Assembly: GCA_050173015.1 (NCBI GenBank)
Contig: JBFXLE010000001.1
Coordinates: forward strand, 64,001 to 128,000
DNA from: Calditrichaceae bacterium
Lineage (GTDB): Bacteria; Calditrichota; Calditrichia; Calditrichales; JBFXGD01
Reading direction: 5' to 3'
DNA: 64,000 nucleotides
Shown here piece by piece: positions 1 through 64,000 of this stretch. The translations under genes and the position numbers were made by a program. How positions within the stretch are numbered: the stretch's first letter is position 1; each line of letters begins with the position of its first letter. The notes under the pieces were generated by a model. It was not told where the DNA came from, searched no databases, and saw only the letters and a program-made list of their open reading frames with translations.

Positions 1-279
1 CAGGAGCGAGGAACGGGCCGTTGGTTTGTCGGGAGCATTACTGATGAGCATCAGCGATCGGTGACCATTGACTTTAGTTTCCTTGATGATGGTGTTGAAT
101 ACCAGGCGGTTATTTATAAGGATGGCCCGGACGCGCATTGGAACGACAATCCGGAGAGTATTAAAATTGTTGACGAGGAGCTGGATCGGAGATCAAAAAT
201 GAGCTTCACGCTGGCGCCGGGAGGCGGGCTGGCGATCAGTTTACAGCCGGTAGTAGGGAAAGAAAAGTCTGGGATGTGA
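1..279 (+). CDS. Glycoside hydrolase family 97 (SusB-like), C-terminal part; 5' end is outside the window
   Basis: Frame 1 is open from base 1: QERGTGRWFVGSITDEHQRSVTIDFSFL...YKDGPDAHW...LAPGGGLAISL, typical of the GH97 C-terminal domain. Confidence 0.85.
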   Translation, partial: QERGTGRWFVGSITDEHQRSVTIDFSFLDDGVEYQAVIYKDGPDAHWNDNPESIKIVDEELDRRSKMSFTLAPGGGLAISLQPVVGKEKSGM

Positions 280-289
280 TTAAGGGGCG

Positions 290-396
290 GAACTCTGATT
301 TGTGTGATTTAATGATGAAGATGATTAAAGAAACCGGAAATCAGAGTCTTCATTTAATCACGCGAACCCGCCGGAGGCGGACAGGTCATAGTTCAG
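290..396. repeat. Imperfect palindromic (REP-like) intergenic element
   Basis: GAACTCTGATTTGTGTGATT pairs with AATCACGCGAA[19-nt insert]TCATAGTTC; the right arm recurs at 9599-9640. Confidence 0.55.
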
Positions 397-578
397 GCAA
401 AGAAGTAAGAATTTGAGAGCGTTAAGAGAAATGAGTACGGACGGGTTAAATTTGGTCGCCCGGCGGTTTAAACATAAAAAACGTCCTGACCATTTGCGCA
501 TGGAAAGCGGATAATTTTAATGGAATTAAATTTACTAAAATTTAAGATCAAATTGAAGACTATTAATTATAACCCCCA

Positions 579-706
579 ATATGACAAGATGTTCAGTGGC
601 GAAGGACGATGGGGCAATGAAGCTACATCGAGAAATAAGCTTTGTGAAGGCACCGAAGCGACCCATTCAAAAAGAGCCCTTTGTCCACTGAAGCAAAATG
701 TTATGT
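579..706 (-). mobile_element. attC site (last of array; R' core is degenerate GTC)
   Basis: + strand ATATGAC-AAGA-TGTTCAGTGGCGAAGG ... CCTTTG(T)CCACTGAA(G)CA-AAAT-GTTATGT; arms pair with two unpaired bases. Confidence 0.65.
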
Positions 707-808
707 GCTTTTCGAATGTTTTAAACACACTGCTGTTTTGATGGCGTCTATCCCTTGTTAGCCACGGGTATTCTTGCGATAGACAGAAAGTAACATTCAT
801 TAACCCGG

Positions 809-1729
809 TTATTCAAATTTTATATGATGTCTTCGTGACCACCAACGTATAATGAGAAGGGCAAGTATAATAATCGGAATGACAATAACACTACCCTCCG
901 GACCAAACGCACCTCCGCTTAACCAATCCGGGCTAGTAGCGGTCTGGTCTATCAGCGTAGCTTTTTTATGCCCACTCGCAGCATATCCAAAAATTGGTCC
1001 CTGGAAAAAGTTCCACCCAATATGCATACCGATTGACAACCATAACATTTTTGTTGCAAGATAACCATAGATACGCAAAAGACCAAATAAGACAATAATG
1101 GATGATGAAAGTAATCCAGCATTAGGATTCGTGGAATGAATTAATCCATAGATAAGGCAGGAGATAGCAATAGCTAATTTCATGCCCATTCCGGCAATCA
1201 TATTTTGGAAAAGGTAGCCCCTGAATACCAACTCTTCCCAATAGCCTACGAGTATGGTTTCCAATAAAAGAATGGATAATGAACCAATTGAGATAACACT
1301 CATGAATCTAACAAAGTAAGAAGACTGGTCATTCAGTTCATGTGAATTCCCAACTTTGATTCCATTATACTCAATAAGTCCTAGAATTATCATCAAAGAA
1401 AATACCAGACCGGCCATCAATCCACTTAAAAAAAAACCGAATACTATATCTTGAGTAGCGCTTTTATCAATTTTTAATCCTAATGAAACAAAAGAACGCT
1501 TATCCAATAATCTCCTCGCTAAAGGAACTGCAATTGATGCACCAATAGCTAAAATTGATAATATAACTATGCTGTAATTCTCTAGGAATTCCTTTTTTGA
1601 AATCTCTCCCAAAAGTGGTTTTATTGCTAATATCATAGCAGAGAATAGCCAGAACATCATGATAAAAATCAATATTCTCCAACCTGCACGTAACCTGCCT
1701 TCATCTGAATTGTAAAAGTATTTTTTCAT
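809..1729 (-). CDS. CPBP family (CAAX protease/Abi) intramembrane glutamic endopeptidase; cassette gene
   Basis: EELVFRGY, YGLIH and HIGWN motifs; multiple TM helices; RLRAGWR N-terminus. Confidence 0.9.
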   Translation of the reverse strand: MKKYFYNSDEGRLRAGWRILIFIMMFWLFSAMILAIKPLLGEISKKEFLENYSIVILSILAIGASIAVPLARRLLDKRSFVSLGLKIDKSATQDIVFGFFLSGLMAGLVFSLMIILGLIEYNGIKVGNSHELNDQSSYFVRFMSVISIGSLSILLLETILVGYWEELVFRGYLFQNMIAGMGMKLAIAISCLIYGLIHSTNPNAGLLSSSIIVLFGLLRIYGYLATKMLWLSIGMHIGWNFFQGPIFGYAASGHKKATLIDQTATSPDWLSGGAFGPEGSVIVIPIIILALLIIRWWSRRHHIKFE

Positions 1730-1818
1730 AGCCTTTCATTTCTCATCAAGGTTCCGGCGTCTCTTTAATTGTATCTTCGACTGTTAATTGGGAGGCGTAA
1801 ACACATTTCTTTTCTTAC

Positions 1819-1915
1819 ACATAACGCCACATTATAACCTGATTTTACACAGGTAAATTTGCAAACCCTGAAGCAGCCTCCGCGTGTAAAATTCAGGTTG
1901 ATAATTTTGTTATAT
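1819..1915 (-). mobile_element. attC site
   Basis: + strand ACATAAC-GCCAC-ATTAT AACCTG ATTTTACAC ... GTGTAAAAT(T)CAGGTT(G)ATAAT-TTT-GTTATAT; canonical extrahelical T and G on the bottom strand; 13 bp after the stop of the upstream gene. Confidence 0.9.
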
Positions 1916-1928
1916 GGCATTGCAAAAT

Positions 1929-3977
1929 TTATATTTTAAGTTCGAAATCTTTTATTTGTTTTAACTTTTTCTCATAAACTTTATTAAATATTTTGTCATA
2001 TATTTTAAAATGAAGCTGAAATGGGTCATATTTTTTACCTAAAATCCTTAATGTAATTGTTACTCCGAGTGTAACAATAAATGCGATTGGTTCAATCTTA
2101 TCCCAATTGTTTAATATTGCCGAGGCAAAGGAAAACAACGCAATAAAAAAGAAAAATAACATTGTATAACTAATAATGTTTAGCCACCTTTTTGCAATCG
2201 TTTCAGATTGAATTTCTTGTTTCTTTTTCCACTTAATAATTGTTTCTATTAGATTTTCATCCTGGCGTTTCTTTTCATTTTCTAATTCTTTAACTCTTTG
2301 CTCTAAAGCTTTAAACTGATTGTCTGTCTCATCCAATTTTTGTTCTGAAATCTTTTTTTCCTTTGATATAAACTCAACTTCTTTTTTGGTACGTTTAATC
2401 TCTTCATCAAAAAACATGGCTAAATTTTTAATTTCCCCTTGATGTTTTTTATTGAGCCTTTCTTTTGCTTTCATAATATTATCTAATATCCATTCAGCTT
2501 CAATATTGTGTATATCTGATGGATCTGTATCTTTAAGTATTTCTTGAATATGATTATCATAAATCAGGATTGAAATATCTGTATCGTTAATTTTACCTTC
2601 ATCTCGAAGTATTTTTAAATTCTTATAGAATGCAGACCACACTGATCTGTCAATAAAAAAATGACGTGTATTTAACGATATCCAAGAAGTTAGATGAATC
2701 TCTTTATCATGTGTCGGATTTTTTAACCACAATAGATTAGTAAAAAGCTTATCAGGGATAACTTCACTTATTGTACCATTTTTTTTATGTTTATCTTCAT
2801 AATAATTAAATTTGGATAATTTTAAATCAGATGTTAAAAATAATGCATCACAATTTTCAATCTTTGTTCTACGTCCCCTTCTAAATCTAACAATTTGATC
2901 AATAGCCGCTAAATCATGATTTTGTTCTCTAGTACCTTGCTCATCTTTATAATGTTGTAGATTTGATTTTCTATTAGGATCAGATGGTTCATATTTTTTA
3001 ATATCAATGGGTGTTGATAGTATCCTAATGCCATATTCAGTTAATTTGTTCTCAATATTAACGATGAATTCTTTTACATCAGCAGATGTCCAACCTTGAG
3101 ATTTCAAACTACTATATAAAGAATCAATTTTGACTCCATCTGGATAATGAAATTGTTCATTCTGGTATTTCTTTAAAACATTTATCATTTCTTCAATTGT
3201 AAAATCAAAAATTCTTAATTCAATATTTTGTTGAGATTTAATTAATTCAAACAACTCGAGTGCTGGTTTATTCTGTTCTATATAGCGCATACCTAACAGA
3301 CTAAACATATAGTTTGAATCTAGGAAAACTCTTATGTTATCTAATTTCTTATCAGGCTCTTCTAGACTATCAGTATAAATGATTGAACTAATAATACCAC
3401 CAATGATAATGTCCTGAAGAGTTTTAAATAAATGTGGCTTAGAATTTTCAACATAAAATAAAAAATCTATTATTTCAGATTCGAATTTATCTACGTTTTC
3501 TTTTGGAGGTTTCTCAGAATGGTTTGAACCACCTAAAAATGGTTCAAAAATTTCTATATTTTCCTTTACTACTTTTTCAATAATTAATTCAATTTGTTTT
3601 TTAGGAATCTTTATAGAATGGGTCTTTTTCAAAAAAGTTTGTGCTTCTTCAACGAACTCATTTATTCTTCTTACTTCATCACGTTCAGATTCTAAAGTTG
3701 AAACAAATTTTACTCCTTCATCAGTTAGATAGCATTTTCTCTGATATCTTTTTAAAAAACCTTTCCTTTTTGCTCTTGTTGCTATAATACTTAAAGAATG
3801 TATTGGCACCGTAAGGTTGAACTTAGATTTAATTTCTTCTTGTATCGTTTCGAGTGATGATCCAGTTTTATCTAAGGGTAATACGTTTATAATTAGTGGA
3901 TAAAAGGAGTCAATATAATCTTCCCCTTTATTGTATAAACAACGAATTAATGTGTAAGTATATATTCTGCTATACAT
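1929..3977 (-). CDS. Uncharacterised protein: wHTH-like N-terminus, PIN-like domain, coiled coil, two C-terminal TM helices; cassette gene
   Basis: VFLDSNY, TIEE, NHDLAAI and FLTSDLKL resemble PIN acidic motifs; KQ/E-rich coiled coil; two hydrophobic segments near the C-terminus. Confidence 0.65.
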   Translation of the reverse strand: MYSRIYTYTLIRCLYNKGEDYIDSFYPLIINVLPLDKTGSSLETIQEEIKSKFNLTVPIHSLSIIATRAKRKGFLKRYQRKCYLTDEGVKFVSTLESERDEVRRINEFVEEAQTFLKKTHSIKIPKKQIELIIEKVVKENIEIFEPFLGGSNHSEKPPKENVDKFESEIIDFLFYVENSKPHLFKTLQDIIIGGIISSIIYTDSLEEPDKKLDNIRVFLDSNYMFSLLGMRYIEQNKPALELFELIKSQQNIELRIFDFTIEEMINVLKKYQNEQFHYPDGVKIDSLYSSLKSQGWTSADVKEFIVNIENKLTEYGIRILSTPIDIKKYEPSDPNRKSNLQHYKDEQGTREQNHDLAAIDQIVRFRRGRRTKIENCDALFLTSDLKLSKFNYYEDKHKKNGTISEVIPDKLFTNLLWLKNPTHDKEIHLTSWISLNTRHFFIDRSVWSAFYKNLKILRDEGKINDTDISILIYDNHIQEILKDTDPSDIHNIEAEWILDNIMKAKERLNKKHQGEIKNLAMFFDEEIKRTKKEVEFISKEKKISEQKLDETDNQFKALEQRVKELENEKKRQDENLIETIIKWKKKQEIQSETIAKRWLNIISYTMLFFFFIALFSFASAILNNWDKIEPIAFIVTLGVTITLRILGKKYDPFQLHFKIYDKIFNKVYEKKLKQIKDFELKI

Positions 3978-4019
3978 TAAATTTTCCTAGGTTATAAATG
4001 AAACTGATCTCGAATAGCC

Positions 4020-4150
4020 ATGTAACGTTTTGGCTAACTTGCCGCAGGATTGCGGGGCACAGACTTTGAATAACCAATAAAACTTGGTGCGGGCTTCAAA
4101 ACTCGAAAAACCGCACAGCCCCTGCGGTCAAGTTGAGCCAATTGTTATAT
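4020..4150 (-). mobile_element. attC site
   Basis: + strand ATGTAAC-GTTT-TGGCT AACTTG CCGCAGG ... CCTGCGG(T)CAAGTT(G)AGCCA-ATT-GTTATAT; extrahelical T and G; the upstream gene stops inside the site. Confidence 0.92.
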
Positions 4151-5579
4151 TGCCTTTATTGTTTTCTAATTTTGATAATTCTTCCGAAATCAAATCATCA
4201 ATTTGCTGCCGCAATGTTTTTACTTTTTCACGAGCTTTTTCTGATTGAACTTCTCTCTCTTGAATTTCTTTTACTATTTGCTCTTGAGTTTTATATGTTG
4301 GAATAGGAACTTTGATATTGAGTATATCTGTTGAAATAATTCTTGGATGTTCTTTACCGCTCATTAAAAATTTACTCTTTTCCAAATATTCTTTAGAGAG
4401 TAGTAAATATCTAATATATTCGGACATTGCTATATTTTTATCACGAATCTCAAAAGGGATAAACTCAGTTGTTCCAATTAATTTTTTTTCAGGTATATTT
4501 AAAATTGTGTAACCCAAATATGGACGTAGTTTATTAGTAAGAAAATCACATTCACCAAACTCAATTCGATCAGAACCTAATTCAATAACTATATTTTCAA
4601 AATCAATAATTTTACCATTGGGCGATTCGACCTGTTCAAAATCTATTAGAATTCTTGGTTCATTAAGGAAGCCCTTTTTAAATGTATTTTTATCGCTTAA
4701 TTTTATTATTCTTTTTAATGGTAATAAATCATATTTGTCAGCAGTCCCTTCAAATAAAAATCCCTTATGATTAAACCAAAAATCATTGTATTCTGCACCA
4801 ATACGTAATGCTTTATTATTAGCAATATAATTAAGATCCGTTACTAAATTTTCAACTCTATATGTTTGTAGTGATTTCGTTTTCAGTGAATATTTGCTGA
4901 ATATTTCATCTATAATTACTTGTAGAGATTCAACATTTCCTTTTTCTTTATATAAATGATTTTCAAGTTTTCCAATTTTATCAATAATTTCTTTTTGTTT
5001 GCTTAATTCGATTGACGGTATTTCCAAATTAAAAAAATCATCCCTTTGAATTCTTGGATGACTTTGACTTTTTCCAGAACGAAGAAATACTGCTTTTTCT
5101 CTAAAAGAATTATGTAATAGGAAATATTTAAGGAGCTTTGGTTTTATTTTATGTTTATTGACAATCAGAGGATAGAATTCTGTTGAACCAATAATTTCAA
5201 TATCATTTTCAGATATATCACTAAGCAGAAAAACGTAACCAATATGACTATTCAATTTTGAAAACGCTAAATCTGCATCGCTTAGATAAATTTTATCAGA
5301 ACCAATAACATCTGTAATATTTTCATGTAAATTTATTGGAAAACCAGTTTCAGGTTCGATATTAGCCAAATCAATTAGTTGATATGTTGTGCTAAGTGAA
5401 TCTTTTTTGATAACTTTTGCCGATGCAAACATAGCAACATTTTTTATTTTAATGGTATCAATATTATAATCAAATATTTTACCATTTCTTGATTTCCAAA
5501 AATCTACATACCTACTACCAAAACGTAAAAGAAAACGTTTACCAATATCAGAAAAATTTGTTTCTGCAATCATTTCCAT
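4128..5579 (-). CDS. Restriction-modification specificity (S) subunit with two TRDs
   Basis: Two internally homologous halves (SKLNSHIG/NKLRPYLG; GSTEF/GTTEF; HPRI...IP...Q..I), each followed by a helical spacer; overlaps the methylase stop. Confidence 0.85.
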   Translation of the reverse strand: MEMIAETNFSDIGKRFLLRFGSRYVDFWKSRNGKIFDYNIDTIKIKNVAMFASAKVIKKDSLSTTYQLIDLANIEPETGFPINLHENITDVIGSDKIYLSDADLAFSKLNSHIGYVFLLSDISENDIEIIGSTEFYPLIVNKHKIKPKLLKYFLLHNSFREKAVFLRSGKSQSHPRIQRDDFFNLEIPSIELSKQKEIIDKIGKLENHLYKEKGNVESLQVIIDEIFSKYSLKTKSLQTYRVENLVTDLNYIANNKALRIGAEYNDFWFNHKGFLFEGTADKYDLLPLKRIIKLSDKNTFKKGFLNEPRILIDFEQVESPNGKIIDFENIVIELGSDRIEFGECDFLTNKLRPYLGYTILNIPEKKLIGTTEFIPFEIRDKNIAMSEYIRYLLLSKEYLEKSKFLMSGKEHPRIISTDILNIKVPIPTYKTQEQIVKEIQEREVQSEKAREKVKTLRQQIDDLISEELSKLENNKGNITIGST

Positions 5580-7960
5580 TCCACTTTTTGAATGAAGTAA
5601 TCCAAAATATAATTGGGATTTTTATTGTCAATAATAATAGTTCTATTTCCATCTATTACTTTAGAATCGAATAATTCATTCGATCTAATTTCTTCCTTAT
5701 TTGCACCACGTTTATAGCCGATCTCTTCTGCATGAGCCATAAAAATTGTATAATTCAATTCTTTACTGACTCTATTGAATACCCACCAATCAGTATCAAT
5801 TTGCTTTATGTCATCTTCGTATTTTTCTTTTAATTCTAAGATGGGAAGAGAATCATCATTTGAATCATAAAGATTTAAAATATACTTTTTTAATAATTTT
5901 ATAAATTCTGGTTTTATTTCTTCAGTGGTTTTTCTTTTCTTCAGTTTATCAAATTCTTTCTTTGTTAATTCAAATTCTTTTTTATACTTATCCCACTTTT
6001 CTACCCATTGTTCAACTTCTCTCTCAGATTTTTTTTGTGCGAATAAAAGACTGGTTTTGGTCATTGTGTATGGAGCAAATGCTAAATGAGGTAAAGATAT
6101 TACTGCCCTTACCCAAAAATATTTAAAGATAAATAACCTTATCTCTCTATTACTTGTGGTGTCAAATACTGATTCAGGAAGAACAACGCCCAATCTGCCA
6201 TTTGGACGTAAGAGCTGATACCATCTTTCAGTAAATAAATTTTCCGTGTCAACTTCCTTTTTAGCTTCTTTCTTTAAAGAATTTGCTATTTTCTTTCCCT
6301 GCAAATATAATTCAGGGAACTGTTTTGCAGTTTCTCTATCAACTGTTACACTAAAAGGAGGATTTGAAATTACGATATCAAATTGTTCATTAACCAATTT
6401 TTCATATACTTCATTTTTCGATTCAATATTTAAAAGTTTTGCATTATCATATTTGCTAAATTTAATTAAACCATCAGCGGGATGGATATTTGCAGAACCA
6501 TCACCATGTCCTACCATATTAACCTTACTCGCCATTGCTAAATCAGGATTTATTTCAATTCCATAAATGAATTCTTTTGCCCATACATTTCTTTTTCTTT
6601 CAGGGAAATTAACTTCCAAAAATTCTTCCACATCATCAGTCTGTCTTAGAATGGTGTATTTACCTTTATCCGCTAAAATATGGTTTGTTATTTCCTTCAT
6701 TGTCTGTATTAAAAATGTTCCTGATCCACATGCTGGATCAATTACAAATGGCAGTCTTGGTCGCCCATCTTTACCATTAATTAAATCGAAAGCCAACTCA
6801 TCAATTTTTAAAGCTTTCACTATAAAATCGACAATATTGTGGTGAGTCAGGTATTGCCCTTTTGTTTGCTTGAGTTCAGACCTGACAATCTTTTCAAAAA
6901 AATCACCCAATACGTCATATTTATTTGCTGTAAATGAGATACTTTGAATAGTTTCAACGACATATTTAACTTTGTTGGCATCGAATACAATATCTGGAGT
7001 CTTTTTTAATTTCTCGTCAGAATAGCCAAGAAGATAATTCAATGCACACTGCGTATATTTCTTTGTCTTATTATCAAGTTCACCACGATATAATCTATTT
7101 ATTCTTTCATAAGTTTTTTCAGCAGGTTCGCTTGTATCGCCTTCAAAAAATATTTGAAAATCATATGGCTCGCCATTAGCTTTGATTTTCTCATCCATAA
7201 TTTTAGTTAAAAATAGTCCTATAAGATTATAAAACAACTCGTTTTGGTGCTGACCGCCGCCCCACAACACATTGTGTAAATCATCAGCAATTCGATCTAA
7301 TTCTTCCTTTTTAACATTATCTCTCAGTTGATTTTCAGGATTCAAACTACCTTTTATAAATTTCGGTGGTTTATCAACAATCCCATAATTCTTTGGGATT
7401 ACCCTTAAATTGGGTCGTCCAGCTTCTTCCCACTGTTCCCATGTTTTGAATTTTGTATAATCTATGACTTGTGTTTTTTCAATTAATTCAGAATCATCAT
7501 AGTATCTGGTATAATAAATCAGATAATTTAAAATTCCACTTCCCTTATCTTCATTAGCAGCTCTTTCAAATAATTGAGTTTTAATAGAATCTTCAAAATA
7601 TTTTTCATAATCACTTTCAGATTTTAGTTCAAAGATTGCAAATGGTGTTTTGTCAGGACGATAAAGAATAATGTCCAATAAGCTTTTGTTTATTTTATAG
7701 GGGTGGCCAATTGTTCTTTTAAATTCTAAATCAATTATTTCTTTGTTATTTTTATAGCCATATTTTTCAATTAAATCATAGAATAGTCCGACTCTCACTT
7801 TTTCTTCAGGATCATCAAAATTATCTGAAAATGATTGTGTAAGATATGTTACTTTTCCATCTTCAATTTTGAAATATGACTTTTGGCTTCCATTTTTTAT
7901 AAGTGAATCGAAATCTTTTGGATAAGCTTCATCTGTTTTAATGTATCTTTTCGGTGTCAT
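5570..7960 (-). CDS. N6-adenine DNA methyltransferase with N-terminal HsdR_N-like PD-(D/E)xK nuclease domain (type IIG/IIB-like RM subunit)
   Basis: GQYLT, IDPACGSGTFL (motif I), ISNPPF (motif IV), VVLPES; N-terminal PEEKVR...YGY...LDII...IFELK; no helicase motifs. Confidence 0.88.
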   Translation of the reverse strand: MTPKRYIKTDEAYPKDFDSLIKNGSQKSYFKIEDGKVTYLTQSFSDNFDDPEEKVRVGLFYDLIEKYGYKNNKEIIDLEFKRTIGHPYKINKSLLDIILYRPDKTPFAIFELKSESDYEKYFEDSIKTQLFERAANEDKGSGILNYLIYYTRYYDDSELIEKTQVIDYTKFKTWEQWEEAGRPNLRVIPKNYGIVDKPPKFIKGSLNPENQLRDNVKKEELDRIADDLHNVLWGGGQHQNELFYNLIGLFLTKIMDEKIKANGEPYDFQIFFEGDTSEPAEKTYERINRLYRGELDNKTKKYTQCALNYLLGYSDEKLKKTPDIVFDANKVKYVVETIQSISFTANKYDVLGDFFEKIVRSELKQTKGQYLTHHNIVDFIVKALKIDELAFDLINGKDGRPRLPFVIDPACGSGTFLIQTMKEITNHILADKGKYTILRQTDDVEEFLEVNFPERKRNVWAKEFIYGIEINPDLAMASKVNMVGHGDGSANIHPADGLIKFSKYDNAKLLNIESKNEVYEKLVNEQFDIVISNPPFSVTVDRETAKQFPELYLQGKKIANSLKKEAKKEVDTENLFTERWYQLLRPNGRLGVVLPESVFDTTSNREIRLFIFKYFWVRAVISLPHLAFAPYTMTKTSLLFAQKKSEREVEQWVEKWDKYKKEFELTKKEFDKLKKRKTTEEIKPEFIKLLKKYILNLYDSNDDSLPILELKEKYEDDIKQIDTDWWVFNRVSKELNYTIFMAHAEEIGYKRGANKEEIRSNELFDSKVIDGNRTIIIDNKNPNYILDYFIQKVEWK

Positions 7961-8631
7961 ACAAGTTCCTTGTCCTTGAAACTAAAATATTGATTGTTGC
8001 CAATTATTATGTGATCGTGTAATAAAATTCCGATTGTTTCACAAGAATTTTTAATTTTTTTCGTTATTTCAATATCTGCATCACTTGGAGTCGGATTGCC
8101 AGAAGGATGATTATGAATACAGATAATTGAGGTAGCGCCATTCCTAAGAGCACTTTTAATTATTTCTCGTGTGTAAATATGGCTATGAGTTATTGTTCCT
8201 TTGAAAATATCTTCAATATTCATAATCTGATTTTGACCATTTAGATAAACTACTTTGAACAACTCGAAATCTAAATCTCTCATTGTTAAGTAAAGATAAT
8301 CATAAATGGATTTTGAATCTTCAACAATCTTCCGTTCTTTTAAATTTTCTTCTAAAAAACGCTTATTCAATTCAATCACGGCAAGCAACTGTGCAATTTT
8401 TGCTTTGCCTAATCCGTTAATTTTAAGCAAGGAATTTATATCTGAATTATACAATCCCCTAAGACCACCAAAATTATCAATTAAATCTTTAGCTAAATCA
8501 ATCGCACTTTTATTCTTAGTTCCAATTCTGAGAAAAATAGCTAACAACTCTTCAGTGGATAAATAATTAGCACCTTTATTAAGAAGTTTTTCTCGGGGTC
8601 TTTGATCTTCTGGTATTTCAGATATTTTCAT
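7957..8631 (-). CDS. radC: RadC family JAB-domain protein (full length, with HhH region)
   Basis: RPREKL...LSTEELLAI, GLGKAK, HNHPSGNPTPSDAD, LHDHIII; stop overlaps the methylase start (ATGA). Confidence 0.95.
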   Translation of the reverse strand: MKISEIPEDQRPREKLLNKGANYLSTEELLAIFLRIGTKNKSAIDLAKDLIDNFGGLRGLYNSDINSLLKINGLGKAKIAQLLAVIELNKRFLEENLKERKIVEDSKSIYDYLYLTMRDLDFELFKVVYLNGQNQIMNIEDIFKGTITHSHIYTREIIKSALRNGATSIICIHNHPSGNPTPSDADIEITKKIKNSCETIGILLHDHIIIGNNQYFSFKDKELV

Positions 8632-8661
8632 ATACTTTTTATGAGTGATGATTTCATATTA

Positions 8662-8690
8662 GCAATATAACATATTGATTAGACGTCTCT
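8662..8690 (-). mobile_element. Candidate attI site heading the cassette array
   Basis: Minus strand GTCTAAT-CAATAT-GTTATATTGC: an L-box-like element, a spacer and an R core, without attC-type long arms; core is complementary to R'' at 4144-4153. Confidence 0.55.
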
Positions 8691-8706
8691 GTTATTTATC
8701 CTTTTA

Positions 8707-8784
8707 TTCTAATATTGGAAAACATTTTCTAGATATAGAAATCTTATTCTAATGTTAGAAAAAAAAATATTTCCAATATCGTAA
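8707..8784. promoter_or_regulatory. Phased palindromic sites TTCTA-N4-T(A/G)GAA
   Basis: TTCTAATATTGGAA (8707), TTCTAGATATAGAA (8727), TTCTAATGTTAGAA (8747); weaker copy at 8771. Confidence 0.5.
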
Positions 8785-9125
8785 AAATTAACCATCGGAA
8801 ACAGCTCGCTCCTGCGTTCAATTGATCAAGAGTATTTAAGACCTATCCCAGGTCATTATTGGTTTGTTTTCTTAAAACCCGCATGAGACGATATCCAAAT
8901 AACAAGCGTCATCTATTTGTATCAAAATCAACTTTGTCATCATTTTCAATGATTGAAGAAAAAATATAAGATGAAACTAAAATCGTTATCATTATAATCA
9001 TATATATTGAAAATTTCAAGTATCTAATGTATCCAGACAGAATGGTTTATGAAGAATCTTTTATCTCATGTCATCCATATTTTGGCATGTATCCCGGTCG
9101 TTTTTTTTCAGTATCATTAACGTTC

Positions 9126-9167
9126 AAAAATAAAAACTCCCGAAGCCTGTAATGGGGCTCCGGGAGT
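9126..9167 (-). terminator. Probable intrinsic terminator
   Basis: ACTCCCGAAGCC / GGCTCCGGGAGT stem preceded by an A-run on + (U-run on -). Confidence 0.55.
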
Positions 9168-9200
9168 GGGGTTTTGTTTCCCATGCATGTCTAAGGTACG

Positions 9201-9353
9201 TCTCCGTTGCGCGTGACAGGCGCTCTCTCACCAGCATGGGAGCTTTCTCTCACCGGCATTACAGAATTCTCTCACGCGCATAACAGTTTTGTCTCACCCG
9301 CATAAGAGAATTGTCCCACCGGCGTGACAGACCGTCTCTTATAAGCGTCGCAG
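9201..9353. repeat. Degenerate tandem repeat, about 7 units of 22-23 bp
   Basis: Units start at 9201, 9224, 9246, 9268, 9290, 9312, 9335; consensus approximately TCTCTCACCGGCATGACAG-nnn. Confidence 0.75.
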
Positions 9354-9598
9354 ACCTACTTCTCACGCTTGACTGGGACAAGATCCATCTGTTTTACTAA
9401 ATTCCGTTTTGCCCGAATCCGGATACTTTTTTTTTTAATATGGGAAACAGCATTAAAATCATCAATGTTTTCCACGCCTTCGCCGGTCACCAATGGATAA
9501 AAGTCACATATTCTGCCAAGCTCAACTGATTCATTACCTGGGCTTAAATTAATAAAGATCTCATATCTGATTAGGGATAGAAAATCATGTAATCATCC

Positions 9599-9640
9599 TA
9601 ATCAAGCGAATCCTCCATAGGCGGACAGGTCAGAGTTCAG
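9599..9640. repeat. Second copy of the right arm of the element at 355-396
   Basis: 36/42 identical to 355-396, same orientation. Confidence 0.7.
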
Positions 9641-9711
9641 ATATTGGTTATTAAAGGTAAAGTTTAGCCGAAGATACGTGTTAATCTCAATATCTTTATA
9701 GCGGTGACTGC

Positions 9712-10176
9712 TTAACTGTCTCCGCCATGATCACCTATTAATACCCAACGGGCATTCTGTTTCATCAAAATATCCGTCCAGCGGCCCTGCTCGCTTTTTC
9801 GTTTTCCCTCTTTATCCTCGCTCATTTCCATATAATAGTAATGAACAAAGGCCACATTCCCAAAAATTTTAATAGCCAACGGGTGAATATCATAAGTGAT
9901 AATCTTTGATGTGGCAAAGGATGGCGCTACCCATTTTTCAAGAGACGCTTTGCCTGACGGCATCGCGCTTTTGTTATACCAACCGCTGTAATCGTTGTGG
10001 AAATAACTCAAAAATCCGGGCAGATCACGCTTCGCGCTCATTTGCCAGTAGGTTTCTACATTTTTCCAGACTTCTTTCTGCGCGGCTGACCATTCCTGTG
10101 CCCGGACCGGCGCGCTGTCGATTAATATAAATGTAATCATCAAAAAGAAAGCAGAAATAATTGTGAACTTTTTCAT
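9712..10176 (-). CDS. Secreted NTF2-like (DUF4440/SnoaL-like) protein
   Basis: Signal peptide ending VRA-Q; ...GNVAFVHYYY...GRWTDILMKQNARWVLIGDH; RBS GGGGGA. Confidence 0.85.
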   Translation of the reverse strand: MKKFTIISAFFLMITFILIDSAPVRAQEWSAAQKEVWKNVETYWQMSAKRDLPGFLSYFHNDYSGWYNKSAMPSGKASLEKWVAPSFATSKIITYDIHPLAIKIFGNVAFVHYYYMEMSEDKEGKRKSEQGRWTDILMKQNARWVLIGDHGGDS

Positions 10177-10618
10177 GGTTTCCCCCCTTGAATCTGATAA
10201 GAATGAACTCAGACAATAAATGTCAGAGCTTGCAACTATTTATCTTCGGCTAAATTTTTAAACTAAAAGATCTGAAGCAATTTGACAGACCGGCCCTCTG
10301 TTAACGTCATTATTTTTTGAACGATTACTCACACCGCGGTTAAATATTCCACCCTTATTAAATTGCATGTGATTAAGACGAATATGAACAAGTCTCTTTA
10401 TTATTAAGGTTTAAGAATGATTAGCTTCTAAAACGAATAACGATGTATTATATTCCCCGGCTTAATGAGTCATGATAGCTGTTTACATGATCATAAATTT
10501 CAAAATTCACATTAGAAGCGGTTGAATTCTATCTTTTTGGTTCTTATATTCAAGCCATCATTTGTCGTGATTTAAACCAACTTGCGGCGACAATAAACAA
10601 TTTGCTAAACCGGAGTTG

Positions 10619-10643
10619 AAGACCTGTATCCGGGTCTTTTTTT
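10619..10643 (+). terminator. Terminator-like hairpin in the leader of the 10756 ORF
   Basis: AAGACC...GGTCTT followed by a T-run. Confidence 0.5.
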
Positions 10644-10755
10644 GTTTCCGGGAAAACGGAAAACGTGGAGATTTGTGAGGATTGCAACCACGGAAAATAT
10701 GTGCTAAAACCTTAAAGCGTCCTCAAAATCTCCTCAATATCAGAGGAGGTATCTT

Positions 10756-11568
10756 ATGAAACAGCACTACCCATATTTAGCCGTCGAAGTCATGCCGTTT
10801 GTCTATGAAGTCAAACGTATCCGTTTTATCAAAAACCCCAATATCATGGTTCCGCAGGATGTACTGGCGATTGTATCAAATGATATTGCCCGGTTTGGTA
10901 AAATAAAAGAACGCAAAGAAAACCGCGTCATCAACGCGGCCATAGGATTTCTCAGAAAGGCGGGACATTCCGGGCTTGTCTTTTTGTCAGAAACAGAGGT
11001 TGTTTCAATTGAAGAAGATGGCAGCGTAAAAACTTTGCCGGAACCGGTTAAAAATTTGATTCTTACCGGCCATTTGGGTCAGCTCGGCGGGCAAATCTAT
11101 GAGCCGGACAATAAACAATTGTTCGCCAAATACACGCTTGACAAGGATATGCGTGTGGTGTTTTTTGCCATCTTTGTTCGCAACGAAGCGCTGGAATCAA
11201 AATATCCGGGTGGTTTGCGGCGTTTTCATGAAAAATACGATACGCTTTGCTTTAACAATGAAATGACATTCGCGGATATGGTGATGGGTTTGGAAGACGA
11301 TTCCTGGCATGAAATCATCAGGGATCTGGAGTCACATGATATTAATTATCCGGATGATTTTATCGAAAATGAATTCTTTGGAATTAGATGGGGAATAGAA
11401 ATGGAAGAGAAGCTCCTGAAGGAAAAAACGGGTCAGGTCAAAAAGATCGAAAAAAGCTGCGGAGCAGATTGGCTGATGGGGCACCTCATCGGGCATGATC
11501 TTCATGTTTATTATAACGAACCCGCTCGGGAGGTATCAAGTTTTGATCAGACGGGACAGATGACATAA
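10756..11568 (+). CDS. Hypothetical protein
   Basis: 270-aa ORF with strong RBS GAGGAGG; no family recognised. Confidence 0.7.
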   Translation: MKQHYPYLAVEVMPFVYEVKRIRFIKNPNIMVPQDVLAIVSNDIARFGKIKERKENRVINAAIGFLRKAGHSGLVFLSETEVVSIEEDGSVKTLPEPVKNLILTGHLGQLGGQIYEPDNKQLFAKYTLDKDMRVVFFAIFVRNEALESKYPGGLRRFHEKYDTLCFNNEMTFADMVMGLEDDSWHEIIRDLESHDINYPDDFIENEFFGIRWGIEMEEKLLKEKTGQVKKIEKSCGADWLMGHLIGHDLHVYYNEPAREVSSFDQTGQMT

Positions 11569-11642
11569 ATCACTGCCTCTTTTATAATCCGATTTCCTTT
11601 ACTATATTTCATTTACTTTCAAATTCGGCACGATGAGGGGAT

Positions 11643-12470
11643 ATGGCGGGAAATTCGGATCAGAATAAGTTGAAACCATGGCAGGCAAAGCTGCATACGG
11701 TTATTTTTGAAGCTGACACACGCCCGGGTAAATATTTTGATATAGGACTGATTGTCACCATTCTGGTGAGTGTGCTGGCGGTGATGCTGGACAGCGTTCA
11801 GTCGATCACTCTGCTTTACGGCAACTGGTTATACGCCGCGGAATGGTTCTTTACCATCGCGTTTACCATCGAGTATATTCTTCGGTTAAGCTGCGTGGGG
11901 CGGCCCATAAAATATGCCGTCAGCTTTTTTGGCGTCATCGATTTGCTGGCCATACTGCCAACTTACGTGAGTGTAATTGTGCCCGGCAGCCAGTTTCTGT
12001 TAGTTATAAGAATTCTGCGTGTTTTGCGCATATTCCGGGTATTCAAACTAGTTAAGTATATCAGCGAAGCCAAACTTCTTAGACAGGCGCTTAGGGCCAG
12101 TCAACGCAAAATAACGGTATTTTTATTCACCGTGCTGACCAGCGTCGTCGTCATGGGTTCGCTGATGTATATGATCGAAGGCGCGGGGAATGGATTTACC
12201 AGTATTCCCAGAAGCATTTATTGGGCGATAGTCACCTTGACCACCGTTGGTTACGGTGATATTTCTCCTCAGACTCCCATTGGTCAGATGCTGGCATCTG
12301 TTATAATGATAATGGGATACGGCATTATTGCAGTGCCCACCGGTATCGTCACGGTGGAGATGACACGCGCCCAGCAGAAAATCGTATCGACACAGGCCTG
12401 TCCGCAGTGCGCGGCGGAAGGTCACGATCATGACGCGGTACATTGCAAGTATTGCGGAGCTAAACTTTAA
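11643..12470 (+). CDS. Voltage-gated-type potassium channel (ion transporter) with C-terminal Zn ribbon
   Basis: TTVGYGD selectivity filter; S4-like RILRVLRIFRVFK; CPQC...CKYCG. Confidence 0.95.
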   Translation: MAGNSDQNKLKPWQAKLHTVIFEADTRPGKYFDIGLIVTILVSVLAVMLDSVQSITLLYGNWLYAAEWFFTIAFTIEYILRLSCVGRPIKYAVSFFGVIDLLAILPTYVSVIVPGSQFLLVIRILRVLRIFRVFKLVKYISEAKLLRQALRASQRKITVFLFTVLTSVVVMGSLMYMIEGAGNGFTSIPRSIYWAIVTLTTVGYGDISPQTPIGQMLASVIMIMGYGIIAVPTGIVTVEMTRAQQKIVSTQACPQCAAEGHDHDAVHCKYCGAKL

Positions 12471-12629
12471 CCGCGTCCCACCATTTACAGGATCAGATAA
12501 AATAGATGAATATATTGGTCCGTAAGCGCCAATTATTTTAAGGCGCAGCCTGAAAAATAAAGCCTTCTCATTAAAAAAATAATTTCACTTGCTCTCAGGC
12601 CAAATAAACACTACTCTAAATAAAGCACT

Positions 12630-15428
12630 TTGTTTAATAACGCGGGAAACAGGCTGGTCCTGAAAAATTGGATGAACCAAAAAATATCGGGGACACAGAC
12701 AGTTTCAATCGAAGATTCTCTAAAAGATCGTATTGCGTATCTGGAACAATCTGAGAAATTGTTGCGGGATGAAATCGATGCGCTAAAGGAGACAGAGGAA
12801 AGATACGCGCGAATCTTCAGGCAGTCGAAAGACGCCATCTTTATTCATGATCTGACAGGAAAAATTCTGGATGTGAACCAGGAAGCGCTAAATCTTTTTG
12901 GGTATTCCTTTAATGAATTTGTCGGTATGAAAATTTCTTCCCTTCATCCTCCTGATGAATTGCCAATTTCTGAAAAAACACTGAACATCGTCAAGAAAAA
13001 AGAAATCGTAAATACGGAAATCCGTTTCAAAAAGAAGAATGGTGAAATCTTTCCGGCGGAATTGTTTGGAGGGTTGTACTCCTTTAAGGGAGATAAATTT
13101 GTTCAGGGGATTGTCCGGGATATTTCGGATCGGAAAAGAGCGGAAAAAGCTCTGAGTGAATCCAAAAGAACGCTTCAAAATATTTACGATACCATTCCGG
13201 ACGCGGTTATTTCAACCGACGCTAAGTATAATATAACCTCCTGCAATCAGGCAGTCTATAAAGTGCTTGGATATAAACCGGAAGAATTAAATGGTAAAAG
13301 TTATCAAATGATCGTCGCGGAAGAGATGATAAATGATCCAAAACAGTTAAAAAGAGAAAAAGAATTATTCAAAAAGGGATATCTTGAACAAATCGAATAC
13401 ATTTTTAAAAGAAAGAATGGAGAAAAGTTTTTGGCAAGCTATTCTGTGGTAATGAATTTTAATGAACATGATAAATTTGTCGGCCTGGTGGGAACCATTC
13501 GTGATATCACAGAAAGAAAAAAAGTAGAAACCGCTTTAAAAGAATCGGAAGAAAAATTTAGAAATCTCGCTGAACAGTCTCCCAACATGATATTTATTAA
13601 CAAGAACGGGAAGATCGTTTATGTCAATAAACGCTGTGAAGAAATAATGGGTTATGATAAGGATGAATTTTATAGCGATGAATTTGACTTTTTGTCTTTG
13701 ATTGACAGTGCGTCTAAAGATATAGTCAGAAAATCGTTTCGCGATCATTCACAAGGGAAAGAAGTGCAGCCATTCGAATATCTTCTTAAGACAAAAAACA
13801 ATCGTAATCTTAACGCAATCCTTACCACGAAGCTCATTCAATATGAATCAGGAACGGCAATTCTTGGCATCGTAACGGATATCACTAAATGGAAACAGGC
13901 GGAATTAGCTCTCAAAGAGTCAGAAGAAAAATACAGAAAATTTTTTGAGGATGATTTAACGGGTGATTACATAACCACTCCCGAAGGTGATTTATTGTCA
14001 TGTAATCCGGCTTTCGCGAAAATATTTGGATTTGATTCTGTCGAAGATGCATTAAAATGTAATGTGATGTCATTCTATCCTGACCCAAAGACCAGGCAAA
14101 AATTGTTGCGGCTGTTAAAGAAAAAAAGAAGACTGGAATATTATGAGATGGAACTTCGTGACCGGAAAGGAAAGCCCGTCTATATTATTACCAATGTTAC
14201 CGGTCAGTTCGATAAAAGCGGAAATCTGACGGAATTGAAAGGTTACCTGTTTAACAATACAAAATTTAAGCAGCTTGAAGAACAGTTCCGCCAGGCTCAG
14301 AAAATGGAGGCGATAGGGCGTTTGGCCGGTGGTATAGAGCACGACTTTAACAATTTACTGACCATTATTCGCGGGTACAGTGAATTGAATATTACGGATC
14401 TTAAAATAAGTGACCCGTTTTATAACCGAATGGTGCAAATTGATAAAGCGGCCGAACGGGCAGAAAAGCTTACGCGTCAACTGCTGGCGTTTAGCCGAAG
14501 ACAGGTATTAATGCCAAAAATTATTAATATGAACGAGCTTTTGGAAGATATTCAAAATATGATAAAACGCATCATCGGCGAAGACATAGAGCTTATTACA
14601 ATTTTAGAGCCAAAACTGGGCGCCATTAAAGCTGATCCCGGCCAGGTCGAACAGGTCATCATGAATTTGGTTGTAAATGCCCGTGACGCGATGCCGCAAG
14701 GGGAGAAGCTAATCATCGAGACGAGAAAAGCGGATGTGGAGATTACTGCCGCGAAAGGATTCAGAAACGCGGAATCCGGTGAGTATATAATGCTGGCGAT
14801 CAGCGATACCGGTGTTGGTATGGATGAAAAAGTGAAATCGAGAATATTTGAACCTTTTTTTACAACCAAGGATACCGGTAAAGGCACGGGACTGGGTCTG
14901 GCGACCGTTTATGGAATCGTCAAACAAAGCGGGGGATATATTGATGTTTACAGCCAGGCGGGAAGAGGCAGCGCGTTTAAAATATATTTACCCGCAATAG
15001 ATGAAACGCCGGGGAGCATAGCAGAAGAAGATACTGTTGAGATTGATCTGTCCGGATACGAGTCAGTACTGGTGGTGGAAGATGAAACAGAAGTTCGTAA
15101 TATTGTCTCTCAGACATTAACATCGTATGGATACACGGTTTATGAAGCAGCGGATGGTCAGGAGGCTATACAAATTTGCATGAACTCTGAAAACACGATA
15201 CATCTTATCGTCAGTGATATTATTATGCCCAGGATGAGTGGTCATCACCTGATTGGAAGGGTTAAATCCGTATTTCCGGATATTAAAATATTGTTTATGT
15301 CGGGATACACCGATGGCGCGATGATTCATCAGGGATTGCTGGGACCCCAACTGCATTATTTACAAAAACCATTTACCCCCCGGATTCTGCTTAGAAAAGT
15401 AAGAGAAGTTCTTGATGAAGTTTTATAG
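12630..15428 (+). CDS. Multi-PAS hybrid sensor histidine kinase/response regulator (start may be ATG 12672)
   Basis: Four PAS/PAC units; QAQKMEAIGRLAGGIEHDFNN H-box; NARDAM, DTGVGM, GTGLGL; C-terminal receiver domain. Confidence 0.95.
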   Translation: MFNNAGNRLVLKNWMNQKISGTQTVSIEDSLKDRIAYLEQSEKLLRDEIDALKETEERYARIFRQSKDAIFIHDLTGKILDVNQEALNLFGYSFNEFVGMKISSLHPPDELPISEKTLNIVKKKEIVNTEIRFKKKNGEIFPAELFGGLYSFKGDKFVQGIVRDISDRKRAEKALSESKRTLQNIYDTIPDAVISTDAKYNITSCNQAVYKVLGYKPEELNGKSYQMIVAEEMINDPKQLKREKELFKKGYLEQIEYIFKRKNGEKFLASYSVVMNFNEHDKFVGLVGTIRDITERKKVETALKESEEKFRNLAEQSPNMIFINKNGKIVYVNKRCEEIMGYDKDEFYSDEFDFLSLIDSASKDIVRKSFRDHSQGKEVQPFEYLLKTKNNRNLNAILTTKLIQYESGTAILGIVTDITKWKQAELALKESEEKYRKFFEDDLTGDYITTPEGDLLSCNPAFAKIFGFDSVEDALKCNVMSFYPDPKTRQKLLRLLKKKRRLEYYEMELRDRKGKPVYIITNVTGQFDKSGNLTELKGYLFNNTKFKQLEEQFRQAQKMEAIGRLAGGIEHDFNNLLTIIRGYSELNITDLKISDPFYNRMVQIDKAAERAEKLTRQLLAFSRRQVLMPKIINMNELLEDIQNMIKRIIGEDIELITILEPKLGAIKADPGQVEQVIMNLVVNARDAMPQGEKLIIETRKADVEITAAKGFRNAESGEYIMLAISDTGVGMDEKVKSRIFEPFFTTKDTGKGTGLGLATVYGIVKQSGGYIDVYSQAGRGSAFKIYLPAIDETPGSIAEEDTVEIDLSGYESVLVVEDETEVRNIVSQTLTSYGYTVYEAADGQEAIQICMNSENTIHLIVSDIIMPRMSGHHLIGRVKSVFPDIKILFMSGYTDGAMIHQGLLGPQLHYLQKPFTPRILLRKVREVLDEVL

Positions 15429-15433
15429 CGCTT

Positions 15434-17248
15434 TCACGTCTTAAGTGGAAATATCAAGTCATCTTTTTCAACCAGTTTTCCAAAATCATCAAGTTCGAGT
15501 GGTTTGCTGAACAGATACCCCTGATATTTATAACATTTTTGCGCCCCTAAAAAGGCCAGATGTTCGGGCTCTTCGACCCCTTCCGCGATCACTTCTTTGT
15601 TAAGGTTTTGTCCAAGAACAATGATGGATTTTACCAGTTCCTTGTTCTTCTCACTGGTGCCGATATGTTGTATAAAAGAGCGATCGATTTTAATCGAAGT
15701 GGCCGGTATTTTATGCAGATATACCAAAGACGCGAATCCAATTCCAAAATCATCAATAGCGAGTTTAATGCCGAGCCGGTTTAATTCATTAATATTTGTG
15801 ATCACTTCCTTTTGGTCATCCAGATAACTGGTCTCCGTAAGCTCAAGTTGAATGTATTTGGGGTCAATATCGGATGCCTTCAATATTCTTTCCAGGCTTT
15901 TTATCATATTGGTGGATTTTAACTGTTTCGCGGAAAGATTTATCGAGACGTACAGATTCGGATTTATCTTTCGTATGACCGAGTTGAATTCCTGACAGGT
16001 TTTGTTGAATATCCAATCCCCCAGTCTGTTTATCAAATTGTTTTCTTCGGCGATCGGGATAAATGAAACGGGAGGAACAGCTCCCAGTTCCGGATTTTGC
16101 CAGCGAACCAACGCTTCAGAGCCTACAATCTTATAATCTCCGTTTGTTTTTTTTTCGATAATCGGCTGATAAACCATTTTAAGCTGTTTGTCAAACGTTT
16201 TATCTTTTACCATCGTGCGGAGATTATTTTCAATTTTTAAGCGGTTCATCGATTTGTCTGTCATGTCTTTTGAAAAGAATTGATAATTGTTTTTTCCTCG
16301 CTTTTTGGCGTTGTACATGGCGATATCGGCATTTTTGACTAAAGTTTCACGATCTTTACCGTCTCTCGGGAAGAAAACGATGCCGATACTTGGAGTCAGG
16401 TAGGTGATTTTATGGTTTTTGATGAAATAAGGTTCGGATAGATTCTTTATTAAGCGCTCCGCCACCGTACTGGCCTGAAATTCCTGTTTTAATCTGCGGG
16501 CAATGACGGTAAACTCGTCGCCGCCGAGACGGAATACATAATCGGATTTCCTCAAGGAGTCATTCATCCTTTTGGCGGCTTCTTTGAGGACCATATCTCC
16601 GACATCGTGGCCCAGAGTATCGTTAACGAGCTTGAAATTATCCAAATCACAAAAGAGGACCGCGTTGATACTGTGCGCGGCATCCCGTTCCGATTCAAGC
16701 AGAATCTGATCAAGCTGTTCATAAAAGGCGTCGCGGTTTCTTAATCCGGTAAGCTTGTCATGATACGCGAGATATTTTAATTCCTTCTGGGAAAGGACGA
16801 CCGCGGTCAGATTGGATCCAAAAAAGCAAATATGTGATATTTCTTTGCTTTCGCTGTCTTTAAATATCGGTTGATAATAGCGTTTATAGTATAAAGATTT
16901 ATTTTTATCATGAAAATAAAGCTCTTCCGTAAAACGGATCGTCTTTTTTTCTGTGAGTACCCGCGCAAAATTTTCTTTTCTCTTCTGACTGGAGTCAGAA
17001 CTGATACCCATGAGTTTAAAGAAATAATCATCATCTTTCCCCAGGATGGATTTACGAAGTTTGGCATCTACCAAATAGAGCTCATTGACAAATTCGTATT
17101 TGCCTTCAGAATTGTAAACGGCCACTTCCATCGGGACTTTTTGAAGAAGCATGTACTCATTTTTGAAGCTAACCGGATCGGTTCCATCTGAATTGTCATT
17201 GGATCTGTTCAGAAACGAGAACAGGCCTTTTTTCTGTGTCTTTGTCAT
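15434..17248 (-). CDS. PAS-GGDEF-EAL diguanylate cyclase/phosphodiesterase
   Basis: DLDNFKLVND, RLGGDEF, EALVRW, ELTE, DDFG, AEGVE. Confidence 0.95.
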   Translation of the reverse strand: MTKTQKKGLFSFLNRSNDNSDGTDPVSFKNEYMLLQKVPMEVAVYNSEGKYEFVNELYLVDAKLRKSILGKDDDYFFKLMGISSDSSQKRKENFARVLTEKKTIRFTEELYFHDKNKSLYYKRYYQPIFKDSESKEISHICFFGSNLTAVVLSQKELKYLAYHDKLTGLRNRDAFYEQLDQILLESERDAAHSINAVLFCDLDNFKLVNDTLGHDVGDMVLKEAAKRMNDSLRKSDYVFRLGGDEFTVIARRLKQEFQASTVAERLIKNLSEPYFIKNHKITYLTPSIGIVFFPRDGKDRETLVKNADIAMYNAKKRGKNNYQFFSKDMTDKSMNRLKIENNLRTMVKDKTFDKQLKMVYQPIIEKKTNGDYKIVGSEALVRWQNPELGAVPPVSFIPIAEENNLINRLGDWIFNKTCQEFNSVIRKINPNLYVSINLSAKQLKSTNMIKSLERILKASDIDPKYIQLELTETSYLDDQKEVITNINELNRLGIKLAIDDFGIGFASLVYLHKIPATSIKIDRSFIQHIGTSEKNKELVKSIIVLGQNLNKEVIAEGVEEPEHLAFLGAQKCYKYQGYLFSKPLELDDFGKLVEKDDLIFPLKT

Positions 17249-17425
17249 ATTCCTTCAACACCACGGTTTAGGTTATGGATTAAATGATTCTCTTTGTATC
17301 ATGATTCTATCCTGATAATCGGCAAAAATGAATTTTCTTTACTCAAAATATAATAATTGGATAGAAGCAAGAGTGATCAACATCAATCAATTTTCCATAA
17401 CTTATGAAAGTATTTCATCCTCATT

Positions 17426-18205
17426 CTAATAATTTATTGTAAAGATCAGAGCTTCGCGATTTTGCTCCCAGGCATCATCGGGGCCGATATCAGGAAGCTC
17501 CAGAGTGATCACGGGTATATTCCGTTCATTCCCAGCGTAATTCCCGAATGAACCGGGAGTCGGGTATCCGATATCACTACTCACCGGATAGCCGTTCATT
17601 TGTGCAATTGTTTTTGCAAGATCCGATGCCGGACCGTCATAGTTCACCACATGTAAATCCTGATGAATTGTTATGATTTTATCCGGTCGGTATTCATTCA
17701 ATAAATCAATTATCATCCGTGTCTCAATTTCCGACGCGGGTTCCGGCCCTGGATAATTCTTTTGTTTTTGATAAGCGGGTGACCAGTCATCAGTTGGGAA
17801 ATTTCTGTTAAGATCCACTTTTTTCGAATTAAGCCGGCTTCGTTCAAATAACCCATCGGGATTTACCGCGGGGACAAGAATCACTCTTTGCCGGATTTGA
17901 TCCTGAATGGCAGCAAGATCCTCCGCCAGCCGGATAACCAGATGAAAACCGGTTTGTTCATCCCCGTGAAAAGCGCCGAGCACGAGTGTTGTGCGCGCTG
18001 ATTGTCCCAGTTCCAAAAGATAGATGTTTCGTCCCAAGCCGCTCTTTGCGTAAATTTTCCAGTCAAGTGAGCTCCGGCTAATCAATTCATATGTCTTTTT
18101 GGTCTCCCTATGTAATAACAGATGTCTGAAGTAGGGTACAAAAATATAATAACCCGCAACGCACAGAATCAAAATTAATAGTATAAGATGACTTTTTGAA
18201 TTCAT
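17426..18205 (-). CDS. mpaA: M14 zinc carboxypeptidase, murein peptide amidase A-like, with N-terminal membrane anchor
   Basis: FHGDE, NPDG, DLNRNFP, TIH, GYPTPGSFG, ITLEL. Confidence 0.8.
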   Translation of the reverse strand: MNSKSHLILLILILCVAGYYIFVPYFRHLLLHRETKKTYELISRSSLDWKIYAKSGLGRNIYLLELGQSARTTLVLGAFHGDEQTGFHLVIRLAEDLAAIQDQIRQRVILVPAVNPDGLFERSRLNSKKVDLNRNFPTDDWSPAYQKQKNYPGPEPASEIETRMIIDLLNEYRPDKIITIHQDLHVVNYDGPASDLAKTIAQMNGYPVSSDIGYPTPGSFGNYAGNERNIPVITLELPDIGPDDAWEQNREALIFTINY

Positions 18206-18548
18206 CTGCAAATCGGATCCTTCCGGGTCTTACGACAGGAGAATTAAGAAAAACTAAATGTATCAATTAACAGTGAAATTTCAAAGTTCTTTTTTGGGCA
18301 AAGATGGCAAATTAGACAGAATTATTCTCAATCCTGAACATATTATGGTTCTTATTCGCGGTTGATATTCACAAGCAATTTCTTTTTTTTGGCGAAAATT
18401 GTCAAAAAATGCTTATTTATCTTGCAAACAAGGTGTTTTATTGCTTGATTGTAATCTCAATATTTGCTTAATTTATAAATAATTTTTCCAAAATTTTTAT
18501 TGAATAAAAAATACGAATATTTTATTTCGGTTGATTGCAGGTATTCAT

Positions 18549-19115
18549 ATGGCTTTATCTTACGGATTTATTGAAACTAGAGGGCTGATCGGCGCCATTG
18601 AAGCGGCGGATGCCATGGTGAAAGCGGCAAAGGTTCATCTTGTGAACACTAAAAAAGTAGGGGCCGCTTTGGTTACGGTTATTGTTGAAGGTGAGCTTGA
18701 CGCCTGTCAGGCTGCCGTTAATGCCGGAAAAGCAGCGGCCGAACGGACCGGACAGCTGGTTTCAGCGCATGTCATTCCAAATCCATTTGAAGATACTGAG
18801 CAGCTGGTTTCAATCGGTCTTGTCCGTAAAAAAGCACGGCAGAAAAATGAAATAGAATCAGAAAATCCCGCGGCGGCAAAAATCAAAACACCGGAAAAAG
18901 CAAAAAAGGCAAAATCGGTAAAGAAATCACCGGAGACGCGGGTTGTTGAAATGCTTAGGGCGAAAGAGAATGGTCTGACACTGGATGAAATTGCGCTAAA
19001 ATTAAAAATGCCCACGAATGAAGTTCGTATTATACTGAAAAAATTGATGGATGAAAGCAGTATTGAAAAGGTCCGGCAGCGTTACTATCCTGCCTCGGGC
19101 GGAGACACTAAATGA
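18549..19115 (+). CDS. BMC-H shell protein with Lys-rich linker and C-terminal HTH (EutK-like architecture)
   Basis: GFIETRGLIGAIEAADAMVKAA...HVIPNP, then LTLDEIALKLKMPTNEVRIILKKL; ATG 18549 preferred over TTG 18531. Confidence 0.88.
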   Translation: MALSYGFIETRGLIGAIEAADAMVKAAKVHLVNTKKVGAALVTVIVEGELDACQAAVNAGKAAAERTGQLVSAHVIPNPFEDTEQLVSIGLVRKKARQKNEIESENPAAAKIKTPEKAKKAKSVKKSPETRVVEMLRAKENGLTLDEIALKLKMPTNEVRIILKKLMDESSIEKVRQRYYPASGGDTK

Positions 19116-19888
19116 AGTTGATTGTAGTGATCAACAATAAGGGGGGCGTCGGTAAAACCACGAGTGTGGTGAATCTTGCCGCATGGTTTGCAAAAATGAA
19201 GCAGAAAACCTTGTTGATTGATCTTGATCCGTCTTCCAGCGCGTCTATTCACCTTGGATTTGATAAAACGGACAAAGCTCATCAGACTTTATGTGATTTT
19301 CTGCTTTCTGAGAACTCCAAACTTAGCGACTATATTTATCCCGCAGAGCAGAAAAATTTATCCTGCCTGCCATCCGAGCCGGCATTAAGTGATTTTTATG
19401 AAGAGATCAAACAGGATAGCGATGTTGAATTTTTCCTCAATCGTAAGGATATTCCAAGTGATTTCGACATTGTTTTATTTGATAGTCCTCCAAATATGGG
19501 TTCACTGGCATTAAACGCGCTTGCCATCGCGGATTACGCGCTTGTTCCCGTTCAGACACAATATCTTGCTCTGTCAGGACTGGAATTGACCGTAAAAATG
19601 ATCGATAAGGCGCAGCGTCGTTTAAATCCGGGGCTGCAGGTTCTCGGTTATTTTGGAACTCATTATGACCGTCGAACGAATGTGGCCAAGGATGTTTTAA
19701 ATTTTATCAGAGAGAAATACGGGAAAAATGTTTTTCGTACGGCCATCGGTGTCAACAGTAAATTAATTGAAGCATATCACGCGCAGAAGCCGATTTTATA
19801 TTACGCGCCTTCGGCCAGAGGATCCAGGGAATATGGCGAGTTGGCAAAAGAAATTTTAAATCGTTTGAATACTAATACCATAAAATAA
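19112..19888 (+). CDS. ParA/Soj family ATPase
   Basis: KGGVGKTT deviant Walker A, IDLDP, FDSPP, LVPVQ; ATGA overlap with the shell gene. Confidence 0.93.
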   Translation: MKLIVVINNKGGVGKTTSVVNLAAWFAKMKQKTLLIDLDPSSSASIHLGFDKTDKAHQTLCDFLLSENSKLSDYIYPAEQKNLSCLPSEPALSDFYEEIKQDSDVEFFLNRKDIPSDFDIVLFDSPPNMGSLALNALAIADYALVPVQTQYLALSGLELTVKMIDKAQRRLNPGLQVLGYFGTHYDRRTNVAKDVLNFIREKYGKNVFRTAIGVNSKLIEAYHAQKPILYYAPSARGSREYGELAKEILNRLNTNTIK

Positions 19889-19902
19889 AGACGGAATGAG
19901 AA

Positions 19903-20205
19903 ATGAAGAAATTAATTTCCGCCGCTGTTGTAAAACAAGCGCATGCCGATAAAAAAATGCAGCTCGATGTTCCCAGATCGACTGCCATCATAACACCGGA
20001 AGCCAGAAGTTTAGCAGAAAAACTCGGCATAAAACTGGTTGAATATGGTGATGCCGCTGCCCGGGGAAAAAGGGCCGTGGCCGGAAATCAGGATGAAAAC
20101 CTGGTGGAATTAATCACACAAAAAGTGATGGCCAGGATCCCGCGCGGCAAACAGGATCCCAGCAGAATCAGGAAGATTGTGAGAGAAGTTTTGGCCGGTC
20201 GGTAA
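19903..20205 (+). CDS. Small BMC-associated protein: EutQ N-terminal-like domain plus two encapsulation-peptide-like helices
   Basis: MKKLISAAVV...AIITPEARSLAEKLGI resembles the EutQ N-terminus; ENLVELITQKVMARI and RIRKIVREVL are amphipathic. Confidence 0.65.
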   Translation: MKKLISAAVVKQAHADKKMQLDVPRSTAIITPEARSLAEKLGIKLVEYGDAAARGKRAVAGNQDENLVELITQKVMARIPRGKQDPSRIRKIVREVLAGR

Positions 20206-20278
20206 GTGAAAACGCTGAATCTTTCCCGGCATTCAGATTAAATATTAATTAAAATTTTATACGGAAAAATCAGTATCA

Positions 20279-21310
20279 TTGAATCACTATACCGTATCTT
20301 TAAAAAAAGAGATGAAAAAACGGCCGGCCTTTTTGTCGGCTTGCATGGACCGGTGTCTTAAAAAACGTTCACGAGTTGTGTTTCCGGATGCGCTGGATGA
20401 AAGGGTGCTGAGAGCGTCGAGATTTCTCCATGATGAAAAACTGGCTGTTCCGGTTCTGCTCGGTAACCCGTTTGAGATACGCGATTTTGCGGAAAACGCA
20501 AAAATCAGAACGAACGGATTAAAAATTCTGAAACCGCTTCATTCATCCGAATATGACAGATATGTGAAGTTGTATTATAAACTGCGCAGGCATAAGGGAC
20601 TCACAATAACGGATGCGGCGCAATATCTGCTTGATCCTCTTCAGTTCGGCGCGATGATGTTGAGAGAAGGACAGGCCGATGTGTGTTTGGCAGGGAACAG
20701 CTCATCCACAGCGGATGTGCTGCGGACCGGATACAGAATTATCGGAACAGGAGGAAAACAAAATCCTGTTTCCAGTTTTTTCTTAATGATTTCACCGGAT
20801 TTGAATCGTATATTTGCTTTCGCCGACTGTAGCGTCAATCCGGATCCGACGGCCGAAGAACTGGCGGAAACGGCTATCCAAACAGCATCTTCTTTTGAAC
20901 TTGTAACGGGGATGGAAGCGCGGGTGGCGATGTTGTCCTTTTCTACGAAAGGAAGCGCGGATCACCAGAAAACGGAAAAAGTTAAAAGGGCGGCAGAAAT
21001 AGCTCTGAAGCGCGATCCTTCATTGCGACTGGACGGAGAATTGCAGTTTGACGCGGCGATCGTAGATAAGATCGCGGAAAAAAAAGCACCGGGAAGCGTC
21101 TTGCGGGGAAAGGCGAATGTTTTTATCTTTCCCACATTAAACGCGGCAAACATTGGTTATAAAATAGCGGAACATCTTGGGATGTATCAGACGTTGGGAT
21201 CTTTTGTACAAGGATTTACAAAATCCCTGCACGATTTATCCAGGGGGTGCACTACCGAGTCGATCATAAACACCGCGGTAGTCGCGTCATGCATGCATAG
21301 AGAAAATTAA
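20279..21310 (+). CDS. pta: Phosphate acetyltransferase (PTA_PTB family, EutD-like)
   Basis: FADC, AMLSFSTKGS, DGELQFDAA, NIGYK, DLSRG; start TTG 20279 or ATG 20312. Confidence 0.9.
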   Translation: MNHYTVSLKKEMKKRPAFLSACMDRCLKKRSRVVFPDALDERVLRASRFLHDEKLAVPVLLGNPFEIRDFAENAKIRTNGLKILKPLHSSEYDRYVKLYYKLRRHKGLTITDAAQYLLDPLQFGAMMLREGQADVCLAGNSSSTADVLRTGYRIIGTGGKQNPVSSFFLMISPDLNRIFAFADCSVNPDPTAEELAETAIQTASSFELVTGMEARVAMLSFSTKGSADHQKTEKVKRAAEIALKRDPSLRLDGELQFDAAIVDKIAEKKAPGSVLRGKANVFIFPTLNAANIGYKIAEHLGMYQTLGSFVQGFTKSLHDLSRGCTTESIINTAVVASCMHREN

Positions 21311-21339
21311 AGGTTATGCTTTAAATATAGGAGAAATAA

Positions 21340-21627
21340 ATGGAAGCATTAGGAATGGTTGAAACTAAAGGGCTCGTTGGATTGATAGAAGCTTCGGATG
21401 CGATGGTAAAAGCGGCGAAGGTCAAACTTGTGGCCCACGTGCAAATTGGCGCCGGTTATGTAACGGCATTAGTTCGCGGAGATGTGGCTGCGTGCAAGGC
21501 GGCAACAGACGCGGGAGCTGCAGCAGCGGAACGTGTTGGCGAGCTTGTCGCCGTGCATGTTATTCCCCGTCCCCATGATGATCTTGAAGATATATTCCCG
21601 ATAAAGTTCACGGGAAAAATTAAATAA
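21340..21627 (+). CDS. BMC-H hexamer shell protein (EutM/PduA-like)
   Basis: ALGMVETKG...DAMVKAA...[10 protein letters not shown]...HVIPRPH. Confidence 0.97.
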
Positions 21628-21715
21628 TGATATTTGATTGCAAGTATCATTTTTTGCTTAGTGTTGGATTGTCAAATAATATTGAATACGGAAATCCAGA
21701 ATAATTATTAAGGAG

Positions 21716-22009
21716 ATGTCGATGGAAGCATTAGGTATGATTGAAACCAAAGGTTTGATTGGCTTGATAGAGGCTTCGGACGCCATGGTTAAAGCCGCGC
21801 GCGTCAAATTAGTCGCATATCAACAGATCGGCGGCGGGTATGTTACCGCATTGGTACGTGGAGATGTTGCCGCGTGTAAAGCCGCGACAGATGCCGGCGC
21901 CGCAGCTGCCGAAAGAGTAGGTGAACTGATCGCGGTACATGTTATTCCCCGCCCTCATGGTGATCTGGAAGATGTGTTTCCGATAAAAATGAAAGGCGAA
22001 ATTAAATAA
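21716..22009 (+). CDS. BMC-H hexamer shell protein (EutM/PduA-like), paralog of the previous gene
   Basis: Same motifs; near-identical protein with many synonymous differences. Confidence 0.97.
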
Positions 22010-22098
22010 TCAGTTTGTCTGATTTATTTACTTGCCGCCGTAGGAACCGGAAATATTCAAACAGGGAAGTACCGTTCATAGTTACAAAGGATTAATAT

Positions 22099-23502
22099 AT
22101 GAGTTTATCATCGCAGGAAATTGCCCGGATTGTGGATACAGTCGTTCAGCGGCTGGATGGGAAAGTGGCATCATCAGGAAAGCTTTCCGCGGGCATATTT
22201 GAGAATCTGGATGATGCGGTCGCTGCCGCCGCGCGCGCTCAAAAACAGATCAAAAATCTGGATTTGCGGGCTAAAATCATTCAGGCGATGCGCGCCGCAG
22301 GTGAAAAATACGCCCGTGAACTGGCTGAACTTGCCGTTCAGGAAACGGGAATGGGCCGTGTGGAAGATAAAATTCTGAAAAATATCTCACAGTCTCAGAA
22401 AACTCCGGGAATTGAAGATCTTCAGCCACAGGCTCTTTCAGGAGATCATGGACTGACGCTGACCGAGAATGCGGCATGGGGGGTGATTGCCTCTGTGACG
22501 CCGTCAACCAATCCGGCGGCAACGGTCATTAACAATTCTATCAGTATGGTTTCCGCGGGAAACGCCGTTGTTTTTGCTCCTCATCCCGGGGCAAAGCGTG
22601 TCTCACAGCGAGCCATCACTATTTTAAATGAAGCCATTGTGTCAGCCGGCGGTCCGCCCAATCTTCTTACCACAGTCGCGGAACCGTCGATCGAATCGGC
22701 ACAGCAGCTTTTCATCTATCCGGGGATAGATTTGCTTGTTGTTACAGGCGGAGAAGGTGTTGTTGAAGCAGCCAGAAAAATGACCAACAAACGTCTGATG
22801 GCTGCCGGCGCCGGTAATCCCCCCGTAGTTGTTGATGAAACCGCGGATATTTCCAAAGCCGCAAAAGCAATTGCTTTCGGCGCTTCATTGGATAACAATA
22901 TTCTCTGCACTGATGAGAAAGAAATAATCGCGGTGGATAGTATCACAGATCAGCTCAAACAAGAATTAAAAAAACACAAGGCGGTTGAATTAACGCCGGC
23001 TCAGGCTGAAGAGCTGGCTAAAGTGATTTTAAATGGCTATCCGGGTGAAAATCCTGTAATTAACCGCAAGTTTGTCGGGCGGAACGCCTCTATTATTGCC
23101 AAAGAGATTGGATTAAACGTTCCGGATGATACCCGACTTTTGTTTACGGAGACAGCAAAAAATCACCCGTTTGCAGTCGTCGAACTAATGATGCCGGTCA
23201 TACCGCTGATTCGGGCTACGGACGCCGATACCGCCATAGATACGGCTAAAGAACTGGAGCGTGGATTACGGCATACCGCGGCAATGCATTCAAGAAATAT
23301 CGACAACATGCACCGTATGGCGAATGAAATTAACACAAGTATATTCGTCAAAAACGGACCCTGCGCCGCCGGTTTAGGATTCGGCGGGGAGGGCTGGACC
23401 TCGATGACAATCACCACACCTACCGGTGAAGGCGTGACATCGGCAAAAACCTTTGTCAGACTGCGCCGCTGCGTTGTAGTCGATCATTTCCGCATTGTAT
23501 AA
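22099..23502 (+). CDS. eutE: CoA-acylating aldehyde dehydrogenase (EutE/PduP family) with N-terminal encapsulation peptide
   Basis: PSTNP, VTGG, AGAGNPP, DNNILCTDEK, ELMMP, TPTGEG; N-terminal SQEIARIVDTVVQRL. Confidence 0.93.
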   Translation: MSLSSQEIARIVDTVVQRLDGKVASSGKLSAGIFENLDDAVAAAARAQKQIKNLDLRAKIIQAMRAAGEKYARELAELAVQETGMGRVEDKILKNISQSQKTPGIEDLQPQALSGDHGLTLTENAAWGVIASVTPSTNPAATVINNSISMVSAGNAVVFAPHPGAKRVSQRAITILNEAIVSAGGPPNLLTTVAEPSIESAQQLFIYPGIDLLVVTGGEGVVEAARKMTNKRLMAAGAGNPPVVVDETADISKAAKAIAFGASLDNNILCTDEKEIIAVDSITDQLKQELKKHKAVELTPAQAEELAKVILNGYPGENPVINRKFVGRNASIIAKEIGLNVPDDTRLLFTETAKNHPFAVVELMMPVIPLIRATDADTAIDTAKELERGLRHTAAMHSRNIDNMHRMANEINTSIFVKNGPCAAGLGFGGEGWTSMTITTPTGEGVTSAKTFVRLRRCVVVDHFRIV

Positions 23503-23613
23503 TATTTAATAATATGCGCAAAAACATAAACCGGACGAGACTATATTTGCTGATCAAAAGTCATCGCGTCAATGATTTGCGGGGTCTGTCCGGGATAACC
23601 GGGTACAATAAAA

Positions 23614-24447
23614 ATGGATCAGTTAAAACTGGTAAATGACAGACTAAAAAAAATAGAAGAAATCGTTAACGATTCTTCACCGGGGAACGCTCCTGAAAAA
23701 TGGCATGTGGGAGTTGATCTCGGAACGGCCGATATTGTTGTCATCGTCACGGATGAAAACGGCGAGCCGCACTCCGCGTTTATGGAGTGGGCGGAAGTGG
23801 TACGTGACGGCATTGTCCTTGATTACTGGAAAGCAACGCAAATTGTAAAAGAGCTCTTAGAAAAAACTGAGCGTAAGTTAAATATTGAAATAAAAAGCGC
23901 GATCACTTCCTATCCTCCCGGAACCGATCCGCGGACTTCAAAAAATGTAATCGAAGCCGCCGGATTGATAGTGGAAGGTATTATAGATGAGCCCTCCAGT
24001 GTGGCCCATTTGCTCAATATGGAATCAGGAGCAGTTGTGGATGTGGGCGGAGGCACAACCGGAATTGCCATCGTCAGGGATAAAAAAATAATATATTCCG
24101 CTGATGAACCCACCGGCGGAAGACACGCCACATTGACCATAGCCGGGAATCAGGGGATCAGTTTTGAAAAAGCGGAAGAAATGAAAAGAAACGGACAAGC
24201 AGCCAGTTTGAAACCGATTGTTGAACCGGTGTTCCAAAAAATGGCGGATATTGTGCGAAAACATCTTGAAAATTATGATACAAAAGATATCTATCTGTCC
24301 GGAGGCACTTTTTGCTTTCCGGGAATCGATAAGGTCTTTATAGATGAATTAACAGGGAAAAATATTATCCTTCCTTATAATCCCTTATATCTGACCCCAT
24401 TGGCGATTGCTTCATACAGAGTGAGCGGAAAGGAAACCAATGGATAA
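23614..24447 (+). CDS. eutJ: EutJ family (actin/Hsp70-like) protein
   Basis: GVDLGTADIV, VVRDGIV, DEPS, VVDVGGGTTG, ADEPTGG, TPLAIA. Confidence 0.93.
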   Translation: MDQLKLVNDRLKKIEEIVNDSSPGNAPEKWHVGVDLGTADIVVIVTDENGEPHSAFMEWAEVVRDGIVLDYWKATQIVKELLEKTERKLNIEIKSAITSYPPGTDPRTSKNVIEAAGLIVEGIIDEPSSVAHLLNMESGAVVDVGGGTTGIAIVRDKKIIYSADEPTGGRHATLTIAGNQGISFEKAEEMKRNGQAASLKPIVEPVFQKMADIVRKHLENYDTKDIYLSGGTFCFPGIDKVFIDELTGKNIILPYNPLYLTPLAIASYRVSGKETNG

Positions 24448-25798
24448 GCAGTCGATGCTGAAGAGTATTCGTGACGCCGGGGTGATCGGCGCGGGTGGCG
24501 CCGGATTTCCGACTTATAAAAAACTGGACGCGAAGGTTGATCATATCATCGCCAATGGCGCTGAGTGCGAACCTCTGTTATATAAAGACAGAGAAGTGAT
24601 GCTCCAAAGACAGGATGAGTTTTTTCGCGGTCTTTCAATCATGAAAAAGTTGACAGACGCCAACGAAGTGACAATCGCTCTCAAAGAAAAAAACAAAGAT
24701 GTCGCCGATCAGTTAAAAGATCAGGCTGAATCGCTTGGGTTTAAATTTTTTGTATACAAAGATGTTTATCCGGCAGGGGATGAATACGTTCTGGTCTATG
24801 AGATCGCCGGCCGAAGAATACCACCGGGCGGCATACCTCTGCAGGTTGGGTGTGTGGTTGATAATGTTGAAACTATTATAAATATCGCAAGAGCCGTTGA
24901 TGGTTACCCTGTTACCGATAAATTTATCACTGTGACTGGCGAGGTGAAAACTCCTATAACCACGGTTGTGCCGATTGGTACCACATTTCTTGAGTGTCTT
25001 GAAGCCGCGGGAGGATTAACCACGGATAAGCCGGTTGTTTTAACCGGCGGGGTAATGATGGGTGGAGTCGAAACGGATCTAAGTACACCCGTTTCGAAAA
25101 TCAACGGCGGATTGATTGTTCTTCCGGAAGATCATTACCTGGTTAGAAGAAAAACGGCCCCTCGCGAGATTTATACAAGGATAGGGCACGGGCAGTGCGA
25201 TCAGTGTTCGATGTGTACCGAGCTTTGTCCCCGTTATATAATGGGATATCCCATTGAACCGCATAAAGTGATGCGGACTTTACAAATGACGGGTGAAAAT
25301 AAGGCGCGGGTAAGTTTATGGGCGCAGTATTGTTGTGAATGCAATATATGCACGATGATTGCTTGTCCGGAGAGCCTGGATCCAAAAAGTATCTGTGTGG
25401 ATGCAAAACAGCTTCTGAAAGAAAATCAGCTGACGAGGACACCGGAGGAACTGGATGTCCTTTTCAGAGACGTCCATCCATCAAGAAAAGCCAGGGAAAT
25501 TCCGATTACTTCGGTTTACCAGAGACTCGGACTAAAAAAATATGACCGGCATGCCGATTTTTTTGATAATAATATTAAACCAAAAACGGTGGTGATTCCT
25601 CTGGATTCACATATCGGGGCTCCGTCTGTTCCTATTGTAAGAGTTGGCGATAATGTTCGAAAGGGTGATCCTCTGAGCAGTGTCTCTGACGACAAACTGG
25701 GTTGTCCTTCACACTCGAGTATTGACGGAAAAGTCACCATGATCGATGCGGCGGGTGTGCATATCGCTTCGGGTGGCCAGGAATTAAACAGGATTTGA
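24440..25798 (+). CDS. pduS: PduS-like flavin/Fe-S oxidoreductase (Complex1_51K, SLBB, two 4Fe-4S)
   Basis: GAGGAGFPT, NGAECEPLL, YPAGDE, CDQCSMCTELCP, CCECNIC; C-terminal HIGAP sandwich domain. Confidence 0.88.
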   Translation: MDKQSMLKSIRDAGVIGAGGAGFPTYKKLDAKVDHIIANGAECEPLLYKDREVMLQRQDEFFRGLSIMKKLTDANEVTIALKEKNKDVADQLKDQAESLGFKFFVYKDVYPAGDEYVLVYEIAGRRIPPGGIPLQVGCVVDNVETIINIARAVDGYPVTDKFITVTGEVKTPITTVVPIGTTFLECLEAAGGLTTDKPVVLTGGVMMGGVETDLSTPVSKINGGLIVLPEDHYLVRRKTAPREIYTRIGHGQCDQCSMCTELCPRYIMGYPIEPHKVMRTLQMTGENKARVSLWAQYCCECNICTMIACPESLDPKSICVDAKQLLKENQLTRTPEELDVLFRDVHPSRKAREIPITSVYQRLGLKKYDRHADFFDNNIKPKTVVIPLDSHIGAPSVPIVRVGDNVRKGDPLSSVSDDKLGCPSHSSIDGKVTMIDAAGVHIASGGQELNRI

Positions 25799-25862
25799 AG
25801 TAAGAAATTAAAACAGAATGGTCAGTTATTGACCGGATTCAATATAACGAGGAATAATCAAA

Positions 25863-26411
25863 ATGGGTTCAGCAATCGGGATCGTTGAAACATCAAGCAT
25901 CGCAAAAGGGTTCGAAGTTGCAGATGCCGTTCTCAAACGAGCCAATGTGGAGATCGTTGTTAATCGCACGATCTGTCCGGGAAAATATATGGTGCTTATC
26001 GGTGGGGATGTGGATGCTGTCAATGCGAGTATTGAAGCAGGAATTGATGTGGGCGCCCACACGGTTGTCGATCATTTTGTAATTCCCAATGTTCACCCAT
26101 CCGTTTTTCCGGCGATCAGCGGGGTCACACATCTGCCTGAGCTGCAGGCGCTCGGTGTGATCGAAGGATTTAGTGTCGCTTCCGTTATAGAAGCCGCGGA
26201 CGCGGCGGTTAAGTCCGCTCCCGTGGATCTGATCACCATCCATCTGGCGATGGCCATAGGGGGCAAGGGATTTGTCTCATTCACAGGGGAAGTCGCGGCT
26301 GTTCAGGCAGCAGTTGATGCCGGGTCCGAAGTGATTGAGCGGAAAGGTTTGCTGGTCGAGAAGATTGTTATTCCGTCTCCACGACCGGAAATTGTTTCCG
26401 AATTTATTTAA
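25863..26411 (+). CDS. pduT: BMC-T tandem shell protein, PduT-like
   Basis: Two BMC domains; TICPGKY pore cysteine; follows pduS. Confidence 0.9.
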   Translation: MGSAIGIVETSSIAKGFEVADAVLKRANVEIVVNRTICPGKYMVLIGGDVDAVNASIEAGIDVGAHTVVDHFVIPNVHPSVFPAISGVTHLPELQALGVIEGFSVASVIEAADAAVKSAPVDLITIHLAMAIGGKGFVSFTGEVAAVQAAVDAGSEVIERKGLLVEKIVIPSPRPEIVSEFI

Positions 26412-26428
26412 TGAATTTTCCCATCGTG

Positions 26429-26791
26429 TCATTCTTCTCTGTGTAAAAGTTCCGGTGAAAAAGCCGGCAGGCATATGGAAATGTATTCGGCCGGTTCATC
26501 AAAGGGGTTGGAATAGCGTACACGGGCGCCTTTTCTGATATAGACCGATTCTCCGGGTTTTAACTCAATTGCTTCTCCATCAATTTCGATCATTTTTGAG
26601 CCGGAAATAATCAATGTTATCTCATCAAATTCTGGCTTTTGATACGGTTCTTTCCACCCCGGCGGAGCGATCATACGCGCTAGGCTGTATCCTTTTTCGC
26701 CCGTGCTGGCGCGGCCAAAATGTTCATCAATGATCTTATTGTCCTCTGTGGGGACTCTAAAAGGATTAGATTGTTTAAAAAATTTTTTCAT
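26429..26791 (-). CDS. Cupin domain protein
   Basis: EPYQKPEFDEITLIISG...LKPGESVYIRKGARVRYSNP. Confidence 0.85.
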   Translation of the reverse strand: MKKFFKQSNPFRVPTEDNKIIDEHFGRASTGEKGYSLARMIAPPGWKEPYQKPEFDEITLIISGSKMIEIDGEAIELKPGESVYIRKGARVRYSNPFDEPAEYISICLPAFSPELLHREE

Positions 26792-26932
26792 CCTGTTTTC
26801 CAGCCTTATTTGGTAGTAACATTCATGTATGGATCATACATTCAGAAATTATTTTTGTCAAATTTCTTTTTTCATGTAAATCCAAATCGCCTTATATTAT
26901 TTCTTTATCAGAGCAAAGGGAATTGATCCAAG

Positions 26933-27856
26933 ATGCAAACGAGTTTATTCGATGATCAGAATGTTTTAAAGATTACCTATCAAAATTGTTTGAAAGAGTT
27001 TAAGATGCGGGAGGCCCTGGATACTCTTGAAAAATGGCATGTAACATCCGCGGGATGTTCAAAAATTGAGGGGAAAATTCACGCATTAAGCGGGTTGTTA
27101 AAGTTAAGTGAGCAATACCGGCGTCATTCATTGATTTTTCTGGCAAATATAAAAGTGAATCTGAATGAACAGAACTTCCTCATGCCTCTTTTTGAAGACA
27201 AACCACTGCTGGAGCGTGGAATCTCTAAAGGCATTTATTCACGTCTCCAAAATGATGCGTATGATTTTATTGTACCGGGACTTCATCCGGCGGAAATATT
27301 TATTGAGTTTAACGCGTATGAAAATGCTTTAAATAGCGCAAAGCGGTATCTGGCAAAAATGGGTGAACATCCGTTTATCCGGCAACTTGAGGGTTATGCC
27401 TATTTTAAAATGGGTGATGAGAAATCGGCGCGGATATGTTTTACCTACGCTCTTTTTAATGATCCGCTCATGTGTACCGGTAATTATATGTATCCCGGTG
27501 ATTACAAGAATAAAATCGATTACCTGACTCAAACGATGAAAAGAAAAGAGCTGGCATGGATTAGGTTGCCTTTTGATTTATGGTTGGAAGGCAAAACATA
27601 TATTGTTTCTGACGCGTATCACTATGAAGCGTATCTGAAGGAGAAATTACGGGCAGAACGTTCTTCGGCATTACTTGAACCCATGAGTAATGTGCGATAT
27701 TTTTGCCGGTTGTTATATCTTGCGGAGGCGGTACGTCTGAGGGCAGGCCGAAAAAACGAAACCGATGAGCTAACCGATATTCGCAAGGAAATGCAAAGAA
27801 TAAACCCGGATCTTTTTACCCGATATATGGGAGTTTTAAATTCGTTTGGCAATTAG
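26933..27856 (+). CDS. Hypothetical helical (TPR-like) protein
   Basis: 307-aa ORF; GYAYFKMGDEKSARICFTYAL resembles a TPR. Confidence 0.65.
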   Translation: MQTSLFDDQNVLKITYQNCLKEFKMREALDTLEKWHVTSAGCSKIEGKIHALSGLLKLSEQYRRHSLIFLANIKVNLNEQNFLMPLFEDKPLLERGISKGIYSRLQNDAYDFIVPGLHPAEIFIEFNAYENALNSAKRYLAKMGEHPFIRQLEGYAYFKMGDEKSARICFTYALFNDPLMCTGNYMYPGDYKNKIDYLTQTMKRKELAWIRLPFDLWLEGKTYIVSDAYHYEAYLKEKLRAERSSALLEPMSNVRYFCRLLYLAEAVRLRAGRKNETDELTDIRKEMQRINPDLFTRYMGVLNSFGN

Positions 27857-27904
27857 ATGTGTCATTCCGGTTTTTAAAGACAATAAATTAACAGGGGAGA
27901 AAGT

Positions 27905-29242
27905 ATGTTTAAATGGATCATACTTATGGCGGGGGTACTCGTGTTAAATATTTCAAATTCTGCACGGGCGGAAGAGCCCGAATTTTTTCCATACGCCTGG
28001 CAGGAAAAAATGCTGGATAACGGGCTTAAGATAATAGCTATTCCGATGGAAAACAGCTCGCTTGTCTCGTATTATTCAGTTGTCAGGACAGGTTCAAGAG
28101 ATGAATGGGAACCGGGACATTCGGGTTTCGCTCATTTCTTTGAGCATATGATGTTCAGGGGGACTAAAAATTTTCCGGGAACAGTTTATGACAGTATCGT
28201 CACGACTCTTGGCGCCGATGCAAATGCTTACACTACGGATGATTATACCGCTTATCACCTTACCTTCACCGCCGCGGATCTGGAGCGTGTCATGGAAATA
28301 GAGAGTGACCGGTTTCAGTATCTTGATTATGCCGAGGCAGAATTTAAAACGGAATCCGGCGCGGTTTACGGAGAATTTAGAAAAGGCCGGGTGAATCCCT
28401 GGTTTGTCTTAAATGAAACTATTATGAATACGGCATTCGACAAACACACTTATAAACATACGACCATCGGTTTCGAAGCCGATATTTCCGCCATGCCGGA
28501 AATGTACGAATACAGCAGGAATTTTTTCAATCGTTATTACCGGCCGGAGAATGTAGTGATCATAATCGCCGGAGCCGTTAACCCTGAGAAAACATTCGCT
28601 CTTGCCGAAAAATATTACGGAAACTGGGAAAAAGGCTATGTTAAACCCGAAATTACAAAGGAGCCGGCACAAAAAAAAGAACGCTATGTGGAAGTCGAGT
28701 TCAAGGGGAAGACGCTTCCGATCATGGATATCGGTTATAAGGGAGCCGCGTTCGCGCCTGAAGACCGTTTGTACGCGGCTACGCACATTCTCGGTGAACT
28801 TGCCTTTGGTCCGAACAGCGATCTTTATAAAAAATTAGTCATAAGAGAACAAAGGTTGCAATTATTTGGATATGATTACACCTATAATCGTGATCCGCGT
28901 TTGTTTGAAATTTATGCCATGGTCAAGAGTGAAGATGATATACAGTCGGTTCGAAAGGAAATTGATGAGACAATCAATCAATTTAAAACTACGCCGGTGA
29001 ATGAGCAAAAGCTGAATGATTTAAAAGACCGCCTGAGATATGATTTTTTAATGAGACTCGATACCCCGGACCGGGTTGCCGGTTCTCTTGCCAGATTTGC
29101 CGCGCTAAGTGGCGGGATTGAAGTGATAGATCAGCTATTCAATACTTTTCAACAGGTAACCGTTTCGGATATCATGGAAGCCGCCTGGGAATATTTCGTG
29201 AATGAAAGAAGGACTACGGCTTTGCTGAGGGGAGGAAAATAG
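27905..29242 (+). CDS. M16 zinc peptidase, catalytic subunit
   Basis: Signal peptide; GFAHFFEHMMFRGT (HXXEH); NAYT. Confidence 0.95.
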   Translation: MFKWIILMAGVLVLNISNSARAEEPEFFPYAWQEKMLDNGLKIIAIPMENSSLVSYYSVVRTGSRDEWEPGHSGFAHFFEHMMFRGTKNFPGTVYDSIVTTLGADANAYTTDDYTAYHLTFTAADLERVMEIESDRFQYLDYAEAEFKTESGAVYGEFRKGRVNPWFVLNETIMNTAFDKHTYKHTTIGFEADISAMPEMYEYSRNFFNRYYRPENVVIIIAGAVNPEKTFALAEKYYGNWEKGYVKPEITKEPAQKKERYVEVEFKGKTLPIMDIGYKGAAFAPEDRLYAATHILGELAFGPNSDLYKKLVIREQRLQLFGYDYTYNRDPRLFEIYAMVKSEDDIQSVRKEIDETINQFKTTPVNEQKLNDLKDRLRYDFLMRLDTPDRVAGSLARFAALSGGIEVIDQLFNTFQQVTVSDIMEAAWEYFVNERRTTALLRGGK

Positions 29243-29243
29243 C

Positions 29244-30743
29244 ATGTTAAAATGGATAAATATCATCATTCTGGCCATAATTATTCTGATCACCGGAGCG
29301 TGTAAGATGCAGTCAAATAAAACAGTAGAGTTACCGGTCAAATCAGACCCTACGGTTTCTTTACGCGTATGGGTTAAAACCGGTTCTCAATATGATCCGG
29401 CGGGTAAAGAGGGGCTTGCGTTTATAACGGCAAAAATGATTTCGGAAGCGTCAACGTCACAGTACACCTATGAAGAAATTCTCGAAAAATTATTTCCATT
29501 AGCCGCGGATTATGGAACGACCGTCGATAAAGAGCAGACTGTTTTTTACGGACGGGTTCATATAGATAAATTATCACCTTACTATTTGCTTTTTAAACAA
29601 GCTTTACTTGAGCCGGCTTTCAAACAGGAAGATCTGAATCGAATCAAAGACGATGTCCTGAATACACTTCAACGGTCATTAAGATATAATGATGATGAAG
29701 AATTAGGAAAAGCCGCCCTGAATCAGGCAATTTTTTCAAAGACGCCTTACGGCCATGATGAACGGGGTACGGTTGAAGCCGTAAAATCCATAACAGTTGA
29801 GGATGTCAAAGCATTCTATAATAGATATTTCAATCGTGAAAATATTGTTCTGGGAATTGCTGGTGGATATACTCCTGAATTTAAGGAACAGGTGGAAAGC
29901 GATCTAAAAAAACTTCCTGAAGGAAACGCAAGCTCTAAAGTGTTAATCAGTCCGGAAAAGAAAACGGGCATCCATGTTTTGCTGGTGGAAAAAGACGTGG
30001 TTTCCACGGCAATCAGTCTTGGCTATCCACTGAATGTTCTGCGGGGCGATAAAGATTTTTACGCACTGGCCCTGGCAAATTCATGGCTGGGAGAGCATAG
30101 AAATTCAAGCAGTCATTTGTATCAGGTGATACGTGAAGCGCGGGGAATGAACTATGGCGACTATTCCTATATAGAAAATTATCCGAATGGGGGACGCAGA
30201 CAGTTTCCTATGACAAATGTGGGGCGTCACCATCCGATATTCCAGATATGGATACGGCCTGTACCGAATGAACAAGCTCATTTCGCATTACGCGCGGCAA
30301 CGCGTGAATTACAAATACTCGTCGATAACGGGATGACCCGGGATGAGTTTGAACTAACCCGCGCGTTTCTAAAAAAATACATCCTGCATTATGCTCCCAC
30401 TACGATGACTCAACTTGGGTATAAACTGGATGATATGTTTTTCGGTTTAAAAGTTAACTATTTTGATCAGTTTGGCGCCGCCCTGGACAATATGACTTTG
30501 GAAGATGTAAATCTGGCGATCAGGAAACATCTGCAATATAAAAATATCCAGATTGCCATGGTGACAGCCAACGCTGAGGATTTTAAGGATAAACTGACCA
30601 ATAACACGGCGAGTCCGATGAAATACTCCAGCCCGAAGCCTCCGGAGATTATGGAAGAAGATAAACAGATTGAAAAATATCCGCTGGATATCAAGGCCGC
30701 AAATGTTGAAATAATTAAGATAGATGAGATGTTTCAGAAATAA
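29244..30743 (+). CDS. M16 peptidase partner subunit (no HXXEH), probable lipoprotein
   Basis: Lipobox-like ITGAC; GSQYDPAGKEGLA; IREARGMNYG R/Y motif. Confidence 0.9.
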   Translation: MLKWINIIILAIIILITGACKMQSNKTVELPVKSDPTVSLRVWVKTGSQYDPAGKEGLAFITAKMISEASTSQYTYEEILEKLFPLAADYGTTVDKEQTVFYGRVHIDKLSPYYLLFKQALLEPAFKQEDLNRIKDDVLNTLQRSLRYNDDEELGKAALNQAIFSKTPYGHDERGTVEAVKSITVEDVKAFYNRYFNRENIVLGIAGGYTPEFKEQVESDLKKLPEGNASSKVLISPEKKTGIHVLLVEKDVVSTAISLGYPLNVLRGDKDFYALALANSWLGEHRNSSSHLYQVIREARGMNYGDYSYIENYPNGGRRQFPMTNVGRHHPIFQIWIRPVPNEQAHFALRAATRELQILVDNGMTRDEFELTRAFLKKYILHYAPTTMTQLGYKLDDMFFGLKVNYFDQFGAALDNMTLEDVNLAIRKHLQYKNIQIAMVTANAEDFKDKLTNNTASPMKYSSPKPPEIMEEDKQIEKYPLDIKAANVEIIKIDEMFQK

Positions 30744-30751
30744 GAAGCTTG

Positions 30752-30788
30752 GCAAGGGGCTCAATCCGGGCCTCTTGCTGTTTTGTTT
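30752..30788 (+). terminator. Probable intrinsic terminator
   Basis: GCAAGGGGCTC / GGGCCTCTTGC stem followed by TGTTTTGTTT. Confidence 0.5.
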
Positions 30789-30817
30789 AAGCAACAAATA
30801 TTCCGTTGGGGGGAATT

Positions 30818-31096
30818 ATGGAAAAATTTTCAGATTCCGAGATTACACACCGCTTAAAGGAGCTGAATAACTGGTATCTTGATACGGAAGCGATTCGAAA
30901 AGACTGGCAATTTAAAGATTTTATTGAAGCGATGACCTTTATCAACAGAATCGCGGAACTCTCAGAGCATCATAATCACCATCCCGAAATATTCAATGTA
31001 TATAATAAAGTATCACTCCGATTTAGTACTCATGATGCAGGCGGAATTACTGTCAAGGATGTCAAGATAGCCGCGGATATTGATAAAATCAGCTAA
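30818..31096 (+). CDS. phhB: Pterin-4-alpha-carbinolamine dehydratase
   Basis: NHHPEI...YNKV...THDAGGIT..D. Confidence 0.93.
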   Translation: MEKFSDSEITHRLKELNNWYLDTEAIRKDWQFKDFIEAMTFINRIAELSEHHNHHPEIFNVYNKVSLRFSTHDAGGITVKDVKIAADIDKIS

Positions 31097-31099
31097 CAG

Positions 31100-31648
31100 T
31101 TATTTCTGTTTTGTCTGTAGGGCCGAATTAAACAGGCCCTCTGTGAACCATTTCAGAGTCGATGTAAGTTCTTCGATTCGGCTGAGTATTTCAGTATCAA
31201 TTATTGTATTATCACTAAAGGAAGAACCCGTGGCAAAAACAAATCTTGGGATAATAACAGTTCGAAAATCAAGCATCAGGCTATTGGCAAACGGCATGAT
31301 CGACATATAACTGGATTTTCCGCCGGCCGCGCACATAAATCCGACCACCTTTTCCCGCCAGGCCTGGCCGGTTAATTCCACAAGATTTTTAACGGCTGAA
31401 TTAACATCGTAATTATAAATAGGCGAAGCGATGAGAATACCTTTTGCAAGCTTAATCTGTTTTTTAACCTGCAAAACCATGGGATCTGAATAACTGCTGT
31501 CGCCATCACAGGGGGGTAAGGCGGTTTTCTGCAAATCAAGAAATTGAACGGATTGGTTATTTTTTTTTAATATTTCAAAAGCTGAATTAGCCAATTCCCT
31601 GCTTCTGCTTGATTTACTCAGGCTGCCGCTGATGATCAGGTACTGCAT
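31100..31648 (-). CDS. NADPH-dependent FMN reductase
   Basis: ISGSLSKSSRS, SPIYNY, KN motif; flavodoxin-like fold. Confidence 0.9.
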   Translation of the reverse strand: MQYLIISGSLSKSSRSRELANSAFEILKKNNQSVQFLDLQKTALPPCDGDSSYSDPMVLQVKKQIKLAKGILIASPIYNYDVNSAVKNLVELTGQAWREKVVGFMCAAGGKSSYMSIMPFANSLMLDFRTVIIPRFVFATGSSFSDNTIIDTEILSRIEELTSTLKWFTEGLFNSALQTKQK

Positions 31649-31768
31649 ATAATTATCTCCGGATGGTTAGGAAAAAATCGTAGTTTTGAACTTTTTTAGT
31701 AACTCAATCATAAAATATAATACTTTTAAATTCAATTTTATTCAAAAAATTTTGGATTAACGGAATAT

Positions 31769-32266
31769 ATGAAAACTTTATATCTTGTGCGTCATGCTAA
31801 ATCGAGCTGGGGTGATCCATCATTAAATGATTTTGATCGCCCTTTAAATAAGCGGGGATTGAAGGACGCGCCGCTGATGGCGGATCATTTTTCCAAAAAT
31901 CATGCCCGGCCGGATCAGATCCTTTCAAGTCCCGCGAAAAGAGCGATGATGACCGCTGAAATCTTTGCCGGGAAACTTGGATATCCGGGAAATAGCATAC
32001 TTAAAAATGAGTTTATCTATGATGCCATACCGGATGACTTGCTTCATGTCCTGCATGACACGGATAACAGGATTGAAAAATTAATGGTGTTCGGACATAA
32101 TCCGGGAATTCCCGAATTTATATATTATTTGTCGAATAACCATATGCATAAAGTCCCGACATGTTCGATATGCGCATTGGCTTTGAATATAGAAAAATGG
32201 AAACAAGCAGAATTCTCCTGTGGCAAAATACTTTTCTTTGAGTCACCAAAAATTTTTAAACTGTAA
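31769..32266 (+). CDS. SixA-like histidine phosphatase
   Basis: LVRHAKS, DRPLNKRG, SSPAKRA, GHNP. Confidence 0.92.
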   Translation: MKTLYLVRHAKSSWGDPSLNDFDRPLNKRGLKDAPLMADHFSKNHARPDQILSSPAKRAMMTAEIFAGKLGYPGNSILKNEFIYDAIPDDLLHVLHDTDNRIEKLMVFGHNPGIPEFIYYLSNNHMHKVPTCSICALALNIEKWKQAEFSCGKILFFESPKIFKL

Positions 32267-32487
32267 GTGGATTCATCCTGTTTTTCACGCATGTATCTGA
32301 ACGCAGGCTTAATAAAACTACACCCGCGCTTGTAACAGCACCGCTCCCAATGAGATGAAAATTAAAAGCAGAAACACACAAGCGATAAAACACGTTATAA
32401 CCGGAGAAGAACTGATCAGAAGGATATATTAGCGGTTATCTTTCAGATGATTTAGACACAACTAAAATATTTTTTTGTGAGATCATC

Positions 32488-35400
32488 ATGGGAAAAAATA
32501 TCTTTGACATCATCCGCTTGAGTAAAGAAGCGAAGAATAATTTATTCCGGACAGCAAAATCAGGTCTTCTATTTCTGAGTTTTATATTATACTTCCCGTA
32601 TTACCTGTTCGGGCAGATCAATGATATGAAATTCGAACATCTTTCACTTGAACAGGGAATTGCCCATAACATGATTTATGACATTTATCAGGATCATGAG
32701 GGCTTTCTTTGGTTCGGAACGATGTATGGATTGATCAAGTATGACGGGAAAAGTTACAAGATCTATCGCAATGATCCATCTGATCCCGGTTCAATTTCAT
32801 TTGATGACGTACTTTGCATTTATGAGGATAGTGATGAACATCTGTGGATTGGGACCTGGGGAGGCGGGTTGAACAGATTTGACCGTCAAACAGAAAAATT
32901 CATTCGTTATGAACATAACTCATCGGATAAAAAAAGCCTGAGCAGCAATGTTGTAAAGTGTATATATGAAGACCGGATCGGGGACTTATGGATAGGCACA
33001 GAAGACGGATTAAACAGGATGCCCGCGGAAATAAGAAAAGGGGGCAATAAAAAACTATCGGCCGCCGGGAATCAGTTTGATCGCTATTTCCTTAATTTAT
33101 GGGAATTAAATAGTCTGAGTAATAACACGATCACGGCAATTCAGGAAGATAATGCCGACAATCTCTGGATCGGTACACTCAACGGATTAAACCGATTTGA
33201 CAAAGTTACCGGTAAATTTACACGCTATTTTAGCTTAGATTCGGCCTACACAAGGACTTACAGTGATAAATTATTTGACTCCATTGATACTCTCAAAAGT
33301 AAAAATTATTTAATTGCTTCAATCCAGCGTGTTGGTGATAAGCAAAATTTGTCAAAGGAGTTTGCGCTTTCTGAAAAATCGACAGTGTTAGTTGTCTCTG
33401 TGGGTGAAGGCAAGAACGAGGTGTTAGGAGAAAAAGTTGATCAGATGTACGATTTTGGATGGCTTGAAAGTAATGGCCGGGTGATATGGGAAAGCCAATT
33501 TAATCAAACCTATTTTGCGGGCGGGGCGATGAAAAACAGGATCAGGGCGGACCTAATCAGCCTTAACCCGGGCACCTACCGGATTCATTATCAAACAGAT
33601 GACAGCCATTCTTATGAAAACTGGAATAACCACGCTCCCAATCATCCGGACTTTTGGGGCATCACAGTTTTTGAAGTCCCTGAGAAGCAGGCAGGTGAGC
33701 TTAGAAAAGAACTTAAGCATATTATCAATCATCAACAGAATTCAATATCTCATAATCACATATCATCCTTATGTCAGGGAGAGGATGAAGAAATCTTATG
33801 GGTTGGCACTTTAGGTGGAGGCTTAAACAAACTCAACACAACAACCGGTCATTTTAGTCACAAAAAAAACGACCGTGTATTCTCAGGAAGTCAAATCAGT
33901 AATTTTATAAACACAATTTATATGGAAGAATCGGGAATTCTATGGATTGGTTCTCCGGATGGTTTGAGTAAATTTGATCCTGTGACCGGGGAATGTCGTC
34001 TATATAGCCATAACCCGATGGATCCTTACAGCCTGAGCAGCGATAATGTAACTTCAATCAGAAAAGATCGGTCCGGTATTCTCTGGATAGGCACTTTCTG
34101 GGGAGGTATCGACAAATTTGATGACCGGAAAGCACAGTTCACTCATGTCAGACAAAATATTTCAGGTGTATCAGGGCAGCTTAACAACAATGTTTTTGCC
34201 CTGGTCGAAGATCGGAAAGAATGTATCTGGTTTGGGACTCCGGGGGGTGGACTAACGGTATATGATTGTAACATGAGAAAATTTAAAAATTATTACCATA
34301 ATTCAGAAAATTCCGGCAGTTTAGGAAGTAATTCGGTTTGGTCGCTACTTGAGACCGATGCCGGAAGCATCTGGATCGGCACGTTTGGCGGAGGACTTAA
34401 CAGATATGATTCGGGGACAGATACATTTGAGAAATTTTATTATAATAAAAAAAATCCAAATAGCGTGAACGGGAACATGATCCTTTGTCTGTTAGAAGAT
34501 CATGATGGATATATATGGTTTGGTACTAACGGATCCGGGCTATATCGTTTTAATATTGATGACGGAAAGTTTACAAATTATCATCATGATCCCAACGACT
34601 CAAATAGTATTGGTAATAACTATGTTTATTCGCTACACGAAGACAGAGAGGGAAACTTATGGATCGGCGGCACCGCGGGATTGGACAAATTGAATAGCGA
34701 TCGCACCAAGTTTAGGGCCTTTCGTCATAATCCATCTGATTCAACAAGTTTAAGTTATGATTATGTCTATGTGATTCACGAGTCAAAGTACAGACCGGAC
34801 GGATTGCTATGGATCGGAACCGCCGGCGGACTTAATAAATTTGATCCGATATCGGGAAAATTTAAGCATTTTACCGAAGAGAATGGTTTACCGAACAGGG
34901 TGATATGCGGCATCCTTGAAGACATAAACGGTTTTTTGTGGATAAGCACAAACCGGGGATTATCAAAATTTGACAGAAAAACAGAGAAGTTCAGAAACTT
35001 TGATCTGGCTGATGGTCTACAAAGCAATATGTTTAACCGCGGGGCATATACCGCTTTAGAGTCGGGGGAACTCGTTTTCGGCGGGATTAATGGGTTTAAT
35101 GTATTTAATCCGATTGCTCTGAAATCCAGGGCCTATATTCCCTCGGTATTTATCACAGCATTTGAGAAATTTAACCAACCGGTTATTTTTGACAAATCCA
35201 TAACAGATATCCGAAAAATTAATTTATCCCACAAGGATAATTTCTTTACTCTCAGATTCGCCTCGCTGGATTACAGAAATCCTGAAAAAAATCAATATGC
35301 CTATAAACTGGAAGGTCTGGATCGGGACTGGATTTACAGCGGTAATATCAATTTTGCCAGCTATACAAATCTTAATCCGGGTAGCTATACATTCAGAGCA

Positions 35401-36222
35401 AAAGGAACGAACAGTGATGGAGTTTGGAATGAACGGGGAACCTCGGTTGTCATCATCGTTCATCCGCCTTATTGGCAAACATGGTGGTTTAAGTTGTTGA
35501 TATCATTGACATTGATCGCAGGATTATTGTTCTTTATCCATCGCATAAGAGACAAGGAAAAACGAAGAAGTTTATTTAATAAAAGGATGGCCGAATTGAA
35601 ACTTCAGGCTCTGCGATCACAAATGAATCCGCATTTTTTGTTTAACACTTTAAATTCGATCCAGTATTTTATCAGCTGTAATGATCAGAAATCAGCTCAG
35701 AACTACTTATCAAAATTTTCAAAATTGATGCGCAGTACGCTTGATAATTCAGAGAAATCAACGATTCCCATCAGTAAGGAAGTTGAAGCTCTTAAAATAT
35801 ATCTGGAACTTCAGTTACTCAGATTTGAGGATAAATTTGAATACAGGATCAGCATTGATCCGCTGCTGGATATCTATAATATTGAAATCCCTACGATGAT
35901 TATACAGCCTTATGTTGAAAACGCAATAACGCATGGCCTGAGAAACAAAACTTTAAAAGGGGAAATTATTATTTCAATTAAACTTGATGCCGGAATCATT
36001 ATCTGTACGATCGAGGATAACGGAATCGGAATTGTTAAAGCTTTAAAATTAAAAAAATTGCACAAAGATGATCATACATCCACCGGTATGAGAGTGACAC
36101 GTGAAAGAGTAGATATCATTAATTCGGCCCGAAAAGATAAAATAAATGTCGCGGTGACGGATCTGGGTGAAATGAATCCACAAAAATCGGGGACCAGGGT
36201 GACTATTTTTATACCGGTATAG
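32488..36222 (+). CDS. Periplasmic beta-propeller (Reg_prop)/Y_Y_Y sensor with LytS-type histidine kinase
   Basis: Repeated LWIGT..GGL..FD; Y_Y_Y (YTNLNPGSYTFR); PPYWQTWWF TM; QMNPHFLFNTLN; QPYVENAITHG. Confidence 0.95.
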   Translation: MGKNIFDIIRLSKEAKNNLFRTAKSGLLFLSFILYFPYYLFGQINDMKFEHLSLEQGIAHNMIYDIYQDHEGFLWFGTMYGLIKYDGKSYKIYRNDPSDPGSISFDDVLCIYEDSDEHLWIGTWGGGLNRFDRQTEKFIRYEHNSSDKKSLSSNVVKCIYEDRIGDLWIGTEDGLNRMPAEIRKGGNKKLSAAGNQFDRYFLNLWELNSLSNNTITAIQEDNADNLWIGTLNGLNRFDKVTGKFTRYFSLDSAYTRTYSDKLFDSIDTLKSKNYLIASIQRVGDKQNLSKEFALSEKSTVLVVSVGEGKNEVLGEKVDQMYDFGWLESNGRVIWESQFNQTYFAGGAMKNRIRADLISLNPGTYRIHYQTDDSHSYENWNNHAPNHPDFWGITVFEVPEKQAGELRKELKHIINHQQNSISHNHISSLCQGEDEEILWVGTLGGGLNKLNTTTGHFSHKKNDRVFSGSQISNFINTIYMEESGILWIGSPDGLSKFDPVTGECRLYSHNPMDPYSLSSDNVTSIRKDRSGILWIGTFWGGIDKFDDRKAQFTHVRQNISGVSGQLNNNVFALVEDRKECIWFGTPGGGLTVYDCNMRKFKNYYHNSENSGSLGSNSVWSLLETDAGSIWIGTFGGGLNRYDSGTDTFEKFYYNKKNPNSVNGNMILCLLEDHDGYIWFGTNGSGLYRFNIDDGKFTNYHHDPNDSNSIGNNYVYSLHEDREGNLWIGGTAGLDKLNSDRTKFRAFRHNPSDSTSLSYDYVYVIHESKYRPDGLLWIGTAGGLNKFDPISGKFKHFTEENGLPNRVICGILEDINGFLWISTNRGLSKFDRKTEKFRNFDLADGLQSNMFNRGAYTALESGELVFGGINGFNVFNPIALKSRAYIPSVFITAFEKFNQPVIFDKSITDIRKINLSHKDNFFTLRFASLDYRNPEKNQYAYKLEGLDRDWIYSGNINFASYTNLNPGSYTFRAKGTNSDGVWNERGTSVVIIVHPPYWQTWWFKLLISLTLIAGLLFFIHRIRDKEKRRSLFNKRMAELKLQALRSQMNPHFLFNTLNSIQYFISCNDQKSAQNYLSKFSKLMRSTLDNSEKSTIPISKEVEALKIYLELQLLRFEDKFEYRISIDPLLDIYNIEIPTMIIQPYVENAITHGLRNKTLKGEIIISIKLDAGIIICTIEDNGIGIVKALKLKKLHKDDHTSTGMRVTRERVDIINSARKDKINVAVTDLGEMNPQKSGTRVTIFIPV

Positions 36223-36379
36223 ATGATCGGCCCGACATCACTAAACCGGGATAAACAGATATGAGAATTAATCATGGAAAAAAGGACGTTTTATAAAATA
36301 ATGGAACAATTTGACATTAAATGAAATGAAATAAATAGCATACCATTTGTTTTGAGTTAATAAATTTTTGAGGCGAGAG

Positions 36380-37168
36380 ATGTTAAAAGCCGTTATAATT
36401 GACGATGAAGAAAAAAGCAGGTTGCTTTTACGGAATCTAATACATGACCATTGCCCTAATGTTGAGATTTTGGCTTTGGCCGAATCTGTAGAATCAGGAC
36501 TGGAAGCGGTAAGGTTAAACCACCCGGATGTTGTTTTTCTGGATATTGTCATGCCCCCGGGTGACGGATTCAGCCTTCTGGAGAATGCCGGCGATTTAAA
36601 TTTTAATGTGATATTCACAACGGCTTACGATCAGTACGCGATTAAAGCCATAAAATTTGGCGCTGATGATTATCTCTTGAAACCAATCAATATTGAAGAT
36701 TTACAGACTGCCGTCAATAAACTGGAACAAAAACTGACAATAAACAATAGCGAAACAGAAATTGAAACCAAAATTGAAGGATTAGTCGAACTCGCTAATA
36801 TCAGGGCGGCGAATCGAAAAATTGGCTTGCCCATGCAAAATGGAATTACTTTCATAAAGATAAGAGATATTGTCCTTTTTAAAGCTGAGGGGAATTATTG
36901 TCTTGTCTATCAGAAGGAAACGAGTGAGAAGGAAATTGTCTCAAAAACACTGCGTGAATACGAAAATCTTTTAACCAGGTTTAACTTTTTCAGGGTCCAT
37001 CGTTCCTACCTGATTAATCTTGCTCATATAAAGGAATATTCACGTATTGGCCACTCCGCCAATTACGAAGGGGATGGAGGAAGTGTCATCATGATGAATA
37101 ATATGATCGTCCCGGTTGCCAGGGAAAGACGTAAGCCTTTGCTGAACAGGTTTTCAAAACCATTCTAA
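36380..37168 (+). CDS. LytTR family response regulator
   Basis: IIDDE, FLDIVMP, DYLLKP receiver; FFRVHRSYLINL. Confidence 0.95.
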   Translation: MLKAVIIDDEEKSRLLLRNLIHDHCPNVEILALAESVESGLEAVRLNHPDVVFLDIVMPPGDGFSLLENAGDLNFNVIFTTAYDQYAIKAIKFGADDYLLKPINIEDLQTAVNKLEQKLTINNSETEIETKIEGLVELANIRAANRKIGLPMQNGITFIKIRDIVLFKAEGNYCLVYQKETSEKEIVSKTLREYENLLTRFNFFRVHRSYLINLAHIKEYSRIGHSANYEGDGGSVIMMNNMIVPVARERRKPLLNRFSKPF

Positions 37169-37344
37169 ACTGAAAAAGATTCCCCTTTTATTTATCAAAT
37201 ACACCTTCCACTAAATAAAAACTTCCGTTTAAAAACTTCCCGCAATAATATTTAAAGATATTCGATTATAATTTTTGAAGATTTCGCGCTAAGAATCTTC
37301 AATTAGAATAGTAATGAGACTGACATCCCTCATTACCTCCACTG

Positions 37345-37377
37345 CTGGCCTGATTTCCTCTCAGGCCAGTTTTTTTT
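37345..37377 (+). terminator. Intrinsic terminator
   Basis: CTGGCCTGA-N7-TCAGGCCAG followed by T8. Confidence 0.85.
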
Positions 37378-37819
37378 AGGGTAGAATTTAAAATGTATCG
37401 AGAAGAATAGATATCCGGAAGTCCCCGCCACCTGTATAAATATGTTACAATTTAAATAACTATTCGAAAACTACCATACAATAGAAAATTCATACAGTTC
37501 ACAAATAAAAACATACTACTGAATCAATTACTATAATTTCTGATAACCATAACGTTTTATATTGACCTCAAATAAATGTCTGAGCGCGCAATACATATTC
37601 ACCATGTTTCTGATGTTGTTTCTATAGGGATATAGTGAAAATCGAATTCACAGATTATTCATTTTCATTCAGATCTATTTCAGTTGAAAGCCGGGTGAAG
37701 AGAAAACATGATCGCATAATCACCAGGAGGAGGAGATATATGATAAAACAAATTGTCATCCAATGTGAGATGAAGCTGAGGAAAATTAAATTATCCAATC
37801 AAATTTTTAAGGAGGATGT

Positions 37820-40800
37820 ATGCATATATATACACGACTAATGATGCCTCAATCAGTATGGCAGTCGGGTAAACTTCTGCTTATCCTTTTATTGCTTTTT
37901 GGGATGAATACTTTTGTTTCGGGGCAATCCAACGGGAAGATTGCGGGTGTTGTTGTAGATAAGGCTTCGGGTGAACCGTTGCCTGGAGTGAATGTGACCC
38001 TTGAGAACACTCTTCTAGGGTCCACGACTGACCTTGACGGGTACTATGTGATTCTGAATGTACCGGTTTCAACGTTTGATATCCGGGCCAGTTATGTAGG
38101 ATATCGGGATATGGTGTTTGAAAATATAAGGGTATCTGCTAATATCACCACGGATATAAATTTTGAGCTTGACCAGACTACGCTTGAATTGGGAGAAGCC
38201 GTTGTTGTCATTGGGCAGAGGCCCCTGGTTGAAAAAAATGTCACTCAAAGTTATTCGCTCGTAACATCTGATGCGATCGAGGCCATGCCGGTCAGGGGTG
38301 TGCAAAACATCATTAATCTGCAGGCATCGGTTGTTGTTCAGGACGGCAATGTCTATATCCGGGGCGGCAGATCCAATGAAACCGGATATTATCTTGATGG
38401 CGCTTCAATCACCAACCCTCTCAATAACGCGAGCGCTGTTAATATCATTCATGACGCTGTTGAAGAAATTCAGGTTTTAGTGGGTGGTTATACTGCCGAA
38501 TTCGGAGGCGCCAATTCCGGTATCGTTAGAAGTGAGCTAAAAACCGGATCTTCTGAGTATCACTTTTCACTTGATATGCAGACAGATAAATTTGTTAAAT
38601 CAGGCGAACAATTTTTGAGTACAAATTCTTTCCAGGATCATATCCTCACGGGTACTTTTAGCGGTCCGCTCTGGTCAAATAAGATCAGATTTTATTCTGC
38701 TCTGGAAAACACGTATGAGGGAGACTGGGTCAAACGCTTTAGCGAGGGTTTCAGGTTTGATGAATCAAATTTAGAGAACCCTCTTGTGGATGGCAACCGC
38801 AGAAATGCCAACGTCATCGCCGGCCATCCGGATACCGTAAAGGTGCTTGAGTATATAGATGGTTTTACGCCTAAAAACAAGCGCAACAGGTGGACCACAA
38901 ACAACACATTGCTCTTTGATTTAAAACCGTTACAGTTCCGGCTGAGCGGTGTATATACATGGCAGGAATTATCCAACAATCCAACGCCTATTCTGGATAT
39001 GTTAAACTTCCGCGAACGGCCAAACATTACAAATAATGTTCTGCTATCAGGGAAAATAACACATGTACTTAATCCAACGACTTTTTACGATTTAAATGTC
39101 AGTTATTTTTATAATAACAACGAGACAGAAGATGATTATTTCGGGACCGACTGGCGTTCATGGTCTGACAGCGCCAAAGTAGCTAATCATACGAACGGCA
39201 GAGTCACATACAGAGATCAATTCAGACAACAGTATGATTATGAATTAAATGGATTTCCTCTTTCAAGAGATGGCTCGCTGGTGGGGAACTATATCACATC
39301 AGAGCAGACATACATTGGTGGAGTCGCGAATATTGTAAGTCAGGTCACCAGATATCATGAAGCAAAAGCCGGTGTGGATGTAAGATACTACACACTGCGC
39401 AGATTTTCTATCAATCCGCAAGTAATATCGCTGACCAATCAGTACGGCACTGAAGAAGCTGTACCCGAAGCGGCATGGAAAGAATTTACCTCAAATATTT
39501 ACGGATACGACCGTTTTGGGAAAAAAATTGATGGTGGATTTGACGGACCTAAACACCCCCTCTTTTTGGCCTTTTATCTTCAGGACAAAATTGAATTTAA
39601 AGATTTAATTATCAATGCCGGATTACGATTTGACTATTTCGACACGGATGACAGAGAATTAAAGGATCCCGCGAATCCGGAAATAATAGAAGCGGAAGGA
39701 ACCATTGCCGAGTCGGCATGGAAAGATCTGGATCCATTCCAGCAGATAAGTCCCCGATTAGGTCTGTCATTTCCTATCAGTGACAATACCGTGTTCTATA
39801 CCCAGTACGGAAAATTTATACAGATGCCGGAACTGGATAATATCTACTTCAACTCGCGAGATTTCGGAACACAGATCGTCAGCGGCGGAAACTACTACAT
39901 CCAGCCGATTGGATTTGGGATAGGGCCTATGCGGACAACGTCTTATGAAATTGGCTTCCGCCAGAGTTTATCAAGTGTTGCTGCCATTGATGTCACAGGA
40001 TTTTATAAAAATACGAAAGGACAGATAACGGTTGAAAGACAAGCAGGCGCGCCGGGAGCGTTGATTACCACGTATGATTATTTGACTAACGGAGATTTTG
40101 CCACAACGAAGGGTGTAGAAATCCGATTGAATCTCAGAAGATCAAAACGTCTCCAGGCTCAGATGAACTATACATATACATCGGCAGAAGGTACCGGATC
40201 AGGTGAAACATCATATCATGGCGCTGTTTACAGAAACACCGTAAAACCCACCATCACTTCGCCGCTTGATTTTAATCAGACACATCGGGGATCGATAAAT
40301 CTTGATTACCGTTTTGGCCCGGGAGATGGCGGAAAAATATTAGAAAATTTTGGTGCGAATGTGCTGTTCACCTTCAATAGCGGGCACCCATATACAAAGG
40401 TAACCTGGCCATCGGGCGGACAAGTAAACGCTTATGAGGCGGGTGTGGATTATATGCTCGATACACGTGACCGGGAGGCGATCGAAGCCATAAACTCATC
40501 AACAACTCCATGGAATTTTAATGTTGATCTTCGTCTGGATAAAAGTGTCAAAGTATGGGAAAAACTAAATTCCACATTTTATGTGCGTATCAATAACCTT
40601 TTTAATATCCAAAATGTAATCAATGTGTACGAAGGTACAGGCAGCGCGGAAGACGATGGATTTATTTCAAATCCGGCGCGTTCTTCGGCTTTTGTGAATA
40701 CCTACGGCGGGCAGGATTATATCAATATGTATCGAGCGATCAATCTGGATAATGGGCAGGCGTACTGGGATAACATCGGAAGACAGCTTTATGCGAATCC

Positions 40801-40837
40801 CAGACAAATACTGTTCGGAGTCAGACTGGTCTATTAA
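37820..40837 (+). CDS. TonB-dependent receptor with N-terminal carboxypeptidase-regulatory-like domain
   Basis: GKIAGVVVD...LPGVNV; plug YIRGGR...YYLDG...AEFG; QDKIE, SPRLG; ends PRQILFGVRLVY; RBS GGAGG. Confidence 0.93.
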   Translation: MHIYTRLMMPQSVWQSGKLLLILLLLFGMNTFVSGQSNGKIAGVVVDKASGEPLPGVNVTLENTLLGSTTDLDGYYVILNVPVSTFDIRASYVGYRDMVFENIRVSANITTDINFELDQTTLELGEAVVVIGQRPLVEKNVTQSYSLVTSDAIEAMPVRGVQNIINLQASVVVQDGNVYIRGGRSNETGYYLDGASITNPLNNASAVNIIHDAVEEIQVLVGGYTAEFGGANSGIVRSELKTGSSEYHFSLDMQTDKFVKSGEQFLSTNSFQDHILTGTFSGPLWSNKIRFYSALENTYEGDWVKRFSEGFRFDESNLENPLVDGNRRNANVIAGHPDTVKVLEYIDGFTPKNKRNRWTTNNTLLFDLKPLQFRLSGVYTWQELSNNPTPILDMLNFRERPNITNNVLLSGKITHVLNPTTFYDLNVSYFYNNNETEDDYFGTDWRSWSDSAKVANHTNGRVTYRDQFRQQYDYELNGFPLSRDGSLVGNYITSEQTYIGGVANIVSQVTRYHEAKAGVDVRYYTLRRFSINPQVISLTNQYGTEEAVPEAAWKEFTSNIYGYDRFGKKIDGGFDGPKHPLFLAFYLQDKIEFKDLIINAGLRFDYFDTDDRELKDPANPEIIEAEGTIAESAWKDLDPFQQISPRLGLSFPISDNTVFYTQYGKFIQMPELDNIYFNSRDFGTQIVSGGNYYIQPIGFGIGPMRTTSYEIGFRQSLSSVAAIDVTGFYKNTKGQITVERQAGAPGALITTYDYLTNGDFATTKGVEIRLNLRRSKRLQAQMNYTYTSAEGTGSGETSYHGAVYRNTVKPTITSPLDFNQTHRGSINLDYRFGPGDGGKILENFGANVLFTFNSGHPYTKVTWPSGGQVNAYEAGVDYMLDTRDREAIEAINSSTTPWNFNVDLRLDKSVKVWEKLNSTFYVRINNLFNIQNVINVYEGTGSAEDDGFISNPARSSAFVNTYGGQDYINMYRAINLDNGQAYWDNIGRQLYANPRQILFGVRLVY

Positions 40838-40887
40838 TATAGGATTATTGGTGTGAATATGATAACCAAATGGTGAAGGAGATCATT

Positions 40888-43800
40888 ATGTTTAAAATAA
40901 ATATTTCTCTCGCAATCGGTTTGATTGCGGGAGTATTTATTCTGATGTCTGCACCGGTTTCAAATGCCGCGGAAAGCAGTAAAGATAAGCATAAAATTGT
41001 TAATATATACAAACCCGGGGCGGATAAATCAACGCGGACACTCTCAAATATATCAAATTGGTCATATTGGATATATCATACAGGAAAATCGGCTCTCGAT
41101 CCCAACGGTAATTCCGGGGGAATATATCCGCGTGGAACGGCGGGCGTGATATTCCAGGATGGTATTGTTTGGGGAGGATATGTCAGGGATCCCGGCACCA
41201 TGATTCCGTTGCGTGTCGGCGGGCAGACATATAATATTGGAACCACACCGGGGTGGATAAAAGAGGATGGGACCGCCGTATCTGCCGATGATCCCAGAGC
41301 AAGGATTTACAGGATACGATCCGACTGGGAAACTCTTACCGTTGAGCAGGTAAGGCAGGATGCAGGCGAACTCAATCAGAAACGCGCGGAGGACGTCACT
41401 GAGACAGAAGCGCAGGCGGTTATTGATCAATATGCCCTTGACTGGAATGAATGGCCGGTCGATTTAGGCGCTCCGGTTGATGAGAACGGAAATCCGGGTA
41501 TCGCGGATGCTGATCAGGTCATCTGGTTTGTTGTAAATGATTTAACGGAAGCGAATACTCTTAATTTGTATGGCTCGCCCCCTATCGGTATCGAACTTCA
41601 GATCACGATGTGGGCTTACAATCAGCCGACTTCTACGCTGGGTCAGTTGCTGTTTAAAAAATTCAAATTTATCAATAGGTCAGGCTTTTTTATCGATTCA
41701 ATGTTTGTCTGCCAGTGGTCAGATCCTGATCTTGGAAGCGCCGCTGATGATCTTGCCGGATGCGATATAGAACGCAGTCTTGGTTATGCTTATAACGGCT
41801 TCAGAACAGATGGGGATTTTACGGCTTTTGGTTTGGCGCCGGCCGCGGTCGGTTATGATTTTTTTCAAGGGCCGATTGTCCAGGGTGTAGCGGGTGAAGA
41901 TAAGAATATGAACGGTATCGATGATGCTGAAGATTCAGCGGTATTTGATCTAAAGCGGAAAGAAGGATTTATTAATTTGCCTATGACGTCCTTCTTTTTC
42001 TTTGCTGCCGGAAGTCCCATTAGTGATCCGGATCTTGGAGACTATGAATCCACAAAAGAGTTCTACAATATGCTGAACGGATTTACACCTACCAATGATT
42101 TGAATAATCCCACACCTTACATAGTGGGGTCCGGAATCTCTAAGGGTGAAGCGACAAAATTTCCTTTGAGCGGCGATCCCTTTTTGGGGACCGGTGATCT
42201 GGACGCGACCGGTGGTAATTTGCCTGCGGGTGACCGGAGACTTGGCCTTGTTTCCGGGCCGTTTACAATGGCGCCCGGTGATACCCAGGAGGTCGTTGTG
42301 GCTGTGGTCGGCGGAATTATATTGCAATCCGGCGGTGATAACCGGAACGCGGTTGCCCAGTTAAAGCTGAATGATGATTTTGCCCAGTTTATATATAATA
42401 ATCTGTTCCAGGGCATTCCAAAGCCACCATCAAATCCTATTGTAAAAACAACACCGCTGGAAAGTAAAATTGTTTTAAACTGGGGGTTTGACACGGCGAG
42501 GGTTCAGGATACAGAACAAGATGATCCCATATTGGGGTTCGACTTCGAAGGGTATAATGTTTATCAATTACCCGGGCCTTCTTCAAGCAAAGACCAGGCT
42601 ACACTGATAGCTACTTTTGATAAAGTGAACGGAATACAGATTATCCGCGCCAAACAGTTTCTGGCATCCTTTGGCGATGTGGTGGAAATTCCGGTACAAA
42701 AGGGCACAGACTCAGGGCTCCAGAGATATTTTGTACTTGAAAAGGACTATATTAACGACGAGCCGTTATATGCCGGAAACACATACTATTTCGCTGTCAC
42801 CGCATATAATTACAACGACGATCCTACGGTTCCCGAACCAACACTGGAATCTCCGCTAAGCGGAATAGCTGTTATCCCGCAACCCACCTTACCCGGCGTT
42901 CGATATGAAGGTTCTCCGGGCGGTGATGTTACGGTAGATCATCCATCGGGTGCAAGTGACGGGATTGTCCATGTATCAGTGATCGATCCGGCTGCCGTGA
43001 ACGGGCATCAGTATAAGGTGTTTTTTACCGAGGACACAGATACCAATTCAGCTACCTTTGGTGAATTGTTCTGGAACGTAATGGATATGACAGATAATAA
43101 GATGGTCGTTGAAAATCAAATTCAGGTAGCGAGTCTGGAAGAAACCCAAACTCAGCCAATATTTGACGGAATCCAGGTCAAGGTTACCGGTCCTGCTCTG
43201 AATTTTAAGAACTTTGAAACGGTGGCAAACGCAAATGGGGTGTTAGATCCTCCGGATGGCGCGGCGGCAGATTTTCAGGATTTTCCATCCTTAAGGCCTT
43301 CTGACGCTCAGCAGGTCGGTGACGGGCATTGGATGATTCATACCGGTGAAGCTCCGGATGGTTCAAGAGGATCGTATAGCGCCTTCATAAGCAGAGTAAC
43401 TCAGAGTGGCGCGCGTTGGCCTCTGATTATTCCGAATGACTTTGAAATACGGTTCAAACCGGGTGGAAAAGGTCTGATTCCGGCAGCGTTTGGTACAGGC
43501 CCTCAGGCGCTTATCGATATGCCGTTCGAATTGTGGAATATCGGTTCGGGTACTCCGGATGATCCCAGTGACGATTACAGACTCTTTCCCTACGTTCTTG
43601 ATGTAGATGAGAACGGCGCGTACAATTTACTGGATCAACCCACACTTGACGGGTTGGGCTTTGGCGACAGAGCGGATCATTCCGCGTCCGGCGCCAATAA
43701 TGATCCATACACCGATTGGTTTTATTGGGTTATCCCGGAAGATGAGAGCCCAGGGGAATCCGGATATAACACGCTTCTATCACAGATTGAAGCGGATGTA

Positions 43801-44340
43801 ACGGGTTATTCCTATTTAGATGGAACCAATGGGGATGTTATCCGGCGGATGGTATTATTGAATTGGAATGGCGGAGACGTGGAAGCCGGTGTTTATAACC
43901 AAAATATGCCTGAGGAAGGAACGGTTTTCAGAATTTCTTCTACAAAGCCAAATACTCTTATAGATGAGTTCGCGTTTACCGCGCCGACGACAACCTTTAG
44001 TTCCGCCATCGCGAAATCAGATGTGGACAAGGTCAATGTATTCCCGAATCCTTATTACGCGTTTAATCCATCAGAGCCTAATCGCTTTGAACGCTTTGTA
44101 ACGATTAACCATCTTCCACAGTCGGCAACGGTACGCATATTTACCTTAACCGGAATACAGGTAAGAAAGCTGGTAAAAAATGATAACACACAATTCCTTC
44201 GCTGGAATTTAACTAATGAATCTGATATACCGGTTGCCAGCGGAATATATATCGCGCATGTGGATATGCCGGCACTTGGTAAGACCAAAGTGCTCAAAAT
44301 ATTTATTATCATGAGTCAGGAAATGTTGAAATTTTATTAG
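40888..44340 (+). CDS. Large secreted protein with T9SS type A-like C-terminal sorting domain
   Basis: Signal peptide; FN3-like region (YYFAVTAY); CTD VNVFPNPY...IFTLTG...VASGIY; ATG 40888 follows AAGGAG (alternative start 40870). Confidence 0.85.
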   Translation: MFKINISLAIGLIAGVFILMSAPVSNAAESSKDKHKIVNIYKPGADKSTRTLSNISNWSYWIYHTGKSALDPNGNSGGIYPRGTAGVIFQDGIVWGGYVRDPGTMIPLRVGGQTYNIGTTPGWIKEDGTAVSADDPRARIYRIRSDWETLTVEQVRQDAGELNQKRAEDVTETEAQAVIDQYALDWNEWPVDLGAPVDENGNPGIADADQVIWFVVNDLTEANTLNLYGSPPIGIELQITMWAYNQPTSTLGQLLFKKFKFINRSGFFIDSMFVCQWSDPDLGSAADDLAGCDIERSLGYAYNGFRTDGDFTAFGLAPAAVGYDFFQGPIVQGVAGEDKNMNGIDDAEDSAVFDLKRKEGFINLPMTSFFFFAAGSPISDPDLGDYESTKEFYNMLNGFTPTNDLNNPTPYIVGSGISKGEATKFPLSGDPFLGTGDLDATGGNLPAGDRRLGLVSGPFTMAPGDTQEVVVAVVGGIILQSGGDNRNAVAQLKLNDDFAQFIYNNLFQGIPKPPSNPIVKTTPLESKIVLNWGFDTARVQDTEQDDPILGFDFEGYNVYQLPGPSSSKDQATLIATFDKVNGIQIIRAKQFLASFGDVVEIPVQKGTDSGLQRYFVLEKDYINDEPLYAGNTYYFAVTAYNYNDDPTVPEPTLESPLSGIAVIPQPTLPGVRYEGSPGGDVTVDHPSGASDGIVHVSVIDPAAVNGHQYKVFFTEDTDTNSATFGELFWNVMDMTDNKMVVENQIQVASLEETQTQPIFDGIQVKVTGPALNFKNFETVANANGVLDPPDGAAADFQDFPSLRPSDAQQVGDGHWMIHTGEAPDGSRGSYSAFISRVTQSGARWPLIIPNDFEIRFKPGGKGLIPAAFGTGPQALIDMPFELWNIGSGTPDDPSDDYRLFPYVLDVDENGAYNLLDQPTLDGLGFGDRADHSASGANNDPYTDWFYWVIPEDESPGESGYNTLLSQIEADVTGYSYLDGTNGDVIRRMVLLNWNGGDVEAGVYNQNMPEEGTVFRISSTKPNTLIDEFAFTAPTTTFSSAIAKSDVDKVNVFPNPYYAFNPSEPNRFERFVTINHLPQSATVRIFTLTGIQVRKLVKNDNTQFLRWNLTNESDIPVASGIYIAHVDMPALGKTKVLKIFIIMSQEMLKFY

Positions 44341-44384
44341 GATCACCTGATTTGTGAAAAATAATTACCAAAGCGAGGGAGACA

Positions 44385-45428
44385 ATGATGAACTATAGAT
44401 ATTTTACGAAATGGTTGATTGTTCCGGTCGTCCTGATAGGATTTCTGGTAACACCCGGAATTTCCGGAGATGATGCAAGGATAGGGACTGCAAGCGGTCT
44501 TCAGCTTCAGCTTCCCGTTGGGGCGAGAGACATAGCAATGGGGGGAGCAAATCTGGCGCTTACTTCCGGTGTGGATGCTATCTATTGGAATCCGGCCGGC
44601 TTGCCCAGAATGGAAAGCAGGGTGGGGGCGCAATTCTCAACCATGAGCATTTTTAATGATATAAAAGTGCATTATCTTGGGATCGGGGCAAAGATGGGGA
44701 ACTTCGGAACTGTTGCCTTCAGTATCAAGGCGCTAGATTTTGGTGACATTCCTCTTACGACAAATCAGGATATGGACGGTGCTTCGGGACAGACATTCTC
44801 ACCGACGTTTGTTACAACGGGAGTGACTTATGCCAAAGAGCTTACTTCTGCAGTGAATGTTGGGATTACCGCAAAGGTTATTCTGGAAAGTATTCCAAGC
44901 GCGGATGCCAGCGCTTTTGCGTTCGATATTGGCTTACAGTATGACGATCTGGGAGGCCTGGAAGGGGTTTCATTTGGTGTGGCTATCAAAAATATCGGAA
45001 CCAACATGAGATATGGCGGATCAGGCTTATTAGAGGAAGTACAGGATCCGGCCTCGGGAAGACAGGATTTTCTAAAACGTGAAGCGTCATCGAATCAGCT
45101 TCCCGCTTCTTTTGAAATCGGCGCGGCTTACAAACGGAGTGTAGCGGAAAACAGTAACATTTTACTCAGTTCTTTATTCCAAAACAATAATTTTGGAAAT
45201 GATGAATTCAAAATAGGAGCTGAGTACAACTACTCGAAGTTCGTTTTTCTCAGGGGCGGCTATAATTTTGTCAGTAAAACCGATTCCGATGATCAACTAT
45301 ACACATTTACTCTTGGCGCGGGCCTGAGTTATAAACTAGGTACAACAAATCTGGGTATCGATTACGCGTATCGTGATTCTCAATATTTTGACGCGAATAA
45401 CATTTTTAGTCTGACTGTAGGATTTTAA
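44385..45428 (+). CDS. PorV/PorQ family outer-membrane beta-barrel
   Basis: LPVGARDIAMGGA, AIYWNPAGL, DIG, KNIG, GAEY, LRGGY, IDYAY; terminal F. Confidence 0.9.
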   Translation: MMNYRYFTKWLIVPVVLIGFLVTPGISGDDARIGTASGLQLQLPVGARDIAMGGANLALTSGVDAIYWNPAGLPRMESRVGAQFSTMSIFNDIKVHYLGIGAKMGNFGTVAFSIKALDFGDIPLTTNQDMDGASGQTFSPTFVTTGVTYAKELTSAVNVGITAKVILESIPSADASAFAFDIGLQYDDLGGLEGVSFGVAIKNIGTNMRYGGSGLLEEVQDPASGRQDFLKREASSNQLPASFEIGAAYKRSVAENSNILLSSLFQNNNFGNDEFKIGAEYNYSKFVFLRGGYNFVSKTDSDDQLYTFTLGAGLSYKLGTTNLGIDYAYRDSQYFDANNIFSLTVGF

Positions 45429-45435
45429 CTAAAGC

Positions 45436-45470
45436 AAAAGGTCAGCAGATTTTCTGCTGACCTTTTTGTT
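45436..45470 (+). terminator. Intrinsic terminator (possibly bidirectional)
   Basis: AAAAGGTCAGCAGA / TCTGCTGACCTTTT. Confidence 0.85.
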
Positions 45471-45506
45471 GTTTATCCTCACCGGACCATTAAATGGATC
45501 TCTTAC

Positions 45507-46295
45507 ATGATCAGAACAATCATCGTCGATGATGAGGAAAAGAGCCGCAAAATATTGACCGGTATGCTAAAAAAGAATTGCCCGCAGGTCGAAGTTGCAG
45601 CGGGCGCGGATTCAGTGGCAGCCGCTAAGGTTTTAATCAATAAATATAATCCTGATCTGATATTTTTAGATATTATAATGCCTGTTTCAGATGGATTCAC
45701 CCTTCTGGAAGACCTTGGTGACCGAAACCCTGAAATAATATTTATCACTTCCTATCATCAATATGCAATAAAAGCAATAAGGTTCAGCGCTCTGGATTAT
45801 CTTCTCAAGCCCATACATAAAGAAGAGCTGCAAATCGCGGTGAATAAGGTTGAAAAACGCATAAAAGAGCGGGACGCCAGGAAATTGCTTAATGAACGTA
45901 TAACCGTCTTTCTGGAGAATAATTCGGTTGTCGGAATGAATAAAAAAATCGGGTTAGCCACGCAAAGCGGCATATTTTTCGTGAAAATAGGTGATATTGT
46001 CTTATGCAAGGCGGAGGGTAACTATTCAGTTATATTTTTAGCTACCGGGAGAAAAGAAGAAATTGTGGCGCGCACACTCAGGGATTTTGAAGATCTTCTA
46101 TCCGACTATAATTTCTTTAGAATACACCGTTCGTACTTAATAAATTTGCTTCAAATTGTAAAATACAACCGTACCGATTTGTCATCGGCACATCATAGCG
46201 ACGGAGGAAGTGTATTATTGAGCAACAACATGATCCTTCCGGTATCGCGGGACAAACGAAAGCAGCTTCTTGAGAGAATCGCAAAACCGTTTTAG
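45507..46295 (+). CDS. LytTR family response regulator (paralog of 36380)
   Basis: IVDDE, FLDIIMP, DYLLKP, FFRIHRSYLINL; shares the KPF C-terminus. Confidence 0.95.
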   Translation: MIRTIIVDDEEKSRKILTGMLKKNCPQVEVAAGADSVAAAKVLINKYNPDLIFLDIIMPVSDGFTLLEDLGDRNPEIIFITSYHQYAIKAIRFSALDYLLKPIHKEELQIAVNKVEKRIKERDARKLLNERITVFLENNSVVGMNKKIGLATQSGIFFVKIGDIVLCKAEGNYSVIFLATGRKEEIVARTLRDFEDLLSDYNFFRIHRSYLINLLQIVKYNRTDLSSAHHSDGGSVLLSNNMILPVSRDKRKQLLERIAKPF

Positions 46296-46502
46296 AAGAT
46301 CGGATGAAAAATGGAATACGATGTTTATCAAAGCGTATGGTCGCTGGTGAGATGGTTCCCAGCAGGTCATTTAAACAAATGGATAAAGTAACGATTTAAC
46401 AAATGAAATTTTACAATAGTGGAAAGAAATTTTGACTGGAGATGGGACATATCTGAAAATGGTGGAAAAGATTTTAAGACAATGTGCTGATTCATTACAT
46501 CA

Positions 46503-46548
46503 GAAAAAAATAAAGCCGGAAAAGAATTGCTTCAATCCCGGCCTTACT
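46503..46548 (-). terminator. Terminator-like hairpin, duplicated at ~51961-52005
   Basis: GCCGG...CCGGC stem with A-run on +; downstream of each large surface-protein gene. Confidence 0.45.
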
Positions 46549-46567
46549 TTCGGGGGCAAACGGGTTA

Positions 46568-49500
46568 CTATTTGATAAAAACCATTTTCTTTATATCACT
46601 AAATTTTTTCGATGTCCCCGGTGTATCCGCCTCGATTCGGTAAATATAGAGTCCGCTCGAAACCTTCACACCGGAGTTGTTTCTTCCGTCCCATAACAAC
46701 TTATATAATCCCGCCTTCTGTGTTCCGTTGACAAGCGTATAGACTTCCTGGCCGAGAACGTTGTATATTTTCAAAGTCACTTTCGAATCGGTAGCCAGCT
46801 GATATTTTATAGTCGTTGTCGGATTGAACGGATTTGGATAATTCTGGCCGAGCATAAATTGTGAGGGTATGGCTATTTCCTGGATAACCGGAGAGTGATA
46901 AGTAATTTGACCGGTTATGGAAACATCAGCCAGACGGTATGAATAGATGCCGCCGGCGGTTACCGATGTGTCGGCATATTCATAAGAATGAGCGACACTT
47001 GAATTACCCTGTCCGGGAATTTTTTCAATAAGACTGTATGAGTAATTTGTTTCATTCACATCAAGTTGACCGTCATTAATTTTTTCCAGTTCTTCAGTCA
47101 GAATAAGTTTCTTCTCGATCATCCAATACGCGTTTTCCAGCTCACTCTCCGTTTCCCACTGAAGAATGACGCGACCATCCTGAGCGCTTGCTTTAAAGGA
47201 AGTGAGGCTGACCGGAAGTGAGGTATCATTCGAATTTGCCACCGGTGTGTTCTCAACACTGGTGTACGCGCTGTAAATCAGGTTACTGGCGATGCTGGCA
47301 TTTTGAAGCCCGGCGGATTGATCGATCACGACGCTCACATTTGAACTGTTGCCGATGGTGACACTCGATGGCACGGTGATAATCAGTGTATCCGGATTGG
47401 TGGCGGTACCTGTTCTGAGTACAACGGCTTCCGCGGCGGTACTGTTGACGGTCACTTTTGAAGTGGCCGGGGTACCCTGTGTAAATGTCGCGTCATCCGG
47501 AAGCAACAGGCTGATGGTGCTGGTGCCCGAAACCAGGCGTCCGAGTGAACCGGTCTGGAAGTCATATTGATACCTGGCGATGGTGGATGGAATCGCCGGG
47601 GAAATAGTGACTGTTAAGTTGGATATGGTCGTTGTCGTGGCCAGCATGGTGTAGGCGGCTGATGTGCCATCCACCGGCTGAACGCTGGTGCGCGCCTTGA
47701 GCGTATAACTTCCAAAAATGGATGGATTCATAATGCCCGCGCCGGCAGCGAAGGCCACACTGACATAATTACTATTGGCAATCGCGTTTGGTACGGTGAT
47801 TGTCACGGTACGTGTGGATGAATTTGTTGTCACCGTTGACGCGGCCGTGTAATTGGTTGGATTGGCAGCCGCTCCGTTGGCAACAGTCACATTGGAGGCC
47901 GTGATGCTGGATGGCACCAAAGTGTTGAACGGAAATGTGATGGTGATCGTACCTGAACCGGCAGAAAGAGCGCCTGAAGCCCCGACCCGGAAATTAATCG
48001 TGTTCTGTGTGGTAGCGTTTACCACATAGGACGTCAGAGTAGCGGTAATCCCGGTGACAGGTCCGGTGCTTGAAATCGCGTAAGAGTTGGATGTGATGTT
48101 GGTTGGTTCAGCGGAAGTCTTTACTTGTAAAGTATAGGTTTCCTCAACCGGATTGGTAATCGGTTTTGTGGTTCCATCCAATACGATGGAGAGATTGGCG
48201 TTGTTGCCTATAGTTACACCGGAAGGAACGGTAATGATGACACTTTTTGAACTCACACTGATATTGGAGGCGATCGAAACAGGCGCGCCGGAATTCACAG
48301 AGATGGTGGAGTTATTGTAATTTGTCAGAGTCGTGCTTACTCCTGTGGCAGAACCGTATGTAATCGTGATGGTGCTTGTCCCGGCCAGCAGTCTCCCGTT
48401 TGTCCCGACTTTAAAATTAACCGTGTATGAGGTCGCGGCGGAAGGAACCGCCGAAGCCGGTGTCACATTCGCGGCGGTAACGGTGCTGGTCGTTTGTGTA
48501 ATGCTGTATGTGGGGGATGTGAATGGTCCCGCTTCAGCGGTGGTAATGACTTTGAGTGTGTAACTGCCGACAACTGTCGGATTTATAACACCCATGGCCT
48601 GATTAAGCAGAACCGTTGACGCAGTCAGATTATTGATAGAAACCGGTGTCTTAATGATCAGCGTATTGGTTGAAATTGTCGGATTAACGGTCGGATTGAC
48701 CCCGTTAACCGTTACATCCGTTTTGCTTACGGTCGCGGGAAGACCCGTGTTGGATGGGAATTCAATACGGATCTCATCACCGGCAATCAGGGCCCCGGTA
48801 GAACCGGTGGTAAATTTTACCGAGTATCCGGCGCTGGCGTTCTGAGTGGTCGGTGAAGGAGTGACCGAACTGACAAAAAGCGGCTGGGTCAATAAAATTG
48901 AATAGTTTCCCGACGCGCCGGTTGTATCGGCAAAAGCGTTATCCGATGATGTTTTGACATTGATGTTATATGTTCCCGCGGTACTTCCGTTGGTTAATCC
49001 CGAATTGGACAGAAACTTAACGGTCGCGGCGGTACTGTTTCCGATTGTCAATCCGTTTGGAACGGTTAACTGAACTGCGCCGCCGGCCCCGCTGCTGGTG
49101 ACTGATAAATTATCACAGGGCGTGGCGTTCACTTCAACGGTACTCGCTGTCATGGAAGCCGGTACAATGGTGCCGCTATCAAAATCGATAGTGATGGTGC
49201 TGGATCCCGCCGCGGTACCGCCGGCTAATTTACCGGTTGCTGATGTGGTAAATCCAATGGTGTAAACACTGTTTGACGCGTTGATGACCGCCGGGCTTGC
49301 CGACGCGGTCAGCCCGGTGACCTGACCTGTTCCGCTGCTGATGGTATAAGCGGATGAGGTAACCGGAATTTCATCGGTACTGGTGCTCATTGTAACTTTG
49401 TAAAAACTGGCGCTCGGAACAACCGGATTGACAATATTGGCTAACTCAGAAATGTAGATGTCAAATCCACCGCTCACTACTCTGGATCTTACAGCTGCGG

Positions 49501-51487
49501 TGACAGTTCTGCTTGCCGGGTCTGATGAAACGGAATGTGCAGCTATACCATTTATACTAACATAATTTTCGTTAATGGTTGATGGTAGAACCGTTCCTTC
49601 GGGGAAAATGATGTTTACGTAATCTCTATAAGTAAAATTGAATATTTCCCAAACATCAAGGTTTGCAGTGGTAACAATTGAAAAGGTATAAGCGGATACC
49701 TTATTCACGGTAGGAGTTGAAACAGTAACTGAAGATATGGTGATAGCGGTTCCCCCAATATTAAAATCTGCCGACACTACATCAGTCGGCTCCACACTTG
49801 TCTTTACAAGTATGTTATAGTTTTTGGACGTATTGGGATTTCTAACTGGATCGGAACCTGTCCCTCCGATAAAAAGAACCACATTGTCCCCATTATTTGT
49901 GAGAACGGTGGAAGGAACGGTAACCTGAATAGTTCCTGCCGCGCTATTTGGAGTGATCAGGTTTGTGGGTATTGCTACGGGTGTACCCTGGGCTACCGTA
50001 ATGGTACTTGCATCATATTCTGACAAAGTTTCGCGTATCTCAAAATTTGGATCATTAAATGTAAGCGTGATTGTACTCTCCCCGGGTTTTAACCGGCCTC
50101 TTGAACCAAGATTAAAGTCAACAGTATAGGCTGAATACGCACGTCTTGTTGCATTTGACGGCGAGACAATCGCCTGGGAAATTGTAGTGGTTGTATTGAA
50201 AACCGCATATGGATTTGACTGGACAACGGTACGGTCTTTACTGGTTTTTAAACCGATGCTGTAGTCTCCGGCAATCGATGGATTCAGATAACCGGCAGAA
50301 CTGTTAAACGCCACGGTGACATCGGTAGAATTACCGATGTTGATTGGTGTGACAATTACCAGGGTATCCTCATCCGTAGCATCAGATTTTTGAACATCAA
50401 TGGCGTAAGCATTGTCGGAAAACCCGCCGCTGATAACGGATATGTTTAATGGTGACAGGTCATTTGGTAAAAAGGTGTTTTGCGGAAATATGACATAAAT
50501 GGAATCCAGGACAGCGCTCAAACCGCCGGAGGAACCGGTGCGGAAATCAAAGATGAAATCACCGCCCTGATTGACCATGGCCGGTTTAGTATCAATTGCC
50601 GTGATGGATAATTGTCCCACCGGGGAAATGGTATATATATTGGATATGACATCCGTGGTTTCGCTGCTGGTTTTTACATTTACCGTATAAGTACCGTCAG
50701 TAGCAGGATTTTTTAAACCGCTTCCGACTGCAAATCTGGCGTCAATTGGGCCGTTATTATCGATGTTAATCGGGGTGGTAACCACGACGGTAGTCCCGGT
50801 TGCGGTAGCCATGGCAGATGTTCCGTTTATCGTCACACCGGATAGCGCACCGGCCGGAACTGTGGTGCCCGCCGGAAAAGTGATGGTGATGGTGCTGGTA
50901 TTTGCGGAAAGCCCGCCTCCGGAACCCGTGGTAAATGATACCAAGTAATCGGCTGATTCCCCGCCGACCGAAGGATTTGGGGTCACCGCCGCGGCGCTAA
51001 CCGTAGAAGTGGATGCGGATATAGTATAGCTGGAATATGTTACAACGCCCTCAATACTGGTTCCGGCATCAAGATTGTAATTACCGGAACTCGATGGATT
51101 CTTTATATTTGCGCTTTCGGCAAATGAAAGAATAATAGTTCCCCTCTGAGCAACATTCACAGGTGTGAGGATAGAAACTTTTTGACCATGTACATTAACC
51201 ACGTTGGCTGTAGTATTATTAACAGTAATTGTAGAAGGGTTGATCGTAGAAGGAACAACTGTATTTGAATTAAACACAACAATGATGCTATCAACATTTG
51301 CAGTGATATTTTTGGGATCCCAAAGAAAAAAACCATTGCCAAGTCTCATAGAAATATCATATTTGGCGTAATTATTTGTTTGATTGGGAGTTACGGTAAC
51401 AGAATTTACCTGAATGGCATGTGCTTTATTAGTGAATAGAAGTGTCACTAATAAGGCCGGTATTATAAATTTTAATTGAGTTTTCAC
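46568..51487 (-). CDS. Large Thr/Ser-rich surface protein, ~10 beta-sandwich repeats plus T9SS type A CTD (copy 1)
   Basis: GTG start after GGGGAGG; signal peptide AHA; repeats V.P....Y.V.F.TG..G.L...ITITFP...NP...Y...VKTS; LPVSLTSF; QNYPNPFNP...SGLYIY. Confidence 0.9.
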   Translation of the reverse strand: MKTQLKFIIPALLVTLLFTNKAHAIQVNSVTVTPNQTNNYAKYDISMRLGNGFFLWDPKNITANVDSIIVVFNSNTVVPSTINPSTITVNNTTANVVNVHGQKVSILTPVNVAQRGTIILSFAESANIKNPSSSGNYNLDAGTSIEGVVTYSSYTISASTSTVSAAAVTPNPSVGGESADYLVSFTTGSGGGLSANTSTITITFPAGTTVPAGALSGVTINGTSAMATATGTTVVVTTPINIDNNGPIDARFAVGSGLKNPATDGTYTVNVKTSSETTDVISNIYTISPVGQLSITAIDTKPAMVNQGGDFIFDFRTGSSGGLSAVLDSIYVIFPQNTFLPNDLSPLNISVISGGFSDNAYAIDVQKSDATDEDTLVIVTPINIGNSTDVTVAFNSSAGYLNPSIAGDYSIGLKTSKDRTVVQSNPYAVFNTTTTISQAIVSPSNATRRAYSAYTVDFNLGSRGRLKPGESTITLTFNDPNFEIRETLSEYDASTITVAQGTPVAIPTNLITPNSAAGTIQVTVPSTVLTNNGDNVVLFIGGTGSDPVRNPNTSKNYNILVKTSVEPTDVVSADFNIGGTAITISSVTVSTPTVNKVSAYTFSIVTTANLDVWEIFNFTYRDYVNIIFPEGTVLPSTINENYVSINGIAAHSVSSDPASRTVTAAVRSRVVSGGFDIYISELANIVNPVVPSASFYKVTMSTSTDEIPVTSSAYTISSGTGQVTGLTASASPAVINASNSVYTIGFTTSATGKLAGGTAAGSSTITIDFDSGTIVPASMTASTVEVNATPCDNLSVTSSGAGGAVQLTVPNGLTIGNSTAATVKFLSNSGLTNGSTAGTYNINVKTSSDNAFADTTGASGNYSILLTQPLFVSSVTPSPTTQNASAGYSVKFTTGSTGALIAGDEIRIEFPSNTGLPATVSKTDVTVNGVNPTVNPTISTNTLIIKTPVSINNLTASTVLLNQAMGVINPTVVGSYTLKVITTAEAGPFTSPTYSITQTTSTVTAANVTPASAVPSAATSYTVNFKVGTNGRLLAGTSTITITYGSATGVSTTLTNYNNSTISVNSGAPVSIASNISVSSKSVIITVPSGVTIGNNANLSIVLDGTTKPITNPVEETYTLQVKTSAEPTNITSNSYAISSTGPVTGITATLTSYVVNATTQNTINFRVGASGALSAGSGTITITFPFNTLVPSSITASNVTVANGAAANPTNYTAASTVTTNSSTRTVTITVPNAIANSNYVSVAFAAGAGIMNPSIFGSYTLKARTSVQPVDGTSAAYTMLATTTTISNLTVTISPAIPSTIARYQYDFQTGSLGRLVSGTSTISLLLPDDATFTQGTPATSKVTVNSTAAEAVVLRTGTATNPDTLIITVPSSVTIGNSSNVSVVIDQSAGLQNASIASNLIYSAYTSVENTPVANSNDTSLPVSLTSFKASAQDGRVILQWETESELENAYWMIEKKLILTEELEKINDGQLDVNETNYSYSLIEKIPGQGNSSVAHSYEYADTSVTAGGIYSYRLADVSITGQITYHSPVIQEIAIPSQFMLGQNYPNPFNPTTTIKYQLATDSKVTLKIYNVLGQEVYTLVNGTQKAGLYKLLWDGRNNSGVKVSSGLYIYRIEADTPGTSKKFSDIKKMVFIK

Positions 51488-52024
51488 TTTAATTATATCC
51501 TCCCCGATGATATATCTTAATCAATCAAAAAAATGATCAATATACTATAACAAGAAAAAATAGGCTGTTTATCGTGTAGTTTTTATACTCGGTAACGAGA
51601 ACTTAAAAAGTAAGTTTTTTTTTATATTTCATACACAACTGGTCAGTTTCTTCACAAAATTTTTATTAATATCCTTCGAATGTTAACCATTTTTGACATA
51701 TCCAAAATGATATAAATACAAAAATGCGGCAAATTAGAAAGAGTGTAAAATTTAAAATAAACAGACAGTTGTTTTTTTCCTAATATATTTAGTTAAAAAA
51801 TAATTGGAGTATGATAAACCTTCGAAGTTATGAAATTTTGCTGATAAATCAAAAATATTTGTAGGGCCATATCCAATATCTGAGACAATGGATTCTGCTA
51901 GTATTATTGTTGATACCCTCAGGAGTTCAGACTTTTTGGGATTAGCACCATCTGGTTACGGAAAAAATAAAGCCGGAAAAGAATTGCTTCAATCCCGGCC
52001 TTACTTTCGGGGGTAAACTGGTTA

Positions 52025-55000
52025 CTATTTGATAAAAACCATTTTCTTTATATCACTAAATTTTTTCGATGTCCCCGGTGTATCCGCCTCGATTCGGTAA
52101 ATATAGAGTCCGCTCGAAACCTTCACACCGGAATTGTTTCTTCCGTCCCATAACAACTTATATAATCCCGCCTTCTGTGTTCTGTTGACAAGCGTATAGA
52201 CTTCCTGGCCGAGAACGTTGTATATTTTCAAAGTCACTTTCGAATCGGTAGCCAGCTGATATTTTATAGTCGTTGTCGGGTTGAACGGATTTGGATAATT
52301 CTGGCCGAGCATAAATTGTGACGGTATGGCTATTTCCTGGATAACCGGGGAGTGATAAGTAATTTGACCGGTTATGGAAACATCAGCCAGACGGTATGAA
52401 TAGATGCCGCCGGCGGTTACCGATGTATCGGCATATTCATAAGAATGGGCGATGCTTGAATTACCCTGTCCGGGAATTTTTTCAATAAGACTGTATGAGT
52501 AATTTGTTTCATTCACATCAAGTTGACCGTCATTAATTTTTTCCAGTTCTTCAGTCAGAATAAGTTTCTTCTCGATCATCCAATACGCGTTTTCCAGCTC
52601 ACTCTCCGTTTCCCACTGAAGAATGACGCGACCATCCTGAGCGCTTGCTTTAAAGGAAGTGAGGCTGACCGGAAGTGAGGTATCATTCGAATTTGCCACC
52701 GGTGTGTTCTCAACACTGGTGTACGCGCTGTAAATCAGGTTACTGGCGATGCTGGCATTTTGAAGCCCGGCGGATTGATCGATCACGACGCTCACATTTG
52801 AACTGTTGCCGATGGTGACACTCGATGGCACGGTGATAATCAGTGTATCCGGATTGGTGGCGGTACCTGTTCTGAGTACAACGGCTTCCGCGGCGGTACT
52901 GTTGACGGTCACTTTTGAAGTGGCCGGGGTACCCTGTGTAAATGTCGCGTCATCCGGAAGCAACAGGCTGATGGTGCTGGTGCCCGAAACCAGGCGTCCG
53001 AGTGAACCGGTCTGGAAGTCATATTGATACCTGGCGATGGTGGATGGAATCGCCGGGGAAATAGTGACTGTTAAGTTGGATATGGTCGTTGTCGTGGCCA
53101 GCATGGTGTAGGCGGCTGATGTGCCATCCACCGGCTGAACGCTGGTGCGCGCCTTGAGCGTATAACTTCCAAAAATGGATGGATTCATAATGCCCGCGCC
53201 GGCAGCGAAGGCCACACTGACATAATTACTATTGGCAATCGCGTTTGGTACGGTGATTGTCACGGTACGTGTGGATGAATTTGTTGTCACCGTTGACGCG
53301 GCCGTGTAATTGGTTGGATTGGCAGCCGCTCCGTTGGCAACAGTCACATTGGAGGCCGTGATGCTGGATGGCACCAAAGTGTTGAACGGAAATGTGATGG
53401 TGATCGTACCTGAACCGGCAGAAAGAGCGCCTGAAGCCCCGACCCGGAAATTAATCGTGTTCTGTGTGGTAGCGTTTACCACATAGGACGTCAGAGTAGC
53501 GGTAATCCCGGTGACAGGTCCGGTGCTTGAAATCGCGTAAGAGTTGGATGTGATGTTGGTTGGTTCAGCGGAAGTCTTTACTTGTAAAGTATAGGTTTCC
53601 TCAACCGGATTGGTAATCGGTTTTGTGGTTCCATCCAATACGATGGAGAGATTGGCGTTGTTGCCTATAGTTACACCGGAAGGAACGGTAATGATGACAC
53701 TTTTTGAACTCACACTGATATTGGAGGCGATCGAAACAGGCGCGCCGGAATTCACAGAGATGGTGGAGTTATTGTAATTTGTCAGAGTCGTGCTTACTCC
53801 TGTGGCAGAACCGTATGTAATCGTGATGGTGCTTGTCCCGGCCAGCAGTCTCCCGTTTGTCCCGACTTTAAAATTAACCGTGTATGAGGTCGCGGCGGAA
53901 GGAACCGCCGAAGCCGGTGTCACATTCGCGGCGGTAACGGTGCTGGTCGTTTGTGTAATGCTGTATGTGGGGGATGTGAATGGTCCCGCTTCAGCGGTGG
54001 TAATGACTTTGAGTGTGTAACTGCCGACAACTGTCGGATTTATAACACCCATGGCCTGATTAAGCAGAACCGTTGACGCAGTCAGATTATTGATAGAAAC
54101 CGGTGTCTTAATGATCAGCGTATTGGTTGAAATTGTCGGATTAACGGTCGGATTGACCCCGTTAACCGTTACATCCGTTTTGCTTACGGTCGCGGGAAGA
54201 CCCGTGTTGGATGGGAATTCAATACGGATCTCATCACCGGCAATCAGGGCCCCGGTAGAACCGGTGGTAAATTTTACCGAGTATCCGGCGCTGGCGTTCT
54301 GAGTGGTCGGTGAAGGAGTGACCGAACTGACAAAAAGCGGCTGGGTCAATAAAATTGAATAGTTTCCCGACGCGCCGGTTGTATCGGCAAAAGCATTATC
54401 AGACGATGTTTTGACATTGATGTTATATGTTCCCGCGGTACTACCGTTTGTCAGGCCTGAATTTGACAAAAATTTTACGGTCGCGGCGGTACTGTTTCCG
54501 ATGGTCAATCCGTTTGGAACGGTTAACTGAACCGCGCCGCCTGCTCCGCTGCTGGTGACTGATAAATTATCACAGGGGGTGGCGTTCACTTCAACGGTAC
54601 TCGCTGTTATGGAAGCCGGTACAATGGTGCCGTTATCAAAATCGATGGTGATGGTGCTGGATCCCGCCGCGGTACCGCCGGCTAATTTACCGGTTGCTGA
54701 TGTGGTAAATCCAATGGTGTAAACGCTGTTTGCCGCGTTGATAACCGCCGGGCTTGCCGAAGCGGTTAGCCCGGTGACCTGGCCGGTTCCGCTGCTGATG
54801 GTATAGGCAGAAGAGGTAACCGGTTTTAAGTCCGCACTTGTGTTCATAACAACTTTATAATAAGTGGCGCTGGGAACGACTGGGTTAACGATACCCGCAG
54901 TGTTATAGATATCGACATCAAATGGACCGCTTGCAGGAACAGCTACGCTAACTACAGCGTTTACAGTCCTGGTGGAAGGGGAAGTTGTTACCGAAGATGG

Positions 55001-56932
55001 CTGGGCACCGTCAATCCTAACATCTGACGTATTAATGCTTGATGGGATCGTTGTACCTTCAGGGAAAATAATTGTAATATCATCTTTATAGCCTTTATTT
55101 GGGCCATTTGTAATAACTTGCAATTCCGAAGTATTAGTGATGTCAAAAGTATATCCGGAGCTGCTGTTCACCGCCGCGTTTGTCAAGGTGATCGAATTTA
55201 TGGTGATGGCTTCTCCGCCAATATTGAAAGCTGCGGAGAGCACATCTGTGGGTTCGACGCTAGTTTTTACCTTCAAATTGTAATTATCAGAGGGTGGATT
55301 TGTTATTGGATTTGTCGAGCTACCCCCAAGATAAATAACCACATTATCACCATTATTGGTGAGTACCGAAGAAGGAATGGTTATCTGAACAGTCTTTGCC
55401 GTATTATTCGGAGTGATCAGGCTGTCCGGTATAGAAACGGGCGTGCCCTGGGCTACCGTAATGGTGCTGGCATTATAATTTGACAAAGTCTCGCTTATTA
55501 AAAAGTCTGGATCATTAAAGGTAAGCGTGATCGTACTCTCTCCGGATTTTAAACGTCCCCTTGAACCAAGATTAAAATCAACGGTGTAAGCTGAAGTACC
55601 TGTTCCAGAATTCGATGGTGTGACAATCGCCTGGGAAACAGTCGTGTTTGTATTGAAAACCGCATATGGATTTGACTGGACAATGGTACGGTCTTTACTG
55701 GTTTTTAAACCGATGCTGTAATCTCCGGCGATGGACGGATTCAGATAACCGGCGGAACTGTTAAAGGCCACGGTGACATCAGAAGAATTACCGATGTTGA
55801 TAGGTGTGACGATAGCCAGTGTATCCTCATCCGTGGCATCAGCTTTTTGAACATCAATGGCATAAGCATTGTCAGAGAATCCCCCGCTTATCACTGATAT
55901 GTTTAAAGGTGACATATCTGTCGGTAAAAAGGTGTTCTGCGGAAAGATGATATAAATGGAGTCCAGAACAGCGCTCAAGCCGCCGGAAGAACCGGTACGG
56001 AAATCAAATATAAATTCACCGCCCTGATTAACCATGGCCGGTTTAGTGTCAATTGCCGTGATGGATAACTGTCCGGCAGGAGAAATGGTATATACATTGG
56101 ATATAACATCCGTGGTATCGCTGCTGGTTTTTACATTTACCGTATATGTGCCGTCAGTAGTCGGATTCTTTAATCCCGTTCCAACGGCAAATCTGGCGTC
56201 AATGGCGCCGTTGTTATCTATATCAATGGGCGTGGTAATGACAACAGTCGTATCGGTGGCGGTCGCGATGGTGGCCGTTCCGTTTATGGTCACACCGGAT
56301 AATGCCCCGGAGGGAACGGTCGTGCCCACCGGAAAAGTGATGGTAATGGTACCGGTATTGGCGATAAGCCCGCCGCCGGAACCGGTCGTGAATGACACCA
56401 GATAATCGGCCGCTTCCCCGCCAACCGAAGGATTTGGCGTCACCGCCGCGGCGCTAACCGTAGAACTGGATGAGGATATGGTATATGACATAGAATCAAA
56501 ACCCTCAATGCTGGTCCCGGCCTGCAAAGTGACATTTCCAGCGACTGCCGGATTTTTAATATTTGCGCTAACTGCGAAAGAAAGAGCAATGCCTCCCCCA
56601 CTTCTTATATACACAGGTGTGAGTATTGAAACTCTTTGTCCATGTATATCAACAATATTTGCCGCCGTATTATTTACTGTAATTGTTGAAGGTGTGATGG
56701 AAAAAGGCACAGTGGTACTTGGATCAAAAATGACGATGATGCTGTCTTGGTTAGCCGCTAAATCCTTTTTGCTGCCGTTGCTAATCGTCATGGAAATGTC
56801 ATATTGAGCGTAATTGTTGGTCTGATTTGGAGACACGGTGACGGAATTGATTTTTAGAGCGTATGCATTGCTAAAAACAAAAAGGCTCATCGCCGCCAAC
56901 ATCGCGCTTAAGTATTTTAATTTTCTTCTCAT
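52025..56932 (-). CDS. Large Thr/Ser-rich surface protein, ~10 beta-sandwich repeats plus T9SS type A CTD (copy 2)
   Basis: Paralog of copy 1; start reassigned to MRRKLKY (56932) because of RBS AGGGAAGG and a signal peptide ending AYA. Confidence 0.9.
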   Translation of the reverse strand: MRRKLKYLSAMLAAMSLFVFSNAYALKINSVTVSPNQTNNYAQYDISMTISNGSKKDLAANQDSIIVIFDPSTTVPFSITPSTITVNNTAANIVDIHGQRVSILTPVYIRSGGGIALSFAVSANIKNPAVAGNVTLQAGTSIEGFDSMSYTISSSSSTVSAAAVTPNPSVGGEAADYLVSFTTGSGGGLIANTGTITITFPVGTTVPSGALSGVTINGTATIATATDTTVVITTPIDIDNNGAIDARFAVGTGLKNPTTDGTYTVNVKTSSDTTDVISNVYTISPAGQLSITAIDTKPAMVNQGGEFIFDFRTGSSGGLSAVLDSIYIIFPQNTFLPTDMSPLNISVISGGFSDNAYAIDVQKADATDEDTLAIVTPINIGNSSDVTVAFNSSAGYLNPSIAGDYSIGLKTSKDRTIVQSNPYAVFNTNTTVSQAIVTPSNSGTGTSAYTVDFNLGSRGRLKSGESTITLTFNDPDFLISETLSNYNASTITVAQGTPVSIPDSLITPNNTAKTVQITIPSSVLTNNGDNVVIYLGGSSTNPITNPPSDNYNLKVKTSVEPTDVLSAAFNIGGEAITINSITLTNAAVNSSSGYTFDITNTSELQVITNGPNKGYKDDITIIFPEGTTIPSSINTSDVRIDGAQPSSVTTSPSTRTVNAVVSVAVPASGPFDVDIYNTAGIVNPVVPSATYYKVVMNTSADLKPVTSSAYTISSGTGQVTGLTASASPAVINAANSVYTIGFTTSATGKLAGGTAAGSSTITIDFDNGTIVPASITASTVEVNATPCDNLSVTSSGAGGAVQLTVPNGLTIGNSTAATVKFLSNSGLTNGSTAGTYNINVKTSSDNAFADTTGASGNYSILLTQPLFVSSVTPSPTTQNASAGYSVKFTTGSTGALIAGDEIRIEFPSNTGLPATVSKTDVTVNGVNPTVNPTISTNTLIIKTPVSINNLTASTVLLNQAMGVINPTVVGSYTLKVITTAEAGPFTSPTYSITQTTSTVTAANVTPASAVPSAATSYTVNFKVGTNGRLLAGTSTITITYGSATGVSTTLTNYNNSTISVNSGAPVSIASNISVSSKSVIITVPSGVTIGNNANLSIVLDGTTKPITNPVEETYTLQVKTSAEPTNITSNSYAISSTGPVTGITATLTSYVVNATTQNTINFRVGASGALSAGSGTITITFPFNTLVPSSITASNVTVANGAAANPTNYTAASTVTTNSSTRTVTITVPNAIANSNYVSVAFAAGAGIMNPSIFGSYTLKARTSVQPVDGTSAAYTMLATTTTISNLTVTISPAIPSTIARYQYDFQTGSLGRLVSGTSTISLLLPDDATFTQGTPATSKVTVNSTAAEAVVLRTGTATNPDTLIITVPSSVTIGNSSNVSVVIDQSAGLQNASIASNLIYSAYTSVENTPVANSNDTSLPVSLTSFKASAQDGRVILQWETESELENAYWMIEKKLILTEELEKINDGQLDVNETNYSYSLIEKIPGQGNSSIAHSYEYADTSVTAGGIYSYRLADVSITGQITYHSPVIQEIAIPSQFMLGQNYPNPFNPTTTIKYQLATDSKVTLKIYNVLGQEVYTLVNRTQKAGLYKLLWDGRNNSGVKVSSGLYIYRIEADTPGTSKKFSDIKKMVFIK

Positions 56933-57358
56933 ATTAATTATACCTTCCCTGATGGTATACCCCCCGTTATATTCGGAAATCATTGTATTTCTCCGCTTCA
57001 TTAAAAATATCCATTTCTGGCCTTACTATTTATACTCGGCACTGACTAATTGATTAATAAATTATTTTTGAATAAATCATGGTTAACTGGTCAATTTTTT
57101 TGCAATTATTTTAAAAATTCTTGTTTTATGCTCAATAATTGTGAAAAAAGTAATTTTAAGAAAAAAACATAAGAATTTTCAGGGTAAATATAAGTTTTCA
57201 TAGTTTTCTGATAATTGATAAATCTCACAAATGAATCAATTCACATTAATTATCAGTATTTTGTTTTCAATGCCGGTAGCCGACTTATTTCCTTGTATCT
57301 GAAATGTGGGTATATTAGCTTAATTTTTAAGAAAATCTGTTGAATTTATAAAGCGAAG

Positions 57359-58261
57359 ATGAAATTTACAATGATAAAGTTTGCCGCGATCGATATAGGT
57401 TCAAATGCTGTCCGGCTTCTGTTTTCACAGGTATTTCCCGAATACGATCCACCGGTATTTAAAAAGATTTCCCTGATCCGTATGCCGCTCCGCCTGGGAA
57501 ATGACGCGTTTATTGATCATAAAATATCCCCGGAAAAATCCCGCAAGCTCATTCAAACAATGCAGGGCTTCAGACATTTGATTGATTCCTATGAACCTGT
57601 CGATTATATGGCGTGCGCGACTTCCGCTTTACGCGAATCAGAAAACGGCCCTGATCTTGCCATTAAAATTAAGGAACTCACCGGGATAAACATTGAAATC
57701 ATCGACGGCAAAAGAGAGGCGGAAATCATTTATTACACTCATATCGCGGAGTCATTGCAAAATAAGATCTTCTATATTTATCTGGATGTGGGCGGGGGCA
57801 GTACTGAAATCACCTTTTTTAAAAAAAGTAAAGTGACGCGGTCAGCTTCATTCAATATCGGCGCCATCCGTCTTTTAAACAATCTTGTGCCGGAGACCGC
57901 CTGGCAGGAAATGAAAATGTGGCTAAAGGAGAACGTATCCGGTGAGGAGAAAATAAATATCATCGGCAGTGGAGGCAACATTAATAAATTATACCGGCTT
58001 GCAAATCAAAAAAATGATAAACCTCTATCATATAATAAACTAAAACGTATGGAATCATATCTGAGATCATTTTCCACTGATGAACGCGTTAAGAATCTGG
58101 GATTGCGTCCGGACAGAGCCGATGTCATCATACCGGCGACAAAAATCTATTTATCCGTCATGAAGTGGGCAAAGGCCTCACATATTTATGTTCCGCAGAT
58201 AGGACTCGCGGATGGCATGATTCATGTTATATATGGGAACCACAAACCAACCAACGCTTAA
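57359..58261 (+). CDS. ppx: Ppx/GppA exopolyphosphatase (short form)
   Basis: AAIDIGSNAVR, ATSALRE, DVGGGSTE, GSGGN, DRADVI. Confidence 0.92.
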   Translation: MKFTMIKFAAIDIGSNAVRLLFSQVFPEYDPPVFKKISLIRMPLRLGNDAFIDHKISPEKSRKLIQTMQGFRHLIDSYEPVDYMACATSALRESENGPDLAIKIKELTGINIEIIDGKREAEIIYYTHIAESLQNKIFYIYLDVGGGSTEITFFKKSKVTRSASFNIGAIRLLNNLVPETAWQEMKMWLKENVSGEEKINIIGSGGNINKLYRLANQKNDKPLSYNKLKRMESYLRSFSTDERVKNLGLRPDRADVIIPATKIYLSVMKWAKASHIYVPQIGLADGMIHVIYGNHKPTNA

Positions 58262-58282
58262 AACATAATTTTCGGATTTAAA

Positions 58283-59455
58283 TTGAATACATCTGATGTA
58301 CTGATTATAGGTGCCGGCGCGGCCGGTTTAATGTGCGCTCTTGAAGCGGGTAAACGCGGCCGCTCGGTAATCATACTTGAAAAAGCGGATAAACCGGGGA
58401 AAAAAATCAGAATTTCGGGCGGGGGACGTTGCAATTTTACCAATCTGCACACAAGTCCGGAACATTTTATTTCTGAAAATCCGCATTTTTGTAAATCGGC
58501 GCTGGCCCGATACCGGCCGGCAGATTTTATCGATTTGCTCAAGAGTCATTACATTCCTTTCCACGAGAGATTGCATGGGCAGTTATTCTGTGATGAAAGC
58601 GCGGGGCGGATTATTGAGATGTTTGAAAGTGAATTGAAAAAACAGGATGCTAAAATTATCGTGAACGCCGAAATTCAGGAGGTCAAAAAAGGCGAAGCGG
58701 GTTTTAATATTTTAACCGGGCAAGGAAACTTTTTTTGCGATTCTCTGGTCATCGCGACCGGCGGGCCGTCGATACCCAAAATGGGCGCCACTAACTATGG
58801 GGTTCACCTCGCGGAGCGATTTGGTCTTAATGTCGTTCCATTAATGCCGGCACTGGTCCCATTAACCTGGTCAGATAAGGAGAAAGATGATTTTAGTGAA
58901 CTGTCCGGCATATCAATTGACGGAGAAGTTTCGTGTAACGCCCGTAATTTCAGAGAGAAAGTATTATTCACCCACCGCGGTCTGAGCGGTCCGGCAATTT
59001 TGCAAATATCCTCATATTGGAATCCGGGAGACAGCATTTATATCAACCTGCTTCCGGATATGGATTTTCAGGAACTACTCATGAAATACCGATCAAAAAA
59101 ACAAAAAGTTGAAAATTTCCTGAGTCAGTACCTTCCAAAGCGCCTGTCACGGATTTTCTGTTTATATTTTGGGTTTTCGGGATGGATCAATGAATATAGT
59201 GAACAAGAGTTGAAAAAACTCGCAGGCACTATTCATCGCTGGGAAATAAAACCAAACGGCACCGAAGGGTACCGGACCGCCGAAGTGACCAGAGGCGGCG
59301 TTGACACCAATGAACTATCATCCAGGACAATGGAATCAAAAAAGATACCTGGATTGTATTTTATCGGAGAAGTGGTGGATGTGACAGGGCATCTCGGCGG
59401 ATTCAATTTTCAGTGGGCCTGGGCATCAGGTTTTGCGGCGGGGCAGTATGTCTAA
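58283..59455 (+). CDS. HI0933/BaiN-like NAD(P)/FAD-dependent oxidoreductase
   Basis: IIGAGAAG, ISGGGRCNFTN, LFTHRGLSGP, VTRGGV, GGFNFQWAW. Confidence 0.95.
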   Translation: MNTSDVLIIGAGAAGLMCALEAGKRGRSVIILEKADKPGKKIRISGGGRCNFTNLHTSPEHFISENPHFCKSALARYRPADFIDLLKSHYIPFHERLHGQLFCDESAGRIIEMFESELKKQDAKIIVNAEIQEVKKGEAGFNILTGQGNFFCDSLVIATGGPSIPKMGATNYGVHLAERFGLNVVPLMPALVPLTWSDKEKDDFSELSGISIDGEVSCNARNFREKVLFTHRGLSGPAILQISSYWNPGDSIYINLLPDMDFQELLMKYRSKKQKVENFLSQYLPKRLSRIFCLYFGFSGWINEYSEQELKKLAGTIHRWEIKPNGTEGYRTAEVTRGGVDTNELSSRTMESKKIPGLYFIGEVVDVTGHLGGFNFQWAWASGFAAGQYV

Positions 59456-59488
59456 AAAAAAGAGACGCCGGGAATCAGCGTCTCTTTT
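59455..59488. terminator. Bidirectional terminator between convergent genes
   Basis: AAAAGAGACGC / GCGTCTCTTTT. Confidence 0.8.
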
Positions 59489-59506
59489 ACATTAATTAAT
59501 ACGGAG

Positions 59507-60589
59507 TTAATTGTTTTTCTTCTCAAAATCCTTCATATATCTTACCAGCGCCTCAATGGCTTCAACCGGAACCGCGTTATAAATGGAAGCGCGAATACCG
59601 CCGACTGAACGATGCCCCTTGAGACCGATCATGTTGTTCTCTATCGCGCCGGCGATAAATTTTTGTTCAAGCTCTTCGGAAGGAAGGCGGAAAGTGACGT
59701 TCATTAACGAGCGGTCTTCCTTGCGAACGGTGCCTTTGTAAAAATCGGTACTGTCAATCGCCGTGTAAAGCAGATCCGCCTTTTTACGGTTCATTGCCTC
59801 AACCTTTGAAAGTCCGCCTGAATTTTTCATCCATTCAAGTACCAGTTTTATCAGGTAAATTCCAAAGGTAGGCGGCGTATTATATAAGGAATCTTTTCCG
59901 CCGATGATTTTGTAGCTGGTCATTGTCGGAATGTTTTTGGGACTTCTCTCGAGGAGATCCTCTCTGATAATCACGATTGTGACACCTGACGGTCCCATAT
60001 TCTTCTGAGCGCCGGCATAAATCATGGCAAACTTGCTTACATCGACCTTTCTGCAATTGATATCAGATGACATATCGCAGATTAACGGAACGGAGCCGGT
60101 TTCAGGGAATTTCTGCCATTGTGTTCCGTAAATCGTGTTGTTGGAAGTCATATGCAGGTAAGATGCATCCGGGGTGAGTTTAAAGCCATCCGGAATGTAA
60201 GTGAAATTTTTGTCCTCCGAAGAGGCAATCACATTAACATTTTTACCAAGTTTTTTTGCTTCTTCGATAGCTTTTGTGGACCACGTTCCGGTGTTGATGT
60301 AGTCTGCTGATTTGCCATCGGGTAAAAGATTCATCGGAACGGCTGCAAATTGTAAGGTGGCGCCACCCTGAAAAAACAAAACTTTATACCCGTCCGGAAT
60401 TCCCATGATTTCTTTCATGAGGTTTTCCGTATCCTTGATTATTTTATCAAAAGTCTTGGATCGGTGACTCATTTCCATTACGGAAAGGCCTTCGCCCTTG
60501 TAGTTTAACAAATCACGCTGAGCTTCTTCCAAAACAGACAGTGGCAATGCTGCAGGTCCGGCGTTAAAGTTAAAAATACGATCTTTCAT
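59507..60589 (-). CDS. serC: Phosphoserine aminotransferase
   Basis: NFNAGPAALP, EMSHRS, NNTIYG, DMSS, AGAQKN, NTPP, GHRSVGGIRASIYNA. Confidence 0.97.
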   Translation of the reverse strand: MKDRIFNFNAGPAALPLSVLEEAQRDLLNYKGEGLSVMEMSHRSKTFDKIIKDTENLMKEIMGIPDGYKVLFFQGGATLQFAAVPMNLLPDGKSADYINTGTWSTKAIEEAKKLGKNVNVIASSEDKNFTYIPDGFKLTPDASYLHMTSNNTIYGTQWQKFPETGSVPLICDMSSDINCRKVDVSKFAMIYAGAQKNMGPSGVTIVIIREDLLERSPKNIPTMTSYKIIGGKDSLYNTPPTFGIYLIKLVLEWMKNSGGLSKVEAMNRKKADLLYTAIDSTDFYKGTVRKEDRSLMNVTFRLPSEELEQKFIAGAIENNMIGLKGHRSVGGIRASIYNAVPVEAIEALVRYMKDFEKKNN

Positions 60590-60893
60590 GACACTATTCC
60601 TCCGTTGATATAATAAAAGACCACTTGCTGATCATATGTAAGTATAATAATATACTAAGATTGCATTATAAAATGTATTTATTTTTTTATTAATCGAGCT
60701 GAATTTTACTTCTAAATAAACTGAATAATCTGAATAAAAATTTATTATATTTGCACACAAAAGGGCGTTAGGATAGATTGTTTATACCGGTCGGGAAAAT
60801 ACACATGAAAAGTAAAGAATATAAACGAACCGGATTGATAAGACACCGTATAATTTATACTATATGACTGGAAAATAAACAGAAAGGTAATTT

Positions 60894-61370
60894 ATGAATA
60901 ATCGGAATAAAGCGCTCGGATTGATTCTGATTTTTCTTGGATTTATTTTTTTACTTGATAACCTTCATATCATCAGTTTTAATTTTTTGCAAATTTGGCC
61001 CATCCTTATTATTCTCGGGGGAATTGGTTTCTGGCTCGGATTTTTCCTGAATAAAAAGAATATTTCACTCATCATACCGGGTACAATTCTGACAATATAC
61101 GGATTTCTGTTTTTTTACTGTAACTGGTTTGGCTGGCACCATATGCAGAATTTATGGCCTGTATTCCTGATGGGACCCGGAATCGGGTTTTACTTGCTTT
61201 ATTTTCTGGGGCCCAGAGAAAAAGGATTGGTTATTCCGGCTACGATTCTGACCGTTCTGGGGCTATTGTTTATACTCCGTCATCTTCAGTATGTCAAATA
61301 CTGGCCGGTGATTCTTATTATCGGCGGGATTATCATCATTTTTTTAAGAGAAAAAGATACTACCGTTTAG
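60894..61370 (+). CDS. Membrane protein, LiaF-TM/DUF5668-like repeats
   Basis: GLILIFLG..FLL.N and three WP-containing helices. Confidence 0.75.
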   Translation: MNNRNKALGLILIFLGFIFLLDNLHIISFNFLQIWPILIILGGIGFWLGFFLNKKNISLIIPGTILTIYGFLFFYCNWFGWHHMQNLWPVFLMGPGIGFYLLYFLGPREKGLVIPATILTVLGLLFILRHLQYVKYWPVILIIGGIIIIFLREKDTTV

Positions 61371-61406
61371 CGCTGTCAAAACAACAATTACCGGAGTTTT
61401 TAATTT

Positions 61407-62669
61407 ATGAAATTTACCATCAGTATTGTATTTCTTCTATTTCTATTCGGAATTACTTTGGCTCAAAACAACAAAAAACAGGATTTCGATTCCCATTCAA
61501 TTTATTATCAGCAGAGTGATACTGAATGGTTTCTTTACGGAAATAATTCAAAAATTCAGACAGCGGCAAAATATAACCGAATCCCATGCCGGACAATCGC
61601 CGTCAACCCAAAAATCATTCTGATCGGGAGCATTGTGTTTATTCCGGATGCCGTCGGTCTAAAACTGTCAGACGGAACTTACCATGACGGGTATTTCCTC
61701 GCGCATGATAAACTGGCGTCAGATTCAGGGTCATCATTGGGTATTTATACAGGTGGCAATAGTGAATGTGATTTCAGGGGACATTTAAAAGACGGTAAAA
61801 AGATAAACTTGTATGTGGTTCGGGGAATCATGGAGCGCGTGACCCGTCTTAAATTTAGTCAGGAATATGAATTAAATTCTCCAAAACCGACCTGGAAGAT
61901 GGCTTATTCAGATTTTGATAAACTGATGAAAGATGGCAATAAGAAAAATCTGACGGTAAATGAACGGATACAGTATTATTCTGAACTGGGACTTGGAACG
62001 CCTTATGTGATATTTAATCTGGGCGAAGGGCCGGGCGCGAGTCCCGATCCTGATCCGCTGATCGATTTTGGCCGGGTTGATTGCATGACTTTTTGTGAAA
62101 ACACGCTTGCCCTTGCCATATCCGGCTCGTATGACGAAATGTATAATAATCTGCAAAAAATCCGCTACAAAGGCGGTAAAATTGATTATATCACCAGAAA
62201 TCATTATACGATCGCAGACTGGCTGCCCAATAACAGCTGGCTGCTCCGGGATGTTACGGATGATATCGGCAGGGGGTACACCAGGAATCTTGTTAAACAA
62301 ATCGACAGGCAGGCATTTTATCAGAATAACGGCGTTGACAGGAACAAAATTGAGAAACCCGTTCCCGTCCAGACCATACATGTAAAATATGTACCCACTG
62401 AAGATCTGTTAAAAGTAAAAAATCGTTTTCAGGGTGGGGAGATCGTCTCCATCGTGACCACCTATCCGGGGGTTGTATCGGCTCACATGGGTATCATTGT
62501 AAAGGATGAATGGGGAAATATTATTTTCAGACACGGAAGCAGCCGGAAAGAGACATCCGAAGTGATTGATCAAAAATTTGAAGAAGTGGTGGAAGATCTT
62601 TCCAAATCAAAATCCAGAATTGGAATGATCTTTATGCGCGCGCTGGAAGATTTCAGAATACCGGATTAA
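61407..62669 (+). CDS. DUF1460 (NlpC/P60, AmiA-like) amidase with N-terminal degenerate 3D-like domain
   Basis: Signal peptide; LGTPY, VDCMTFCE, IRY, RNHY, SAHMG, HGSS; N-terminal TIAVNP..I.IGS.VFIP...FLAHD. Confidence 0.8.
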   Translation: MKFTISIVFLLFLFGITLAQNNKKQDFDSHSIYYQQSDTEWFLYGNNSKIQTAAKYNRIPCRTIAVNPKIILIGSIVFIPDAVGLKLSDGTYHDGYFLAHDKLASDSGSSLGIYTGGNSECDFRGHLKDGKKINLYVVRGIMERVTRLKFSQEYELNSPKPTWKMAYSDFDKLMKDGNKKNLTVNERIQYYSELGLGTPYVIFNLGEGPGASPDPDPLIDFGRVDCMTFCENTLALAISGSYDEMYNNLQKIRYKGGKIDYITRNHYTIADWLPNNSWLLRDVTDDIGRGYTRNLVKQIDRQAFYQNNGVDRNKIEKPVPVQTIHVKYVPTEDLLKVKNRFQGGEIVSIVTTYPGVVSAHMGIIVKDEWGNIIFRHGSSRKETSEVIDQKFEEVVEDLSKSKSRIGMIFMRALEDFRIPD

Positions 62670-64000
62670 TAATTAGGCAGATAGGTGCTTCCGCTTGGAT
62701 GTTTGGTAACCTTAATATCTTTTAACACTGAAGATTTAATGTTGATCTGGAAACTATAATAATCTCGCAATGGCTGCCAGTCAAATGACATCTCCCAGCA
62801 ATGCAGATCGCGGTAAATGCTGAAGTTTTGGGTAGTAATATCGTGATTTGTCAAGTCAAAGCGCGCGTTCCAGCTTATTTTCCAGTTTTTTGTTAACTGC
62901 AGCCCCGCCCTCGCTGAAATATCGATGCGTTCCACGGGTGTATTGATATCAGACCTGTTAAAGGAATAGTTCATTGTGAGAGATGTGGTCCAGGGGATTG
63001 AAAGCTTTTTCGTTTCTTCCATATAGTCCTTCACATCCTGTTCGATAAATTTACTTTCCAGGATGCCCTCATTCTGATTTTCATTTTGCAGATCCGATTC
63101 ACTCTGCGCGCCGTTTTCGGCGGATTTTCTTCGGCTTGCCGGGCCGTCTTCCGATTTGTCTTTGGCAAAACTTTTATTGCTCAGACTGTAGCCGTAGGAG
63201 GCGGACAGATTGAGAAGACGGGGTAAGAAATTACCGTCAGAAAAGATATATTCATCACGATACCCGGTTCCTGTTCTTCCCGCTTTGTAGAAGGTGTGGG
63301 AAGCACTCACGGTCAAATTGTTATTCAAAATTTTTGCCCTGAAACTAGTGGACAAATTACTCCAGTTCAGGCTGTCCTTTTTGAAATCATAGGCGGTTGA
63401 AAAATTAAGAGTAAACAAATCAATCTTGCTTTCTTTTCCCTCGTCATTAACCAGTTTCGCCTGAAACAAGTTCGCCAGCTGAATATTCACTCTTCTGGAT
63501 TCACTTTGCGGGGTGCCGCCAAACGCCGAATTCTGAAACCGGTCAATTTTCTGTTCTACTCCATTAGTATCGGTAACCGTGTCATAGTATCCGTAATATG
63601 AACTTGAAAAATCGGGAGTATAGCTCATACTTATCGATGGGTCCATCTTGTGCCGGATGGCTTTAAGTTCTCCGATATTTGGTTCAAATAGGCCGTACAT
63701 GGTGGTTTTAACCCCCAGGCTGGATGTAAAAGTACGCCTTGCCGCGAATTGGGATTTCTGTCTTTGGATGATCTGGTTGGTCTCCTCATCCAGCTCTGCT
63801 TCAGTGACTTCGTTAACCCAGTCTTCCGTGTAATTGAGGGAAGGTGATACATTAAAATATTTCAATACTTTCTGTGGAGACGTGAAGTTAAACTGATGAC
63901 GAACGCCGGATTTTTGCGTGTCATCAAATGTTTCCAGGCTGTCATTGAGCGGCACATGCGATCCTTTATGCAAAAGATTACCGCTGTAGGAATAATAAAT
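62666..64000 (-). CDS. lptD: Putative LPS-assembly protein LptD, C-terminal part; 5' end is outside the window
   Basis: IRHKMDP, LTKNWKI, IYRDLHCWEMSF, IKSSVLKDIK are typical of FCB-type LptD; frame is open to the window end. Confidence 0.85.
   Translation of the reverse strand: MYYSYSGNLLHKGSHVPLNDSLETFDDTQKSGVRHQFNFTSPQKVLKYFNVSPSLNYTEDWVNEVTEAELDEETNQIIQRQKSQFAARRTFTSSLGVKTTMYGLFEPNIGELKAIRHKMDPSISMSYTPDFSSSYYGYYDTVTDTNGVEQKIDRFQNSAFGGTPQSESRRVNIQLANLFQAKLVNDEGKESKIDLFTLNFSTAYDFKKDSLNWSNLSTSFRAKILNNNLTVSASHTFYKAGRTGTGYRDEYIFSDGNFLPRLLNLSASYGYSLSNKSFAKDKSEDGPASRRKSAENGAQSESDLQNENQNEGILESKFIEQDVKDYMEETKKLSIPWTTSLTMNYSFNRSDINTPVERIDISARAGLQLTKNWKISWNARFDLTNHDITTQNFSIYRDLHCWEMSFDWQPLRDYYSFQINIKSSVLKDIKVTKHPSGSTYLPNY

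Follow-up and report, generated by a model that had tools for sequence, protein, structure and literature searches.

Cassettes and their genes

The window analyzed here, a stretch of 64,000 nucleotides on contig C1 of a Calditrichaceae genome, carries on its minus strand, in order of reading, a terminator-like hairpin, a module of about 370 nt, three cassettes that we call A, B and C, and the leader of a truncated fourth cassette. Cassette A (4026-8670) contains genes for a RadC-like JAB protein (7957-8631), a restriction-modification (RM) subunit (5570-7960) and a specificity (S) subunit (4128-5579). Cassette B (1825-4025) contains a gene (1929-3977) for a 682-aa protein, and cassette C (585-1824) a gene (809-1729) for a CPBP/Rce1-like intramembrane protease. 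These limits, proposed in an earlier note on this DNA, agree with an independent reading of the crossover points. The stub of the fourth cassette at the array end (approximately 495 to 584, minus strand), which the earlier note had missed, consists of a 5' leader without genes. Its top strand from 585 down to about 495 is approximately 88% identical, as counted from the alignment, to a leader located between the attC site C45:2196-2325 and an HsdM gene; a second comparison of the two leaders gave 89.7% over 68 nt. Cassettes A and B have GC contents of 0.29 and 0.28 compared with 0.42 for the genome, and judged by these values the cargo is foreign.

The RadC-like protein of cassette A matches RadC at E 5e-44. 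The RM subunit, a protein of 796 aa, matches RM.BsaXI (PDB 8w0p_A) over residues 49-767 at E 6e-140, and shows a weak N-terminal HSDR_N_2 match (23.6 bits, cut-off 25) together with a gamma-type N6-adenine methylase domain. As in BsaXI (PDB 8w0p), a Type IIB restriction-modification enzyme, the S subunit is separate and of similar length (483 versus 476 aa), and its similarity to S.BsaXI is weak (E 6e-6). PADLOC models match the RM and S subunits (E 2e-43 and 1e-21, respectively), while RadC gave only weak JAB matches. The pair thus appears to combine a nuclease and methylase subunit with a separate specificity subunit, and cassette A is predicted from these similarities to encode a BsaXI-like Type IIB restriction-modification pair with RadC. 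Unlike in BsaXI, a RadC-like gene lies ahead of the RM pair, and the low similarity between the S subunits makes a recognition sequence other than that of BsaXI probable.

The 682-aa protein of cassette B belongs to no family in Pfam, NCBIfam or PADLOC. It has 153 homologues at E <= 0.001, with generic names or none among the 120 matches listed. In its structure model (pLDDT 78) a helix/strand N-terminal region is followed by a centre with PIN-like fold, by long helices and by a hydrophobic stretch at the C-terminus, which reads by eye as membrane-spanning; the matches to PIN-domain folds are weak only. The cassette C protein matches PF02517 at E 6e-15, and no PADLOC model matched this protease either. 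The description of the array as loaded with defence genes consequently holds for one of the three cassettes, the one with the BsaXI-like Type IIB pair, and does not extend to the 682-aa protein and the CPBP protease, which are without a PADLOC match.

Parts of the array were also detected outside this genome. Runs X3 and X4 each contain a contig whose match to the window is confined to 584-1826 (12 differences, one gap) and whose flanks are unlike those of the window, confirming the site 1 boundary at 584/585. Homology of cassette A to the metagenome contigs L059 and L060 ends at 8671 and 8673, and in L059 an attC site (46.6 bits, E 8e-10) abuts the end of this homology. This site, directly upstream of a cassette A homologue, agrees with the expectation that homologues of the window genes adjoin attC sites elsewhere, as does a cassette B homologue (24% identical) in genome G004 with an attC near its expected 3' end, the gene end being estimated rather than read. 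These matches show that cassettes of the window recur in other contexts in other samples.

The attC sites

In an attC site an imperfect palindrome is flanked by two boxes in inverted orientation, R'' (RYYYAAC) and R' (GTTRRRY). IntI recombines the site in its folded, single-stranded form, and its orientation relative to the gene is set by an extrahelical T and G of the bottom strand (EHBs). EHBs are named in passages of Cury et al. (PMC4889954). Three hairpin sites, site 1 (579-706), site 2 (1819-1915) and site 3 (4020-4150), were found at exactly the coordinates given earlier, all on the minus strand with the plus strand as bottom strand. On the plus strand each starts with xxxxAAC (GAC in site 1) and ends with GTTAxxx at the 3' side; in between are an arm, a loop and a second arm, in which first a T and then a G are bulged. 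The boxes are ACATAAC...GTTATAT and ATGTAAC...GTTATAT in sites 2 and 3, and the degenerate ATATGAC in site 1. As observed earlier, each site directly follows the end of a minus-strand gene. In DNA folds two single-base bulges occur on the plus-strand 3' arm of site 2 (z -2.9) and site 3 (z -3.5), with only one clear bulge in site 1 (z -2.2). Sites 2 and 3 have both the boxes and the T and G bulges of attC and are canonical, site 2 by fold, strict scanner and the models R1 and R3, site 3 by fold, strict scanner, R3 and identity to an attC of a related genome (G006). Site 1 is degenerate, with its GAC core and a G bulge 6 nt from GTT. Recomputing the claimed complementarity of each cassette start to its own R'' gave 10/10, 9/10 and 8/10 for sites 3, 2 and 1, compared with 8, 7 and 5 for the array partner.

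A custom structural scanner was run on both strands of the whole 4.34-Mb genome, with locally shuffled genomes as control. Under strict rules it returned three matches (sites 2 and 3 and C4:10714-10842) versus none in each of five shuffles; under relaxed rules, the only ones to find site 1, there were 23 matches versus 11, 11 and 10. Covariance model R3 was built only from 16 attC sites of the G006 intI-linked array and is independent of the window. Applied to window positions 1-12000 with filters off, it scored site 3 at 52.4 bits (E 3e-13) and site 2 at 32.2 bits (E 2e-7), site 1 not being significant (8.6 bits, E 1); on the minus strand it gave only 17.9 bits for site 3 and 14.9 bits for site 2. 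Model R1 scored site 2, which was outside its training set, at 41.4 bits, and site 1 at 68.5 bits, but site 1 was part of that set. An attC of the G006 intI-linked array (L028:13705-13834), with unrelated cargo, shares 90.6% identity with site 3 over 138 nt. Taken together, the cassettes appear to be discrete units delimited by attC sites of a type found in integrase-bearing integrons of the same order.

The module at the head of the array

In an integron, cassettes are joined at the G|TT of attI, a site that adjoins intI and carries integrase-binding repeats. The array does not start as a bare attC cluster: a promoter-bearing, attI-like module (8671 to about 9040), missed by the earlier note, heads it. 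What is new here is that the array begins at the exact end of a module which is repeated in the genome and bears a promoter and an attI-like stretch. The attI-like end (8671-8775, minus strand) has the crossover ...AATATG|TTA and 14-nt palindromes (TTCTAATATTAGAA type), and TRF reports a 20-nt unit repeated 2.9 times at 8705-8762. The leader and promoter part (8776-9040, minus strand) contains TTGAAA-17-TATAAT at 9019-8991, and just upstream of the module lies a terminator-like hairpin with a T run (9136-9167, minus strand; 12 pairs, 8 of them G-C). With 11/12 the TTGAAA-17-TATAAT element is the best promoter-like match in 500-9700, and its hexamers and spacing are conserved among module copies. 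Because promoter-like sites are no commoner in the region than in shuffles (46 vs 49.1), the predicted promoter rests on this conservation. The leader copies showed no conserved RNA fold.

R2, a sequence-only model of the module end, found 15 copies in the genome at E < 1e-4. Eight are followed by attC in the correct orientation, giving at least eight module-headed arrays, several of which carry anti-phage genes; downstream of the other seven no attC was detectable. Homology among the copies starts at the crossover, and in all of them the junction falls at the identical nucleotide of the same conserved 64-nt sequence. Varied cassettes come after the copies, with a gene start about 18-104 nt past the crossover in 12 of the 14 examined, and contigs of X3 and X4 join different sequences at 8667-8669. 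No intI lies beside any module copy in this genome. In four places modules form tandem pairs with genes and no attC in between, for which integrase recombination alone is an insufficient explanation.

A close counterpart is the chromosomal integron of G006, whose intI (L021:1501-2442) has one in-frame TGA and whose array lies in L028. It resembles the window in attC type, in its multi-gene cassettes and in the arrangement of genes and attC: plus-strand ORFs end 3-26 nt before attC, and the genes run opposite to the attC bottom strand in both. Its attI region shares two palindromes and the same crossover with the module end. All five long module copies aligned best to the G006 site between intI and the first cassette and to G009:C368, with scores of 57-100 compared with maxima of 39-51 for dinucleotide shuffles; none of the three short copies aligned best to the G006 intI-adjacent site. 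The R2 whole-genome search did not recover the G006 attI, matching G006 only at E > 0.04. Unlike the window, G006 has an intI pointing to the cassettes and, separating it from attI, an ORF of about 128 codons; its attC sites, at least 20 in number, are largely uniform, whereas the window has three heterogeneous attC sites, no intI and no such ORF.

Integrase and origin of the array

A complete integron requires an integrase with the IntI-specific insertion. A TIGR02249 profile search of the genome found no integron integrase (best 87.6 bits, cut-off 265). The best matches (87.6 and 80 bits) lie on contig C19, with model positions 188-242 unmatched and space in the DNA for only about 21 residues, and no IntI with that insertion was found in the genome. 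PF00589 has seven matches in the genome, three of them intact genes (C19, C10 and C16), and none on the contig of the window, in keeping with the earlier remark that the window holds no tyrosine recombinase. The assembly is 97.5% complete in 54 contigs, and an intI may be located in its unassembled part. IntI scored above the cut-off in 20 of the 39 genomes of the order; the one congener genome examined likewise has none. The suggestion of a distant IntI acting in trans is thus partly supported, with the missing IntI in this assembly and in the congener standing against it, while the description as an integron cassette array without integrase is borne out by attC scores, cassette-exact contig matches and integrase searches.

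At least two clustered attC sites without intI nearby constitute a CALIN. Here neighbouring sites are separated by 1.1 and 2.1 kb and no intI is near, and the locus is a CALIN, a known kind, with defence cargo and in an unusual multi-platform form. We consider it probable that the region from about 495 to 9040 is a chromosomal integron whose integrase gene was lost or never present. Each cassette would have arrived in circular form, with IntI recombining the folded bottom strand of its attC and the attI-like site of the module. The sigma-70-like promoter of the module may now drive at least cassette A, and because the genome has no IntI the array would stay fixed as it is, except where an integrase is supplied in trans. 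The CALINs described in 2016 (PMC4889954) are, in the passages concerned, similar in that three attC sites lie less than 4 kb apart without intI nearby or in the genome, and in that most cassettes have no relatives among those of clinical integrons. They differ from the window, as far as these passages go, in that a conserved promoter and attI-like site stand at the head of its array and at the head of at least eight arrays in the genome altogether. In the same passages of PMC4889954 attI retention in other CALINs is not on record, attI is undefined for most integrons and not searchable there, and Cury et al. report 95% of CALINs not to be near a recognisable intI pseudogene.

Another possibility, which we regard as unlikely, is that an integrase inserted cassettes at secondary genomic sites of the attG type, giving SALINs or small CALINs, and that the module is a repeated element with a hotspot end unrelated to attI. 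A preprint (10.1101/2022.09.11.507474) shows such insertions and, in the passages concerned, suggests that small CALINs arose from them; it describes isolated cassettes or very small arrays in integrase-less genomes, dependent for expression on a nearby promoter. The absence of intI in cis and from the genome, the many scattered small arrays and the failure of R2 to recover the G006 attI would fit this scenario. However, the insertion point in the window is one conserved, genome-repeated sequence instead of the diverse genomic sites described in those passages. The shared junction nucleotide of the 64-nt sequence, the similarity of long copies to the G006 site beside intI, which extends to two palindromes and the crossover, and a conserved upstream promoter as in an integron platform argue against it as well.

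It is more improbable still that the module represents a MITE or an IS derivative, a transposable element of the non-autonomous kind, which inserts after TAAC, carries a promoter, landed at existing cassette junctions and resembles attI only by AT-rich convergence. Many copies restricted to a single genus (present in 2 of the 39 genomes of the order), some of them in tandem and some partial with the promoter part or the end part alone, and a sharp boundary after (A/C)TAAC are what such an element would produce, yet the far module end is not sharp, no target duplication is visible, the loci examined have no linked transposase, inspection by eye found no remainder of a split attC beyond the promoter end of the window copy, and similarity to G006 and G009 lies well above shuffle scores. 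A plain genomic island with hairpins that serve as ordinary terminators or are palindromes of the REP-like type, an idea suggested by their position after gene ends and by the abundance of other repeats in the genome, is already strongly disfavoured and hardly credible: the sites have R and L boxes and a bulged T and G, a model derived from an integrase-linked array detects them, site 3 is nearly identical to a G006 attC, and cassette-exact matches occur in other samples.

Anti-phage systems as cassettes in mobile and sedentary integrons are the subject of bioRxiv 10.1101/2024.07.02.601719 and PMC12614218. Compared with the defence cassettes covered there, those of the window are large and multi-gene, lack an integrase and reside in a small, little-studied phylum. 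With this locus the integron cargo of the poorly studied phylum comes to include restriction-modification and candidate defence genes, and the 682-aa family, which has many homologues but no named function, merits functional tests.

More tentatively, the integron platform of this genus could consist of many integrase-less modules of promoter and attI spread over the chromosome, each capturing and expressing its own short array, often with defence cargo, and all of them together forming a distributed integron, for which an unassembled or strain-variable integrase, or one carried on incoming DNA, would act in trans; we hold this to be possible but doubtful. Since at least eight arrays start at the same module and cassettes of the window occur elsewhere, two questions are testable: whether the docking site and promoter stay functional in arrays that have no integrase, and whether such docking sites can multiply by themselves. 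If the platform is indeed distributed in this way, CALINs would gain a defined origin and a means of expression, and attI sites would be able to multiply independently of intI.

attC sites and the cassettes they end

The anatomy of the array is established. Three hairpin sites proposed in the earlier note, at 579-706 (site 1), 1819-1915 (site 2) and 4020-4150 (site 3), are present at these positions. Folding of the plus strand of each site gives a 5' xxxxAAC box, paired arms and a 3' GTTAxxx box, with a bulged T and then a bulged G in the 3' arm. This arrangement of boxes, arms and bulged T and G is the layout of an attC bottom strand. The minus strand is the top strand of the sites and carries the genes, each ending just 5' of a site. 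The weakest is site 1, whose core reads GAC and whose G is shifted. A 77-aa ORF on the minus strand (567-800) overlaps it, has no family match and is probably not a gene.

A structural scanner requiring AAC...GTT boxes that pair at 6/7 positions or more, three stems that are perfect or nearly so, and T and G bulges with fixed spacing gave three matches on both strands of the whole genome (site 2, site 3 and C4:10714-10842, on another contig) and none in five locally shuffled genomes. Relaxed rules, the only ones to find site 1, gave 23 matches in the genome against 11, 11 and 10 in shuffled genomes. Plausible further matches at C1:20962, C4:9875, C4:10714, C4:39112 and C20:72949 are each correctly oriented and immediately follow the end of a gene. 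Pair counts (A2) were 95.1% paired against 29.5-41.2% when slid; since a pairing-based scanner had chosen the sites, these counts add no independent evidence. At gathering scores Rfam, which may hold no attC family, returned no attC-like family in the window. Its one match there was a SAM_alpha riboswitch (RF00521, 42.2 bits, gathering score 36) at 10554-10629 on the plus strand, upstream of a 270-aa ORF (10756-11568) without a Pfam family; SAM_alpha is a family described for Alphaproteobacteria.

The attC sites are akin to those of an integrase-bearing relative. An integron integrase (IntI) above the TIGR02249 cut-off was identified in 20 of the 39 genomes of the order, the genome under study (G000) being counted among the 39. 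One of these relatives, the complete genome G006, has at least 20 attC sites downstream of intI, and one of them, with unrelated cargo, shares 90.6% identity over 138 nt with site 3 of the window. We used the G006 array as a control for orientation: of its ORFs of at least 80 aa, 15 are plus-strand and 6 minus-strand, and the plus-strand ORFs stop 3-26 nt 5' of an attC, an arrangement like that of the window. A covariance model trained on five attC sites of G000 and seven of G006 (R1), with window site 2 left out, recovered site 2 at 41 bits plus further sites genome-wide. A second model (R3), trained on 16 G006 sites only and without the look-alike of site 3, matched site 3, C4:7250, C4:39112 and C20:74327 genome-wide. 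Applied to window 1-12000 with filters off, R3 gave 52.4 bits for site 3, 32.2 for site 2 and 8.6 (E 1) for site 1, and scores on the opposite strand were far lower. A second small attC cluster lies at C4:7250-10842, with two two-gene cassettes encoding small proteins of 87 and 102 aa and of 111 and 95 aa; by size only, these look like toxin-antitoxin pairs.

The earlier note had held that the start of each cassette complements its own R'', and our counts bear this out. R'' agreed with its own cassette start at 10/10, 9/10 and 8/10 positions and with the array partner at 8, 7 and 5, the better fit to the own start being what insertion of circles predicts. Matches that respect cassette limits occur elsewhere. 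Assembled contigs (not reads) of two sequencing runs, X3 and X4, which come from one study that is not the probable source, include in each run one of about 2.0 kb matching 584-1826 only, which is cassette C, with 12 differences, one gap and flanks that differ from the window. Site 3 by itself (4023-4149) is also found in X3, in different surroundings. Homologs of cassette A were found on two metagenome contigs, L059 and L060 (86% and 75% nucleotide identity), where homology ends at 8671 and 8673. Genes of the array do have homologs beside attC sites, contrary to the outcome that the earlier note named as a refutation: on L059 an attC ends exactly at the limit of cassette A homology (R1 46.6 bits, E 8e-10), and in the genome G004 a homolog of the 682-aa protein of cassette B (24% identity) has an attC on its 3' side, as placed from an estimated rather than a read gene end.

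X2, a run labelled as a hot springs metagenome and not from the probable source study, has contigs with the radC-RM-S coding block (4167-8633); identity is about 95-98%, and the flanks do not resemble the window at the search threshold. Its reading as a restriction-modification (RM) block without attC, and hence as recent cassette formation, was dropped, since the flanks are unreadable and the 30 letters after 8633 resemble a diverged form of the same leader. A contig of run X1 has position 9025 joined to 350 (a side of 47, with 4 differences in 67 nt), which we read as a paralogous module beside an abundant repeat and not as a circle; a second joint, 3587 to 5951, was set aside with a side of only 21. 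The sole congener, G038, did not serve as an empty-site comparison, since its contigs are short and the left flank of the window has no match there.

Cargo and the far end of the array

Five minus-strand genes occupy 809-8631, in DNA of 26-33% GC with flanks of 40-49%; cassettes A and B have a GC content of 0.29 and 0.28 against 0.42 for the genome. Cassette A (4026-8670, minus strand) encodes a RadC-like JAB protein, a 796-aa protein with a match to RM.BsaXI along almost its full length (E 6e-140), and a specificity subunit of 483 aa with weak likeness to S.BsaXI. Cassette C (585-1824, minus strand) encodes a CPBP/Rce1-like protease, for which PADLOC gave no defence-model match.

Cassette B (1825-4025, minus strand) encodes the 682-aa protein, which has no match in Pfam, NCBIfam, PADLOC or PDB sequences. 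At E <= 0.001 it has 153 homologs, and among the 120 listed names are generic or absent; within the phylum, matches were found in two of 86 genomes, G000 itself and G004. Foldseek comparison of its predicted structure (pLDDT 78) with PDB entries found nothing at E <= 0.001; its only fold matches, to PIN domains, were weak (probability 0.97-0.99, E > 0.06). Acidic residues in the PIN-like part are invariant among 28 relatives, the predicted model has long helices, and a hydrophobic C-terminal stretch was read from the sequence by eye. The protein may be a nuclease effector.

At the far end, the top strand from 585 down to about 495 aligns with the leader between the attC and the HsdM gene on contig C45 (about 88% by our own count; 89.7% over 68 nt in a separate comparison). 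The array therefore once extended further and has since been cut. Next to the array end, 282-436 is an abundant repeat of the genus that occurs dozens of times in G000 and G038. It forms tandem arrays of about 170 nt in some places and is often located at contig ends (for example G000:C29:1-1300). It appears unrelated to the integron sites.

A repeated module at the array head

A genome repeat of about 370 nt starts directly at the crossover between 8670 and 8671. A sequence-only model of its first 64 nt (R2) identified, at E < 1e-4, 15 copies in G000 and three in G038. Most other genomes of the order gave no convincing copy, and R2 matches outside the genus were mostly noise, the exceptions being G002:C121 (E 1e-4), where R1 finds no attC within the 9.2 kb fetched, and G009:C368, both on contigs of relatives. 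By BLAST, the module is present in two of the 39 genomes of the order. Homology between copies sets in precisely at the crossover, following a variable xx(A/C)TAAC, and several X3 and X4 contigs likewise match the module from 8667-8669 on and differ before that.

Of 14 copies examined, 12 have a gene start about 18-104 nt past the crossover. Cassettes ending in a correctly oriented attC follow eight of the 15 copies, namely those of the window, C1:19.8k, C4:36.2k, C20:76.6k (three attC), C7:75.0k, C45, C3 and C10:18.7k, the matches behind the last three being weak (E 1.6e-4 to 0.09 by search); R1 detected no attC downstream of the other seven. The cargo of these eight arrays includes a Type II RM pair, PDC-S14, PDC-S49 with Type I M and S, DUF3800, a transglutaminase-like gene with an FGE-sulfatase gene, and another CPBP. 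Four tandem module pairs enclose genes with no detectable attC between them (C4 32.3k/36.2k, C20 79.8k/76.6k, C7 76.1k/75.0k and C4 207.0k/205.2k); for these pairs, integrase recombination alone is an insufficient explanation.

Within the region, the best promoter-like match, TTGAAA-17-TATAAT at 9019-8991 on the minus strand, lies in the module. A terminator-like hairpin precedes it, and the hexamers are conserved from copy to copy. Near the crossover lie one to three 14-nt palindromes, and a TTCAATCATTGAA-type palindrome lies 3' of the -10 hexamer. No conserved RNA fold was found in the leader (consensus energy -2.6 kcal/mol, compensatory change in 4 of 26 predicted pairs). A 22-nt tandem repeat of the TCTCTCACCCGCATAACAGAAT type (9224-9331, 4.9 units) lies between the DUF4440 gene and the terminator.

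The module end is also akin to a site beside intI in G006. There, the roughly 100 nt between intI, with a short ORF after it, and the first cassette contain two palindromes of the module type, similarly spaced, and share its crossover, ...AATATG/TTA. In this region (L021:1501-2940) intI has one in-frame TGA and is directed towards the cassettes, with an ORF of about 128 codons between it and the attI-like site. Local alignment of the window copy with the G006 site scored 69, and 30 shuffles reached 32 at most. For all five long module copies the best match in 238 kb of relatives' loci was the G006 site or its counterpart on G009:C368, with scores of 57-100 against dinucleotide-shuffle maxima of 39-51; none of three short copies gave either as best match, and the genome-wide R2 search did not recover the G006 site. 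The counterpart (L055:146-240) is very similar to the module end, and its 3.5-kb contig has no intI. From these comparisons we consider it fairly probable that the module end is an attI.

Integrase search and proposed working

The assembly contains no IntI. The best TIGR02249 match in G000 reached 87.6 + 80 bits against a cut-off of 265, with the IntI-specific part of the model skipped, and G038 likewise has no IntI above this cut-off. PF00589 identified only three intact tyrosine recombinase genes in G000 and none on contig C1, of which the window is 64001-128000, so the earlier note was right that the window has no tyrosine recombinase. On contig C5, a truncated module copy is followed by a 46-aa C-terminal tyrosine recombinase remnant with an IntI-like end (G000:C5:153649-153789, equal to L050:4650-4793). 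It shares 46-51% identity with most of the relatives' IntI C-termini, including the RSPLD-like end (38-47 bits); the XerD-like protein of G000 itself scores 37.7 bits. This is only a hint that the remnant is the trace of a lost integrase. Decayed fragments of the same type also occur on C9 (three), C43 and C10.

The window locus is a CALIN as defined in PMC4889954, and integron cassettes with defence systems are already in print (10.1101/2024.07.02.601719; PMC12614218). Our literature search found no description of attI sites that lack an integrase or occur in multiple copies, which is not a claim that none is in print. The sole find under a presumed phylum name was a table in PMC10295459 listing a CALIN in one cultured species, not linked here to any of the genomes studied.

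Most probably, the cassettes were inserted singly at the module end by an IntI. The module promoter would transcribe cassette A at least. The array would now be immobile unless an integrase is supplied in trans.

Follow-up and report, generated by a model that had tools for sequence, protein, structure and literature searches.

The first two genes of a microcompartment (BMC) operon in a member of the phylum Calditrichota probably encode the two parts of a module that positions a catabolic microcompartment. The window, i.e., the whole stretch of 64,000 nucleotides that was analysed, contains an ORF (18549-19115, plus strand) encoding an EutK-like shell protein in which a BMC-H domain is followed by a disordered basic linker and a winged helix (wHTH). 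Its stop codon overlaps the start codon of the gene for a ParA-type ATPase (19112-19888, plus strand) in the ATGA at 19112-19115, exactly as a preliminary description of this DNA had it. The only microcompartment positioning system that has been worked out is McdAB of the carboxysome (PMC8262871, PMC11407121). The present locus genetically joins two questions, namely how catabolic microcompartments are distributed and inherited, and what the C-terminal domain of EutK does. Here an EutK-type shell protein is obligately paired, and translationally coupled, with a dedicated ParA, and the interface proposed for them has named residues on both sides, so that two small soluble proteins suffice for a direct test.

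The operon continues downstream of ParA in the same direction. A gene for a 100-aa protein (19903-20205) is followed by those for a Pta-type phosphotransacylase (20279-21310; PF01515, 8.7e-108), two BMC-H shell proteins (21340-21627 and 21716-22009; PF00936, 1.7e-25 and 4.5e-28), an acylating aldehyde dehydrogenase belonging to the metabolosome core (22099-23502; PF00171, 1.7e-31), an EutJ-like protein of the actin/Hsp70 fold (23614-24447; PilM_2, FtsA, and MreB matches), a PduS/RnfC-like flavo-iron-sulfur protein (24440-25798; Complex1_51K 4.6e-41, Fer4_17, RnfC_N), and a PduT-like BMC-T protein with tandem BMC domains (25863-26411; PF00936 in two stretches, 5.5e-47). The aldehyde dehydrogenase, Pta, and PduS-like genes identify the locus as a metabolosome locus. 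A gene for a cupin protein that is weakly similar to the cupin of EutQ lies convergently at the end of the operon (26429-26791, minus strand; Cupin_2 2.2e-11, EutQ 1.1e-5, and, in blastp, 3.7e-7 against the cupin portion of the EutQ that this genome encodes). Upstream, a divergent gene encodes an M14-type peptidase-like protein (17426-18211, minus strand; Peptidase_M14 1e-17). A homologue of this peptidase is found divergently upstream of the operon start in nine of the 20 window-type loci examined, and it is the only recurrent neighbour; no conserved gene for a flanking enzyme was found in these 20 loci. Consensus scans of positions 18000-27200 gave 19 promoter-like sites where 16.8 were expected and 14 terminator-like sites where 10.2 were expected. 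These counts are not above chance, and the boundaries of the operon can therefore not be derived from the scan.

The shell fusion and ParA are strictly coupled. Wherever the ParA is 54-93% identical to that of the window, a gene for a BMC-H fusion is found directly upstream (27 of 27 loci), and none of the 53 loci with a ParA of at most 38% identity contains a BMC or Eut gene. The 4-nt overlap between stop and start is found in the window and in 15 of the 27 loci, and in 26 of them the two genes overlap or are at most 15 nt apart. A census of 86 genomes of the phylum, using cut-offs of E<=1e-60 for ParA and E<=1e-6 for the wHTH profile, identified the same 35 genomes with both queries and 37 matches for each. 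The wHTH is encoded just upstream of ParA in all 37 cases, and there is no orphan of either. With the pair recurring in 27/27 loci and in 37/37 adjacencies, the arrangement is far beyond chance. Four genomes of the order do not encode the pair; three of these also lack the aldehyde dehydrogenase of the locus, while in one it is cut off at the end of a contig. The phylum further includes 25 genomes that encode BMC-P without having the fusion-ParA pair, showing that the pair is not a general requirement for a BMC.

Two types of loci host the pair. In full EUT loci it follows EutA-B-C-L and takes the place of eutK, while loci of the window type do not contain EutABC. The genome analysed here has both, as a second fusion-ParA pair is found inside a complete ethanolamine (EUT) locus on another contig, C21. 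The order EutA-B-C-L-fusion is found for this paralogue and in five EUT-type loci, while the window copy of the pair opens an operon lacking EutABC. The two copies are 56% (ParA) and 51% (fusion) identical. In a mirror-tree comparison the correlation of the pairwise ParA identities is r 0.63 with the wHTH and r 0.60 with the BMC domain, and 15 of the 27 rows have a matching nearest neighbour. The similar r for the two domains indicates co-inheritance only, and not specific co-evolution.

The layout of BMC-H domain, Lys/Arg-rich linker, and HTH originally described for the shell protein holds. Pfam BMC covers residues 4-79 (1.1e-25), the basic stretch that had been quoted is present, and the C-terminal region is HTH-like. 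The BMC-H domain proper (residues 1-87; 18549-18809) is modelled by AlphaFold2 with pLDDT >90, and a fold search with residues 2-86 gave a Z of 16.6 to PduJ (5d6v; rmsd 2.3 over 85 aligned residues). It is followed by the disordered polybasic linker (residues 88-126; 18810-18926; pLDDT <50 at 103-123) and the wHTH, the predicted ParA-docking domain (residues 127-188 plus stop; 18927-19115). The AlphaFold2 model of the entire fusion displays a BMC fold at 1-99, disorder at 100-127, and a three-helix winged helix at 128-181 with pLDDT ~92, in which helices 128-138, 145-152, and 156-168 are followed by strands 172-175 and 178-181. The C-terminal region has weak matches to several wHTH families of Pfam. 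Residues 125-188 gave a Z of 10.4 to TtgV (2xrn), and the fold relatives are DNA-binding regulators of the IclR, MarR, and ArsR types (Z ~9-10). By analogy to solved shells, the C-terminus would face the cytosol.

Among 29 orthologues the linker is 19-79 aa long (median 39). Its sequence is not conserved, while its net charge (median +9) is positive in 28 of the 29; it is 0 at locus L031 and +3 at locus L028. The wHTH subfamily is found almost exclusively fused to BMC-H. A scan of 1.84 billion representatives identified an N-terminal BMC domain in all 27 scanned proteins with a single-stretch C-terminal match (E<=5.6e-9). A metagenome scan using the fusion alignment, with patterns derived from the BMC domain, mainly retrieved generic BMC-H genes (79 of the 80 retained loci among the matches listed). 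It adds one case, locus L092, where ParA is encoded directly downstream of the wHTH-bearing gene, and is uninformative when it comes to breadth.

EutK of Salmonella and E. coli similarly combines a BMC-H domain with a C-terminal helix-turn-helix, and the C21 paralogue is encoded behind eutL, at the place of eutK. Residues 4-179 of the fusion are covered by the NCBIfam EutK model, although neither the window copy (93.5 bits) nor the C21 copy (107 bits) reaches the cut-off of 218 for the EutK equivalog NF012010. The window protein is also below the cut-off for EutK_C (16.8 bits as against 27.5). At E<=0.1, EutK_C matches 17 of 28 orthologues with a best value of 4.6e-6, and the profile of the wHTH domain matches the structure of the EutK C-terminus (3i71) with an E of 0.0059. 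The window protein differs from EutK in having a much longer and more basic linker and in being followed by a dedicated ParA. No mention of a ParA in the enteric eut operon was found in the available text of the literature on that operon. When eutK is deleted in Salmonella, Eut compartments are static and located at the poles, and a ParB-like role was speculated on in that study (PMC12487888). According to a 2026 preprint, an eutK mutant displays polar or bipolar bodies, which were likened to those of mcdAB mutants. The Salmonella studies thus report mislocalisation of the compartments, while their available text names no motor.

The ParA, a protein of 258 aa, covers the whole of the Pfam AAA_31 model (positions 1-177 of 177; 151.5 bits, cut-off 27) and also matches CbiA (66.1 bits). 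All ATPase motifs are intact. The deviant Walker A motif KGGVGKT at residues 10-16 includes the signature lysine, a feature shared with alpha-McdA and type 2 beta-McdA (PMC8359340). K10 and K15 are invariant in all 27 members of the clade described below and in 55 other aligned ParAs. Also invariant are D37, D39, and D124 (Walker B), whose aligned counterparts in M. xanthus ParA are D58, D60, and the Walker B Asp. R188, presumably the equivalent of Soj R189, is invariant within the clade, and the C-terminal tails are short and variable. The invariant K217 is aligned with R238 of M. xanthus ParA, where the substitution R238E leads to loss of non-specific DNA binding (PMC12462528).

Of the solved relatives, M. 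xanthus ParA is the closest in sequence with 152.7 bits, followed by Thermus Soj with 135.5 bits. For McdA (structures 6non and 6noo) the score is 50.6 bits, over ParA residues 1-168, and at this distance nothing can be transferred from McdA by homology. The Soj-like sequence would be expected if the gene served ordinary chromosome or plasmid partitioning and lay beside a BMC operon by chance. The census contradicts this reading, to which we give practically no credence: in 86 genomes these ParAs were never found without the shell fusion. The preliminary description was also right in that the window contains no parB. The sole ParB_N match of the genome (C17:84504-84785) adjoins the chromosomal Soj on a different contig, C17. 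In a tree built without McdA sequences, the 27 BMC-linked ParAs (those of the window, of the C21 locus, and of 25 other loci) form one clade with an SH-aLRT of 100 and a stem length of 1.03, apart both from the genome's own Soj and from a chemotaxis-linked ParA that is also encoded in the genome, separately from the BMC-linked copies. The residues of the ParB site are remodelled relative to those of the genome's own Soj; at the positions of Y81, L152, L187, and Q190 in M. xanthus ParA, the window ParA has C, S, K, and R, and this Soj has Y, L, L, and K. The protein thus has neither the ParB pairing nor the canonical ParB-peptide pocket of a chromosomal Soj/ParA. It had been suggested that a ParA grouping with chromosomal Soj and lacking conservation in similar BMC loci would speak against a positioning module. 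The first half of this is borne out as far as the sequence is nearer to Soj/ParA than to McdA, but the protein belongs to a clade of its own that is strictly conserved in these BMC loci. The in silico evidence supports a ParA that is dedicated to the microcompartment locus and distinct from the chromosomal Soj.

Like McdA of the beta (Synechococcus elongatus) and alpha (Halothiobacillus neapolitanus) systems, the window ParA is a ParA-type ATPase encoded together with microcompartment genes. By analogy, the same logic of a nucleoid-bound ATPase, an organelle-borne adaptor, and a diffusion ratchet would be expected. The host locus is, however, that of a catabolic metabolosome and not of a carboxysome. 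The ParA is accompanied neither by carboxysome genes nor by an McdB partner, and its sequence is not nearer to McdA. The candidate adaptor is a folded wHTH on a shell protein, while McdB is a separate disordered protein with a C-terminal tryptophan. Judged by the features of McdB (small size, intrinsic disorder, charge at the N-terminus, and an aromatic residue among the last four), no McdB-like gene was found at the locus; the sole small neighbour is the EutQ N-terminal domain dealt with below, and this protein does not end with an aromatic residue. In the fusion the basic disorder is internal, and a conserved Tyr-Tyr/Phe is found in the folded wing, 9-10 residues before the end in the window protein.

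Binding between the fusion and ParA was modelled by co-folding two copies of ParA and two ATP with residues 86-188 of the fusion, in three runs and with three controls. The score was 0.61 in each run compared to 0.10 for the best control. Of the solved complexes, 116 of 157 attained that mark, as did 2 of 215 mismatched pairs, and both the custom alignments and the ligand used here are outside this calibration. The runs agree in at least 75% of the contacts, with a partner pLDDT of at least 64. In the model the wHTH is docked across the ParA dimer, and the confident contacts connect wHTH residues 142-183 with residues 52, 61-67, and 91-102 in one ParA subunit and with 131, 134, and 166-171 in the second. 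Direct binding of the fusion to ParA, and the site at which it occurs, are thus predicted by the model. The proposal that the shell protein itself serves as ParA adaptor gains from this prediction, but the contacts are made by the wHTH and not, as first thought, by the Lys/Arg-rich linker.

The predicted site coincides with that of the ParB peptide in M. xanthus ParA-ParB (PDB 8RAY, PMC12462528), the closest solved relative of the ATPase. Using the 8RAY alignment, eight of the ten residues defining the M. xanthus site align with the predicted interface (Y81, E82, D110, E117, L152, L155, L187, and L192), while V116 and L150 do not. In both cases a conserved basic residue of the partner is pointed at the H4/H6/H7 site. 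The systems differ in their partner (a folded domain here, an unstructured peptide there) and in their cargo (a protein shell versus DNA); the pocket residues are changed in the window ParA, and there is no ParB. The clade-specific invariants C61, K166, and R169 are located at ParB-site positions, where the Soj of this genome retains canonical residues. Only four of the 19 clade-specific invariant ParA positions lie within the interface, and conservation of the interface within the clade is not above that of the rest of the protein (0.68 vs. 0.71). One correlated change was observed, from fusion R160 to L together with ParA K52 to P in five loci; it is confined to a single lineage and thus counts as one event. 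As other pairs of a ParA and its partner are known to use this site, the docking could in part be due to memorisation by the model.

The opposite division of labour would have the wHTH bind DNA, thereby tethering the shell to the nucleoid or acting as a regulator, while the Lys/Arg-rich linker contacts and activates ParA in the manner of the basic peptides of ParB and McdB. Given the fold of the wHTH, shared with DNA-binding regulators at Z ~9-10, this domain may well bind DNA, and the C-terminal domain of EutK has been described as positively charged and possibly nucleotide-binding (PMC12487888). In the wHTH of the fusion, however, the invariant acidic residues D168 and E173 lie beside the third helix, and the net charge is only ~+2. 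The third invariant residue of the domain is K164. As to the linker, it is common for a partner of a ParA/MinD ATPase to act through a short region that is charged (PMC11407121), and the positive charge, maintained in all but one of the orthologues despite the unconserved sequence, is strongly selected, which the co-fold model does not explain. None of the confident contacts involves a linker residue, though, and the linkers of L031 (net 0) and L028 (+3) also speak against a role as activator. Taken together, we consider this alternative unlikely.

In the mechanism we propose, the BMC domain of the EutK-class hexamer subunit would be built into the shell, while its C-terminal extension, consisting of a polybasic disordered tether of ~40 residues and a winged helix of 60 residues, would project from it. 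The Soj-like ParA would bind the nucleoid as an ATP-bound dimer through its conserved basic residues. Docking of the wHTH, with K164 taking the place of the ParB arginine at the ParA dimer, would stimulate ATP hydrolysis and release ParA locally. The organelle would then chase the ParA remaining on the nucleoid by a diffusion ratchet, and organelles would be kept apart and be inherited by both daughters, as carboxysomes are by means of McdAB. The shell protein would in this way fill the role of ParB or McdB with no separate adaptor protein, and the 100-aa protein would stay outside positioning as a link between shell and cargo. Nucleoid binding, ATPase stimulation, and positioning are what we infer from the motifs, the predicted complex, and the known systems. 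As a tentative generalisation, EutK-class shell proteins might be built-in ParB analogues, with the C-terminal wHTH primarily being a module for docking and activating ParA that inserts a conserved lysine into the ParB-peptide site at the dimer edge.

The strict coupling in itself implies a joint function of unspecified kind, and the two proteins might control how shells are assembled or how many compartments form, exert quality control over shell incorporation, or feed back on the operon via the wHTH. ParA/MinD ATPases are also known to regulate assembly and transcription factors, for instance FlhG with FlrA (PMC11407121), and in window-type loci the pair is found at the very start of the operon. 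The ParA nevertheless retains every ATPase motif and, in K217, the aligned counterpart of the arginine with which M. xanthus ParA binds DNA, and mislocalised compartments are the sole EutK phenotype known. A role other than positioning is therefore judged improbable.

The protein encoded directly after ParA was originally described as an encapsulation-peptide protein with two such helices, and as a possible ParA adaptor. The ORF and the two helices are there; AlphaFold2 predicts a small alpha/beta part, disorder at 51-61, and helices at 63-78 and 86-97. By sequence, however, the protein is a copy of the EutQ N-terminus, and would bind encapsulation peptides rather than carry them. It matches residues 5-109 of the genome's full EutQ (blastp 2e-18) and positions 1-98 of 233 of the NCBIfam EutQ model NF012001 (E 7.5e-15). 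The score of 55.3 bits is below the EutQ cut-off of 193, and the protein ends at residue 100, without the C-terminal cupin (acetate kinase) domain. In Salmonella EutQ the H1/H2 part of the N-terminal region binds the shell, while H3/H4 bind the encapsulation peptides of cargo (PMC12487888). The layout predicted for the window protein, in which a structured N-terminal part, a flexible middle, and two C-terminal helices follow each other, is similar to what has been described for this domain (Salmonella residues 1-99; PMC12487888). The window protein differs from EutQ in standing alone, the weakly related cupin gene being the convergent one at the end of the operon. Homology thus marks it as a stand-alone EutQ N-terminal domain, the putative linker between shell and cargo.

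The gene starts 14 nt after ParA, which it directly follows in 18 of the 21 assessable window-type loci, and the middle of the protein is disordered, as might be expected of an McdB-like adaptor. Such a role is very unlikely for a homologue of a region that binds shell and cargo in Salmonella (PMC12487888). The gene is missing behind ParA in L028, L031, and L035, and in EUT-type loci its homologue is the N-terminus of a full EutQ encoded three genes downstream of ParA. The suggestion of a small adaptor protein is consequently not borne out, and of the gene trio that was to be checked for conservation only the fusion-ParA pair is strict.

That BMC loci may contain or adjoin genes for ParA (PF01656) or McdA-like proteins has been reported before, and a role in positioning was proposed (Axen 2014, PMC4207490; MacCready 2021, PMC8359340, section 2.9). 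Where putative McdAB-like genes were noted beside BMC operons other than those of carboxysomes, the partners named were McdB-like proteins in their own right, having an aromatic residue at the C-terminus, while a shell fusion or a link to EutK is not mentioned in the available text of these papers. A literature search of limited scope, partly covering the sources, found no report of a EutK-ParA gene pairing, only speculation linking EutK and McdA on the basis of phenotype. ParA genes in BMC loci are thus known; what is new is the candidate adaptor integrated in the shell. If EutK-class shell proteins are ParB analogues as suggested above, parA would as a single extra gene suffice to space and partition a metabolosome whose shell carries the adaptor. 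This would further point to a mechanism behind the static compartments seen at the poles of Salmonella eutK mutants, and provide synthetic biology with a minimal two-gene positioning kit that might counter the aggregation of engineered compartments.

BMC loci of the FRAG3 type, with a DeoC/LacD aldolase gene beside those for BMC-P and a C-terminally extended BMC-H, are commonest in Calditrichaeota (Sutter 2021, PMC8217296, supplementary file 4). A word search of that file gave no mention of ParA, in which the fusion-ParA loci differ from the 'fragmented' FRAG1/FRAG3 loci as described there. Satellite loci of this fragmented kind are also present in the genome analysed here, and the candidates for the signature enzyme of the window-type locus are located in satellite loci of the genome.

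A compact operon occupies positions 18549-26411 on the plus strand of the window. The product of its first gene (18549-19115) has 188 aa and carries a BMC-H shell domain at its N-terminus (PF00936, 1.1e-25). The stop codon of this gene is overlapped (ATGA, 19112-19115) by the ATG of the second gene, which encodes a 258-aa ParA-type ATPase (19112-19888). The following genes, all on the same strand, encode a 100-aa protein (19903-20205), a Pta-type phosphotransacylase, two BMC-H proteins, an acylating aldehyde dehydrogenase, a EutJ-like protein, a PduS/RnfC-like protein and a tandem-domain BMC-T. The operon is flanked by a divergent M14 peptidase-like gene at its start and a convergent cupin gene at its end.

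The structure of the first protein was predicted with AlphaFold2 from an alignment of 27 orthologues. Residues 1-99 form a BMC fold (pLDDT above 90), residues ~100-127 are disordered (pLDDT below 50 over 103-123), and the C-terminus is a three-helix winged helix (wHTH) with helices 128-138, 145-152 and 156-168 and two strands (pLDDT ~92). An all-against-all structure search matched residues 1-87 to PduJ, CsoS1 and PduA (Z 15-16.6), and residues 124-188 to the winged-helix regulators TtgV, IclR, MarR and ArsR (Z 9-10.4). The preliminary description of a BMC-H domain joined by a basic linker to an HTH, with the ATGA overlap and a ParA behind it, was thus right, as judged by Pfam, the model and the structure matches of the two halves. 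The NCBIfam EutK model covers residues 4-179 of the fusion at 93.5 bits, which is under its cut-off of 218. The linker has kept its character but not its sequence: across 29 orthologues it has a median of 39 residues and a median net charge of +9, with positive values in 28 of them. Two loci (L016, 3108-3794, and L017, 7318-8004) encode linkers about twice as long, 79 residues with a net charge of +18 to +20, so the length of the tether differs widely among lineages. The wHTH is a conserved domain, with K164, D168 and E173 invariant and a motif of the form IEKV..KY[YF] at its end.

The 100-aa protein had been described as carrying two encapsulation-peptide-like helices. Its match to the genome's own full-length EutQ spans residues 5-109 of the latter (2e-18), and the EutQ model aligns with it over positions 1-98 of 233 (E 7.5e-15); the EutQ encoded on contig C21 scores above the cut-off of this model (212.9 vs. 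193 bits). In the AlphaFold2 model (pLDDT 73.5), helices 7-15 and 32-41 belong to a small alpha/beta part, residues 51-61 are disordered, and two further helices span 63-78 and 86-97. Salmonella EutQ needs no more than its residues 1-99 to target a reporter to the compartment; helices H1/H2 bind the shell and H3/H4 the encapsulation peptides of the cargo (PMC12487888). By this homology and analogy, the helices of the 100-aa protein are more likely a receptor for encapsulation peptides than such peptides themselves.

The genome, whose nearest public relatives are Calditrichaceae genome bins, comprises 4.34 Mb in 54 contigs and encodes four ParA-type proteins with strong family scores. The ParA on contig C17 is followed by the genome's only ParB_N match and these genes are thus the chromosomal Soj-ParB pair, which also bears out the earlier remark that the window holds no parB. 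Another, on contig C7 (C7:106000-116000, 1815-5890, minus strand), adjoins genes for a response regulator, CheW and a chemoreceptor and is probably an ATPase that positions chemoreceptor arrays. The remaining two are the ParA in the window and one inside a complete ethanolamine (EUT) locus on C21. Each ParA examined in the genome adjoins genes of its likely cargo.

The EUT locus is split over two contig ends (C21:60000-75725, 2720-15724, and C14:1-3187). It encodes, in order, EutA, EutB, EutC, EutL, a 186-aa BMC-H-wHTH fusion, ParA, a EutS-like protein, EutP and full-length EutQ, and then a 283-aa putative EutT-like protein, Pta, three BMC-H proteins, EutN, aldehyde dehydrogenase and a PduS-like protein. 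C21 ends within the PduS-like gene, and C14 begins with the C-terminal part of that gene, a BMC-T gene and EutH. The fusion takes the same place behind EutL as eutK does behind eutL in the enteric eut operon. It is 51% identical to the fusion of the window, while the two ParAs are 56% identical.

Both ParAs were used to scan one genome per species from 185,579 species, and the best 80 of 170 confirmed relatives were analysed. ParA identity was 54-93% in 27 of these 80 loci and at most 38% in the other 53, with none between. In all 27 near loci, ParA is directly preceded by a BMC-domain ORF of 163-234 aa, and no BMC or Eut genes were found within the stretch examined around any of the 53 distant ParAs. 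The two genes overlap or are at most 15 nt apart in 26 of the 27, with a 4-nt overlap between fusion stop and ParA start in 15. Among the 27, 22 resemble the window in having the pair without EutABC, and five are EUT loci like that on C21. The order fusion, ParA and EutQ N-terminal protein was found in 18 of the 21 assessable window-type loci, and the small protein is missing behind ParA in three (L028, L031 and L035). Conservation of the gene trio, suggested earlier as a check, therefore holds for the fusion and ParA in every near locus among the best 80 of 170, and for the third gene in most window-type loci.

In a tree of 82 ParAs, from which L015 (a near-copy of L014) and L027 (truncated) were omitted, the 27 BMC-linked sequences (window, C21 and 25 loci) group together in a single clade on a long stem, at an SH-aLRT support of 100. 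The genome's own Soj and chemotaxis ParA lie outside it, which sets the BMC-linked ParAs apart from chromosomal Soj.

An independent census covered all 86 available genomes of the phylum, using thresholds of E<=1e-60 for ParA and E<=1e-6 for a wHTH-only profile. ParA gave 37 matches in 35 genomes and the wHTH profile 37 matches in the same 35, every one of them preceding a same-strand ParA match by 3 to ~50 nt. The matches are confined to one order, where they occur in 34 of 38 other genomes besides that of the window. Three of the four genomes of the order without the pair also lack the aldehyde dehydrogenase of the locus, and in the fourth this gene is cut at a contig end. BMC-P genes are found in 64 of the 86 genomes, 25 of them outside the order, and the phylum thus has microcompartments without the pair. 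Searched against 1.84 billion representative proteins, the wHTH profile gave 46 matches at E<=1e-10. Thirty-eight proteins among the 150 matches listed were taken to a Pfam scan; most have a single C-terminal match and 165-257 aa, and four are longer or match in several stretches. An N-terminal BMC domain was found in 28 of the 38, including all 27 single-stretch matches at E<=5.6e-9, so the subfamily is essentially a shell-protein appendage. The multi-stretch matches in long proteins cover part of the profile only and were taken as HTH-repeat noise. The genes of fusion and ParA are very probably functionally coupled.

The window-type locus contains neither a signature enzyme nor BMC-P. BMC-P genes occur elsewhere in the genome: on C11 (C11:46000-58000, ~4312-8312) one is flanked by genes for a PGM/PMM-family mutase and for a DeoC/LacD aldolase, with a pyrimidine nucleoside phosphorylase gene coming next, and on C3 (C3:153000-165000, 5930-7655) two adjoin a gene for a metalloenzyme-superfamily protein, possibly a phosphopentomutase. 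These satellite loci fit the 'fragmented' type FRAG3, which is described as commonest in Calditrichaeota and as having an aldolase beside BMC-P and a C-terminally extended BMC-H; the corresponding extension in FRAG1 was called 'analogous to EutK' (Sutter 2021, PMC8217296 supplementary file 4). From these neighbours one may reasonably guess that the window-type compartment converts deoxyribose phosphate or nucleosides to acetaldehyde.

The preliminary description had further proposed that the shell protein, or else the small protein, may act as ParA adaptor, and had noted the use of basic peptides by ParA activators. Two ParA chains, two ATP and fusion residues 86-188 were co-folded, each protein with its alignment. 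The score was 0.61 in all three runs against 0.10 for the best of three controls. In calibration, 116 of 157 solved complexes reached the mark, as did 2 of 215 mismatched pairs; the alignments supplied and the ligand fall outside this calibration. The runs share at least 75% of contacts, with partner pLDDT of at least 64. All confident contacts of the partner are in the wHTH (142, 145, 156-157, 160-161, 164, 167-168, 173-176, 178, 180 and 183) and none in the linker, so the C-terminal part of the fusion is predicted to dock through its folded domain. The contacts on ParA span one subunit (52, 61-62, 65-67, 91, 94-95, 98-99 and 102) and the other (131, 134, 166-167 and 169-171); the predicted site thus requires the dimer.

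Among solved structures, the window ParA is closest to 8RAY (152.7 bits), Myxococcus xanthus ParA21-274-D60A with ATP, on which the site for the ParB N-terminal peptide has been mapped by mutation, BLI and NMR (PMC12462528). It consists of a hydrophobic pocket (V116, L150, L152, L155, L187 and L192) and, on the other subunit, residues holding the arginine of the peptide (Y81, E82, D110 and E117). Numbers were transferred through the printed alignment (M. xanthus number = chain index + 19, as verified with D58, D60A and N64). The pocket corresponds to E97, M129, S131, L134, K166 and L171 of the window ParA and the arginine site to C61, D62, A91 and E98; eight of these ten positions are within the predicted wHTH interface, E97 and M129 being outside. 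The pairs with the lowest predicted error join the invariant K164 to ParA C61, D62, A91 and F95. The wHTH would thus dock on the ParA dimer at the ParB-peptide site, with K164 in the place of the ParB arginine, a position where many ParBs have lysine (PMC12462528). In the BMC clade this site is changed, Y81 to C (27/27), L187 to K (26/27) and Q190 to R (27/27), with S commonest at L152 (12/27); the genome's own Soj retains Y, L, K and L at the Y81, L187, Q190 and L152 positions. This remodelling is independent of any model, and is expected if the clade has its own partner and must not cross-talk with ParB. K217 is invariant in the clade and is not part of the predicted partner site. Its counterpart in the M. 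xanthus alignment is R238, and the R238E variant no longer binds DNA non-specifically (PMC12462528).

The ParA interface is no more conserved within the clade than the rest (0.68 vs. 0.71), its residues are less common to other ParAs (0.125 vs. 0.35), and of the 19 positions that are clade-specific invariants only four fall within it. Just one correlated substitution was seen; in five loci of a single lineage (L024, L028, L031, L032 and L033), L replaces R160 of the fusion and P replaces K52 of ParA, both predicted interface positions. DNA binding by the wHTH is also possible, since the fold is that of DNA-binding proteins. The co-fold model gives no role to the strongly basic linker, which may bind to DNA, increase the local concentration at the nucleoid or help to activate the ATPase.

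ParA (PF01656) has been counted among the accessory genes found in BMC loci (PMC4207490), and McdA/McdB-like genes adjoin four non-carboxysome BMC operons (PMC8359340 section 2.9), a point also made in two reviews (PMC8262871 section 10; PMC11407121). Compartments are mislocalised in Salmonella eutK mutants (PMC12487888; also a 2026 preprint), and a ParB-like role for EutK, or one together with ParB, has been put forward as speculation (PMC12487888). A limited literature search turned up no report of EutK-class shell proteins obligately paired with a dedicated ParA, and no proposal of wHTH docking at the ParB-peptide site. ParA, McdA and EutK go unmentioned in the main text of the Sutter 2021 catalogue, and ParA is absent from its supplementary file 4. 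ParA-based positioning is a known kind of system; what would be new is an adaptor fused to the shell, the wHTH serving as the link between organelle and ATPase. We regard this full mechanism, ParA positioning the organelle through the shell-fused adaptor, as somewhat favoured, its least certain step being direct binding of the modelled wHTH to ParA at the ParB site.

Upstream of the operon (12630-17248), a plus-strand gene encodes a hybrid histidine kinase of 932 aa that combines several PAS domains with a receiver domain; it is followed by a convergent gene for a 604-aa GGDEF-EAL protein on the minus strand. Further upstream, positions 2001-8000 have a G+C content of 0.28-0.31 compared with ~0.40-0.48 elsewhere, and a negative GC skew. 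Just 3' of the operon (26933-27856, plus strand) is a gene for a 307-aa protein with no Pfam match, homologues of which are found in the same place in L013 and L026.
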